Part shown: positions 1 to 64,000 of the stretch, piece by piece
Layout: each line of letters opens with the position of its first letter
How positions within the stretch are numbered: the stretch's first letter is position 1
From: Selaginella moellendorffii
Lineage: Eukaryota > Plantae > Lycopodiophyta
NCBI RefSeq assembly: GCF_000143415.4
Contig: NW_003314282.1
Location: 1,817,374 to 1,881,373 of the forward strand
Direction of reading: 5' to 3'
Length of the DNA: 64,000 bases
Notes under the pieces: generated by a model
Database searches by the model: none
What the model saw: the letters and a program-made list of their open reading frames with translations, nothing else
Told to the model about the DNA's origin: nothing
Made by a program: the position numbers and the translations under genes

Positions 1-540
1 TCGACGAATTGATGGTAAGATCTTTCCAGTTTTCACTTTTAAAACTAGCACTCGTGCTTTGTTTAGAACCGGTAGCCAGGCATGTCGAAGAGCAGGGGCT
101 GGACTTTTTGCAGTTTGCGTTTCGGTGGTTTAATTGCCTCTTGATAAGAGAGGTAAGACATTCTTTTGTAAATCACTTCACCTTCAATTGTTTTGTCTTC
201 CATCACGCAGGTTCCTTTCTCATTGGTTTCTAGACTGTGGGATACTTATCTAGCCGAGGGCGACGCTTTTCCAGAGTACCTTGTATATGCCTGTGCCAGC
301 TTCTTATTGACGGTACGCAAATCACATCATCGCAGAGGCCTGCCTGACTCTAAACTGTTCCTTTCTTTTTTATAGTGGACCGACCAGCTCCAGCAGCTAG
401 ATTTCCAGGAGATGGTGCTTTTCTTGCAGCACTTACCAACGAAGAGATGGACTCACCAAGAGCTGGAGATGGTGCTGTCGCGAGCTTTCATGTGGAGAGT
501 TATGTTCGACCGCTCCCCAAGTCACTTAAACTCGGGCTAA
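1..540 (+). CDS. TBC-domain Rab GTPase-activating protein (GYP1/TBC1D22-like), 3' exons only
   Basis: Spliced exons give LQFAFRWFNCLLIRE / VPFSLVSRLWDTYLAEGD / WTDQLQQLDFQEMVLFLQHLPT...RAFMWR; stop TAA 538-540; GT-AG introns. Confidence 0.9.
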
Positions 541-731
541 GTCGATCTATCGATTCAAAGCGCTGGCTGCTATCTAAGAAGAGAGCAAATGAAATAGAAA
601 GAACCAGGTAGTTCTAGAAAAGTTTGCAATTTATTCGATTCCAATGTACAGTCGCCATCACTCCCTCTATAGGTATTCTACACACAAGTTCTTCCACTGT
701 TTTTTTTTTTTTTAAGTTCTCACTCACTTCT

Positions 732-2456
732 TCACGCTGCTGCTGCAAAGTGTACTTCCAGATTGCTACTCGTCGAGATTCTCTTCTCGCTCACGATCTT
801 CTTCTCGTCACCCTCGAGCTTGCAAACCCCCGGCATCCTCTCCTTGACGAGCTTCCACACCGACTCATACTCGTCGTCGGCATTGCGCAGCGATCGAAAC
901 ATGCTCTCGAGGACGTGTGACGACGGCGAAGCCGGATCCTGGAACGGCTTCTGGACGATTCTCAAGTACTGGTACATCTCGTGAGCGGGCATTCCCTGGA
1001 GCAAGTATGGAAGCAAGCGTCCATGCGCGGCTTCCATGATGATCACGCAGCTCTCTATCGCTGCGTCCTGCTGCTTGCTCCCGAATCCGACAGTCTCGAG
1101 CAGAGGAAGAATGTCGCGCTCTTCCTCGTCGAAGTGATCTCGCGTGCTCTCCTGGATCGATATATCGAAACGTAAGCACAAAAGAGAGATTTTTCTACCA
1201 CCAAGAAGTACCTGGAACACTTTTAGCCGAGTTGCTAGCGCGACCAGAGCTTCATTATGGACGCAGCTGCCCTGTTGTAACGCCAGGACCGACTTCAGAT
1301 CCTCGCGAATCCCATTCATGATTGGTAAATCTCTGGCGTGATCAGCGTGCACAAGCTCGGTCAGTCCTGGCAAGGAAAAGAAAGAACAACCAAAACTTTG
1401 TGATCACCACGCGAAGAATTCTATGGAAAACCGAAAGAACTTACCTTTGTCCGCATTCTCCAGCACTGGAAACATGGTTCTCTCCTCCATCTGTGCGTGC
1501 TCTTGCATCAGCTCCACCAGCCGTGAGTACTCGGACGAGAGCTTCTTGATCTTCATCGCCAGCCCCGCCTTGACGGGCGAGATGGTGCTGGAATTCACCT
1601 TGGTCGCGGCCAGCTCCTCGGAGATCTTCACCACCCTCTCGATGTGGAAGAGGATGCTCCGGTGCTGGAGCAAGCACAAGCTCGCCACCGCCGGGCAAGT
1701 TCTCTCGTCGATCGCCTTGGAGACCGACATCTCCAGCAAGTCTGGATCCATCCTCACGGGAGCGTAGCTCGGGAAGAACGGCATTCGCTTGTAGTAGCCC
1801 AGGAGATTGGAGTGGACAGCTCGAATCTCGACCCCTCGAAAGAGGCCCAGCGGCCGGACGAGCTCCAGGAAAGGGATGAGGTAGACGTCCACCATGCTAA
1901 ACTCTTGGCCAAAGAAGTAAGGCCCATCTTTGCCGTGCTCCCACAGCCCCCTGTCCAATCTCGCGAACGCCGTGTCGATCTTGGCGCTGCCCTCTTGTTG
2001 GACTGCCGGATCGGCGTCGTAGAGCAGCTGGCCGACGAGCGGCGAGAATTCGTCTCGCACAAATTCCACCCAGTCGCGGACATCCATCCCGGCCGATCCC
2101 TCAAGCAAGAGCGGTGGATCGCGGAAGGTGGCCTCGATGTAGTCCACAATGTCGTCGGCGGATCCATAGATGACGCTGCCGCCGTGCTGGAGGATGGGGA
2201 CATCGCCATCCGGGCACGCGGATTCCAGCCACTCGAGCTTCTTGCTGGATTGCAAACCCTCGGGCGGCACCCAGATTGGATCCACGCTCAGGCCCTTGTG
2301 GAGGAGCGCGATCCGGATCCGGGCCGTGAAGGGGCAGAGCTCCACGCCAAACAATCGCAGCACTACGCCATTGCCAAACCTGTAGGGATGGCACGATACC
2401 GGCACCACGCACGCCGCCGTCGCCTCGCAATCTTTCTTGCCGAAGCAAGCTCCCAT
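732..2456 (-). CDS. Hemerythrin-class glutathione S-transferase (GST-N + GST-C + hemerythrin); exons 2456-1445 and 1366-732
   Basis: GST-N motif LCPFTARIRIAL, VPIL..GS..IVDYIE; GST-C GPYFFGQEFSMVDVYLIPF; hemerythrin motifs QHRSI, EHAQMEE, DH, DHFDEEE; GT-AG intron 1444-1367. Confidence 0.85.
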
Positions 2457-3053
2457 GATCGATCTTCTTCTTCTTTACTGCCGCGACCCTCCTCCTCCGC
2501 CGCCGCCTGGATGGATCGATCGCATTCGTGAAAGCAGAGGGCGAGAGATGGAAATTTAGGGCTTTAGGATGAGAACGGCTAGTTTCGCTGCGCAACGGCT
2601 GTTTGTATTTTAGGGGGGATATTCTTTGGACATTCTAGGTAGCATTTATTAATTTATGTTAATTAAAAAATAATTGCAAAAATTAATACTCGTTTAAACG
2701 AAATAAGCTATAGAAATTCATAAAAGTTTATTTTAACTTTTTACACTTATGATATTAACATTATTATACATTTTGTGTTATTATAGGAACCTGAAAATCC
2801 ATTTTCATCCATTCTCAAATTCATGGTCGCCACAAAGTTTTGGTTATTTATTTTTAAAAAAAATCTAATTTATAAAAAGGTTTAATGAATGAGAAAAATA
2901 CTTTTTAGGTGACTTTAAAGATATCCTAAACCAAAAACAATTTAACATATTTCTAAATTTACAATAATGAACACTCCACTGTTCAGTACAAAACTTGAAG
3001 GTTCAGCTGCATGCTTTTCAGAATGTTGGGCATGGCGGCTCCAAAGCTCACTT

Positions 3054-5963
3054 CTAAGGTCTTGAAGCATGTCCCACGTCAGTATCAAGCGATGAAACAC
3101 AGGGAAGCAAAGAGATGGATGCCGGGATTTTCTGCCAATTTCCTCTATCTTTTCCTTGTTGGCTGCTTAGAAGTAAGCACTGCACGGTAATGAGCTTGGC
3201 TTGGATCGCAAAGAAATCATCCGGCAGCTGCTCGTAAGAGTAGAGGTGTAGCTCTTGGAGGCTACTTGGAAACGAGGTGATGGTGGTGGACACAAGGTTT
3301 CTCATGTAGCCCTCGACAGTCAAGAACTTGAGGCTTGGGAGACTCGTCACAAAGAGAGGCAAGTGATCGCGAGCAGTGGCGAAGCTCAAGTGCAGCGTTT
3401 TCAAGTTTTCCATGGCGGATGAAGTGATGAAGTTGGGATCCAGCTGCAGCGATTCCGGGAAAGAGTCGAGTTTGAGCTCTTTCAAGTTTGGGAAAGAACC
3501 TGGCGGAGCTAGCTGCTGGCACGCAACGCCATCGCAGATAAGGTGGAGTTCTTCGAGACGTTTCAATCGATGGAGACAGGAGAGATTCTTCATCTTATGG
3601 TTGTAAAGGTCAAAAACTCGAAGCCCATGACACTTCTCGATCCACGTGAAACCTTCGTCGTGTGTTTGATCTTCTTCCACTCCCGTGATTCGAAAGACTT
3701 GCAGATTGAGTGATCCTTTGAACAGGCTGCTCCAGCGAGCTCCTCTACTCGACATGCAAATGATCTCGCATCGCATCAGCTCCTTGAAGCGTCCAGATCC
3801 AGCAGAAACTCGCCGAAACTCGATGTTCCTGGACACCAAAAACAATGTCTCGAGATGCTCCAAAGCCGTGAATCCTTCCGAGAGTATGATCAAGCCGCTC
3901 GACGAGGACGAGCCTATCATCTCCAAATGCCGCAGATGTGTGGCGCTGGAAATCCCTGTTAAGTCCACCACCTCTGTGTCACTCGCGTGGATTGTCAGCT
4001 CCTTCAAGTTTGAGAGCTTGTAGAGCATATCGAAACCAAAGTTCCTGACATTGCTGTCGCATTTCAAGTATTGGAGTGATTCTATCTCCATGATCTCGAC
4101 TGGAATGTGGTTTATCCACGTGTTTCTAAGATCGAGCATTTCAAGCCTCGTGAGCTTGGAGATCCCTGGTGGAATGGATTCCACCTTTGTTCCCTTCAAG
4201 CTTAGTCCCTTAAGTTCCTTGATCCGGTCTATCAAGTCTTCGTCCAAAACGCTAAACCTGTTGTTCCCATCGAGCAAGACCATGTCTCTTACAGATAAGT
4301 TTGATGGCAGGCTTCGAACATTCTTGGAGATAAAGGAGACTTTGTTGGCCCTCTCGTCCATGCTTGGTTTCCACTCATGTCCAAAGAAGCATTTCTCTTC
4401 GTGCTGCGCTTGAGAATGGAACTTTCCCTTCAGAACTCTAATGCAAAGTTTGCGTAGCATGTCATGAACCGTGATGTATAACGGATTGTCATCTGCATCA
4501 TTCACCACCTTGATCATCGATCTTCGCTCCAGTTCTTTCGCAATCTCCTTGAAGGAGAGCTGTGAGTTGCTTGCTATCCAACACTTGATCAAGTCTTCGA
4601 AATCTATCCTGGCATCTTCTGGAAACGCAGCCACGTAAAGGAAGCACTCTTGCAACTTATCATCGTTGTTTCCCAGCTCGTCGTAGCTAAACTTCAAGCG
4701 CTTGAACATGAGCTTCTCAAGATCATCGTCGTTGGACAAGTGCAACTGTCGGTAACGTTCTTTCCAAACTCGGGACCCGTGGTCTCTGTAAACAGCCATG
4801 GCACTGCCAACGACTTCAAGAGCTAGAGGTAGGCCCTCACACTTTCGAGCGATTCTCTCCGCCACCTTTTCAACGCGGTGACGATCTTCAAACTTATGCA
4901 AGCTTCCTGATCCTGATCGAGGTCCGAATGCAAACTTCCAAAACATCTCCTTGCTTTCACCCTCCGGCAGCAAACGGACCCTGATAACTCTGGCCTGGAG
5001 CTTTTTTAGAACATCTTCCTTCCTGGTCGTCACAAGCACCCGAGATGAAGACTTTTGATCCACGAAATCAATGAAGTTCCTTGCAAGATTAGCTTGCCAT
5101 ACATCGTCCAGGATCAGAAGAACTTTTCTCCCACCACAAACCTCCCTTGCAAAGTGTTTCATATCCTCAAGCTTACTACAAGCTTTCACCATGTCAAGCT
5201 TGTCACCCCATTCCAGGCCATGAATAACTTGGCTCTTGAGACTATCCTCACAAGCATCCTTGGCCACTGTGAACCACACGATGTTGTCCTGAAAGTACTC
5301 CCTGATCCTTGGATCATTGTGGACGCAGCTTGCAAGAGTGGTCTTTCCACATCCACCCATCCCCAAAACTCCCACACACATGTCATGAGAATTATCCGCG
5401 AGGAGGATCTTCACCACCTTATCTAGCATCACGCCGCCAAAGATGGTCTCAGGAACCACGCGCCGTACATAAGTTCTCGCAACACCCTTGTCCTGTGGAG
5501 AAGTCCGTACGGCATAGCTGGAACTGCGCTTTACCAATTCCAGCTCTCGTTCGTAGCTCTCGATTTGGGAGAGAAGATCATCGTAGAGACGAATGGCTTC
5601 GTCGATCGCACCATATCTCTCATACCTTTGCAATTCCATCAATGGTAATTCAATCGCAAAACTAAAGAGCACTTATCTCGACTCTTACCGTACTTTGGGG
5701 TTCCAGATGTTCCTCCTGGCGACCAGCAGCTCTTGGGCTTTGTGATTCCAAGCCTTGATGCGATCCAAGCACTCCTCCGCTGCGTCCGAGAACTTGAATC
5801 CTGGATTGGTGTGCTTGGGAGCATCAAATGCGTCGATCTTAGCATTGATGTTGGCGGCCCTGTGCTCGAGAACTCCGAGGTTTGCATCCCAAGACCACAC
5901 CTTTTGAAGAGCATCGATGCCCATTCTCGCTAGTGGAACCGCCACACAGCTCGCAAATTCCAT
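3054..5963 (-). CDS. NB-ARC-LRR immune receptor (NLR) with helical N-terminus; exons 5963-5689 and 5625-3054
   Basis: P-loop GMGGCGKTT, kinase-2 LLILDDVW, RNBS-B VLVTTR, GLPLAL, CFLYVAAFPED, VHD (MHD variant), C-terminal LxxLxL repeats; intron 5688-5626 restores frame. Confidence 0.93.
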
Positions 5964-5964
5964 T

Positions 5965-6043
5965 GTAATAGAGGATTCCAATCCAAGTCAACAAAGACGT
6001 GAGCTATTTGACTTTGTTGACTTTGATTGGAGTCCTCCATTGC
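5965..6043. repeat. 32-bp inverted repeat (28/32 match, 15-nt loop) with W-box-like TTGACT cores just upstream of the NLR ATG
   Basis: gtaatagaggattccaatccaagtcaacaaag (5965-5996) pairs with ctttgttgactttgattggagtcctccattgc (6012-6043). Confidence 0.85.
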
Positions 6044-6483
6044 TGGCCACAGTTCACAGACAAGGATCGATCTCCAATGACATTCAGAGGAAGGATTCAT
6101 CTCCAATGACATTCAAGGGATTTTTCTGACTCTTTATCTCATTTTTTTTAAAAAATAAAAAAATTATTTCTGCTTTTACAAGGAATAGTACAAACCGTAT
6201 TTACAATGGTTAGAATGATTGAATACAAGTAATTCTACAGATAAGATAAAAAATATACGTATTACAATGTAATTTGTTACCTTTGGGTGAAAGTAATCTT
6301 TTATACATAAAGGAAGATAAGTATAGGGCATAGCCCCGATAGATACTATATGATGATATTTTCTGGCTCTATAGAGATGGATAGGATAATCTAGATAGCG
6401 GCATTTTTTGGTAGAAGATCAAGAGAGGAGAGGGCTCGAGAGGCGCCGAGAGGCGAAGATCCAATCCCCTCGCTGGGCGCGCA

Positions 6484-8087
6484 ATGGCCGCCGTGGTGAT
6501 GGACTGCTCGGCTGCCAGGAAGTCGATCGGCGCGGCAGCGATGCTGGCGGCAGCGGCGGCCGAGCCGGGGTCGAGCGCTGTCTATGGCAGATTGCGCGTC
6601 CAGAGAATCCGGAGCTGCTGGCTAGGGTTAAGAGTGGGGAATGCTCGCGGCGGGATCACCTGCCGGCAGCATCGTCAATCGCTGGTGGTTTGTAGCAGTA
6701 GCAGCAGCTGGTCTAGCAAGCCCGGCAAGGATGGGGGCGAGGAGGACGAGTTCCAAGAAGCTCCAGCCGAGGATTATTTGCAAGCGCAGGTCGTGGATGC
6801 TGGTGAGTGCTTCCCTTTTTCCCCTTTTCCCCCTTTTTCCTCTCATTGTATCGATTGACATGGTTTGATTCCTTCTTTTTTCCTTTCTTTGCAGTGAGTA
6901 TGCTGCCACTACACGGGCGATTGTTTATGACTCTGTCCAGTGGAAGAGAAGTTGAGGTCAATCACGTCCATCCTTCCAAAGGCAGGCTTTTGTACAGAGC
7001 GAGGAATCCAGCCATTTTTCTCAAGGTTCTCAGCGACTCGGACGTCCTGCTCCCAATTATTGTAGGTACGTTGCGCAAAGAAAGAGCTTCTTTTTCCTAC
7101 TTTGTTCTTCTGGCGGTGCTTTGACACTGGTTTTCCCCAGGCGAAACGGCCGTGACCATGCTCATGAAAGCACTCCATGACGAAGAGAAATCGGTAACGT
7201 AAATTGCGAAGTTATGATCCATTTTCATGGTGCTTCGTCTCCATACGTTTCGCAGGCCCGTCCAAACCATTATCAATTGCTGAGACAGATTGTTGGTGCG
7301 CTAGACTTCGAGGTGAATGCACATTCGATTCTTGTTTTCTTCTTCTTTTTTTCACACGGTCTTCTTGGACCAGGCAAAAATGGTCAGGATCACTGAGCGA
7401 GTCAGGGACACATACTATGCCCGCATTTACTTTGGCCAAGTAAGCATAGCTTTCTTCTCAGGAAAGAGCCCCCAAGCCTGATATCACGCGATGACTACAG
7501 GATGGCAAGAAAGCGCTCACTAGCGTAGACGCCAGGCCTTCGGACGCGATCAACTTCGCTGTAAGAAGCAAGGTTTGTGACCATTTCCAGCCCGGTTCTT
7601 GCCTGACAAATTCCCAAGCAGATTCCAATCTTCGTGAACAAGTCTATAGTCGAAAGTGATGCCGTGAGGCCAGTCTACTCGACTCCCGTGCCCTGGGACA
7701 CCACTGGCGAGAGGAGCCGAAAGTCTTCCTATCTTGATAGGTTCGTTCTCGTTTTCTCGCGAAAACGATAAAAAAAAATTTGTTTTTGTGTAGTCCTGAT
7801 GACGCTCATGATCCAATCGCGGAAGAGATCACTCTAATGAAGGACATGCTCATGGCTGTGGTGGAGGAGCGATATGCGGATGCTGGTAAGTTCTGTCATC
7901 TTCTTTTCTCTTTTTTTCTCTCGCTGGTTTATCTTGACACTGCTATTGCACAGCTCGATGCCGGGACCAGCTTAACAAGCTTCGCCTCTCGTGCAAGATG
8001 AAACAGGTAAAGCGATAATGCAAAATCGTTTTTTTCTTCTTCTCAGATTGTAATTTCTCGTGGATCTACTTGCAGCAGTCGCTATAG
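6484..8087 (+). CDS. Bifunctional nuclease (DUF151/BBD-type with C-terminal UVR-like helix), multi-exon, N-terminal targeting-like peptide
   Basis: Exons: YLQAQVVDA / VSMLPLHGRLFMTL..RARNPAIFLK..LLPIIVG / RPNHYQLLRQ / RITERVRDTYYARIYF / SVDARPSDAINFAVR / MAVVEERYADA. Confidence 0.85.
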
Positions 8088-8320
8088 AAGGATAGGATTG
8101 AAGGAAACTCGACGACAACATGAACAACGCAATGGCGACTGAAATAGATGAGGGATTGATTCAAGCAGCTGATATTAAAGTAAAGCTAGTGTACATACTG
8201 TGCAGTGTGCCGTAAGTTATATATGCCTTTGTAGCTGGGACTACAGCATTTAATCAATCGTGGTAAAAAATCGCTATTGGATATGAACTTCTCGTCCCTG
8301 GCTTTGTCAAGTCCATTAAG

Positions 8321-10204
8321 TTACACCCAGTGATCCCTGTTCAGAGCACACCAAGTTTAAAGAACAACGAAGAACACCAATTTGGAGTTACCGGAATGTT
8401 AGACAAAACCGAGCTAACGAGTCACAGCTCATCCTCGATGCAATATCCGCAATGGTCGAGGCGGTGGAAGCTGTAACATAATCGACGAGCTTGAGCTCAC
8501 AAATCTCTTTCAAGTTGGATGCTTGTGTAAGCACCGCAGAGTGACCACCTCCAGCAGCTAAGCACGTAATCTCTCCAACACACCTGGAAGAACACACCAA
8601 AGCTTTTCTCGCTTGGAAGAAAGCTTGCTTGGTAAAACTTACCAGTCGATTGGAGAAGGATACCAGGCATAATAAGCTTTGCCAGAATCTGCCTGTCCAT
8701 AGCTGTTGTAGCCGCAGCCAAGCAGCCGGCCATTCGCCATCCGGACGAGAGTGTGGAGATCTCCACAAGTTGCTGAGCGAGCACCGGATGGGATCACTAG
8801 AACCGGAATCCGCTGGAAGAAAAAGTCGATGTCACTACTGCCGCAGATGCGATCTTGCCGGGGCCCCAGACCAAGTTGTCCTGCGTGACTTCCACCCCAC
8901 ATATATAATCCTCCGGCAGAGGAGATCGCGCAGGAGTGGACTCCACCGGCAGATATCTGGACGACATCCACGCCTTCCAGCGTCACCACTCTTCTCGGAA
9001 GAACTTCCTTGTTACCGGATTGCAAACTTCTGTGACCAAGTTGTCCGGAAGATCCCAGTCCCCAGGTGTATCTACAGGAAAGTTGCAAAAACCATTAGCA
9101 ATAAACGATCGAAAGAAGAAAGAACAGTAAACAAGAGTAAAAAAAAGATCGCTCACTCCCTGACAGTTCCCATCTCTCAATCCGGCAAGAGCACAACTTA
9201 CACATCGCCATTGTGTGCAATCGCTGCTGTGTGATACTCGCCACACACCACTTGCTTCACTTTGACAGTTTCAACCGGCTCGTTGAGGAACTTAACGAAA
9301 GAGGTGACAATTTTTGCTCCTTGGAGCCCCTCGCAGCTGATCCCTCGGCCGAGTTGGCCATGCTCATTGTATCCTGTTCAAGGAAATCCGCAATGCCAAG
9401 GCAAGCACAAAAACAAATCTAGAACTGTGTCAATCCCCACTCGCAAATGATAGATAGAACTAAAGAGCAAACCAAGGAAAAAAATGGAAGGAAGGTGGTA
9501 GAGAAGTACCCCACGTTTGAAGAACACCGTGCTCTGAAAGAGCTGCGGCGTGTGCTCCTCCACAGGCTACTTGAATGACCACCTGAGATAGCGATGAAAT
9601 GAAAACTTCCATGAAGAACAAAAAAAAAAGGAGAACTTTACTGTGCTAGATGAGAATGCTCCAGAGAACAATCGAGGCGAATTTGATCCCTGGCAAAAGA
9701 AAAAGAGAGGAAGAACCAATGAGCAAAAGAATGCGAAAGAACAAAAGAGTTACCTGGTTTTGTCCCCAAATCCACATCCTGCCACGACAAGTTCCATCTC
9801 TAGAATCAGCGATGGCGGCAGTGCAATTGGCTCCACAAGCAACCGACTTGACAGCCTCGTCTCGCAATCCATAGACTCTCTTCGGCCGATCGGAGTTTGT
9901 CTCAGATCCATCGCCGAGTTGCCCGAATTGATTGGATCCTACGCTAGTTCATCCCGGTTCTAAGGATGGAACGAAAGAAAGAAAGAAACTCACCCCAGGT
10001 AAAGAGGGATCCATCCGAGGCGATGGCGGCAGTGTGCTCGAGGCCGCAAGAAATGGCGATGAGTCGAAGCGACGATGGATGGATCGCGACTCTGATGGGA
10101 TGCGGCACCGCGTTGTGGATTGCCGATTCTTGCCCTGCCTGGCCGCATTGATTGTAGCCCCACGCATAGAGAACGCTCCTCGCGGGCACTGGCTGCTCCT
10201 CCAT
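8321..10204 (-). CDS. RCC1-repeat (regulator of chromosome condensation family) protein, multi-exon
   Basis: Repeats YAWGYNQCGQAG, ISCGLEHT, VACGANCT, YTWGLGSSGQLG, ISAGGVHS, ATCGDLHT, AAGGGHS. Confidence 0.9.
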
Positions 10205-10296
10205 CTCGTCTATAACCTAGAACAGTTTAAATTAAAGGTCAAGGAAAGTTACTTTTAAAAATACCTTAGTTTACTTATTTACCATTTATAGCGTGC

Positions 10297-10358
10297 TTAC
10301 GTGTCATTATTGCGTGGCACTTCATAGTGACTTAGTCCCACGTCATAGTGACACGTAA
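10297..10358. promoter_or_regulatory. Cluster of ACGT-core (ABRE-like) motifs in the 220-bp divergent RCC1/NEN promoter
   Basis: ttacgtgtca (10297) and its exact inverse tgacacgtaa (10349), plus ccacgtca between them. Confidence 0.45.
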
Positions 10359-10424
10359 TCAAGCCATAAGGAGAATATTCGAGGTTTGTGACAGGATCAA
10401 CCATTTAGCTTTTAAGTTGGAGCT

Positions 10425-12126
10425 ATGGCGGCGATAGAGGAAGAAGGCGCCAGGGCGGCGATGGAGATCGTCTTCTACGATGTTGAGACGACGGTGCCGG
10501 AGGTGAAGGGGCAGGGTTATGATATCCTCGAGTTTGGCGCTGTGGTGGTGTCGGCCAGGGGACTGGGGGAGCTCGATTCCTTCACCACGCTCGTCCGCCC
10601 CTCATCCCTAGCCCTGGTCAGTCCCAGGAGCGTCTCCTGCAATGGGATCGTCCAGGACAGCCTCGTCGGAGCTCCATCGTTCCTGGAGATCGCCGATCGC
10701 GTCCATGCTCTGCTTCACGGTGAGTTTCTTGATGGATATTTTGGTGATTTTCTTGGCCGATTGATCGATCAGGGCGCGTGTGGGCGGGGCATAACATCTT
10801 GCGCTTTGACAATCTCCGGATCAAGGAGGCTTTCGCGAGCATTGGAAGGGCTGGGCCGGAAGCCGCTGGCCACATTGATACATTTCCATTGCTGCGAAAA
10901 AGCTTTGGCCAGAGAGCTGGAAATCTCAAGGTATGTTTTGCTTTGCTTTTCTTCTCCATCGATTCCAGGCTTCCTTTAGATGGCAACTCTAGCATCTTAT
11001 TTCGGGCTTGGCAAGCAAGAACACAGGTAGAGCGATCCACTCCCATCTCTCTTTTTTATTTGTTTCTAACTTTCTCTTTCTCGTCCAGGAGTCTCGCGGA
11101 CGTCCGTATGAACATCGAGGTTCTAAAGCTGTGTGCTACCGTACTCTTCCTGGTAAGGTCACCATTCTTGCAAGTTCTAAGCTCTCATGGTGTTTTCTTC
11201 TCGATTAATCTAGGAATCCAACTTCCCCGACATCTTCCCAATGGAGAGCATCGTCTCTCCAAATCAAAACTCGCCTTTTCTCGTCCCCGAGAGGCGCCAG
11301 AGCGCCAGGCTCTCGAGCTTGCGAGGAGACGCCTTTAATTTCAACTTGCTGGCCGTGTCACTGGAGGAGGCGATCAAACACGACGATGCGAATGGACACA
11401 AGCTTGAATCGAGAGAAGAAACCACCATGATATCTGCAACAACAACAAGAACAATCGAGCAAGCTACAGAACAAGAGAGAGTTTCCGAGGATTTAAGGAA
11501 CGACAAGTTCTTACGTCCAGACGAGATCTTCCTGGACTTTTTAGACGCCACGCACAATCCCGATGGGAAGTGGATCACTCTCCAGCACGCATCGCAGCAG
11601 CTCTGCATTCGCGAGACAAACGCCCGGGTCAAGTTCAGTGTGAGCGACAGATTTGCTTACAGCAGCGATGGCAAGCCAACTTTCAGCATCGTCATCGTCC
11701 CGACGCCAAAGCTGCTAGCAATCGCCAAGGAATGCGAGGTTCTCGTGAAGAAGGTGTCCACTTCCATGGGGATCGCTGCTGTGTGGCAGCCGGTGCTGGT
11801 TGCCAACGGAACTGGAGACGAAGCACTGCGCATCAAGTAAGAAAATTATTCCATCGTTCTAACTTTGAGATCAATCACACCTTTGCAGGATTGGAACCAG
11901 TGGAGATGGCGAGAGTGCGTCCTACACAACGAAGCTGTTCAAGAAGAAGCAAGAAGATGGAAGCTTAGAACGATTGAATCTACCAAGTGTAGATCCCAAA
12001 ACTTTCCAAGAATCAGTACCTGCTGGCTGTGGCGTGGACGTCGAGCTTCGTTGCGATGGCTATGCTTTCCAGGGAGGTAAAGTTGGTCTTCGATTCTTGG
12101 CTGAGCAGCTCTTCATACTCTGCTGA
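10425..12126 (+). CDS. NEN-like DEDDh exonuclease (NAC45/86-dependent exonuclease family), multi-exon
   Basis: EIVFYDVETTVP, ILEFGA, WAGHNILRFD, FGQRAGNLK, RSLADVRMNIEVLKLCATVLFL, ESNFP. Confidence 0.88.
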
Positions 12127-12299
12127 AACTTTCGTCAAAAACTTCGGGAGATACTAATTCTCCGTGTACAAAAATCTTCGCTGTCCATAAAAGAAAAAAG
12201 ACAATTGTTACAAGCAAAGGAGCCACTTTGTTTTACAAAATGTGTCTCCAGCCTCCTAAAACTTCCTAAAACTTTCTCACATACCGGTTCCTCCAAAAT

Positions 12300-13943
12300 C
12301 TACATCCTCTTTTCGACAAAACTTTGGTGCTGGCTATTCCTCCGGTTGACAACAGTTTCACCTGGCTCGCATGGCAAGATAGTGATGCTCAGCACTTGAT
12401 TCACTACCTCGCCAAAGCGGCAGCACTGCCTTCTCGGGACCTGTCGAGGAGATCTTAGAGAACTCTAGAAAGAAAGAGGCCGGGAGATTTACCTTGAACC
12501 AATTGTTGCTCAATGGCCTGGTGACGACTCGGATGGTGTCAAAGTCGGGAGCTTTCGAGTGGCCCATCCCAGGTAGCAGTAGCCTCGACCAGCAGTAGTT
12601 CTTACATTCCTTGGCAGATGGACTGTAGAGCTTGTACTCACTCACAACTCCGCCGTCTTCACTGCTCATGGTGTTATTGAGGAAGAAGAGGAACGGTGGC
12701 GACGGTAGCTTAACTTTGCGAGTGTCCAGATCGAACTCGGTTGGACCGTTCCTCGAGTTCCAGGCCTTGAATGTAATCTCTGCCTTCTCTAGTACCCTGG
12801 GATAAACTAGCTGATCAAATACCTGGACAACGTAGCCAGTCGAGATTGAAAACGTGAAGCCTTTGTCCTTGTTATAGCCAATCGTCTGCTGCAAGAAGTT
12901 GGACGAGTCCGCTGTCATTGCCTTGATCAGCAGCTGCAAGCTCTCGAGGCGGGAGAGCTCGGGAAACACTGGATCCATTGCTTCAATGTGATGCATGGAC
13001 ACAAAAGGTGTTATAGGATGAGCACTCAGCAATCCCAGCGGGTTTCCACGTATATCCATCTGCAAAGGACGAGATTAAAAAGACAAGAAAAAGAAACTTT
13101 TTGTACCTGATGGAAACCCGAGTGTTTCGTGAGTGGGACACCGAGCTCCAAAATGCAAGCGTACAGCCGGTCGTCACTCCCAGTGAGCTGCGGATAGTGC
13201 TCCAAGCATCTATCCTGCGATCGTGCCAAAGCCTTCGCGAGTGGATAGCTGATGGCAATGCCCCCACCTCCAAACGCCATCTGGTGGCTAAACGCAACGT
13301 TCTGGTTATGGCTCTCGGACACACTGCCGATGTAGAACATCTGGGACGAGTCGAAAGTCCCGAGAACACGAACCAGGTTGTCCACCGAGAAGACGGTATC
13401 GTCGTCGCAGAGAACCAGCCACTCCACACCCGTCAAGTTCATCCGGACGGTCTCGAGAACTATCCTGGCGATTCGGATTCCTGCTGGCGAGCCGTCCACA
13501 TTGGTGTACCGGAACCTCGAGGTGTCCTCGGAGATCCGGATAGGCGGGAGGCCAGTGTCCCACAAGTTTGGCTCCACTGGATCGTCGTGCCACACGAATC
13601 CACGCATTTGTAGCGGCCGCCACCACTGCCTCACCAGCTCCTTCCGGTCGATCCACAAGCTCGCGGAGCCTGCTATGCCAAAGACGATCTGATCCACTGC
13701 CAAGGTACTACCGCTGCCGCTACCGCTGCTGCCGCTGCTGCTGCTCTCGTCCTGCTCGATCCCGGGCAGATCGATCGGATCAAAGTCCCGGGGGAAGGTT
13801 GGAGCCCGCGAGGAATTGGCGACGAGCCCGACCCAGGCGCAGGTAAGAAGAGAGAGTGAGAACGCTGTCACGAGCAGCGTCCGGTAGTCTCTTCGATTGA
13901 GATTGAGGAAGAGCGCGATCCTCCTGCTCAGACCTAGCATCAT
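12300..13943 (-). CDS. DUF604 / Fringe-like GT31 glycosyltransferase, paralogue A (3 exons)
   Basis: N-terminal TM, IVFGIAGS, WWRP..MRGFVW, WLVLCDDDTVF, MAFGGGGIAISYPLA, GSDDRL, HQ/MDIRG, RRQCC. Confidence 0.92.
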
Positions 13944-14010
13944 CCCTTTGCGACGCTACCCTAAAACCCTACGTCAAAGGAGGAAATGGAGAAAGATCAT
14001 GGAGTACCTC

Positions 14011-15646
14011 CTAGAAAGGGACGATGCTCTCGCCCGGGCGACAGTTCGTCATGTTCACTTTCACGGTTTCTCCATCGTCCCAGTCTCCGATCTGGCAGCA
14101 TTGCCTGCGCGGCGCCTGGAAAGGAAGAATAGAGCAGGGAATGATAGATCCAAGATCCAAGAAAGAGAGATCCTATTCTCCAGACCTTGTACCAATCGGA
14201 ATGGAGTGGCTGGGCCACGACGCGGATCATCCCTGGCAGCTTGGCTTGCGACCAGCACATCATCTTGCTCGATGTGTAGCGCTGGTAGTAGCTCTCGATC
14301 CGGCCCTCTGGATCCCTCTCCTGGGCGTCGGCGAAGAACAAGAACGGCTGCTTGCAGATCCAGAAGGAGTTCCTGGAATCCAGATCGAATTCGCGGCTGT
14401 GACGCTTGTGATTCCACGCGCTAAACGTAATCTCCGCCTTCTGGAGCACCTTGGGGAAGACGATCTCCGGGAACACCTGGACGACATAGCCGGAGGAGAT
14501 CGAGAACGTGAGCCGGCGCTGCCGATCGTAGCAAATCGCCTGCTGCAAGAACCCCGGGCCGTGGAGATGCATCGATCGCGCCAGCGCCCGCGCGCCCTGG
14601 AGCGCATCCACATTGGGGAAGAGATCCACGAACTCGAGGTGATGGATCGACACGAACGGCGCCACGGGATGCGCGGCCAGCAGCCCCATCGCATTGCCGC
14701 GGACATCGCACTGCAAGAAAAGAGGAATCGATCGATCAGCAGCGCCATCGATCGCTCCCTAGCTAGCCAGCTCCAAGAAACCAAAATATTTCGACAGGAG
14801 AAACCCTAGGAGAGAGAGTTCTAGGAGTTCTATCTCTCTTACCTGGTGGAATCCAATCTCGCGAGTGAGCGGCACGCCCAGCTCCGCGATGCAAGCCCGC
14901 AATCGATCGTCGCTGCCGATGAGCTGAGGGTAGTGCTGGAGGCACTCGTCCTGGATCCCGGCGATGGCCTCCGCGAGGGGGTAGCTAATGGCGAATCCCG
15001 CGCCGCCAAAGGCCATGTCGTAGCTAAACGCGACGTTCTGGGCGTGGCTCTCCGAGGTAGCGCCGATGTAGACGAGCTGCGATGGATCATACTTGGCAAG
15101 AACTCTCACGAGATTCTCCACCGAGAAAACCGTGTCATCGTCGCAGAAGACGAACCACTTGATCGATCCGGGCAGCCCTAGCTGGAACGTCTCGAGCACG
15201 ATCCGAGCGATCCGGACGCCATTTGGGTGCCCGAGAGCTCCGCCCCGGATTGGATCTCGGAGCCTCTCCAGCGTGTTCTCCGATACGCGAATCTCCGGGA
15301 GCCCATCGATCGCCTCGCCCTCTCGATCCGGCTCGCGCTCCAGCCACACGAAGCCACGCATCGCATCCGGGCGCCACCATAGCCGGACGAACTCCCTGCG
15401 CCGCGGCCACAGCCCCGACGATCCGGCGATGCCGAAGACGATGCTCTGGAGCTCGGAATCGACCGTGCTGTTTTTGGGGCGGTGGACGATCCGGCGCTGC
15501 TCGATCACGCTGGGATGGGATTTGCGCTCCGCGACGCTGCCGATGGAGAGGACAAAGGCGATCCACGCGCAGCTGGCGATGAGCAAGAGGGCGGCAATCG
15601 TCACCGGACGAGACCCCAGATTCCTCCTTACCATCGCCGTGAGCAT
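14011..15646 (-). CDS. DUF604 / Fringe-like GT31 glycosyltransferase, paralogue B (3 exons), tandem to A
   Basis: IVFGIAGS, WFVFCDDDTVF, MAFGGAGFAISYPLA, GSDDRL, same intron positions as paralogue A; stop TAG 14013-14011. Confidence 0.92.
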
Positions 15647-15825
15647 GGTGGCTGCTAGAAACAAATCTCCTCCTCCTCCTCCTCACTCCCATCCGCCATA
15701 GCCAGGCCACGATGGAAGAGTCAATCAAAATGTTGCTACCATACTAAAGACTACCTAGTCCTTTTTCCCTGCTAGGTCTAAAAGCAAGAATAGCCATTAG
15801 GGTTTAAGGGGTTTATCACATTTTC

Positions 15826-16300
15826 GCTAGAGATCACGTAAGATTTTGGAGGAATCTCTTAGAATCTCTATCTTGGAGGAATGTCTGAAGAAAAAACCAA
15901 TTTTTTCTTCTCATGGATTGAAGGAATTAAGCGTCCAAGCATCGAAAGATCACGAGTTCTATCTTCCTTGGAGGAATCTCTATGATCGCATTCTATCTTT
16001 CCTGCGATCTTGGAGGAATCTCCATGACTTGAAAAGCAAATTTTTTTCTCATTCTCTTCTCATGGATTGAAGAAGTTATGCGTGAGACCACTGTCCACTT
16101 CGCTCCAGATCCCTCCAGCGTGAATGTGATGCTAGAGATCACGAGTGTGATCGCATTCTATCTAGAATCTCTATTCCTGCTACCTTGGAGGAATCTCTGC
16201 GACTCTGGGCGAGAAACAAACCAATTTTTTCTTATGGATTGAAGAAGTTAAGCGTGAGACCACTGTCGACTATACTCCAGATCCCTCCAGCCGTGAAGGT
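15826..16300. repeat. Degenerate tandem re-duplications of the 3' end of the adjacent transporter gene
   Basis: atggattgaagaagtta(a/t)gcgtgagaccactgtc occurs at ~16063 and ~16234, with a shorter copy at ~15913; ttggaggaat(c/g)tc occurs five times. Confidence 0.8.
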
Positions 16301-18398
16301 GATGCTAAAAACAATGCCCAGGATCCCCAGCGTCCAGTTGAGATACCAGGTGAAGCTGAACCTCGGTGGCTTCTTGATCTTGAGCCACATGAAGCACGGG
16401 TAGCAGAACGTCACGGGGACGCTCGTCAGTCCGCCTAGCAGCCCCGCGAAGCTGGAGATGAAAGGCAGCGCCACTCCGACGAAGAACGCGAAGAAGGTGA
16501 AGAAGAGGCGGAAGGCAACGCGAGCGAGGAGAGGCGTTGGCTTGTTCTTCCTGGCCGTGAAACTCTGCTCGAACGCGTCGAACATCGGCATGGAGTAGAT
16601 CTGGAAGCTGCTGATCGAGTTGAGGACGACGAACAAGAAGGTGATGGCCATCCACGGGCTTGGGATGTCTGGATGGAGCGCGTACATGGAGAAGAGAATT
16701 CCACTGGGAAGCATCTGGACGAAGAAAACCACGTAAAAATCAGTTTTTTTCGTGTTCGAGAGTTTTTGAAGCTCACCATTCGTCCGTAAGCCCAGTATCC
16801 GGCGATGGCGATCGGGAAGTAGCAAGCAGCGACTATCGCAAACGCAACTTTGGCTCCTCTCCACATTGGAGACTTAGCCGGGTGTTTCAAAGAGGATGGC
16901 ATCGTTCCCTGTGATTAGAGCAAAAGCTAAGAAAAACGCGATTTTTCCTATGAAGTACCTGGATCTCGAGCACTAGATTGTGTCCGCGAAATGCAAACGC
17001 GATGATCCCGAGAGCATTGAGAACCGAGAAGATGTTCCCGGCGGTGTGATCCGGCTTGACGATATCATACGTTATTCCCGGTGGTCTCGGCCTGCTGATG
17101 GATAGCGTCCAGACCAAGGTGGTGTAAGCCACGGCCATGACGGCTCCAACCAGAGAAACTCCAGCGATGGAGTTGAGGTTTGGAAGCTGCGCGAGGATAG
17201 CACACAAGATCGTGAAGACGAGGTACCACTCCACGGTTGTGAGTGATCCTCCGTGGCAATCCCGGCACACGGTTCTGTAAAAGAGCTCCAGAGTTCCACC
17301 GCCGATGATGATGAGCCCGGTTGCGGTTCCTCCCGAGAGATTTACGACCGGGAAGATTGCTAGCCACGCTCCAAGCTTTGGTCCTGAAAGAAAAAGCATG
17401 GAGATACTTTTTCGTGAGCAAAGTTCTAGAGTTAGTTTCAAAGTTTACCAAAAGCTTCTTGAGCGAGCTCGACGTATCGACTGTGGCGTTTGCCAGGGAC
17501 AGCTTCGTGTAGCTGGATGAGGATCCAGAGTGTGTAGAGCTGCCAAATAAAAGCTGCCACCAGAGCCAAAACTCCCCAAGTCCTGTACCAAAAAGGAAAA
17601 GAAGAACTTTGTCAAAAGTTGATCGAGAAAAGCTAGCTATGGAAGACAAATCCACCAAGAAACCTGACAAGAATCTCTTCAAAATTCATACAAATCAAAG
17701 CTAGATCGCACCATTAGTCAAGCAAAAACTTGGATTTGGATAGTAGAACGAGGAAGTTGTGAAAGAAGAGATGATATCGATCCAAAAGATAAGCAAAGAA
17801 AATCTCAACAGTCCGTCACAAACCACGCAAGCACGAAGAGAGATGAAAGCTCGCTAGAACAAACTAGAAACCATAGAAGAAGATCTTACCAGCCAAGGAA
17901 CGTAAGAGCCACCGGGAGCAAGAGCGCTTGGAATCCAATGCTCGCGTTGAGATTGTGGAACGCCGAGTAGTAAGCATTCCCATTGCGCGAGGCCGTGATG
18001 GGGAGCCACGCTTCCTGGGGATTGAGCTTGGTGATATGCCCGATATCCTCGAGATAAGCTCTCATATTCGTGAGAGCCTTCCTCATGGGCGTTCCAATCG
18101 GCGAGAAGAGCACCTTGGGCGATCGCAGGAGGCGCGAGGATGGATTGGGTTGCTGGCGAGCCGGGGATCCAAGATTCGATGGCGGGCGAGTGCTGGATGG
18201 AGTGGGAGTGTAAGTCCCATTCCCCTGCGGCGTGAGCATCCCGGACGATGGTGTGTGGCCTTGGAATGGAGGAGCGATCGATGCCCAGTGGCTGCCGGTG
18301 GGCGTCAGCGGCGGCGTGGATGCATTGGGCGTCGCTGGGATTGACACCACTTCCCTCTCGATCACCTCGTGGACGAGGAGATTGGAGCGATCCTCCAT
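16232..18398 (-). CDS. Lysine-histidine transporter-like (LHT-like 8 type) amino-acid permease, 5 exons
   Basis: EAWLPITASRNGNAYYSAFHNLNA, QLPNLNSIAGVSL, FAFRGHNLVLEIQ, SFQIYSMP, PVTFCYPCFMW. Confidence 0.93.
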
Positions 18399-19016
18399 AG
18401 CTCAAACCAGTTGGATCTTCCAATCAGATAGATGGGTGCTCCAATTGATCTGCTCGCTATCGATCGGCGCTGCCCATCTGGTGGATCTGGGTGATCGACG
18501 AAGAAGAGGAGGAGGAATTTCAAGTGGAAATCGCGGCCCCCGCCAACTGTGCCAACCAGAAGTCCGCGCACAATGCGATTGACAAAAGGGGATGATGGGC
18601 AACGACGAAGACTCGCGGTGGCCATGTTGACAAAAGATCAATCTCTGACAGGAAAAAATCTACATCTACTTTGCGACTATCCGTGCCAAGAGCGCAAATC
18701 GATCGGACCAGCTGGCCAGTCCATTTCACCCAGCTTGACTGACTATTTCTTTAAACCCTAGAATCCAGGAGGGAAGAACCCTAATTCCCCCTCCTTTTTT
18801 CTTTCGCTGGCGGTGATGTGAAATGTGATTGATGCTGCTGCTAGGATCTCTCCCGAGCGATGCTTTGCCCTAAAGATGGTAGAGCGACCTTGTGAGGATT
18901 TAGGTGCGGCACAGCGATGATTCAAGCTCCTTACTCAGCTGAGCCAGAGACAGAACCCTAAAATTATTTTAGGCGGTCTTTTCGCCACCCGAATCCCTAA
19001 CCCTAGTTTCAGTTCA

Positions 19017-19751
19017 ATGGGAGAGTTAGACGCAGCGCTCCAGGAAGCCGTGGCGGACTACGACCGTGGCGACAAGGGGCCATTTCTTGTGGCCCAAGAG
19101 GTACCTTGGCAAACGTATGATGAATGGATGTGTTGCCTCGAGTGTTGCTGGCGGCTAGGATACAAGGCCGGCGATGTGTGGATGTACGGGGATCCTTCCC
19201 TCGTGCACCGGACAATCTCAAACTGGTTCAACGCTACGATCATCACCCAGATCCAGCTGATGCCCGAGGTTGAGTGCGCGATCGACGTGATCTCCGCCGC
19301 CGGGGCTTCCCGGCTAGAGACAGTTCAGGGCGACAAGGAGCCTGACCTCTGCTATTTCTCCGCGTCAAGGCTCGAGCCAGTGCGAGCCGTGATCGAGGTG
19401 GCGTACAGGAACGAGGGGCTGGAGGCGCTCAAGAGCTCGGTGGATATGTGGGAAGCCAGTGGCTCGCGGCTGGCGATTGGTGTCAAAATCACCCGGGAGC
19501 TCGATCTCACATTTGTAGCCAAAGAGCGCGGCGCAGCGGCGCTGACGGAGATAAAGTTTGGGCCTGAGTTCTTGGACGAGAGTAACAAGGAAGCGTTTGT
19601 AATGGAATTTCCGTTGTCGTGCTTTACTGGGGATGTGGAGGGCGATCACCGCATCAGGTTTGATCTCTTTGGGCTGCAACAGTATGTTATTAAGATGATT
19701 GAGTGGGAAAGACTAGCAAAGGAAATGGAGATGCCTGTAAAGAAAGAGTGA
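19017..19751 (+). CDS. Uma2/DUF820-like putative restriction endonuclease (PD-(D/E)xK fold), intronless, copy 1
   Basis: Uma2-like motifs: VPWQTY, RL(G/E)Y..GDV, PSLVH, KEPD, VIEVAY, AIGVKI; 244 aa open frame conserved in copy 2. Confidence 0.75.
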   Translation: MGELDAALQEAVADYDRGDKGPFLVAQEVPWQTYDEWMCCLECCWRLGYKAGDVWMYGDPSLVHRTISNWFNATIITQIQLMPEVECAIDVISAAGASRLETVQGDKEPDLCYFSASRLEPVRAVIEVAYRNEGLEALKSSVDMWEASGSRLAIGVKITRELDLTFVAKERGAAALTEIKFGPEFLDESNKEAFVMEFPLSCFTGDVEGDHRIRFDLFGLQQYVIKMIEWERLAKEMEMPVKKE

Positions 19752-20399
19752 AACGCTAATTTAATTTAGTTCTTCCTCTTGGCTCGTTTTTTCAAAAAAC
19801 TACCCTCTCTCAATCGAAGATATCGTCTTCCACCTTGTATATATCGTCTTGAAGAAATGCCTCCATGTTCCAGCGATTGTTCTAAAGAATTTTCCACTGA
19901 TCGCTCAACAAGGACCTGCACTTCCATGGACGAGTTGAGGTTCTCAGACGAGAACAGGCAGACCAGGGCATGACTTATCAATCAAGAAAGAAACGACGTA
20001 CCTGATTGCGCTCTCCCAACATGGTTCTACTTTGTCAAGTTGACTTGGATTGGCATACCAGCCTACATTTCATGGGCGTATAAAATACATCAGCTATCAT
20101 CTTATGCCTACACCAATTGGATCCGTAATGTATTTGGCAAGTCAGAGCTGTTGCATGGAATCAGCGCAATTACCCACCTGAAATTTCCCACCTTCATCAT
20201 GGCGGGCCTGAAATGCATGGATGTCTTTTGCGCCAGGCTCATCCCGGTCATGGACGCCACACGAGCGATCCTCTGTCACGGCAAGATCATTCCCCTGGAA
20301 AAGCCTCCTTCACGGTCTTTGTACTTAGAGTGAATTGTTATCTTTCTTTGTACTTAGAGTGATGTTGATGGACTTATGTCTTACCGGTTTCCCAACTGG

Positions 20400-20880
20400 G
20401 AGAGGCTCTAAGGACACTGTCCTTAGCAAAGCCGGCCCCAACTGTGCTTGCCACCTTGGAAGCTCCCACAACTTCTGTTCCTATCAGAAACTCCAACTCC
20501 AGTTCCAACGTACATGATGAGTATGGTGTTAAGAAGGAAGCTCTCGATGGTTTGCCGATGAAGGCCGAGGATGTCTAAGGGGACAAGAGATCATGTCCAG
20601 TTTGGGGCTTGTGACATCTCAGTGTTCAGACCTGATCTCGACAACACTTATGAGCATTCGCCACCATGGCTCATATGGCAGGGCGACATTGCAGTGATGC
20701 GAATTCTTACGCTATGATGCTCCATAAGTGATGCTGCAGGTGAAGTGGGTGCACAAGATTGTGGTCAAGGGAGGATGATACTTTTGTGACAGATTTCTTG
20801 CTTGATCTGTGGTGGCGTGCAAGAGGTGGCGGAGGTGTTTGAGAAGCTGCCACATCAGTTGTATGAACACGATAGAAACC
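20400..20880 (+). pseudogene. Degraded PPR-repeat remnant, copy 1
   Basis: Broken frames give MKAEDV*GDK..LGACD, WVHKIV..EDDTFVTDFLLDL, CGGVQEVAEVFEKLPH, resembling PLS-class PPR motifs. Confidence 0.45.
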
Positions 20881-21092
20881 TTTAAGGTTCAAGCTAGTTG
20901 GCTGGGGCTCTCGGGCTGTGGCAACAATCCATTTCACTGATAGGATTGAGTGGCATAAACCTAGGCCAATGACGAGTAGAAGTTGAAGATGTAAACCATC
21001 AAACTAATCCAACCTTGTTTCCTCTGAGAGAGATGGCAAAAGAGATTACAGTTTAGTGAGAGTATTAAGAATATTTAAGTACAATACACCTA

Positions 21093-21815
21093 CTAGAACA
21101 TAGCAGCATGTTCAGCCGCGGCTGCAAGGCTGATCTCAGAGATACCAGGAGCAGTCAACTGATTTCTCACCTCGGGTACCTCGAACAACTCATTCCAGTC
21201 CAGCTTAAGCACACCTTCTGGATCAAGATTGTCCACAGGTCCCCCCCTCGCCTTCACCCAAACGCGAAGAGCCGGAGCACACCCTTTGCGCACTTGAATT
21301 GCAAGGGCAATCCTGGCACCGGAATTCTCAGCTGCTGTAACCGCATCAAGATCGGCCACCACCTCGGCAATGTCTTCGTTCTGGTAAACAACCTGGGCAA
21401 CCAAAACCACCCGAGCAGCGATGATACTTTGACCTGGGGATCTCTCCACCACAAGAACATCAACCTGCTGCAATCGATCCTTGTACTCCACCAGCCCCCC
21501 TGGGCAAACGTCAACCAAGCGATTCCCTAGGGTCTGGACGCCGAGGCCCTCCAGCTGCATCCCTAGTTTCGTGAACCAGTACGTGCGCACGGCCTCATGG
21601 GGCAGGGAGTGATCATGTTGCAGGAAAAGACTCCCGCTATCCTTGAGGTACAGCATATTCAGCTTGTGCGCTCTCGTTTCCAGGTGGAGACGCCGGAATT
21701 CTTCGGGATTGATGATCATTGGCACAGCGACGGGTCCCTTGTTCTTTTCGAATTCCCCCTCCATCGCATCGCACATTCCAAACAGAGAATCGGCCAGCCC
21801 CTGTGACGGCCTCAT
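21093..21815 (-). CDS. Divergent Uma2-like paralogue with substituted catalytic residues (pseudo-nuclease), intronless, copy 1
   Basis: Collinear blocks with the 19017 protein: KGP, HSLPH vs PSLVH, QQVD vs KEPD, VAQVVYQNE vs VIEVAYRNE, SGARIALAIQV vs SGSRLAIGVKI, VWVKARG vs FVAKERG. Confidence 0.7.
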   Translation of the reverse strand: MRPSQGLADSLFGMCDAMEGEFEKNKGPVAVPMIINPEEFRRLHLETRAHKLNMLYLKDSGSLFLQHDHSLPHEAVRTYWFTKLGMQLEGLGVQTLGNRLVDVCPGGLVEYKDRLQQVDVLVVERSPGQSIIAARVVLVAQVVYQNEDIAEVVADLDAVTAAENSGARIALAIQVRKGCAPALRVWVKARGGPVDNLDPEGVLKLDWNELFEVPEVRNQLTAPGISEISLAAAAEHAAMF

Positions 21816-21936
21816 TAAACCCTGTCCGCTTGAAAGCTTCTAGGTCATGTTGGAAAAGAAGTTAAAATGCCAGAGGAAGAACCCTAAAATTCATTTAGGC
21901 GGGAATTTTGTTTTTTTTTTTTCCAACAGTGTTCTT

Positions 21937-23479
21937 ATGCCTAGGTTTTCTAGGTCGATCGCGTCGCCGGCGATGGATTTCGGCAGCGCCGCTTGTATTC
22001 CAGACGCTCTTCCAGCCGCCGGTTCCAGATCCGCGGGGAGCTTCGCAAGGAACTGGAAGATTTCTTGCTCGAGGCGAGGATCGCGATCAGCACGGTAATG
22101 TCGCATGGCGGAAGGCGCTGGAATCGGTCCGGCCGCGGATCGCGCAGGCGCGGGCACGGCCGCTTGATGTGCTGCTTCACGATCGCTACCACCAAGCTCG
22201 AGGCTGTGGCGAATGTGGCCGTCCGGGTGGAGCTCGCGGATGGGAGCGTTGGATGGGGCGAAGCTCCGACTCTCTTTCCGGTCACTGCGGAGGATCAGAC
22301 TGTAGCTCTGGACCAGGCTGGGCGATGCTGCCGGATGCTCGAGCAGCTTGAGCCAGGATTGAGCTGCATGGAAATCCTTTCCAGCGTTGGAAATCTTCTT
22401 CCAGGCCACGACTATGCTTCCGTAAAGTATTGCTTCTCATATTTTTCTTTTCTTCTCTTCAAGCTTCTCACATTTTCTTTCTCTACGGCAGGCTCGAGCA
22501 GGGATTGAGATGGCTGTGATCGATGCCGCAGCTCGTAGCGTTGGAATTCCACTCTGGAAATTTTTTGGTGGAGCATCCAACTTTGTCACGACGGATATCA
22601 CGGTATTTGGGTTGAGTAAGTGCTTGAGCTGGTTCTTTCTCTTATTTGTAGATTCCAATATGTGAGCCGGATAATGCTGCTCGCCTCGCCATGGAATATG
22701 CTCAAAGAGGCTTCCGGACGGTGAAAACCAAAGTTGGAGGCAGAGATTTGTCGTCCGACATTGCCATGCTCCATGCGATTCGAAGTAGCCACCCAACTTG
22801 CAATCTCATTCTTGATGCATACGAAGGCTACACGTCGCATGAAGCCCTACGAGTTCTACAGGAGCTCCAAGGTGACCAAATCTTTTCTAGTCTCCAAACT
22901 TTAACCATGTTTCTCTTCATGTAGAACAGGGGATCACTCCTATTCTCTTCGAGCAGCCAGTGGCACGCGCAGACTGGGATGGTTTGCGCTCGTCAGCAAA
23001 AAGGCGAGAGAACTCTATGGGGTTCCCGTTGCTGCCGATGAAAGCTGCCGGAGTTTGGACGACGCCCAGCGCATTGCCGACGAGGAGCTTGCTCCAGTGA
23101 TAAACGTGAAGCTCGCGAAGCTCGGCGTCCTTGGAGCTCTCGAGGTCATCTCTCTGGCTCGTGAGAACAAGATAGAGTTGATGATTGGAGGCATGGTGGA
23201 GACCCGATTAGGGATGGGCTTTGCTGCTCATCTTGCTGCCGGATTTGGCTTCTTCAGGTACGCATAACACTTGAGAATCCTCCTTCCTACGAGTGATTGT
23301 TTGTAGATACATCGACTTGGACACTCCCTTGTTACTTGCCGAGGATCCAATCGAAGGTGGTTATCAAGGTGTGTTTGATGCCTGTATCGTTCTCTAACTT
23401 CCTTTTTCTCTTTTTATCAGTGCACTCGAAGAAGTACATTATGACCAATGCTCCTGGACAAGGAATCAACTTAAAATGA
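21937..23479 (+). pseudogene. L-Ala-D/L-Glu (dipeptide) epimerase, enolase superfamily, frameshifted copy
   Basis: Versus copy 2: 8-bp deletion (~22072), 11-bp deletion (~22176), 1-bp deletion (~22983), DANEG->DAYEG. Confidence 0.88.
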
Positions 23480-23499
23480 TCATTCTGCTTGGTTTAGCT

Positions 23500-25876
23500 T
23501 TTTTGCAAAACCAAGTTAATTAACCTAGATTGGCATTATAATGAAATATACCAAAACATATATAATATTAAATAAAAAATTTATATTGTTTTGAATCTTC
23601 TAATCCTTTATAAATTTACAATATGTTACTTTAAAAGCATTTATACTTATATAAGGACTTATATATTATGTACAAAGATTATAGCACTAAAATATTCAAA
23701 TAAAAATTAGTAGGAAAAATGATAGAAATAAAAACAATTAGTGACATAATAACATATTAGTTTTTATTATACTTTAGTTTTAGATGAAAATTCATATTTA
23801 CTTTACTGTTAAATTATTCAGCACTTTAGAAATCAAATTTATGGAATTATTTATTTTTAAAAAAATATTAACATTATTAAGATTTTATTAAATGAGATTA
23901 AAACCACTAAATTTTAGTTTGAAAATAAATTAAATATTATTAAATAAACTTTATATACATAATTTAGATTTAAAGTTAATGTTTTAAAGATTTTAAATGT
24001 CTGAAAGAAAGATAAAACTAAAATTTATTATGATTTTAAAATTTTATTATTATATTAATATAAAAATTTTATTCTTTTGAAAAATAGTTAATCTGGAAAA
24101 AAACCATCAATATCAAATTTTTATTTTAATTTTTCAGATGAACAAAGCAGAAATTAAACACTTCTTTTGAGAAATATAAGTTTATGAAATTTAATCATAA
24201 ACAGTTTTACTACATCTATAAACTTTGTAACAAAATATATATACAATGTTTATTCAATGTATCTATTAAAATTTCAATAATATAATATATTTTATTTTAA
24301 ATTGTTTTATTTTGATTACAATTATAAAACTAACTAAAAGTTTTATTTGTATGTGAATATGAAATAACTATACAAATGGTAAAAAATAATATAGAAGATA
24401 TAATAATCTTACTTTAAAAAATATATATATTAAATATGGAAAAATATAAAAGTTGATTCGAGTTAGCTGTAATCTTCTTGTGTGGCTGAGATGTGGAGAA
24501 GTCATGGAGTTATTGGATGTTGATGGACGCTTTGTTCGAGACAAGATAGTGAGAGCTTTCGGGTTTGATATCGAAAATAAAACGTTTGCTTCTTTTTGAT
24601 TTTCCAATCTCATCATCGTGCTGACATACACTTTCCAGAATCACTAGATATGATGATGTTCTAAAGTAAGTTTTAAGGGGTATAAAGAATTTACTAAAAA
24701 CTATAGTGATACAATAATTTTTTTTTAATAAAACTAATAAATGAAACTCCATAAAAAGTATAGCATAATTGCGTTTCCCCTCACAATTAAAAAGTATAGT
24801 TGTACTATAAGTTGAAAACATTACATATATAGAGATGTTTTTTTATACTGTATAATAATATTATAAGCTTTTAAAATATATACATAGCTCACATTCTTTT
24901 ACTTATACAAAAAATTTCTAAGTAGCTCTAGCATATATTTAAATATTTTAAAAGTTTTCTTAAAACAGTAAAAGAAAGATTAGTTAAAGAAAGCTAAGAA
25001 GTAAACACAATACATAATTATATATACATATATAAAGTTTATAACTATATGTATGTAATACTATATACTAAATATGTTTATCAAATTGAGATTAAATTTA
25101 GTCTAGCAATTTCTGTAAATGAAAAAGGGTATTTACCCCAATGAATATATCCTATATTAGTGGAGGTAAAAGGCATTATGAAGAGCATAATTTTATTACC
25201 TTTATTATTTCTGAACATTTTTTTTATTTGTTCCTTTTTTATTTTATTTAAATCTATTGTAATTGTTTATATGAAATCTATTTTTCCTTTATTTATATTT
25301 CCATACCATCATCCATCAAGAACTATATCTTATAAATACTACTTTATTATCCTCATTCTGCAATGTTTTTTCTTGTTTTTGTATCTTCTTTAGATTTAAC
25401 TTTTGGAGTTATGATTGTTGAGTGTGATTATATATTCATACTACTTTAATGCTTAGTGTGTTTCCATCTTTAGCTTCCATAAGATATAATTACATGGTCT
25501 TTTGTTTTTAAGTCTTTTGCTGTTGTAAAATGTGATTTTAATATTGATTTAAGTGTATTTGAGGAATCTGCTTTAGAAATAATTATTAAGACAAGTTAAA
25601 GATTTCATATAGTGATTTATTATATATCTTTCCATGCCTTTTCAAATTTCTTGGTTCAAGCCACCTTCTTGTGTTTATAAATATTTCTTCATCTACAATA
25701 TTTTATTTTCTTGAGATATTAATTTCTTTTGACTTTGACAATTTTACTTTTTAGTTTGATATTGAATTTAGTGTTTCCCATTTTCCTCTAAATGATCTGT
25801 ATTATAGAGTGTTTTTATTTTGTCTTGTTAGTGAAGTATTTAATTAATTATAACATTGAGGATTCCCTTGTTCTAA
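23500..25876. other. Very AT-rich non-genic tract, probably a decayed transposon relic (duplicated at 35400-37745)
   Basis: Strong AT bias, no credible ORF, shared with copy 2; TE class could not be identified by eye. Confidence 0.4.
24465..24620 (+). pseudogene. Inserted fragment of the CR-like N-terminal header domain (copy 1 only)
   Basis: RCGEVMELLDVDGRFVRDKIVRAFGFDIENK/RLLLFDFPIS aligns ungapped (one frameshift) with RYEGATTPVEVDKVFTLDELCRRFDLDPLMHEVFLCGIPIS at ~26340(-); absent at the equivalent site in copy 2. Confidence 0.65.
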
Positions 25877-26345
25877 AGAACTCTTTTGTTGGGGGAACGC
25901 AGCAGCAAGGAACATTTCCCAAAAGACTGCCCAAGACTCACGAATCCCTCAGAAGTGTCCGAGCTAGAAACGCTGAACGCGTCACAAGCCTGAAAAATAC
26001 TTCCAATCTCTTCGGTGCTTGTGTGCACAACCTCCCTGCGAATCACGAACTTGTAAATGGTGGATGGATGACAATCTCGACAGGCGCACTCACTGCCGCT
26101 ATTGAATCTGAATCTGGATCTATCGAAATCGTGAAGGGTCTCTCTCTCGAGCAACCTTCGAAAGGTTGGCCGTGCCATCTGATGAGAGGAACAGTGTAGA
26201 GTTGCGCTGGCGGCGATGAGATGGGAATGCCGCAGAGGAAGACTTCGTGCATTAGAGGATCCAGGTCGAATCGGCGACAGAGCTCGTCAAGAGTGAAAAC
26301 TTTATCCACTTCGACTGGCGTTGTCGCACCCTCGTATCGAGAACG
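25875..26345 (-). pseudogene. 5' fragment of a CR-like gene (header + linker), truncated at the duplication breakpoint
   Basis: VDKVFTLDELCRRFDLDP..FLCGIPISS..GCSRERPFTI then TSTEEIGSIFQACDAF; inverted copy of 30091-30461. Confidence 0.7.
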
Positions 26346-26399
26346 TTGGCGACTAGCGCAAACGGCTTCTCAGAGGATCCGGTCTGGCCCCGAGAGGCG

Positions 26400-28152
26400 C
26401 CCTTACGTCGAGACACAGAGATCCCCACGAGCTCGACGCAACCTGCCTGCATATCGTGAGCATCGCCTCATCGTCCAGATCGAAGGCAACACACACATCC
26501 TGTGTGAACGATGGTTCTTCCAAAGACAAAGCTCTCCGAGTTACGATCGAGTGGATAACAGGTATTGTTTCTGTGTTTGCTCTTAGGTGAGCTTTCGTTT
26601 ACTTTTTGTTCCAGGTAATTCTTCTTATTACGACAATTCTGAGATTCGGGAGATTCTAGCTCATTGTGCAGCGTACGACGTGACTGGAAATAATACTGCA
26701 GAGACAATAAAAGGATTTTTACTGAACTTTGACGAACTGAGGGGAAGAATGCCACTGTGCATCACCCCACCAAGGCCAGAGTTCGTCAGAAGTAATACCA
26801 GGTTTGTTTGCTATTAAGTTTATTGGCTCAATTGATGTACACAAGTATTGCAGGTTTGCTCATATGCTTACTGGCTTGATTGACCCGGTCCGCGTTAAAA
26901 TGGATGGTGAGAATGCAGTGGTAGCGGACTGCATTCCTTTCCATCGTATTTTCGAAATGCTCACGTCCAATGCTGTGGATGGTGAGATTGCATTCTTTTC
27001 CATCGCATTTCCCAAATGCTCACATCAGAGGATGTCGCAGATCTCGCAGATCAACAGCTACGGATGCACTCTGCTGCAGATGGGACTGAATCGTCTTCAA
27101 AATCTAAGTCCCGGGTTACGCAGCGATTACTAAAACGCAAAAGGCCAGACATATTAACCGAAGTAGATGGTGTCAGCTGCTTTCTCCTGGAACTGAAGGA
27201 CATTGACATAAATCTGGCTGTGCAAGACCTTTCCCATAAAATCCAACCATTACCTGCTTTCATATATGGTAAGGTGAAGTTTTTGATTTGTTGTGCTCGC
27301 GGAGGTGACAATACGAGATTTTACTTCATGGACGCGATCAGAATGGTAAGATGATAATATTGCTCCTTTTGGTTCTAAGTCTTGTTTCTTTTTTCTAGAA
27401 ACTAATAGCGATCACCAACCAATATGACATGTCCAAAATGGAGATTCGAGCTGAAGTCGTCCTATTATACACAAAACTTTACTTTCTATTGTTGGGAATG
27501 CAGAAGGTCGTTAACAGTGGCATGGGGTATGTGCTTTTCTTTAAAAGCTTTTTAATGCTAATGTTTTTCTATTTCCGCAGAACGTTGCCTTTGAACAAAA
27601 CGATCTCCAAGACGTATTCGCAGATAACATTAAGTAACACTGTTTGCACAAAACGAATGCCTCGCTGGGAAGCTTATGCGGATGAATTTGGCGTGTCATT
27701 CGAAACAGTTGAGCGGGCATATAAATGCCATTCGCCCTACCTTGTGAGAGCGGTCAGTATCAATCTTACCACAGTTACGAGAAAGGACAAGAAGGGCAAG
27801 AAGACGTCTATTCAAGTTTTTGAAGCAGAGTTGCAGCCTGTTGGTGGCAAGTGGACTATTTCCAGTGAAGAGCAACGATACCTTTGTTCTAATAGATTTG
27901 GAAGCTGCCATGGATGCAGATTCAGGTGTGACTACGAGTCTTGCCGATTGGACTGCAACAACTCTTGTTGAGAGGGACGGAAAATCACTCTACACAAAGT
28001 CGTCTGACCTTCATCAGCTGGGGATACTCCTTTCTAGACTGGCAATTAACGAAGGGCTTCAACTCAGTCAAGAAGGTGAAGCTTTCATTGCAGATTTAAG
28101 ATCACACAGATGCACCGCGTCGGAAATGCTCGAGGAGCACTGGCTGTTTTAA
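26400..28152 (+). pseudogene. Crinkler/CR-type REase + protein-kinase gene, multi-exon, with kinase catalytic loop deleted
   Basis: REase KRPD..LLELK..AVQDL..K..IYG; kinase TKR, LQPVG, then an abrupt frameshifted jump to FVLIDLE..YTKSSDLHQLG..TASEMLEEHWL; HRDxxxxN segment missing at ~27875. Confidence 0.72.
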
Positions 28153-28852
28153 ATATTCTATATGAGCATCTAAATTGCTTTTCTGTGGATGCATGGTGCG
28201 AGCAAGACGTTCTAGATGACTTTCCAAAATTCCCGTCTGAGCAGATTGAAGTTGTGGATGCTCGTCTTGACTCGCTTTCTTGTCGTGGTGTTCTCTCTTT
28301 AGCTCCTCTCTGGTCATCTCTAACCAGTTATCATGGCCTTCAAGCCTGTCCCTAAACGAGTAGCTCGATGACTGAAGCACCAAGTTCTAGTGCTCCATTG
28401 CTTGGACCTGTAAGTTTGGTGACGTTTCTTCCTGCTAGTGAGCGTCAGTATGCTGTTCTCTCCAACCGGCAATTGACCACACTACCTGTGCTGAGCACTT
28501 AGCACTCCAAAAACGGAGTCCCATAAACCATAACACACCACAGTAAGATGAATCTGTGATCGGATCGGATCACCATTGCTGATTTGTGCTATCATTTCCT
28601 CTCTTAACCATTTTTATTTGACCAGCTTTTGACCTGACTTCAGACCGAGGCGATCATGCTCGTAGTCTGGGTGCAGCAAAATTGATACAAAGTCGAGCGT
28701 AAACGAAACAAAAAAAGAACCAACCTGTAAACCAGAGAGGTCATGATCAGACTCATGAGCGAAGAAGAGCTCAGTTGGATGCCGCTGTTTGATACTGGCA
28801 CCCAGGTATCCATGTCCCTGAAGAAAAAAAGAATTTTTTTTTTCGAGCATCA

Positions 28853-29170
28853 CTAGGGTTGTGCAAAGGGGTCATGGAGGACGAGGAGGAGATTTGGATC
28901 GCTCACTGCGGCCTGTTGAGGAGCGTCCGGGTGGGGCAAGACGGCCTCCTCCACACCGAAAGGATTTCCCACAGTCCCGTCCTCGTTGAAGCGTAAACCC
29001 ACAAATTGAAGAACCTCTAAGCTGAGACTCTCAGTCCCTAGCAACGATTGTCCACAGATTGTGATCGTTGCCTCCCGCGGAAACTCGAATGCATCGCAGA
29101 CACGGGATAGCTCCAGAAATCCTTCGTTTGGAGCCACCGCCCGCAAGAAATCACGGTGCAGGATGTACAT
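28853..29170 (-). pseudogene. CR-like header-domain exon of another degraded family member
   Basis: LELSRVCDAFEFPREATITICGQSL..DGTVGNPFGV resembles FTLDELCRRFDLDP..FLCGIPI..GCSRERPFTI. Confidence 0.5.
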
Positions 29171-29779
29171 ATTGCACAACTCTGTCGCAAAATCACACCT
29201 AGCTAAGCCCCTTTAGAAACCCTAGCCCATTTTATAAGCAACATTTTTATATTCTTTACATTGTCATGTTCAGAAAAAGTGAGTTATGAGCCATTGCCAT
29301 CAGAATTTGTTTTGAGCTTTTCTTTAGATCAATTTCTTTCCTTTCTAGGATCCCTGAAGAGATATAAGTTGAGGGTAGCGCCTTTCCGTTTTGGCTTTAG
29401 TGTGTTCTGGGTTGATCTCATCAAGCTTCTCCTCCAGCATCAACGTTTTCAACTGCCAGAGTCATCATTAACACACAGTAAGCCACTGGACGATGAAGGC
29501 AATTCACGAAGCCAGAAAAGAGAAGAAGAGCCTTACCATTTTCTAGAGATTTGAGCAAACTCCGCCAGCTGCTGCAAGCGTCTCCGCCATGCGATCGCTG
29601 GCATAGGTGGCTCTCACGAGTCAAAAGGCATTCCTTTAGCTTTCAAAGCCACGATTCTCCCAGAAGTCGCCCCTGGAAACGAAGAAAAGGGATCAAAGGC
29701 CAATTACCACGACCAGCACTCCCGTCACGCTCCGCAGAGCAGCATCCACCGACCACGGAAAGATCTCGTCGAAAACGCT

Positions 29780-30045
29780 CTCTTTCAGATGCCTTCTGGA
29801 ACTTGGAGCTCTATAGGAGACCCTCCATATACTTGTTCATCACCAAGCGAGTAGACATCTAAACATCTGAAGGGAATGGATTCGCAAGAACTTCGGGAGG
29901 GATCTCGTCTACCGCCTCGTCCAGCTCCAGGGAGATCCAAAACGGACAAGTAGTCGACAGAAACTATCAGCTTGGGAACCATGAACTCGTCGACCAGCAC
30001 GTTCTTGCCTTTCAACTCCCCGTGATAAACACCAAACCGAGAGCC
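29780..30045 (-). pseudogene. Protein kinase fragment
   Basis: GVYHGELKGKNVLVDEFMVPKLI (subdomain VIb/VII-like) and DVYSLG (subdomain IX); no DFG or APE. Confidence 0.6.
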
Positions 30046-30090
30046 CAATCACGAGCTCCAACCAAGATCAAGAACACGACGATTGCTAAG

Positions 30091-30777
30091 TCTGTGGCAT
30101 TCCCATCTCATCGCCGCCAGCGCATACACTGTTCCTCTCATCAAAAGCCACGGCCAACCTTTCGAAGATGGCTCGAGAGAGAGACCCTTCACGATTTCGG
30201 ATAGATCCAGATTCAGATTCGGAGCGGTGAGTGAGCCTGTCGAGATTTTCATCCATCCACCATTTACAGGTTCTTCGTTTTCGTGCAGGGGGGCTTGTGG
30301 ACACAAGCACCGAGGAGATTGGAAGTATTTTTCAGGCTTGTGACGCGTTCAACGTTTCTAGCTCGAACACTTGGGAGGGGATTCGTGACTTCTTGCTTGA
30401 CATCGGCAGTCTTTTGGGAAAGGTTCCTTGCTACTGCGCTCCACCAACAAAAGAGTTCTTTTACATCCATCGCAAGCACCATTCAGATATCGAAGCCAGA
30501 CGGGCAAGATGACTTGGTTGTGTTCGCTGATACTCTGCCGTTTTACCAGATACTTCGGAGGCTTACAGAGAGAGGAGACAAAAGACTGCGTTCTACCATG
30601 TCAGCTGACGGAAACAAGGTTTTTCCCCCAAGTTGTCCTAAGTTTTCGAAGCAAAGGAGGGCTTGTTATCGGGTGGAGGTGGAACGCCTTGTTTCTTGGG
30701 CAAGCTAAAAGATTCGAGTTGGGTCAGCGATCGAGCTTCCACCAGCTTTCATCTATGGCGAGGTCGACATTTCTCAC
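30091..30777 (+). pseudogene. Degraded paralogue of the CR-REase gene, cut off by duplication copy 2
   Basis: STEEIGSIFQACDAFNV..GIRDFLLDIGSLLGKVPCYCAPPTKEF ~ NSEIREILAHCAAYDV..TIKGFLLNFDELRGRMPLCITPPRPEF; VFADTLPFYQI ~ VVADCIPFHRI; LPPAFIYGEV ~ PLPAFIYGKV. Confidence 0.75.
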
Positions 30778-30814
30778 TTTCGCCACCCAAATCCCTAGCC
30801 CTAGTTTCAGTGCA

Positions 30815-31549
30815 ATGGGAGAGTTAGACGCAGCGCTCCAGGAAGCCGTGGCGGCCTACGACCGTGGCGAGAAGGGGCCATTTCTTGTGGCCCAAGAGGT
30901 ACCTTGGCAAACGTATGATGAATGGATGTGTTGCCTCGAGTGTTGCTGGCGGCTAGAATACAAGGCCGGCGATGTGTGGATGTACGGGGATCCTTCCCTC
31001 GTGCACCGGACAATCTCAAACTGGTTCAACGCTACGATCATCACCCAGATCCAGTTGATACCCGAGGTTGAGTGCGCGATCGACGTGATCTCCGCCGCCG
31101 GGGCCTCCCGGCTAGAGACAATTCAGGGCGACAAGGAGCCTGACCTTAGCTATTTCTCCGCCTCAAGGCTCGAGCCAGTGCGAGCCGTGATCGAGGTGGC
31201 GTACAAGAACGAGGGGCTGGAGGCGCTCAAGAGCTCGGTGGATATGTGGGAAGCCAGTGGCTCGCTGCTGGCGATTGGTGTCAAAATCACCCGGGAGCTC
31301 GATCTCACATTTGTAGCCAAGGAGCGCAGCGCAGCGGCGCTGACGGAGATAAAGTTTGGGCCTGAGTTCTTGGACGAGAGTAACAAGGAAGCGTTTGTAC
31401 TGGAATTTCCGTTGTCGTGCTTTACTGGGGATGTGGAGGGCGATCACCGCATCAGGTTTGATCTCTTTGGGCTGCAACAGTATGTTAATAAGATGATTGA
31501 GTGGGAAAGACTAGCAAAGGAAATGGAGTTACCTGTAAAGAAAGAGTGA
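30815..31549 (+). CDS. Uma2/DUF820-like putative endonuclease, copy 2
   Basis: 244 aa, 12 substitutions versus copy 1, RLEY, KEPD and IEVAY retained. Confidence 0.75.
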   Translation: MGELDAALQEAVAAYDRGEKGPFLVAQEVPWQTYDEWMCCLECCWRLEYKAGDVWMYGDPSLVHRTISNWFNATIITQIQLIPEVECAIDVISAAGASRLETIQGDKEPDLSYFSASRLEPVRAVIEVAYKNEGLEALKSSVDMWEASGSLLAIGVKITRELDLTFVAKERSAAALTEIKFGPEFLDESNKEAFVLEFPLSCFTGDVEGDHRIRFDLFGLQQYVNKMIEWERLAKEMELPVKKE

Positions 31550-32199
31550 AACGCTAATTGAGTTCTTCGTCCTGGCTCGTTTTTTCAAAAAACTACCGTC
31601 TCCCAATCGACATCCACCTTTTTGTATTTATCGTCTTGAAGAAGAGCCTCCATGTTCCACGATTGTTCTAAAGAATTTTCCACTGATCGCTCAACAAGGA
31701 CCTGCATTTCCATGGACGAGTTGAGGTTCTCAGGCAGACCAGGGCATGACTTATCAATCAAGAAAGAAAGACCAAAAAACGACGTACCTGGATCTCGAGC
31801 ACTAGATTGCGCTCTCCCAACATGGTTCTACTTTGTCAAGTTCACTTGAATTGGCATACCAGCCTACATTTCATGGGCGTACAAAATACATTAGCTATCA
31901 TCATATGCCTACACCAATTGGATCCGTAATGTATTTGGCAAGTCAGAGCTGCTGCATGGAATTAGCACAATTAACAAATTGTAAAGAAATGAAATTTCCC
32001 ACCTTCATCACGGCGGGCCTGAAATGCATGGATGTTATTTTGGGCCAGGCTCATCCCGGTCATGGACGCCGCACGAGCGATCCTCTGTCACGGCAAGATC
32101 ATTGCCCCGGAAAAGCCTCCTTCACGCCTTGCCAAGCTTGGGGAGGTCTTTGTACTTAGAGTGAATTGTTTTAGAGTGATGTTGTCGGACTTATGTTGT

Positions 32200-32725
32200 T
32201 GGACACTGTCCTTAGCAAAGCCGCCACCTTGGAAGCTCCCGCAAGCTTCCCACCTTGGAAGCTCCCGCAACTTCTGTTCCAATTAGAACTCCTCCAAGTC
32301 CGGTTCCAACGTACACGATCCCTGAGGAGGATCGCAGTTAAGAGTATGGTGTTTTGATGGAAACTCTCGATGGTTTGCCGATGAAGGCCGAGGATGTCCA
32401 AGGGGACAAGAGATCATCTCCAATTTGGGGCTTGTGACATCTCGGTGTTGAGACCTGATCTCGACAACAGACGTGTTCGCCGCCACGGCATGCTTGGCTC
32501 ACATGGCAGGGCGCGAGTTGCAGTGATGCGAGTTCTTACGCTATGATGCTCCACAAGTGCTCCGCAAGTACTGTTGCAGGTGAAGTGGGTGCACAAGATT
32601 GTGGCCAAGGAAGGAGGATGATACTTTTGTGGCAAATTTCTTGCTTGATCTGTGGTGGCATGCAAAAGGTGGCGGAGGTGTTTGAGAAGCTGCCATATCA
32701 GTTGTATGAACACGATAGAAACCTG
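32200..32725 (+). pseudogene. Degraded PPR-repeat remnant, copy 2
   Basis: MKAEDVQGDK..LGACD, WVHKIV, EDDTFVANFLLDL, CGGMQKVAEVFEKLPY across broken frames. Confidence 0.45.
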
Positions 32726-32952
32726 TAAGGTTCAAGCTAGTTTGGCTGGGGCTCTCAGGCTGTGACAATGTTTTAAATTTCACTGATAGGATTGAGTGGC
32801 ATAAACTTAGGCCAATGACGAGTAGAAGTTGATTGCCAGGTGAGTGAGATGTAAACCATCAAACTAATCCAACCTTGTTTCCTCTGAGAGAGATGGCAAA
32901 AGAGATTACAGTTTAGTGAGAGTATTAAGAATATTTAAGTACAATACACCTA

Positions 32953-33675
32953 CTAGAACATAGCAGCATGTTCAGCCGCGGCTGCAAGGCTGATCTCAGA
33001 GATACCAGGAGCAGTCAACTGATTTCTCACCTCGGGTACCTCGAACAACTCATTCCAGTCCAGCTTAAGCACACCTTCTGGATCAAGATTGTCCACAGGT
33101 CCCCCCCTCGCCTTCACCCAAACGCGAAGAGCCGGAGCACACCCTTTGCGCACTTGAATTGCAAGGGCAATCCTGGCACCGGAATTCTCAGCTGCTGTAA
33201 CCGCATCAAGATCGGCCACCACCTCGGCAATGTCTTCGTTCTGGTAAACAACCTGGGCAACCAAAACCACCCGAGCAGCGATGATACTTTGACCTGGGGA
33301 TCTCTCCACCACAAGAACATCAACCTGCTGCAATCGATCCTTGTACTCTACCAGCCCCCCTGGGCAAACGTCCACCAAGCGATTCCCTAGGGTCTGGACG
33401 CTGAGCCCCTCCAGCTGCATCCCTAGTTTCGTGGACCAGTACGTGCGCACGGCCTCATGGGGCAGGGAGTGATCATGTTGCAGGAAAAGACTCCCGCTAT
33501 CCTTGAGGTACAGCATATTCAGCTTGTGCGCTCTCGTTTCCAGGTGGAGACGCCGGAATTCTTCGGCATTGATGATCATTGGCACAGCGACAGGTCCCTT
33601 GTTCCTTTCGAATTCCCCGTCCATCGCATCGCACAATCCAAACAGAGAATCGGCCAGCCCCTGTGACGGCCTCAT
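32953..33675 (-). CDS. Uma2-like pseudo-nuclease, copy 2
   Basis: 240 aa, 6 substitutions versus copy 1, all in the N-terminal ~92 residues. Confidence 0.7.
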   Translation of the reverse strand: MRPSQGLADSLFGLCDAMDGEFERNKGPVAVPMIINAEEFRRLHLETRAHKLNMLYLKDSGSLFLQHDHSLPHEAVRTYWSTKLGMQLEGLSVQTLGNRLVDVCPGGLVEYKDRLQQVDVLVVERSPGQSIIAARVVLVAQVVYQNEDIAEVVADLDAVTAAENSGARIALAIQVRKGCAPALRVWVKARGGPVDNLDPEGVLKLDWNELFEVPEVRNQLTAPGISEISLAAAAEHAAMF

Positions 33676-33791
33676 TAAACCCTGTCCTGTTAAAATGCCC
33701 TAAAACAAGCTTTCTATAAAATGCCAGAGGAAGAACCCTAAAATTGATTTAGGCGGGAATTTTGATTTTTTTTTTTTCCAACAGTGATCTT

Positions 33792-35354
33792 ATGCCTAGG
33801 TTTTCTAGGTCGATCGCGTCGCCGGCGATGGATTTCGGCAGCGCCGCTTGTATTCCAGACGCTCTTCCAGCCGCCGGTTCCAGATCCGCGGGGAGCTTCG
33901 CAAGGAACTGGAAGATTTCTTGCTCGATGCGGCCGGGCGAGGATCGCGATCAGCACGGTAATGTCGCATGGCGGAAGGCGCTGGAATCGGTCCGGCCGCG
34001 GATCGCGCAGGCGCGGGCACGGCCGCTTGATGTGCCGCTGAAAGCGCCCTTCGCGATCGCTACCACCAAGCTCGAGGCTGTGGCGAATGTGGCCGTCCGG
34101 GTGGAGCTCGCGGATGGGAGCGTTGGATGGGGCGAAGCTCCGACGCTCTTTCCAGTCACTGCGGAGGATCAGACTGTAGCTCTGGACCAGGCTGGGCGAT
34201 GCTGCCGGATGCTCGAGCAGCTTGAGCCAGGATTGAGCTGCATGGAAATCCTTTCCAGCGTTGGAAATCTTCTTCCAGGCCACGGCTATGCTTCCGTAAA
34301 GTATTGCTTCTCATATTTTTCTTTTCTTCTCTTCAAGCTTCTCACATTTTCTTTCTCTACGGCAGGCTCGAGCAGGGATTGAGATGGCTGTGATCGATGC
34401 CGCAGCTCGTAGCGTTGGAATTCCACTCTGGAAATTTTTTGGTGGAGCATCCAACTTTGTCACGACGGATATCACGGTATTTGGGTTGAGTAAGTGCTTG
34501 AGCTGGTTCTTTCTCTTGTTTGTAGATTCCAATATGTGAGCCGGATAATGCTGCTCGCCTCGCCATGGAATATGCTCAAAGAGGCTTCCGGACGGTGAAA
34601 ACCAAAGTTGGAGGCAGAGATTTGTCGTCCGACATTGCCATGCTCCATGCGATTCGAAGTAGCCACCCAACTTGCAATCTCATTCTTGATGCAAACGAAG
34701 GCTACACGTCGCATGAAGCCTTACGAGTTCTACAGGAGCTCCAAGGTGACCAAATCTTTTCTAGTCTCCAAACTTTAACCATGTTTCTCTTCATGTAGAA
34801 CAGGGGATCACTCCTATTCTCTTCGAGCAGCCAGTGGCACGCGCAGACTGGGATGGCCTTGCGCTCGTCAGCAAAAAGGCGAGAGAACTCTATGGCGTCC
34901 CCGTTGCTGCCGACGAAAGCTGCCGGAGTTTGGACGACGCCCAGCGCATTGCCGACGAGGAGCTTGCTCCAGTGATAAACGTGAAGCTCGCGAAGCTCGG
35001 CGTCCTTGGAGCTCTCGAGGTCATCTCTCTGGCTCGTGAGAAGAAGATAGAGTTGATGATTGGAGGCATGGTGGAGACCCGATTGGGGATGGGCTTTGCT
35101 GCTCATCTTGCTGCCGGATTTGGCTTCTTCAGGTACGCATAACACTTGAGAATCCTCCTTCCTACGAGTGATTGTTTGTAGATACATCGACTTGGACACT
35201 CCCTTGTTACTTGCCGAGGATCCAATCGAAGGTGGTTATCAAGGTGTGTTTGATGCCTGTATCGTTCTTTAACTTTTTTTTTCTCTTTTTATCAGTACAC
35301 TCGAAGAAGTACATTATGACCGATGCTCCTGGACAAGGAATCAACTTAAAATGA
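33792..35354 (+). CDS. L-Ala-D/L-Glu (dipeptide) epimerase, enolase superfamily, intact; start may be 33792 or 33828
   Basis: PLKAPFAIA, GWGEAP, KTKVG, LDANEG, FEQP, ADES, INVKLAK, MIGGMVE, IDLDTP; GT-AG introns. Confidence 0.92.
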
Positions 35355-36756
35355 TCATTCTGCTTGGTTTAACTTTTTTACTTTTATGCAAAACCAAGTT
35401 ATTTAACCTAGAAAACAATTATTCTTTGGCATTATATGGCATTATAATGAAATATACCCAAACACATATAATATTAAATATGTACAAAGATTATAGCACT
35501 AAAATATTCAAATATAAAATAATTAGTAAAAATTATAAAAAAAACAATTAGTGAGATAATAACATATTAGTTTTTATTATACTTTAGTTTTAGATGAAAA
35601 TTCATATTTATTTTACTGTTAAATTATTTAGCACTTTAGAAATTAAAATTTATGGAATTATTTAATTTTAAAAAAATATTAACATTATTAGGATTTTTTT
35701 AAATGAGATTACAACCACGAAATTTTAGTTTGAAAATAGATTAAATATTATCAAATAATTATTTATAAATTATTACATTAACTTTATATACATAATTTAG
35801 ATTTAAGTTCAATGTTTTAAATATTTTAAATCTTTGAAAGAAAGATAAAACTAATATGATTTTTAAAATTTATTATTATATTAAAATAAAACTTTTATTC
35901 TTTTGAAAAATAGCTAATCTGGAGAAAAGCCATCAATATCAATTTTTTATCTTCATTTTTTTGATGAATAAAATAGAAACTAAACCATTCTTTTGAAAAA
36001 TATAAGTTTATGAAATTTAATCATAAACAGTTTTATTACATCCATAGACTTTGTGATAAAAGGTAATGTACAATGTTTATTTAATATATGTATTAAAATT
36101 TTCATAACATAATATATTTTATTTTATACATTTTTATCTTGATTACAATTATATAACTAACTAAAATTTTTGTTTGTATGTGAATATGAAATAACTATAC
36201 AAAAGGTGAAAAATAATATAGAAGTTATAATAAACTCACTTTAGAAAATATATATATTAAATATTCTACCAAAATATTGGTAGGAAGGTATGCATAAATT
36301 TAATTCTCATCCAAAAGAAATGAAATGAAATAATGATATGCATCTAGTGTGTTCTAAGGTAATTTTTAAGGGGTATAAAGAATATACTAGAAACTATAGT
36401 GACACAATAAAAAAAATAATAATACTAATAAATAAAGATGGTGAGAAAGCAAATGAGAAACTTATTAATATTTTGAATGACTTATGTATTTTATTTTTTA
36501 GTTTAAAGAAATTAAACTCCATAAAAAGTATAGCATAATTGTGTTTTCCATCACAATTAAAGAGTATAGTTGTATTATGAGTTGAAAACATTACATATAT
36601 ATTGATATTTTTTAAACTGTATAATAATATTATAATCTTTTAAAATATATACATATCTCACATTCTTTTACTTACATAAAAAATTTCTAAGTAGCTCTAG
36701 CATATATTCTGATATTTTAAAAGTTTTCTTAAAACAGTAAAAGAAAGATAGTTAAA

Positions 36757-36758
<2 letters not shown>

Positions 36759-36836
<78 letters not shown>
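36759..36836. repeat. Compound (AT)n(AC)n microsatellite, expanded in copy 2 only
   Basis: Seen directly; the equivalent site at ~25020 has only a few units. Confidence 0.95.
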
Positions 36837-36839
<3 letters not shown>

Positions 36840-38214
36840 AAGTTTATAACTATATGTATGTAATACTATATAGTAAATATGTTTATTAAATTGAGATTAA
36901 ATTTAGTTTATCAATTTCTATATATGAAGGGTATTTACCCCAATGAATATATCCTACATTAATGGAGGTGGAAGGCATTATGAAGAGCACAATTTTGTTA
37001 CCTTTATTAGTTTTTAGCATGTTTTTTATTTGTTCCTGTTTTATTTTATTTAAATCTATTGTAATTTTTTATATCAAATCTATTTTTCCTTTATTTACAT
37101 TTCCACACCATCATCCATCAAGGAGTATATTTTATAAATACTACTCTATTATCCTCATTCTGCAATGTTTTTCTTGCTTTTGTTTCTTCTTTAGATATAA
37201 CTTTTGGAGTTATGGCTATTGAGTGTGATTCTATATTCATGCTACTTTAGCACTTAGTGTGTTTCCATATTTAACTTCCATAAGATATAATTACATGGTC
37301 TTTTGTTATTAAAATTTTTGCTGTTGTTAAACGTGATTTAATATTGATTTAAGAGTAATGGATAATGTAATAAAATTCTTGGAAGATGTTTATGTTTATG
37401 AGTAGGAGGAATTTGGTTGCTTTAAAAATAATTATGAAGACAAGTTAAAGATTTCATATAGTGATCTATTATATAATTCCTCTTTCCATGCCTTTTCAGA
37501 TTTCTTGATTTGAGCCACTTTCTTGTGTTTCTAGTATTTCTTCATCTACAATATTTTATTTTCTTGAGATATTAATTTCTTTTGACTTTGACAATTTTAG
37601 TTTTTATTTTGATATCAAATTTAGTGTTTCCTATTTTCCTTTGAATGATCTAAACCTTTGAGTGTATGTATTGTAGAGTGTTTTTATTTTGTCTTATTAG
37701 CGAAGTATTTAATTAATTATAACATTGAGGATTCCCTTTTTCTAAGGATTCAATCACTTTTACATAAGTTTAAGGATCTTTTCCCATTGTGAATGTTGTT
37801 GAAAGTATTTGTTATACTAAAGAATTTTTGCTTATCTCATGTTGTTCAGTATAACAAGTTGTCAACATATTATTTTATGATCCATAGTCATCATATAAAG
37901 ACAGCTTTTTAGCTTAGTTTGATCTCAAAAATCTTGGTGAGACAAAAAATTTATCCATAGAATTGGATGAGAGAAATTTGTAAATAGATCAAGAATGAGT
38001 TAAGAAATAAATGAATTTTTAAGGTTCATTTATGTGGAAGTGATATTTCCAATATCATAAAGTTGTACAACCATTGTGTCTTAAGGAGATATGAGAAGTG
38101 ACAAGCTTTCCTACAAGTATTTGGAACATATTGGTAACGTAGGATTTTGGTTTGGGGATTAGAGGAGTTAACGTTTAACAGTGCAGTTCCAAAAGTAACT
38201 TGGAAAGAGAAGTT

Positions 38215-38948
38215 TTAGGTATGGTTTTCAATTTGGAGCTTGGCCTGGAGAAACTCGGCTACGTCCTCCAGCTCCTCCGGCTCCTTGATCCAGTGCCCGT
38301 CCAACTTGGCCCCAACGTACTGCCGCCACGTCACGTCCACGTTCATGTTGGTGCTCAGTACGTGACGAGCCCCTCAACGCGAGCTCGAGAGGTACCTTGC
38401 GGACGTGAGTGCCGCTGGCCCAAAAAGACGGGAGTGGGAGCCTCAGCCCCCTGTAAATCTCCCTCCACTGTCATCCCCTGATCGAGCTTGTGAGCGAGCG
38501 GTAACCATCCGCTCATGCCCACATAGGCTCCCAGCCTGTGCTCGCAGCGCAGCAACGCGTACAGGGACGTTGCCTGCCCCTGGCTGAGGCCGCCAAGCAC
38601 AAGCCTGTCCGCCCTGCCGCCTAGCCGCTGCACCTCATCCTCGATGAGCCCCAGAACGTACTCAACGGAGCTGCTTAGTCCTGGGATCTCCTGCGCCGAC
38701 TCGCTGCTGTCCCGCGGCGAGGCATCCAACCACTGCTTGCGCTCCATCTCCATGGAGCTCGACCACAGCAGCCCGGAGCTGGGGAAGACCCAGCGGAAGC
38801 TCGGGAACTTGGCGAAGAGAGAGGGGCGCATCCGACGGATCGCCCTCCAAAACTGCGGCCCGTCGCTGCCGTTGCCATGGAGGAGGATGACGGTGTGGGT
38901 GTGCTCCGAAGCAGGCTCCTGGATGTGTGGCGCCGGCCGCTCCCTCAT
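38215..38948 (-). pseudogene. Intronless phospholipase/carboxylesterase (acyl-protein thioesterase-like alpha/beta hydrolase) with two frameshifts
   Basis: HTHTVILLHGNGSDG, RWVFPS, LGGLSQG nucleophile elbow, SGWLP, TPVFLG; frameshifted tail VTWRQYVGAKLDGHWIKEPEELEDVAEFL*. Confidence 0.85.
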
Positions 38949-39275
38949 GGCTCCTGAGGAAATCATTAGGGCTCTTCCTAACGTAAAGGATGCGTTGGGA
39001 TTCAAGGCGATAAATAAGAGTTGGCTGGGAAGCTGGAAGTCTAAGTAGGTATTCAGTCTCCGTGGGTCAGGGGTCGGATATCTTCGGATTGCATTGCATG
39101 CATGCCGTTGGGCTCTGAGTGTAAACACTTCATATATTATATAATGCCGGTCTCAAAGAAATTTGCATGCATCGTTTCCAATTTCTACGATCGGACCAGT
39201 AGTGTCTGCGACAATCAAGTAAGGTTTTCTATAAGTGAAAATTATTATGTTTAGTGATAAATTAAAATTATATTA

Positions 39276-39418
39276 AGTTCTACACTTAGAGAGTATATTG
39301 ATTTTAAATGAGTAGCATGAGTAGCTTGTTTAAATGCTAGCTAATAAGCGAAGCAAAGGTGTATGCTAGCTGTTTAAAACAAGCTACTAATCAAAGTATT
39401 CTCCCTAAGTTTAGAACT
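39276..39418. mobile_element. MITE-like foldback element with TA on both sides
   Basis: agttctacacttagagagtatattgatt..agtagcttgtttaaatgctagc is the imperfect inverse of gctagctgtttaaaacaagctactaatcaaagtattctccctaagtttagaact. Confidence 0.6.
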
Positions 39419-40345
39419 TATTTCAACATAAGAATATAATAGAACACTAGTGATAAATTAAAATTAAATTAATTTAATGGTGCCCAAGGAGTAGACGATC
39501 GAAACAAGGAACCGATCTAAATGAAGATGTTTTGAATTAGATTAATATAGGATTTAGTTTGTCGTGGTACTTTGACGGCCACCTTGGATTTCTCGAAGCT
39601 AGAGGCGTCTGTTTCTACGAACCCGGTGCAAGCGAAGAACGGGCGGGCCTTGCGTGCTCTGGCTATTATAATCGAGTGCTTGAAGTTGAATAAAAAACAT
39701 TTGTTAGTATTTGTTAAGTGGATACGTTCAGGGTGGTCTGAACTTCTTCTGCACATTATCTGAGGAGTTATTGTTTTTATGACTTTGGAAACATATTTAT
39801 AATCTAGACATACAACATTTTGAAAACGACGACACAATCTGATTCCACCCCTGATCGCTCCCGACGCACCCAACAAAGCCACTTGATTTATGTAGAAGGC
39901 GATTATCCTGAGCGCGAGTTGCAGTCAGGATCCATGTGAAGCTCGCAAGAAGCATCTAAGCAGGACTTCGGAAGCCACCACAGTCTTCAATTCTAATTGC
40001 CATTATAAAAGCTGAACACAAGCAGAAGAAGAAGATAAAGTAGTTAGTACCTCATGGTTTGTTATGACGGCTCACGAGAGCTTGTCTTATACATGAAGGT
40101 TGAAGTTGATCAGTTTTGGCGGTGAAAGTCTCATGGTTTGCCAAATGTCAGAACAAGCTCCTAATCCATTTTGCATAGAAACAATCAAAACAGATGTGCA
40201 GCTGCAGAATACGATCGAAGGAGTATGAATAACGATAATTCTTCTCTACAAAATTGTGCTGGAAAGTTGAGGCTCTAGAAGTAAGTCTATATCGGTATCA
40301 AAATCCGCTATACACAGCGATATAAACAAGCATTTTCCGGAGACA

Positions 40346-40457
40346 GTAGACGAGAAGAATGGCGGTGTAGAGCTCCTGGAAGGAGATGAAATCCTTGCCA
40401 TTGTGTGCCGTGAAGTGGTCAAAGTCCCGGCCTTGTAGATAATCACTCTGGAAAACC
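40346..40457 (-). pseudogene. Possible fragment of a small plant EF-hand calcium-binding protein gene
   Basis: FDHFTAHNGKDFISFQELYTAILLVY resembles the FD.F....G....FEELYxAxLLVY N-terminal motif of that family; downstream exons not found. Confidence 0.4.
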
Positions 40458-40525
40458 TTTAAACTACTTTGATTTGGGCTTAAGGCCTGTTACTTGTGAT
40501 AACTCGCCAAAAAGAGCATACATCT

Positions 40526-41997
40526 TTACTCTACAAGCCCACTCACAGCATCAACGTCGGCTTCCCCCATTCCAGTGTCTTCCTCCTCCTCACTCTCGCC
40601 ATCGCCATCCACCTCCTTGTTTGCTTCACTCAGCCGTCCCAAAAGATGGCGATCGTCCGAGTCGCTCACCTGGGACAAGGAGAATTCGTGAGCAAACACC
40701 GAGAGAAGCAAGAAAAAAACTCTTGGGGACTCACCACTCTAGCCGCCTCTTTCACAACAAGCTTTCCTTTGTTAGATTCTATGGACTTGGCACAAGCTTT
40801 CGTTGCCTCCACTAGCACTGCTATCCCTTGCTCCTGCGTAACTCCAACGCTCAGCACAATCAGCTTTGGAGAATTTTGTGTACCTTGTCTAGTGTTTGAG
40901 TCGTCAAAACGTACAGCGGTGGTGCTACTAGCTTTATTTTCACGGGACAGTCCGCGGTACCAGCGGCTTCAGCCTGTCTCATTGCTTCCTGAAATTGGAA
41001 AATGAGGATAAAGAAGTAAAGAACAAATCGTCGAGAGAAAGCAAGCGAAACCAAACCTTGATATGAAGGACACCATCGTACTGGAAGCACTTGAGCTCAA
41101 CGTCGGCTCTGATCTTCAGTGGCTGGGGCGTCATTCGCCTCCGGACGTTCTTCACAAGAGCATCTTTGACTTCTTCCGTCACTGCTGGAACCGTCTTCGT
41201 AACCTGAAAAAGGCAATAGAGCAGAAAATAAAAGAGAAAGAATGACCAGTTTTTAGTACCTCTTGTCCGTCCGGTCCAGTCTCTTTGATTGTTCTCGTTA
41301 GCCCTGACAAGATCGTATCTGGATCTGCTACCATGACCTTGAAAGCCTACAAAATTTCCAGAGGGAAAAAGTGAAGCAAACTTCCTCCATGTCGAGAGAA
41401 AGAAACTTACCTCGAATGCATGGCCATATTTCTTGTAAAGAGGCCATCCTACATGAACGTAGAGATCCTGCACAACATGAGGAAAAAAGAAGAAGTGAGA
41501 ACATGAGGAAAAAAAAAGAAGTGAGAACTTGTCGTGAAAAGAAACCTTTTTTCATACCTCAAGATCGACACTTTCAGTGTCAGCAACGTGACGCATGATT
41601 GAATGAACGAGCTTGCTCTTGTTGAATCGCTCCTCGCACACCGCAATGTCCTCCTCCGAGACCCTCCTCTTGCTGAGATCAATGTAACCCTTCTCCTTGT
41701 CCACCCTGAGAACCATCACTGGCTCCTGGCGGCCCACTTTAATCAAGCTCCCAATGCTGCGAATCCGGCGCCGCGAGAGCTCCGACAGTAGAATCATCCC
41801 CTCGATATTGTTGTACTCGAGCAGCGAGACGTAGGCGCCCATCTCCGCGATGTGTTTGACCTTGAGAGGAGAGATTCTAGCTCAGGAATTCCACAGATTT
41901 CTAGCTGGGAGAGAGAATCACATACCTGGACCATCACCACGTCGTCCACTTCGGGGAATCTGGCCTCGTACATCCGACAGTCTTGCGAGATCGTCAT
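40526..41997 (-). CDS. eIF2A: Eukaryotic translation initiation factor 2 subunit alpha
   Basis: [45 protein letters not shown] (Ser51 site), [11 protein letters not shown]. Confidence 0.97.
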
Positions 41998-42163
41998 GGC
42001 GATGGCGCTCGCGCTGCCGTAAACCCTAAAACTTTTAATGGGAGGCGAATTTTTAGGGCTTTAGGAGGATTTTGGCGGCGCCACCGGTTGTAGAGGAGGC
42101 GGCGCCGCCGAGCGGCCATTCTAAGTTTTAGGGCTTGGCGAAGTGGGGCTATTTGCTTTGGCG
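41998..42163. promoter_or_regulatory. 166-bp bidirectional promoter (eIF2-alpha/MIRO) with telo-box
   Basis: AAACCCTAA at 42021 and ttagggct variants at ~42053 and ~42128; head-to-head ATGs. Confidence 0.6.
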
Positions 42164-44891
<2,728 letters not shown>

Positions 44892-45131
44892 TCGTGATAT
44901 GCTCACCCAAAAAGATGATATATCAGTGAATCACGAGAATATATATTCTTTTGAGGAGCGTTGTTTTTCAAAGGCCCGGGGATTCGATGATAATGGGAAG
45001 AGAGGTAGACAAAAGTTTCTATACAAAAGTTTTTGCAGTTTACTGCCTCTTTTTATATGCAAAATTGGACATTTGTTTCTTCTTGCATTGTTTTCTATGG
45101 TTTTCTATGGTTTCCTGTTCTTGTAGCCTGT

Positions 45132-47543
45132 TTAGTCGTCTTCCTTGCAGCTCTCGGGACTACTCGGTTCTTCCGCATCTACCATTCCCAAGATCTCGTC
45201 GATAAACTCATCCTCCATCTCAATGCTTGGGAACCTCTCAATCTCATCACCACCACCGACACCACCGACACCACCACCACCGCCACTGTTTGCTGCCACT
45301 GGAGCTCCCACACTGACTGTAGGCTTCGTCACCTTCCTCTTCTTCACGCAAGCTCTCGATCCAGGACGCTGCTGCTCGACCGGAGGAGCGTCCTTGGAGG
45401 AGTCCGAGACGGTGGAAGCCCCGCTCAGGCAGTCATCTTCGAGCTTGCTCGACGTGGTGGTCGTGGTTGTCTCTGCCGCTGGTGTCACTGGCCTGGCAGC
45501 GAACTTCTTCGCACAGATGATCTGGCGGCCGGGACCAAGTTAGACACGACAGAAAACTCTGGTTTTGCAAAACGAAAGCAAAGCCTACATGTTTTCCAGT
45601 CTTTGCGTCTCGATATATTTGTATCAAGTCGCCCTCTTTGAGCAGATGCGACTTGACGTAGTCACCTGCTCATGCAATCGAAAGCCCAATTAAACAACTG
45701 CCTGGAGAGAGAACGAACGGGCTTTGATGGTACCTGTGCCCTCCAGAAGATACATGCGACTCTTGTTGTTAGGCCAAAATCTGCACAGGCACGAAACAAA
45801 GGGAGTGTTAACGTCAAAGCCAGTAACTAAAGGTTAGAAAAAAGCTACACTGCACTACAATACACTCCTGTCAACAAAGGACTTAAGACGATGAGATCTA
45901 AACTCTTTACTTAGCTTATCTCAATCACACTACCTGCGCCTCTAGATCTCGAGCATAACTCTCCTTAAACTTCCGGACGACGGTTATATGATCAGTGAAC
46001 TTATCCTAGCATATAGCATGGCTGTACTACATGGCGAGAAAATGGGAGACAGAACGTAAACATCAACCATCACCATCATCATCGTCTGCAGCGTAAGCAG
46101 AAAACTTAGAAATTCTATAGTCACCACTGGTACCTGTAGCGAAAGTGCCACGTCTGGGCTGTCAGTACATCCTCCATCGCCAGCATGATGCCTTCCCTCA
46201 AGCTTAAATACGGCAAATGGATCTCGGCTTCCTTCTGCCAAAGCAAGAAAAAAAGAGCAAACTTTAAACGCGTTAGAATTAGCTCTAGAAGAGATCCGAT
46301 CACACCACACCGCCTCACAGACAAAGAAGAGATGCAATCACGGCAAAAAAATCAACAAACAAGGAAAAAAAAAAGGATAGAATGGGAAGAAAAGTGAAAG
46401 TTGTCACAGCAACCGAGTGAGGTGTCAAGAGTTCCGTTGTTTATTATAAATAAGAATCTGTCTCCCTGGCCCAGCCTTCTCCCTCTTTCACTTTTGCGTT
46501 CTTTTGTATGCGTATAAAAAGAGGATGGCAAAAGGACCAATCGAAGATAGGCAGGTATTGGAAGACAGGTAGTGGTGGTGGTGGTCATTAGAAGACCAAA
46601 ATCCAACTTGAGTGGTCTCAGGCCTTGTTCTCAGTGTCCTGTTACAAATGAATCAACAGCCAGCTCAATGAAAAGCACAATCAGCTTGAAAGCTCAAGCA
46701 CAGTACACCATACATACACACACCCACACACACACCCCATAAAGAATGGTGGTTGGAGAAAGATCAAAGGAGGATGAAGCATAAAACAAAATCAAGCTTA
46801 AGAACTACAACAGTACCTTTGGCAAGACGATCCGTCCCAAATTCCCCACATCGCTGGGCTTGAGCTCCTTTTGCAGCAAGAACTTGACGCTCTTATCGCA
46901 ACTCATTCGTGCCTGGATTGAAAAAAAAAAACGTTCAAATAGTTGAAAACAGGACCAAGAAGACAAAAAAAAAAACAAAAAAAAAAAAAAAACCCAGTGT
47001 CTCGAGCCCAAGTAGCATGCAAAGAAGAATTGGGAATTTCACACAACCCACCTTGATCCCATCGCGACAAGTACCGAATTGATGTTGATGCTGCTCACGA
47101 GCTCCCAGAGCCCCATGAGTCGTTGCCAAAGATAGTGACGAATTCGAAGTGGTGGTCGTGGTGATCGTCGCCGCCGTCGCCGTGGTGGCTAAAAATCCCG
47201 CCGTGGAGGCCGAGGACCAAGCTCCAGCGCTGGTGGCCACCGGCGAATGCGAAAGGCTAGTGCCCCCAAACCCACCTTTGTGGCGGCGCTGGCGAGCCAT
47301 TCTACTCTTTCGAGCCGCCCGAGTGGTGGCCGCCGCGGACGCCGAGTTGGCGATCGGAGCCGTCGCCATTGATCGCGGAGTAGCAACGTCCGCGGCGGTG
47401 GTGGTAGCATCCGGATACGCCGAGGAGAAGTGCTGGCCGGGGACAACGTTGGGGTCCCCGTAGAACTGGCCACCACCACCACCACCAGTCGAGGCGGCCT
47501 CGCCACCAAATCCACCAGCCACTGGAAATCCCGGGTGCTGGAA

Positions 47544-47578
<35 letters not shown>

Positions 47579-48302
47579 TGTGGACGGGCACGTCCATGAA
47601 GCCACCGAAATTCTCGAACGGCAGCGAGAAACCATCCATCGATCCACCACCGCCCTGCTGCTGCTGATGCTTCAACCACACCTGGATGATGTTCCACAGT
47701 CTCATAGCTCCCCGCCGCCCGCCGCCCAGGCGCTCCACCGCCTTGTCCATGACCGGCTTCTTCACGATGATCTTCCGGAGATCAGGAGCAAACTGGTGGC
47801 CGGATCTGGCCTCGGTGAGCGGCGGGAGGAGCTGCTGCTCGGCCTGCCGCTGCCGCTCCTCGTCGTGCTGCTGCTGCCTATCGCCGAAGAAATCGTCGGG
47901 GATACTAAGCTCGAGCGTTTCTTGATTGGCGCAGGAATCCGGAAAGGTCGATGAGCAGCTGGAACTGGATCGACAGAAGATCATCTCGTCCTCGTGCTGC
48001 TTGTGCTCGAATTGCTCGCAGCAATCTTGGGTGTGCATGCCGGAATCCTCTGGGCTGGTGGAATCCCCGTCGAGCGGCACCTCGGGCAGCATCATCATAC
48101 AGTCAATAGCGCCATCGTCGTCCCTAATCCATGCATCCAGCTCCAAACAGCTGATCGCCGCCGCCGCCTCCGCGCCCTCGCCTCCTACATTCCCCGCCGC
48201 CGCTACCGCCCCCTGGGATTCCTGCGAAGACGATCTTTCCTCCACCTCGCTGCCGTTGCCACCGCCGCCGCTGCTGCTGCTGTTGCCGTTGCAAGGAATC
48301 AT
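45132..48302 (-). CDS. ABI3: ABI3/VP1-like (LAV family) B3 transcription factor
   Basis: B1 (DLRKIIVKK..VERLGGG), B2 (ARKSRMARQRR), B3 (FLLQKELKPSDVGNLGRIVLPK, EAEIHLP, FWPNNKSRMYLLE), polyQ. Confidence 0.9.
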
Positions 48303-48716
48303 AATAATCTTCTTTGAAGATCCAAGAACAGGCCGCGCGGCCCGGCGCGACGCGACCGCTGGAACTGGAAGAGCGGAGCAAAGAAGACGCTAGAAGACTC
48401 TAGAGCGCGCCGCGAGCGAGCGATCGAGCGATTGATGGATTGATCGAGAAACACAAAATATTCCCTAGGGTAGGCTCCAGCGCCTCAAAGAGGAGAAAGG
48501 GATCACGATGAGGCCGAGCGCCAGAGGAGATTATGGGGAGCAAAGAAAAATGCCAAATCCAGCGAAAAAAAAAAAGAGAGAAAACTGGGAAGCCTTCTAT
48601 TCAGGGAAAATTAGGGCGGGGGTTTGAGGGTCTTTCTGCTAAATCTGGCCCCTCGCCCCGCTGGCTAATCTAGTAAAACTGTTAGTTGGGACAGTGGCGA
48701 CGCTGCTGGATGTGCG

Positions 48717-48857
48717 ACGCGTGTCACGCCCAAAGGCCAACGTCGTGGGTGACCCCCTTGTCCGAGCCAAGCGTAGCACGTGTCGTCCCCGCTGCGGCGC
48801 CCCGATCGCGGCGCATCGGTAGCCGTCCTTTTGGCTTTCAACGGGCGCCAACGTGTC
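48717..48857. promoter_or_regulatory. ABA-response complex-like cluster upstream of the ABI3-like gene
   Basis: ACGCGTGTC (CE3-like) 48717, CACGTGTC 48777, ACGTGTC 48851. Confidence 0.55.
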
Positions 48858-49172
48858 CGCCCTAGATTCCACGATGCGCATCTCTCCTAGGGCTAAATAG
48901 TTCCTTTCACCCCCCTTTCCAACGCGGGCATATAGCGAATAGGAACAAGGCAGCTCGCGCGTCTCGTAGTGTGTAAAATCCGCGCTGGAGATATCCGAAA
49001 GATTTGGCATGAGGCTTGGTGTCATCATTGTTACCTCCAAAGTATTCGCCATTCAAAACATCTTTGGCAAGCCCCCGTGGCCTAGTGGGGCTGACGTAGC
49101 CCACCAGGTGGCGGATCTCCGGCTGGGATATACCGGGTTAGTCATTAAAAAAGATAACCGTGGGGGGTTTTA

Positions 49173-50710
49173 TTAGGCTAGTCCGCGATTTGCTTTCCCT
49201 TTCTCATTCTTTCCAGCTCTGCTTCTAACTGAGAGATTCGCTCGCGCAGTCTCAAAGTTGCCGCTTCGATTGATTCGTCTTGTAACTCCGACGCTGATGC
49301 CGCCGCTGGCTTGTATGGTGTCATTAAATTCGCAGCGAATTTCTTGAGGGCAGTGACACCGCGAACCTGCCAGAAACCAAAAAAATCTTAGTTGCTAACA
49401 TCAGCGTTTTTTCTCACCTCCTCCGGTAGCAGCGGCAAGAGTGTCAAGTTGAAATCCTCGTAGAGCTCGTAAAACTGGTCCAGATACTTTTGCTGCATTT
49501 TCAACCTCGCTTTCAAGAGCTTCGAGTCGGAGGCTGCAAAAAAAGTCCATAAGTCAGCGAGATGAGAGTCTGAATCGGTGTGGCCCTCACCTTCTTCTGG
49601 AAACAGGACTTGGTTTATGATGATGTTGTGAGTGTCAATCTCAAACCTCGCGAGCTCCTGGACTAATCTCTCGGTCTCGTACAGTGACAAAAACTCTGGG
49701 ATGCAAACGCATAAGAAGGTTGTCAAATCCTGCAGCAGTCGAGTTGCTGTTGTTTGATGTCTAGAAAAAATAGAGACTACAGGAAAAAAAAACAGAGCTT
49801 TTGCTTTACTTACCGGGTCGCGGAACTGTTCGTTCACTTGCTCAATCACGCTTTTCATGGCCTCGAGTTTTCCCATGATAGCATCTTCTCGAAACTCGTC
49901 ACCCAGACCAAATAGATGCGAAACCTGTAAAACCGTGAAACGTGAGGGAAATAGCCTTTTTTTCTTCGCAAGTACCTGACTGATCATGCCACCAAACTTG
50001 TTCTTTAGGCTCATCATTTTTCCCAAGCACTTCTCTAGCGTCGAAGGAAACTGGAGTAATCGTAGTGTGTGTCCTGTGGGAGCTGTGTCGAAAACAATCA
50101 CCGAATAGTCCATGGTTTTGACAAGCCTAGATCATCAAAAAATAGATAGAAAGACTGAGGACCATGAAGAATACAATAGAGAGCTTACTTTAGCATCTCA
50201 GCAAAGCTCACTGCTTCGTCAATGCCGGGGATGGCATTCGTAAGTTCCGAAAGAAATCCTCCCATTCCCTCGAAAGCATCCAACTCGTCGCCTTCCATGC
50301 TGGGATCCACTTCCTGATCAATCCATTAGAAGGAGACCAAGACAATGATCCAGCAAAGAAACATTCTAATAAAGAAGCCACGAAGAACACAAAAAAAAAT
50401 ATAGCAAAGAAGAACGCAGCAGCATACCAGCGCAGATCAGAGATTCTCGGGAGCGAACCATTGCGAAGAGATTGGAGAAGCCATCGACGAGCGTTGGCGT
50501 GCGCGTAAATTTCTGCTGGAACGCATCGCTGAGGTTGTGCGCCGGATCCGTGGAGATGATCAACACCGAGGGCCGGATTTCGGCGAGCAGGATCGCGAGC
50601 ATGGAGCTACACGTTGTCTTGCCGACGCCGCCCTTACCACCGACGAAGATCCATTTGAGCTGCTCTTGATCCAGGACATTGCGCACGCTCCCCTCCAGCG
50701 GTGTCCCCAT
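49173..50710 (-). CDS. GET3: GET3/ASNA1 ATPase (tail-anchored protein targeting)
   Basis: [58 protein letters not shown]. Confidence 0.96.
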
Positions 50711-50719
50711 TCCACTGAT

Positions 50720-50743
50720 AAACCCTAGACGTACTTAGGGTTT
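50720..50743. promoter_or_regulatory. Inverted pair of telo-boxes between head-to-head GET3 and DHHC genes
   Basis: aaaccctag-acgtac-ttagggttt. Confidence 0.6.
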
Positions 50744-50766
50744 TTACTTAGCATGCGAGAAGCGCG

Positions 50767-52248
50767 ATGAAGCGCTGCTTCGCGATTCTTCTTCGATCGC
50801 ATCTGTGAGTGGAAATTTCACGCATTTTTCTTGTGGTCGATCGATCGATTGGAATTTTTCGCAGATGGAGCAGAGCCGTGGCGAAGATCCAGAGTTGCAT
50901 CGATAAGTCCGTTCAAGCGGCAGGGCCGACCTACATTTTTCTTGCGTTCTTCCTTATGAGGTATGGCGATATTTCTTTGGTTTTCCTCTGCGCGATCCGT
51001 GATCCGAGCGTCCAGCTCCGTGATTTACTTGTTTTTTGCCACGATTCTTCCCACTCTACACAATATGTACTCGTTGAGAGGACTGCTACACGCCGCGATC
51101 GGCTGCTGGCTCATTCTAAACGTTTTCTTCAACTATTTCTACTGTATCTTCACTGATCCTGGCAGCCCTCCAGCAGATTTTCTTGTGAGTTTTTGTGTTT
51201 GGTTTTTCTATCTTGGTACTCACTATAGGCCCTCCTTTCTCGCAGGACAGTGGAACAAGATGGTGCAAGCATTGTCCGTTTGCTCCTTCCTTTCGTCCTT
51301 CTAAAGAAAAAATTTTCCTTGCTTTGCAGGCCACAAGAACAAACCTGCGTTTACTCACCACTGCCATATTTGCAAGAGGTAAGAAAGCGTCCTTCAACTT
51401 GATTTTCTTACTCGAAGTCTCAATTCTAGGTGCATTTTAAGAATGGATCATCACTGCCGTATCCCTTTTTCCTATTTTTCTGTGCTCAAGTATTCTGTTT
51501 TCGTTTCTTTGACATAGCTTGCAGCGTGGATGCACAACTGCGTTGGTTTTTACAACTACAGATTTTTCTTTGTATTTTGTAAGTATGATACTTGTTCTCG
51601 GAGCTGAGCCGATAAGAACTGGGTGGGATATTTTCGTGGCAGTGTTTTATCTCTGGATTGGGTGCGCCTATGCAGTATACATGTCTTCTCAGCTGCTATT
51701 CGCCGATGACTATGTACGTTTTCTCTCTCGTGATTGAGAAAAATGAGATCTTGCGCTCCTAATCACTTTTTAACGAAATGCTTGCCTCGTGGCCAGAACG
51801 AGCAGGAGTGGCAACTGCTATTTACTTTCGTTCTCTCTTTCGGCATCTTTGGAGCCTTGTCTTGTCTCTTTGGATGGCACATCTTCCTTGTGGTGACCGC
51901 ACAGGTATGTGTGCGTGTGGCGCATTTTCGTTTTAGCGAAACTGAACTGAAGTGGGGCGTGTCCATGACAGACTACCATTGACTTTTATGGGAATAGACA
52001 ACGGAAGCTAGAAGCTAAGAGCAGAGGCAAGGTAAAAGACTAAACAGCATTCATTTTTCCAAGCTCTGACCAAACTTCCTCCGCAGGCCTGGGTGAACGT
52101 GTTTGATCTTGGCGCGGCTCACAACTTCCGCAACGTGTTCTACTCTGGCGGACGCCACCTCTGGTGGACAGTCATGCTGCTGCCAAGCAGGGCCAGGCCA
52201 GTCGGGGATGGCATCTCCTTCCGTACACGCTATCAGCTAGATGTGTAA
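50767..52248 (+). CDS. DHHC palmitoyltransferase (protein S-acyltransferase), multi-exon
   Basis: TDPGSPP, HHCHICK, RCILRMDHHC/PWMHNCVGFYNYRFF, AQ/TTIDFY, NVFDLG..HNF. Confidence 0.93.
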
Positions 52249-53149
52249 GCGGCCGGGCATTTAAAGCTACTGACTTATTGAACTCAGACCAGAGCCAAGT
52301 GTGGGTTCTTCTCGGGAGGAGCCAGAAGATGAAGAACAAGCTCGTATTGACTTTGTGTCAGCAAATGGGCCATTTTTCTAACATGGTGCATGTGACGTGA
52401 AGAAAGGACTGAAGGAAACAATTGGCCGAGCAGTGGAAAAGCCGTAACATTCTGCGGAAGAGGAAAAAACTATTGACATATACTGCTGGATCAAGTCGAG
52501 GCAGCAAGCAGCAGTGTTGGTGATCTGGGAAAAGAGATGGTTTTGAGGGGAAGCAGCATTCATACCAAGCTGGATTTTTGGCATTTCCTAGATAGAGCAG
52601 CAGCTAGACGGGGGTACTGGATCCAACAGCTTGCAACTTGCTTCCGACGCTGCAACAGTGCTTGCCAGCCAGCCGGCGGAAAGATTTTTCTTTCCGTTTC
52701 CTATATTGCTCCGCTTGCTGCCAAGGTCAAGGCATCATCCATCCACTTGGTAAGTAACGTCCTTGTTTTCTTTCCCTTGTCTCACTAACGAGTCAAATGT
52801 TTTTTGTTGAGCAGGGATGATCAGACACAGATACTGTCAAGTATTATCTCCAGAATCAGCGACAGCGATTAGGTGCTTCGTTTTTCCAGGCTTTGCAAAC
52901 CACGCAGCATCGCGCCACGCTCTTGGTGTGGTTCTTGAAATTGGGAAAGTTCCGAAGCATTTAAGTGCTCGAGGGGTCCATCTCTCATCCGGCTATCAAC
53001 TGATGCAGCTGACTGCGACAGTAGAGGCGCTCGTTTGCACAACACGAAGCTGAGGGCCGGAATCGATGTTATCGTATCGGCTGCTATCATCTTTCCCGGA
53101 TCTGGACCAGCATTGGTCTTGAGGGGCTCATAGCTAGCTCAGGAACAGG

Positions 53150-54909
53150 ATGGGTGAAGATGGGGGAAAGTTCTCGAGTTTTGCAATGGAACGGGAACCC
53201 GAGGTCTCTTCGCTGCCTTCCACTCCTCAGAACAACCACAGCATTCCGCCATCTGTTGCCCGTTCTCCGAGGAGAATGATGCTGTCACCGATGGGAACTC
53301 CAATGCGCAAAGCTTTCGGCAACATGAAGTGCTACCTGGAAGAAATCGGGCATATTGCAAAACTTAATCCGCAAGACGCATGGCTGCCTATCACCGAGTC
53401 TCGAAATGGCAATGCCTACTACTCGGCCTTCCACAATCTCAACGCTGGGATTGGTTTTCAGTGCCTCCTCCTGCCTGTGGCTTTCAGTTTCCTCGGCTGG
53501 TAATGTTTTGTCTATCGTGGTGTAAATATCAACTTTGCTCATGTTTTCTTCTTCACAGGTTTTGGGGAGTTTTAGCGCTGGTGGTAGCGTTCTTGTGGCA
53601 GCTCTACACTCTCTGGATTCTCATCAAGCTGCACGAAGTCATACCTGGGAGACGATACAATCGCTACATCGAGCTGGCCCAAGCAGCTTTTGGTACGCTT
53701 CTTCTTTTTCTTTGATTCGTTTCATCGAAAGTCCGTGACTTTCACGTTCTCAGGGGAAAGATTGGGATCATGGCTTACTTCATTCCCGATTATAAGCTTA
53801 TCAGCTGGAACAGCCGGCGGTCTAATTGCCATCGGTGGCAGCACACTGCATCTCTTCTACAACTTGGTTTGCATCAAATGCCATGGACAAAGCTTGACAG
53901 CCATCGAGTGGTACCTGGTTTTTGCAGTCTTGTGCGCCATTATAGCACAGCTGCCCAACCTCAACTCGGTCGCAGGAGTTTCTCTCATTGGAGCAGTCAT
54001 GGCAGTAGCTTACTCGACGATGATATGGATCTTGTCAGTTACACGGGATAGACCACCCGGTGTTAGCTACGACGTTGCGAAGCCATACTCATCGGTTGGA
54101 GCAGCATTCTCCTTCTTGAATGCTCTAGGAGTGATTGCATTCGCCTTTCGGGGCCATAATCTGGCTCTCGAGATCCAGGTAGAGTTTTTTATTTGTATTC
54201 CTTTTGTCTAACAAGAGTTATTCTCTTCTCTTCCAGGCAACCATGCCTTCGACTCTCAAGCACCCGGCCTACGTTCCCATGTGGAGAGGTAGCAAGGCAG
54301 CGTATACTCTCGTGGCGATTTGCTACTTCCCTCTCGCGATAGGAGGCTACTGGGCTTACGGAAAACTGGTAGCTTTCACTATTTTCATTAACATCCCGAC
54401 TTACAAACTCGCCAAAACAGATGCTCCCGACTGGAATCCTCACCTCCATGTTTGTCTTCCATCGCTCGGACATATCTCCGGCGTGGCTCGCGACGTGTTT
54501 CCTCTTCGTCGTGGTGAGCTCTCTCAGCAACTTCCAGATTTACTCCATGCCAACGTTCGATCTCGTGGAGCAAACTTACACCGCGAACACCAACAAGCCG
54601 TGTCCCAAGCTTCATCGGTTTGTGTTTCGGCTGCTCTTTGTCTTCTTTGGCTTCTTCGTGGGGATTGCGTTCCCTTTTATGGCGAGCTTTGGAGGACTTT
54701 TGGGAGGAGTTTGCAGCGTTCCAGTCACATTTTGCTACCCGTGCTTCATGTGGCTCAAGATAAAAAAGCCACCGAAGTTGAGCTTCAGCTGGTACCTCAA
54801 CTGGACGCTTGGAATCTTGAGCGTTGTCTTTACTATTGTCGTCACGATTGGAGGAATCTGGAGCATCGTGGACACTGGATTGAAGTTCCAGTTTTTCAAA
54901 CCACAGTAG
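53150..54909 (+). CDS. LHT-like amino-acid permease, paralogue of 16232-18398
   Basis: DAWLPITESRNGNAYYSAFHNLNAGIG, QLPNLNS, FAFRGHNLALEIQ; same 5-exon structure. Confidence 0.93.
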
Positions 54910-55812
54910 CATTGGGAGGGTAAAGAAAATCCATTTGCATCCATTTCATTGTGGCCTAATGCCCAAAAAATATGTAATAATACTTAAATTTCTAAATGAT
55001 GGAAAACCTTTGGAGAGGAAGACAATCTATTCCAAAGCCTTCAGTTTTTTGAGGGCCTGTAGCAGCCAAAATCATGAACATCACTACTGCTGTATGATGA
55101 AGTTCGACGTATCTTTTAGTAGGTCGATCAGCACTACAGATGTGAGCTGAAGCTGTACATTTCCAATTAGATGGACAAGTTGCAAACCATTCACGACCCT
55201 AAAAGTTGTATAATGTATTGATATGCAGTAAAGTAATGCTTGATTTGCTTTGATCAATTAGAAGTTTATAATTTTAAATATGTTGAAAAGATTATTAAAA
55301 GTGAGTGTTAAAATGTGAAATGATTCATGCTATATTATCTTTTGAAAAATAATTATGCTTCAAAATCTTTATAGGAAACCTTTGTACTCAAATGTTCTTA
55401 CCACATATTATTCCAGCAAGCATTTGCTAAACAAAGGTTCAAAAGACTAAAATGAGCGTTTCCACTTTTGCACAATTAATTTAGATTTACTGCTTGCTTG
55501 GTGGAAATGAACCTAAAACATTGTCATTCCTGCACTAAATAATCAATATCAGCTGAGTACAATAAGTACTTTAGGGCAGATTAGCCTTTACTACTACTGC
55601 TACCCCATTTAAAGCTTCTGAAGTTAAAATATCAAATGCTACACTTGCATATTGAAAAGTTCATGGCAAGATTTATGTAATTGTAAAATACCTTTGTGTC
55701 TCTCTAATTTCCTGATAGATCTCTTAAAATTTTAATCATTGTGCCATGAGATATTTTCCATTGATGAGTAGAAAGCAGTAGAAGTAAAGTAAACCAAAAA
55801 CATCTTAGGAGA

Positions 55813-55980
55813 AGGTAAAAAGAAATTCAAATTTCAACAAAAAATCCTCGGAAGAGATTTGTCCTTAATGATGCTGAAGAGGTCTTTCAGTGAAAACTAC
55901 ATTGAGATAGAATTGCAAATTGATTACAAAATAAGGGTCAATTTAGTTACCTGAGGAAGATGATTTTCATTCACCTCCTC
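55813..55980 (+). repeat. Left arm of a degenerate inverted repeat flanking the PP6 gene
   Basis: aaggtaaaaagaaattcaa, atcctcggaagagattt, gaagaggtcttt, tcaatttagttacctgaggaagatgattttcatt all recur inverted at 58047-58230. Confidence 0.75.
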
Positions 55981-56233
55981 TTTTGCAATAAAAACAAAAA
56001 GGTTTGCATTTTAGTATAAGAAACAAAGTGGAAGGTCTCCATCTTTGTTGCTGGAGTTAGCCCTTGAATCTATACTCAAAGAAAACCCTGGGGATTGTAG
56101 CAAAAGGAATTTGACACAAACAACAATGCAACGCCACACTTAATATCTTATTAGTATTTTGTTTTGATGAACATAAGTTTTTAATCCAGGGATCCCCACA
56201 TTTTAGGGCGGCTCGTTCGTGGCGGGGGCGGGC

Positions 56234-57726
56234 ATGGACTTGGATCAGTGGATCGAGAAAGTGAAATCCGGGCAGCATCTACTCGAGGACGAGCTCAAGC
56301 AGCTGTGTGAATATGTGAGTGCCGCAATTCCTTGCTCTTGTTTCGCCTCTCGCCATGGATCCTTAGGGCCGGTTCCAGGTGAAGGAGATTTTGGTAGAGG
56401 AGTCCAATGTGCAGCCAGTAGACAGTCCAGTGACAGTGTGCGGCGATATTCACGGCCAGTTCCACGATTTGATGAAGCTCTTCCATACCGGTGGGCACGT
56501 CCCTCACACAAATTACATCTTTATGGTAAAATCGAGCTCTTTGAATCTAGTTGTTTCTTACATTGCTTCCATTGCTCTTCCTTTCCAGGGTGATTTCGTG
56601 GATCGTGGATATAACAGCCTCGAGGTTTTCACAATTCTTCTTCTTCTCAAAGCGAGGTTTGCAAATTCTTTTCTTTCCAAATCGGAAGACACAATGGGTG
56701 TGGTTTCTCAATAAGGTATCCTGCGCATATGACTCTCTTGAGAGGAAATCACGAGAGCAGACAAATTACGCAGGTGATTCTCGAATTTTTTTTTAAGAAA
56801 CTTTTGTTCTCCCCAACGAAAAGAATTTTTTTTTTAACGCGTTGTTTGAGCTTCCAGGTGTATGGTTTCTATGATGAATGCGAGCGGAAGTATGGAAATC
56901 CAAACGCTTGGCGTTACTGTACTGACGTTTTCGATTATCTAACTATCTCTGCGATCATTGACGGCAGAGTAAGTCTTATCAAATTTTCTTTTTTCCTTTT
57001 TCGTGCATGACGTTCCACTCTCAGGTGCTCTGCGTTCACGGTGGTCTATCACCTGACGTGAGATCCATTGACCAGGTATCAAAGCTATTGACCTTTGAAC
57101 TCCAGCTCTCATTCTTTTGGTTTTTTCTCTTTCAATCTTTGCAGATCAGAGTGATAGAGAGGCAATGCGAGATACCTCATGAAGGTCCATTTTGTGATCT
57201 CATGTGGAGCGATCCGGAGGACATTGAAGCGTGGGGAGTTAGCCCCCGTGGTGCCGGATGGCTATTTGGTGCACGGGTTACTTCCGAGGCAAGTGATAAA
57301 CGAGCTGAGAATTCCTTATATGCTTCTGTCCGTCTCCTTTCTCCACAGTTTAATCACATCAATGGTCTGGAGCTGGTGTGCCGAGCACATCAACTAGTAC
57401 AGGAGGGATTGAAGTACATGTTTCCAGATAAAAGCCTTGTCACGGTAACAAAGTTCTCTTCTAGACGAGACTAGCTTTCTTAACTTGCGGGTGTCGAAAC
57501 CTTCAGGTTTGGTCAGCACCAAACTACTGCTACCGCTGTGGAAACGTGGCATCCATTCTAAGCTTTAACGACGTGATGGTGAGCGCTGCTCTTGTTTTGT
57601 CGATTTGAGCGAGCTGAGGTTTCTTTCTTTTTCTTTTCGAAGGAACGGGATGTGAAGTTCTTCACAGAGACCGAAGAGAACAGCGCGATGTTGGCACCCA
57701 GGGCCAGTGTTCCCTATTTTCTTTAG
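56234..57726 (+). CDS. FYPP: Protein phosphatase 6 catalytic subunit (FyPP-type)
   Basis: [51 protein letters not shown]-terminal VPYFL; one GC-AG intron 57289-57348. Confidence 0.96.
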
Positions 57727-58046
57727 AACTGGCGCGTGTATTTTTTACACTACACAGGTGGGCTGTAAATTATTGGAATGGTCTATCTCTTTTGAGAGGG
57801 CGTTTTGTTTTCTCTTCTCCTTGTTGAAAACCTTTGTGCCATAACATAAGAGCCATTTAAATCATATATTTGATGAGGTTGTCCTAAACTTCTTAAGTAA
57901 CCAATAGGAAAGATATTAGATGGTTGCGAAGCTGTTTGTGCCATCCTCTTGCCACCCCAGGGCTTTCGTTAAGCATCCATTTCTGTGGCTAGCTCAAGCA
58001 ATCCAAGGAGTGGAGTGGGATTACTTGACATTTCTATATTGCTAAG

Positions 58047-58230
58047 GGGGAAGTAAATGAAAATCATCTTCCAAGGTATCTAAATTGATCTCCATTTTCT
58101 ACTGAAAAATTCTATCCCACAATAGATTGCGGTCAAAGACCTCTTCGAGAAAATCCCTTCTGAGGATCTTTCTATGCTGCTGAGACTGCATTACAGTTTC
58201 TAGGTTCAGTTGAATTTCATTTTTACCTTT
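58047..58230 (-). repeat. Right arm of the inverted repeat flanking the PP6 gene
   Basis: Reverse complement reads aaggtaaaaatgaaattcaa..atcctcagaagggattt..gaagaggtcttt..tcaatttagataccttggaagatgattttcatt. Confidence 0.75.
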
Positions 58231-59274
58231 TACTGTTCTGAGAGACGCAGTTTTTCCCAAGGTAGTATTCTTAGTTTCCTGAATTTTCTAAGAATTTTTC
58301 AAAGTGCAGGCCTAACATTTGATATCTCAGCTCCCATAAAATTCTTCACGAAGTTTGAGAGTTACATTTGCTGGTTTCATATCACAAGTCCAGAAGTAAA
58401 GTCTTACAAAAAAAAAAAAAACAACTTCCAAAATAACATCTGGCATTAACTTTTTGCCAGTTTTTCTACGCGCATAATCTACACGTCGCGGCAGGCAGAA
58501 GGGGATGCCACCAACACCACGGAGCCAGCGGCGCGTGCCCAATCTGTATGCTAGAAGTGGAGCCTACCTCCATTTTCCCATGCCGGACTTCTAACTCTCA
58601 TCCTTTCTGGAAGATCCAGGAACTCCGCCAGGTTCTTAAGAAACGCACGGCCATCCTGATCGCAACCAGTCCAGCGTAATCTACATGACAACCTTGATTG
58701 GTTTACGCCTGCCTAACCCCCCCTTGCTTGGAAGACTAGTCCGCCACCTTAGCGCTGCAGCGAACACAAAGCATGGGACCTACATGCCGGTGACAGTTAC
58801 AATTAAACACTTCTCCCGATGACACTGGAAGAACAAAAGCGCAAAGAAAAATGAGAGAAAATGCTCTGCTTTGCACAAAGATCAAGCGAGGCAACAAATT
58901 GCCAAAAATGAAAAGAATTTTCGATCAAAACACCAGCACAAATCGTCGTTGCCACTGCTGCCGAATGCACATATTTTACACCACCAAGGCTCCCTCGAAG
59001 ATCTCCAGAAACCAACAAAACTAGAAGAGTAAAACACGACACCTGCAAAGAACACGGAGTGAGTACACAATAATACGAAAACGATCCATCGCATCGAAGC
59101 TTACCAGTGCCTCAGAAGCTGCAACAGCTGGTGCCAGTTCCTAGACTCTCTGTCAAGCGTGTTTCTCTTGCTGCTCTTGTTAAGTTGTCAGCTTCGTCGT
59201 CTCCAAAAACTAAATCGTAGTTTGCGTTGCGCGCGAGCGTCATCGCATTCTTTTGCCAACGATCGATCCCTGCT

Positions 59275-60791
59275 CTACCATGGTTTCAAGTCTCCAGGAG
59301 GGCCGGAGCTCCAATTCAGAGCCTTCTCCCCTGGGTTGAGATATATCCTCCGGTCGTGCGGAAGCTTGCGAGCGAGCCCGTTGAGGATCTGATGGAACGC
59401 GTCCCCCGGTTGAGCCGGTTGAGGGAAGAGCATTGCCTGTTTCATGGCGGGTGTCGCTAGCAGCCGTTGCTTCTTGAGGATCACCTCTGGTGGAATGGAC
59501 GTGAGGATGGTGTCCAGCTTCGGCACGTCCTTCTCTGCGACGAACACTCCAATCTCCTCCCACGGAATCGCGTCGGCAAACGGCAAGACTATGTCGTCCG
59601 CGATGATCACTGGAATGCAGCCGAAGATCACTCCCTCCACGAGTCGGGGGCTCCAGGGAGCCCAGCCCAGTGGACACAGGCAGAAGATAGCTCGCTGCAT
59701 GTCCTCGTAGTACGTAATCGGGTGCTCGGTAGAGATGTCAAAGAGAGGATTATCCTTGAAATTCTCCCAAACAGCAGCACGAGCACCCCTGCATGAGCAG
59801 CAAATGTCAGAACCGAATAAGATCTTTTCAAACAAAGCTTTTCTATGTATTGAGAGAACTTTACCTTGCGTAGTAGCCTCCTTCCGGATCGTTGCCGTAG
59901 TCATAGAAAAGACCCCGAAAGTAGACGAAGATAGAGCGCGGTATGCTCGGTGGGATGAGATGGGCCTGCATCTTTTGTGGAGGGCAGTAAGGAGGTACCA
60001 CAATGGAGCCCTCCTTCAAGCAGACATGATACCTCTGCCCGAAAGTTTGGACTAAAGTAGCGCGCTGCAACAAGTGAAGAATCCCGCGCTCGATCGCTTT
60101 TTCCTCCTAAAATTTCAAAGAAAAAGGAAAAAGCCAACGAGGAAAAAGAAGAGTGAGGCGAGTTAGTAGACTTAAAGCAAAAGAAAGATGGAAAGAAAAT
60201 TCAAACCAACCTGGTAGTGAAAGCAAGCTCCAAAGTCGTGAGGAACAACGAAAAAATGATCAGCACCCTCCGTCCGGTTCCAGTACGGCCACTGATTCGA
60301 AATGTATTGGATCACACTCCGCATCATCCTGGGAGACTTGAAAGGCAGCGGCAATCCATTCCGTGTCAAATCGCAGGTAGTGTAGACTGGAGTATAGAAC
60401 CAGTCTGCTTCCTCAGGATTGAGAGTGCGCACAGCACTGCCTAGAAGAAATTCGTGAACGAAAATCTCGGTCGCGAACATGTGAGTGAGGCAGCGAGGAT
60501 CCTTTTCCAAAACTTTTCTATTGTACTTGACTGGGAGCTCGTAGACGAAGACCTTGAGCCTGCCGACGGGATCGTCCTCTAAAACATCGCCAGCGCTGCC
60601 TGTAGAGGGGAAATCCGAGAAGCGTCGATCAGCGCCAGAGCAAGAAGCCAAGAAATGGGAATAATATTGCCCGACAAACCCTACATTCTTGCCAGATCCA
60701 ACCCACCTGAAATTCTCTCGTGCTGCTGCTGCTGCTCCGCGGATGCGCACAGCGCCAGCCCCAGCGCCAGAGCGATCCAGGCAGCTCCCAT
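59275..60791 (-). CDS. IRX10: IRX10/GUT1-like GT47 (exostosin) xylan xylosyltransferase
   Basis: Signal anchor MGAAWIALALGLALCA, ERISGSAGDVLEDDPVGRLKVFVYELP, EEADWFYTP, FCLCPLGWAPWSPRLVE, GDLKPW*. Confidence 0.95.
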
Positions 60792-61199
60792 CCCGAAATC
60801 GCCAAGAACAGAGACAACGCGGAGAGGGAGAGGGAGAGAGAGAGATCAGCCCCGCATTGCGCTGCGCCGTAGCGCCCGCGTCTAGCTCGCCGGCGGCCTT
60901 GACCGCGCTGCTCGCTCCATCCCGCCCTAGGATCCCTCTCCTCGCTCAATCGCGCGTTGTTTCTTGGTCGCCATTGCCAGTGGTAGCTAATTCATTCTTT
61001 TCTTTACCTAAAGCCAAACAAAAAAGATGGTGAGTGTGAATGCGACCGGGCGTTTGTTAGCTTGTTGGGTGCTAGCGTGGACATGCCACCACCCTCCACG
61101 TCGGATACCGTGATGCTGACTCAGCACCAGCTCACTACAACCACCACTAAATCTCGAGGGGTCCACTCTAGAGAACGCTTCTCTTGAAGCTACCTCTTT

Positions 61200-61360
61200 T
61201 TGACACCGCAACCACTGCCAGATGTTAGATGGCACCAACGCCATTTTAAAGCTCATTCAATAACTTCTATGCTCCAAAGAATCTCGCCATGGATTTTTAT
61301 GACCAAATTCTTGTCGTGGATGTTGTCATGGCATTAGATCGATCAAAGGTGCCAAATAGA
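61200..61360 (+). mobile_element. Possible Ty3/gypsy integrase relic
   Basis: Broken frames MDF(M)TKF and DVVMALDRSK loosely recall MDFITxLP..VVVDRFSK; weak. Confidence 0.3.
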
Positions 61361-62421
61361 TTGATCCACCCAAGTGACAAAAAGAAAAAAAAAGCCAAAA
61401 ATGATCTCTGGATCATTTTCATAACTTGCCCATAAGGATAACTGGCTCTCGTTGAAGAACTTCACAGCTTGTTCCTTGGAAAAGAAGAAAAGCAAACGAA
61501 AGAAGGCTCGGCTCGCTTGAATTGGCAAAATTAAGCAACCGGGAGCTAAACTTTGAAGCTCCACAAGGACCAAAACTTGACATTGTTATGCATTCAAGAT
61601 AGTAGATCCAGAAACGCGCGAGGTTATTGCAGTTCTTGGCAGAGTAATCCACGTCCACCGTGACTACATTCCAATGCTGGCCCGTGCTGCCTTTGATCAC
61701 CATGTCCGTTGGTGAATTACCAGCCCTTGTCCGAGAGCAGCACATTGTAAGAACCAAGAAGACGAACTCGTTGGGCAAAACCCCCTCGAGATGAATCTAT
61801 GTGGGATGTCTTTCATCGACATGATCCATTCCATGAAAGATTTAGAGAGCCTCCAAGGGATGCCCATTCTGGGCATATGCTAAGATCATCATCATCCAAT
61901 ATGGTGATCCAGAATTCGCTAGTGACAATATATATCAGTTCTAGCAGCATTTGCCAAGAAAGGCTCATACCCACAATCTTGATTATTCTGGGATTGTACT
62001 GTCCTGCATAAGACCAAGTACATTAATTTCCAGTAGCTCAATTAATCCAAAAGGCACAGCTAAACATAAATGCAAAACGAGGCAGAATTTCACAAGCTAG
62101 AGATGTATTTAACAGGATGCGTTGCAGAGATAATATCAGTTGGATCACTTTTAGCTTTAAGCTTATGAGAAGCCCAGTTCTGGCACACCAGGAAGCTCTC
62201 CAACCCTCAACTTTATAAAGATGACTAGCCAGATAGCTTTGTTAAGTGGGAGTAAAGCCCAACAAACATAACACATTTAAACAAAAAATGTTGACTTTTG
62301 AACCATCACATCCCAATGGGAAGTAAAACATCTAGTGAGTGATGCTAAGAGTTTGAAAGCTAAAAGTGAATATAGATGAATATATGATGTAAAAACTTCT
62401 TATAGAAATACAATTTATACA

Positions 62422-62978
62422 GCAATGCAATTCCTTAACTTGTCTCTTTCTCTTTATTTTTTCTTTGCAGAAGTCTGGCTTTCTCTAATTCTAACATATC
62501 ATTCTTCTTGAGAGTTACAGACGTAAAACAAGTTGGAAATCAAAGAATTTTGATGAGATCTTCAACTTGATCAAGGTTGCCAATTCTTCCTAGCAAATTC
62601 AACATGCAAAAAAACTACTCCATGCAAGGGTGGGGACTTTAAGGGATTAGTATGATAAAGGAATGTTATACTATCAGTGCTCTGACAATAACGACGACTC
62701 TGGCGAGCCCCCAGATCCATGCCTTAAAGTTTACTTGGCCAGTGTGATACCCTACAATAACAAGTAATGCAATTCTTCAACTGTCACCTTTTTTTTAGAA
62801 TATCTTTGCAGAAGTCTAGCCTTCTACAATTCCAGCATGTCATTCGTCTCAAAAGCTACAGACATAAACCAAGTTGGACATCAAAGAAGATCCATTCTTT
62901 TGCCATGGATAAGATCTCTTGATCGAGGTGGCCAATTCTTCTGATCCAGTATGTTAAAAAACTACTCCTCGCAAGGGC
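62422..62978. repeat. Two diverged direct copies of a ~210-bp unit (62422-62630 and 62764-62978)
   Basis: Shared aatgcaattc, tctttgcagaagtct, acaga..aagttgga.atcaaagaa, cttgatc..ggt.gccaattcttc, aaaaactactcc..gcaaggg. Confidence 0.8.
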
Positions 62979-63248
62979 AGAGCCCAAAATAGGACAAAAA
63001 GTAGCTTCAACCAAGATTAATGTGATTACACTCAATCAGTGTCTACTAAGAGACAGGAGTCCATATTTACTTTTGGAAAGAACTCTCCTTCTATGTTGTA
63101 TATGCTTTTTTATTGTTTTGTAGAAATATCTAGGTTGTGTTGTGCATGCTACGGTAATATAAGGGACATGTGGAGGGCTAGGGAGCAAGTTTGAATACCT
63201 AGCTTCATATCTAAGAAATCATAAATATAAATAACTTGAAAAAATATA

Positions 63249-63912
63249 CTATAGTTTTACACATAAAATATGATTATTTGTTTTTGTATCCCACCAAATA
63301 ATAGATTTTTCAAGATATGGTACATAAGATACTAAGTTACAATCATCTTGTAATTGAAGGTTGGTAAATAAAAAGCAATTAGGCGTTTCAAAGCAGTATT
63401 TATTAATAGACCAAATTACTTTTTTTTTTTTGAGTATATAATACAATATTACCATCTTTTTGAACTATTAAATAACATAGACCATAATAAGCTATAGTAT
63501 GTGATGAATTCCATAATAAATTTCTCTCAGAATACAAAGAAATCTGGCAATTTGATTCTAATAATAATACATTTTTTCCATTTGGAGATACTAAAAATTG
63601 ACCTGTATAGATTATGTTATTTTGAAATGCAGAATTTAAAGATGTTAAGATTTTATCACAATTATTACTTGAAGATAAAAATGAATTTGAATACATATCA
63701 TAAAATCTCCTAGCAATGAAAATAGAATATTGAATTTGATACTTACGAGCATTAATTATACACTTTGTAGAGCGTGCAATAATTATATCTTCTACATATA
63801 CTCTAAATAGATCCTTGAAATTTGTTCTTAAAATATTTCCATTTACTTCATTTGGAGATTCCATAATACAATTTGGGGGAGAATTATTTCTTCTTTTTAG
63901 TTCTATAATCAT
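63249..63912 (-). pseudogene. Bulb-type (GNA/B-) mannose-binding lectin domain gene with a frameshift in a homopolymer
   Basis: TGQFLVSPNG, QKDGNIVLY and QDDCNLVSY (QxDxNxVxY motifs) split between two ORFs at the T-run ~63420-63431. Confidence 0.75.
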
Positions 63913-64000
63913 AACCCCTCTATTAAAGCTAAATTGTACTGACCTTTCATAATTTGCTGGATATTTAGCATATTTACCTGTTTTAATCTCTCTTGTAAGT

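Follow-up and report, generated by a model that had tools for sequence, protein, structure and literature searches.

A convergent gene pair in the lycophyte Selaginella moellendorffii raises the question of whether a putative nuclease and an inactive-looking homologue encoded beside it act together, perhaps as a poison and its antidote, or are neighboring members of one protein family. We analyzed the pair within a window of 64,000 nucleotides, the whole stretch of DNA considered here (contig NW_003314282.1, positions 1,817,374 to 1,881,373 of the forward strand). With a probability of about one-half, the two genes, A and B, are best explained as locally duplicated Uma2-like paralogues, A being of the conserved type and B a retained pseudo-enzyme, with no obligatory partnership between them.

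The gene pair and its tandem duplication

The coordinates, lengths, and orientation of two facing open reading frames (ORFs) of 244 and 240 amino acids (aa), as given in a preliminary description of the locus, were all confirmed. The features of the window that bear on the question are as follows.

19017-19751, plus strand: gene A, 244-aa ORF; predicted Uma2-like protein of the PD-(D/E)xK fold, with all residues invariant in the family kept
19752-21092: spacer between the 3' ends of A and B, 1.34 kb
21093-21815, minus strand: gene B, 240-aa ORF; same family as A, highly diverged
30815-31549, plus strand: gene A', intact second copy of A, 95% aa identity (tblastn)
32953-33675, minus strand: gene B', intact second copy of B, 97.5% aa identity (tblastn, alignment)
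18980-25876: copy 1 of the duplication unit; contains an AT-rich block in addition to A, B, and an epimerase-like gene of the enolase superfamily (MR_MLE) (self-blastn)
30778-37745: copy 2 of the duplication unit (self-blastn)

The gene content of the duplication unit was taken from a comparison with the corresponding locus of the other haplotype (L001). The scaffold of that haplotype carries a single unit and is collinear with the window at 10761-18973 and 30774-43239, giving two pairs in one haplotype versus one in the other. A, B, and the neighboring epimerase-like gene appear to have been recently duplicated in tandem, in one haplotype only. In the other haplotype, A is frameshifted by a 16-nucleotide deletion and lies beside an intact, transcribed B. 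The second intact pair, A' and B' (30815-33675), falls outside the coordinates first described.

A-type and B-type genes were both transcribed at a low level in the RNA runs examined; reads were mapped at 97% likeness, at which not all copies are separable. Gene A had low sense-strand reads and an RNA contig (19018-19431) that bears both A'-specific bases, while the contig over B (21186-21819) derives from the allele of the other haplotype; the B allele of the window had zero reads in three RNA-seq runs. Both contigs are contiguous, which is consistent with the lack of introns claimed for the two ORFs. The spacer had zero depth in four RNA runs. Reads at position 19676 were joined to a sequence that matched neither the window nor the compared loci. 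In P0006, the public gene model for the B allele, the final ~30 codons are removed by splicing.

The genes flanking the pair are ordinary housekeeping genes. A transposon origin of the pair was considered and rejected, as the pair is bordered by ordinary genes and lacks its own repeats. The family domain begins near residue 20 in A and residue 26 in B, leaving only about 20 to 26 residues ahead of it, and neither a signal peptide-like start nor a header of the Crinkler type was seen in either protein; likewise, the surroundings of the pair contained no header, signal, or mobility feature.

A shared Uma2-like family and the residues lost from B

Direct comparison of A and B was close to chance, with 18% identity and an E value of 0.001 (BLASTP), and a 6-sequence profile gave an hhalign probability of 14%. 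However, a 37-sequence family profile built without B detected B with a probability of 95.9% (E = 6e-9, 160 columns), compared with 0.1% for a reversed control, and the HMM score of B was 35.7 bits versus a best score of 4.9 bits among 2000 shuffles. These results bear out the earlier proposal that the two are distant collinear paralogues, and the six motif pairs on which it was based were all mutually aligned in the profile-profile alignment. Additionally, when the Atlas was searched with language-model features, A and B matched the same clusters of fungal proteins (0.94-0.95), one of which carries Uma2. An exhaustive search at E<=0.001 placed 71 proteins in the family, whose members occur in Selaginella, in ferns of the genus Adiantum, and in oomycetes and fungi. 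The Selaginella gene model P0019 places a ubiquitin domain N-terminal to the family domain, but it may be a fused model. A scan of 20 longer relatives revealed no PHD-finger fusion.

By sequence profiles and a structural model of A, the family of A and B looks like Uma2. Neither protein matched Pfam or NCBIfam, and Pfam Uma2 (PF05685) gave no match to them even at E<=10; five family relatives matched it at 12.1-20.8 bits, below the gathering score of 27 bits, the best of them at 19.6-20.8 bits (E 3e-4 to 7e-4). The model of A, built from a shallow alignment, was poor (pLDDT 50.6). Its fold ranking is specific but its scores are middling: the structures 1wdj, 3ijm, 3ot2, and 9y1l occupied ranks 1-4 among 48,161 chains (Z 6.7-5.5), 1wdj also came first in Foldseek (E 0.024), and the three best hits of an Atlas shape search were clusters annotated as Uma2 or "restriction endonuclease domain" (TM 0.42-0.49). 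A comparison of the family profile with 77 cyanobacterial Uma2 proteins (hhalign) was weak, with a probability of 17% and an E value of 1.4e-3, but had the EV strand in register, and the reversed control gave an E value of 0.25. A sequence search of the PDB with two family profiles and the relatives P0061 and P0035 returned nothing credible. The Uma2/DUF820 fold first proposed for both proteins is thus favored for A, by three fold searches, the subthreshold Pfam matches of its relatives, and the shared Atlas clusters, while the model of B, also from a shallow alignment, was unusable (pLDDT 37.5). A fold search with the B model returned unrelated small alpha/beta folds and was disregarded for that reason, and a weak PADLOC match of A to PDC-S17 (E 0.013) was not taken as meaningful.

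Protein A keeps all of the residues that are invariant or nearly so in the family, among them His64, Lys107, Pro109, Asp110 (in KEPD), Glu127 (in EVAY), and Glu133 (in NE); across 37 relatives, the positions of His64, Asp110, and Glu127 vary little or not at all. It has the conserved His, the Asp of PD, and the Glu of EV that characterize Uma2, whereas B has them only in part. B retains His73, Asp119, and Asn146-Glu147, but the near-invariant Lys107 and Pro109 are replaced by Gln116 and Val118 and the invariant Glu127 by Gln141, in agreement with the changes of PD to VD and of E to Q first reported for this partner; Trp45, Trp145, and Gly155 are also missing. A would thus represent the conserved type, with the His / Lys-x-Pro-Asp / Glu-Val / Asn-Glu set seen in the 37 relatives, and from this residue set and the fold it is most likely, by prediction, a metal-dependent phosphodiesterase acting on nucleic acid. 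B would share the family origin of A and would then have undergone a burst of change in which the invariant Glu was lost along with the Lys and a number of core residues, and with these losses it is predicted to be most likely noncatalytic. Its branch in the family tree is 3.5 changes per site, too long for B to be placed, including relative to the neighboring A clade.

Retention of B and A-type genes without a partner

The tandem copies differed by 0 indels in A and 0 in B, compared with 25 indel events across 1765 columns of spacer (P about 3e-5 for each gene), and substitutions amounted to 2.4% in A, 1.4% in B, and 7% in the spacers. The 19752-21092 spacer decays fast, with 7.1% substitutions and 22 indel events relative to its second copy. 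The omega of A versus older paralogues was 0.25-0.26. For B, omega was 0.41-0.48 (P 0.04-0.2), an estimate from 10-23 substitutions, so that constraint on B rests mainly on its freedom from indels and its low rate of substitution, both of which could also stem from gene conversion between the tandem copies. If so, B might be a young pseudogene or nonfunctional ORF that is still unbroken and only appears constrained, and the lost invariant residues, the very long branch, the absence of reads on the window's own B allele, the marginal omega tests, and a dS between tandem copies below the spacer divergence, as conversion would give, all fit such a reading. However, the full 240-codon frame is present without an indel in all three B copies, among them the allele of the other haplotype, which is more diverged (dS 0.054), whereas the rate seen in the spacers would predict about 10 indels for each pair of copies; the more diverged allele is transcribed; and 3.5 changes per site without a break in the frame require long-term selection on the reading frame. 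We therefore regard the pseudogene as doubtful, and B seems better described as a retained, protein-coding pseudo-enzyme that may still bind a substrate or partner.

The remainder of the family speaks to whether A needs B. At least four Selaginella lineages were resolved in the tree. Within 10 kb of the intact A-type genes at two loci (L002 and L003), no further ORF of the family, B-type or otherwise, was present, and at a further locus (L004) an A-type gene has only a broken member of another subfamily nearby. The unpaired A-type paralogues have intact motifs and are under purifying selection (omega about 0.25), and B-type genes were found only at the A/B locus in the databases searched. Beyond the A/B locus, the family also includes a convergent pseudogene interrupted by two in-frame stops and an additional copy in which Asp is changed to Gly, and a Phytophthora locus held family fragments. 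Turnover in this family follows a birth-and-death pattern. We propose that A and B belong to a multicopy, fast-turnover eukaryotic family of Uma2-like (restriction-endonuclease-fold) proteins and owe their adjacency to its spread by local duplication.

The preliminary description went further and regarded the pair as a poison-antidote, selfish-cassette, or immune module, in which a toxic nuclease A would be neutralized by its dead homologue B and transmission of the linked pair would be favored. The linkage expected of such genes is present, as A and B lie 1.34 kb apart and were duplicated together; the copy number differs by haplotype, and the haplotype in which A is broken but B intact would resemble a "resistant" allele. 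Bacterial Uma2 has also been proposed as a possible solo toxin (PMC2701414), and Crinkler effectors contain toxin modules of the restriction endonuclease (REase) fold (PMC5289972). However, an intact toxin type should always be accompanied by its antidote, whereas the genes at L002 and L003 are unpaired; in all, three other A-type lineages with intact motifs have been kept under purifying selection without a linked B, and A-type proteins are therefore tolerated alone. The low expression of both genes, the ordinary flanking genes, and the lack of a header, signal, or mobility feature also count against a module of this kind. Together with the transcribed B beside a frameshifted A, the unpaired paralogues leave this claim unsupported, and we consider it the least probable of the readings weighed here.

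A partnership of another kind has more in its favor but is still unlikely. The dead paralogue B would dimerize with A and target, tune, or restrict its cutting, for example by converting an enzyme that cuts both strands into a nickase. Two paralogues, one active-looking and the other inactive-looking, have been kept 1.3 kb apart, codu­plicated, and both constrained, and the TT1808 entry 1wdj has two chains. On the other side, A-type paralogues occur without B, the B-type is confined to the A/B locus in the databases searched, and the other haplotype retains and transcribes B next to its frameshifted A. A complex prediction for A and B, with alignments not used, gave ipSAE values of 0.07 and 0.06, which count neither for nor against binding. 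Thus, the preferred reading remains that of local duplicates, with A of the conserved type and B a retained pseudo-enzyme; the data do not require an obligatory partnership, although the coduplication, the tight linkage, and the retention of the degenerate member would equally fit a functional pair.

Relation to known systems

Uma2/DUF820 is among the large restriction-fold families lacking a demonstrated function, and the present finding points to a eukaryotic sister family. An intact-looking member beside a conserved, residue-degenerate one offers a simple experimental handle on two questions, the role of this fold in eukaryotes and whether paralogous Uma2 pairs cooperate. At present, this is an annotation-level advance and not a demonstrated new system.

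XPF-ERCC1 and Mus81-Eme1 are PD-(D/E)xK heterodimers of a catalytic subunit and a paralogue without the catalytic acidic residues. A and B, as known from their sequences, are alike in plan, with an active-looking and a residue-degenerate paralogue, but they belong to another branch of the fold, and the partners in XPF-ERCC1 and Mus81-Eme1 are not known to be encoded by adjacent genes. The present family resembles the Crinkler/CR effectors that contain REase toxin domains (Zhang et al. 2016, as summarized in PMC5289972) in being a eukaryotic restriction-endonuclease-fold domain with lineage-specific expansion and an occurrence in oomycetes, whereas A and B have no ubiquitin-like header, LFLAK-type N terminus, or NTPase or kinase module.

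The closest likeness is to bacterial Uma2/DUF820/COG4636 (PF05685; TT1808 1wdj, Ava_3926 3ot2, and 9y1l), with which the family shares the same succession of elements: first a strand that closes in a Pro-x-Ser..His/Asn turn, next the (K/R)xPD strand and the hydrophobic EV(A/V)(Y/S) strand, and then a helix followed by another hydrophobic strand. A 2012 survey of PD-(D/E)xK proteins (PMC3424549) listed Uma2 as bacterial, and the nuclease activity of Uma2 is a prediction only (PMC3424549, PMC9403480, PMC2701414); in the literature searched, we found neither a demonstrated nuclease or other biochemical activity of any Uma2 protein nor a description of a eukaryotic Uma2-like family. In contrast to bacterial Uma2, the family of A and B is eukaryotic (lycophyte, fern, oomycete, and fungi), A and B have about 240 aa with an extra C-terminal part rather than about 180, and the family has the motif EVAYxNE(S) where bacterial Uma2 has EVxSP, together with a conserved Lys ahead of PD.

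For cyanobacterial cassettes of paralogous COG4636 (Uma2) genes, a toxin-antitoxin-like or solo-toxin role has been raised as a possibility (Makarova, Wolf, Koonin 2009, PMC2701414). It would be very improbable, in our estimate, that the Selaginella locus is their plant counterpart, a two-gene module of a Uma2-fold nuclease and a pseudo-nuclease in which B binds and restrains A, polymorphic between haplotypes (two modules versus a "B-only," resistant-like allele) and a candidate lycophyte system of the poison-antidote or self/non-self kind. The recurrence of adjacent paralogous Uma2-type genes is common to both. However, the cyanobacterial cassettes are operon-like and have no reported degenerate partner, whereas A and B are convergent, each with its own promoter side, lie in a plant genome, and include one partner that is short of the conserved residues.

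Two convergent paralogues of a Uma2-like family

As the preliminary description had it, two ORFs face each other in the window, 1.34 kb apart:

19017-19751, plus strand: ORF A, 244 aa
21093-21815, minus strand: ORF B, 240 aa

Each protein has its best matches in the S. moellendorffii proteome. The two are paralogues, with a likeness far above chance, although direct comparison shows little of it. BLASTP of A against B gave an E value of 0.001 with 18% identity over 118 residues, and hhalign of B against a profile built from the six nearest relatives of A gave a probability of only 14%. Searched exhaustively with HMMER, the A profile retrieved 71 proteins at E≤0.001, from which a 37-sequence family alignment was drawn, leaving B out. 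Against this profile, B reached an hhalign E value of 6e-9 and a probability of 95.9% over 160 columns (reversed control, 0.1%), and it scored 35.7 bits against the family HMM, where the highest score among 2000 shuffles of B was 4.9 bits. All the motif pairs by which A and B had been called distant, collinear paralogues were recovered.

Pfam and NCBIfam scans gave no match for A or B. Kinship with the bacterial Uma2/DUF820 restriction-endonuclease-like family is indicated by four kinds of evidence. Subthreshold Pfam Uma2 matches were obtained for five relatives (12.1 to 20.8 bits), and two oomycete members are named "Restriction endonuclease domain-containing protein" in UniRef. In a language-model search, A and B independently reached identical fungal clusters at 0.94 to 0.95, in one of which 23% of the members carry Uma2. 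The AlphaFold model of A was poor (pLDDT, 50.6), and its top matches in three different searches were Uma2-type structures: Foldseek against the PDB placed 1wdj at ranks 1 and 2, followed by 9y1l, 3ot2, and 6okh; a Foldseek-independent scan of 48,161 chains ranked 1wdj (Z, 6.7), 3ijm (5.6), 3ot2 (5.5), and 9y1l (5.5) first to fourth; and the first three clusters in an Atlas shape search were Uma2 or "restriction endonuclease domain" clusters (TM, 0.42 to 0.49). The family profile matched 77 cyanobacterial Uma2 proteins weakly (probability, 17%; E, 1.4e-3; reversed control E, 0.25), with the EV strand in register. The order of elements is identical in the two consensus strings. We therefore call the family Uma2-like, an assignment that is very likely correct, while it falls outside PF05685 as curated. 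Of the Uma2 fold expected for both proteins, the poor model of A gave an indication with specific rankings and middling scores; the model of B was unusable (pLDDT, 37.5), and the fold of B rests on homology.

Residues and constraint in the duplicated pair

Three residues were invariant in the 37 sequences (A numbering: His64, Glu127, and Glu133), and eight were nearly so (Pro22, Trp45, Lys107, Pro109, Asp110, Leu138, Trp145, and Gly155); A has all of them. B retains Pro28, His73, Asp119, Tyr144, and Asn146-Glu147, has Gln141 at invariant Glu127, Gln116 at Lys107, and Val118 at Pro109, and also lacks the equivalents of Trp45, Trp145, and Gly155. The EV-strand acidic residue is an established metal ligand in the PD-(D/E)xK superfamily (PMC3424549). 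With Gln at this position and the sole conserved Lys gone, B is, judging from its sequence, very probably noncatalytic. The contrast drawn previously holds for the motif set of A and for the Glu-to-Gln and Pro-to-Val changes of B. In the family tree the B branch measured 3.5 changes per site, against a median end branch of 0.73, and the origin of B inside the family could not be placed.

Both genes occur twice, in a tandem duplication:

18980-25876 and 30778-37745: the two copies
30815-31549: A', second intact A
32953-33675: B', second intact B

Divergence between the two copies (sequence; substitutions; indels)
A coding sequence; 2.4%; 0 events
B coding sequence; 1.4%; 0 events
Neighboring epimerase-like gene; 1.4%; 12 gap columns (columns, not events)
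Two spacers (1765 columns); 6.5-7.1%; 25 events

At the spacer rate, approximately 10 indel events would be expected per coding sequence, and finding none has a P value of ~3e-5 for each. The substitution deficit relative to the spacers was also significant (Fisher P values: B, 9e-10; A, 3e-6). Omega was 0.25 to 0.26 for A versus older paralogues (P<1e-9) and 0.41 to 0.48 among the three copies of B (P, 0.04 to 0.2; few substitutions). That B is simply a pseudogene not yet broken appears improbable, as its frame is intact in three copies and has gone unbroken through a very long history.

Haplotypes and transcription

Scaffold GL377729.1 (L001) shows collinearity with the window to either side of the duplication, at 98.3 to 98.6% identity, but carries a single unit; it is thus the other haplotype, and the duplication is haplotype specific. 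There B is intact, while A (L001:12415-12590, counterpart of 19017-19100) keeps its ATG and is frameshifted by a 16-nt deletion after approximately codon 13. In the public annotation, this A is given a 212-aa product starting at an internal Met.

Inverted repeats of ~370 nt with 86.8% identity (25875-26236 and 30091-30461) flank the 4.6-kb stretch between the copies, which contains the ORFs at 26.4-28.15 kb, is missing at this place from the other-haplotype scaffold, and may be a transposon-like insertion. G+C content falls to 0.23 to 0.24 at 24001-26000 and 36001-38000, the same position in each copy, compared with ~0.5 elsewhere. The dS to other-haplotype A was 0.027 for A' and 0.049 for A, and that of B' was 0.024 to B and 0.054 to other-haplotype B; between copies, dS was 2 to 3 times below spacer divergence. 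These mosaic relationships may stem from gene conversion.

Both gene types are transcribed, at low or condition-dependent levels, as reads on A and contigs on both A and B show. In three stranded RNA-seq runs, the flanking transporter and epimerase-like genes had depths of 10 to 29, A had a depth of ~1 in sense orientation, and the window's B allele had no reads at ≥97% likeness. A fourth run is RNA, since its contigs include splice joints of the neighboring gene and none covers the spacer; it yielded a 414-nt contig on A bearing both A'-specific bases and a 634-nt contig on B agreeing with other-haplotype B at 17/17 variant positions. No spacer-crossing transcript was seen in the RNA runs. 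Over 19564-19676, one RNA run gave five reads and another gave two contigs that match as far as 19676 and then continue into other sequence, all in the orientation of minus-strand RNA; the sequence past 19676 was not found in the window or six related loci. For two introns of the epimerase-like (MR_MLE) gene, three RNA-seq runs show use of either of two splice sites separated by 5 nt (22421 or 22426 to 22492; 22869 to 22923 or 22928).

The preliminary description had proposed a poison-antidote pair, a nuclease neutralized by its dead homologue. This now seems very unlikely: A and B are weakly expressed and lack an effector-type header, and intact A-type genes, those of P0002 and P0003, stand at their loci with no family neighbor within 10 kb, contrary to the co-occurrence expected. 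The other haplotype also keeps and transcribes B beside a broken A, a weak argument, since a "resistant" allele would look alike.

Distribution and interpretation

S. moellendorffii has at least four lineages of the family. Other members come from the ferns Adiantum capillus-veneris and A. nelumboides, Mycena, the oomycetes Thraustotheca, Phytophthora, and Aphanomyces, fungal Atlas clusters, and additional assemblies. In the tree, Adiantum lineages form the sister groups of two Selaginella lineages, and the family is thus older than the lycophyte-fern split. Its turnover is fast, and in the S. moellendorffii genome it is multicopy and partly decayed; scans of 20 longer relatives turned up no PHD-finger fusion. 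Two related Selaginella loci hold the following:

L004:12848-13771, minus strand: P0016-like pseudogene of another subfamily, convergent with A-type P0004
L005:1586-2458, plus strand: unannotated 291-codon ORF, 8 kb upstream of relative P0008 and very similar to it

The former has two in-frame stops, KESN instead of KEPD, and a deleted core strand; the latter has KEPG, the PD Asp being replaced by Gly. Two fragments of family members lie at a Phytophthora locus.

We favor, with a probability of about 0.5, the reading of A and B as ordinary paralogues from birth-and-death turnover, in which A would probably be a metal-dependent nuclease and B a retained, putatively noncatalytic pseudoenzyme with no obligatory tie to A. 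A partnership between a catalytic A and a noncatalytic B would fit their linkage, their coduplication, and the constraint on both, as well as the cyanobacterial Uma2 genes, most of which lie in cassettes of paralogues (PMC2701414); we consider it tentative and clearly less likely than ordinary paralogy.

A 2012 PD-(D/E)xK survey entered Uma2 as bacterial (PMC3424549), and a 2014 fungal domain survey had only one fungal Uma2 match (PMC4102429); in the papers searched we found no description of the plant, oomycete, and fungal family or of an active/degenerate pair within it. A and B are of interest as an annotation and give experiments a clean starting point, but they are not a demonstrated system. 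The model of another Selaginella relative, P0019 (773 aa), which may fuse neighboring genes, joins four domains (ubiquitin at the N terminus, then Uma2-like, SMP lipid-binding, and C2), and its ubiquitin-plus-REase part is reminiscent of Crinkler proteins.
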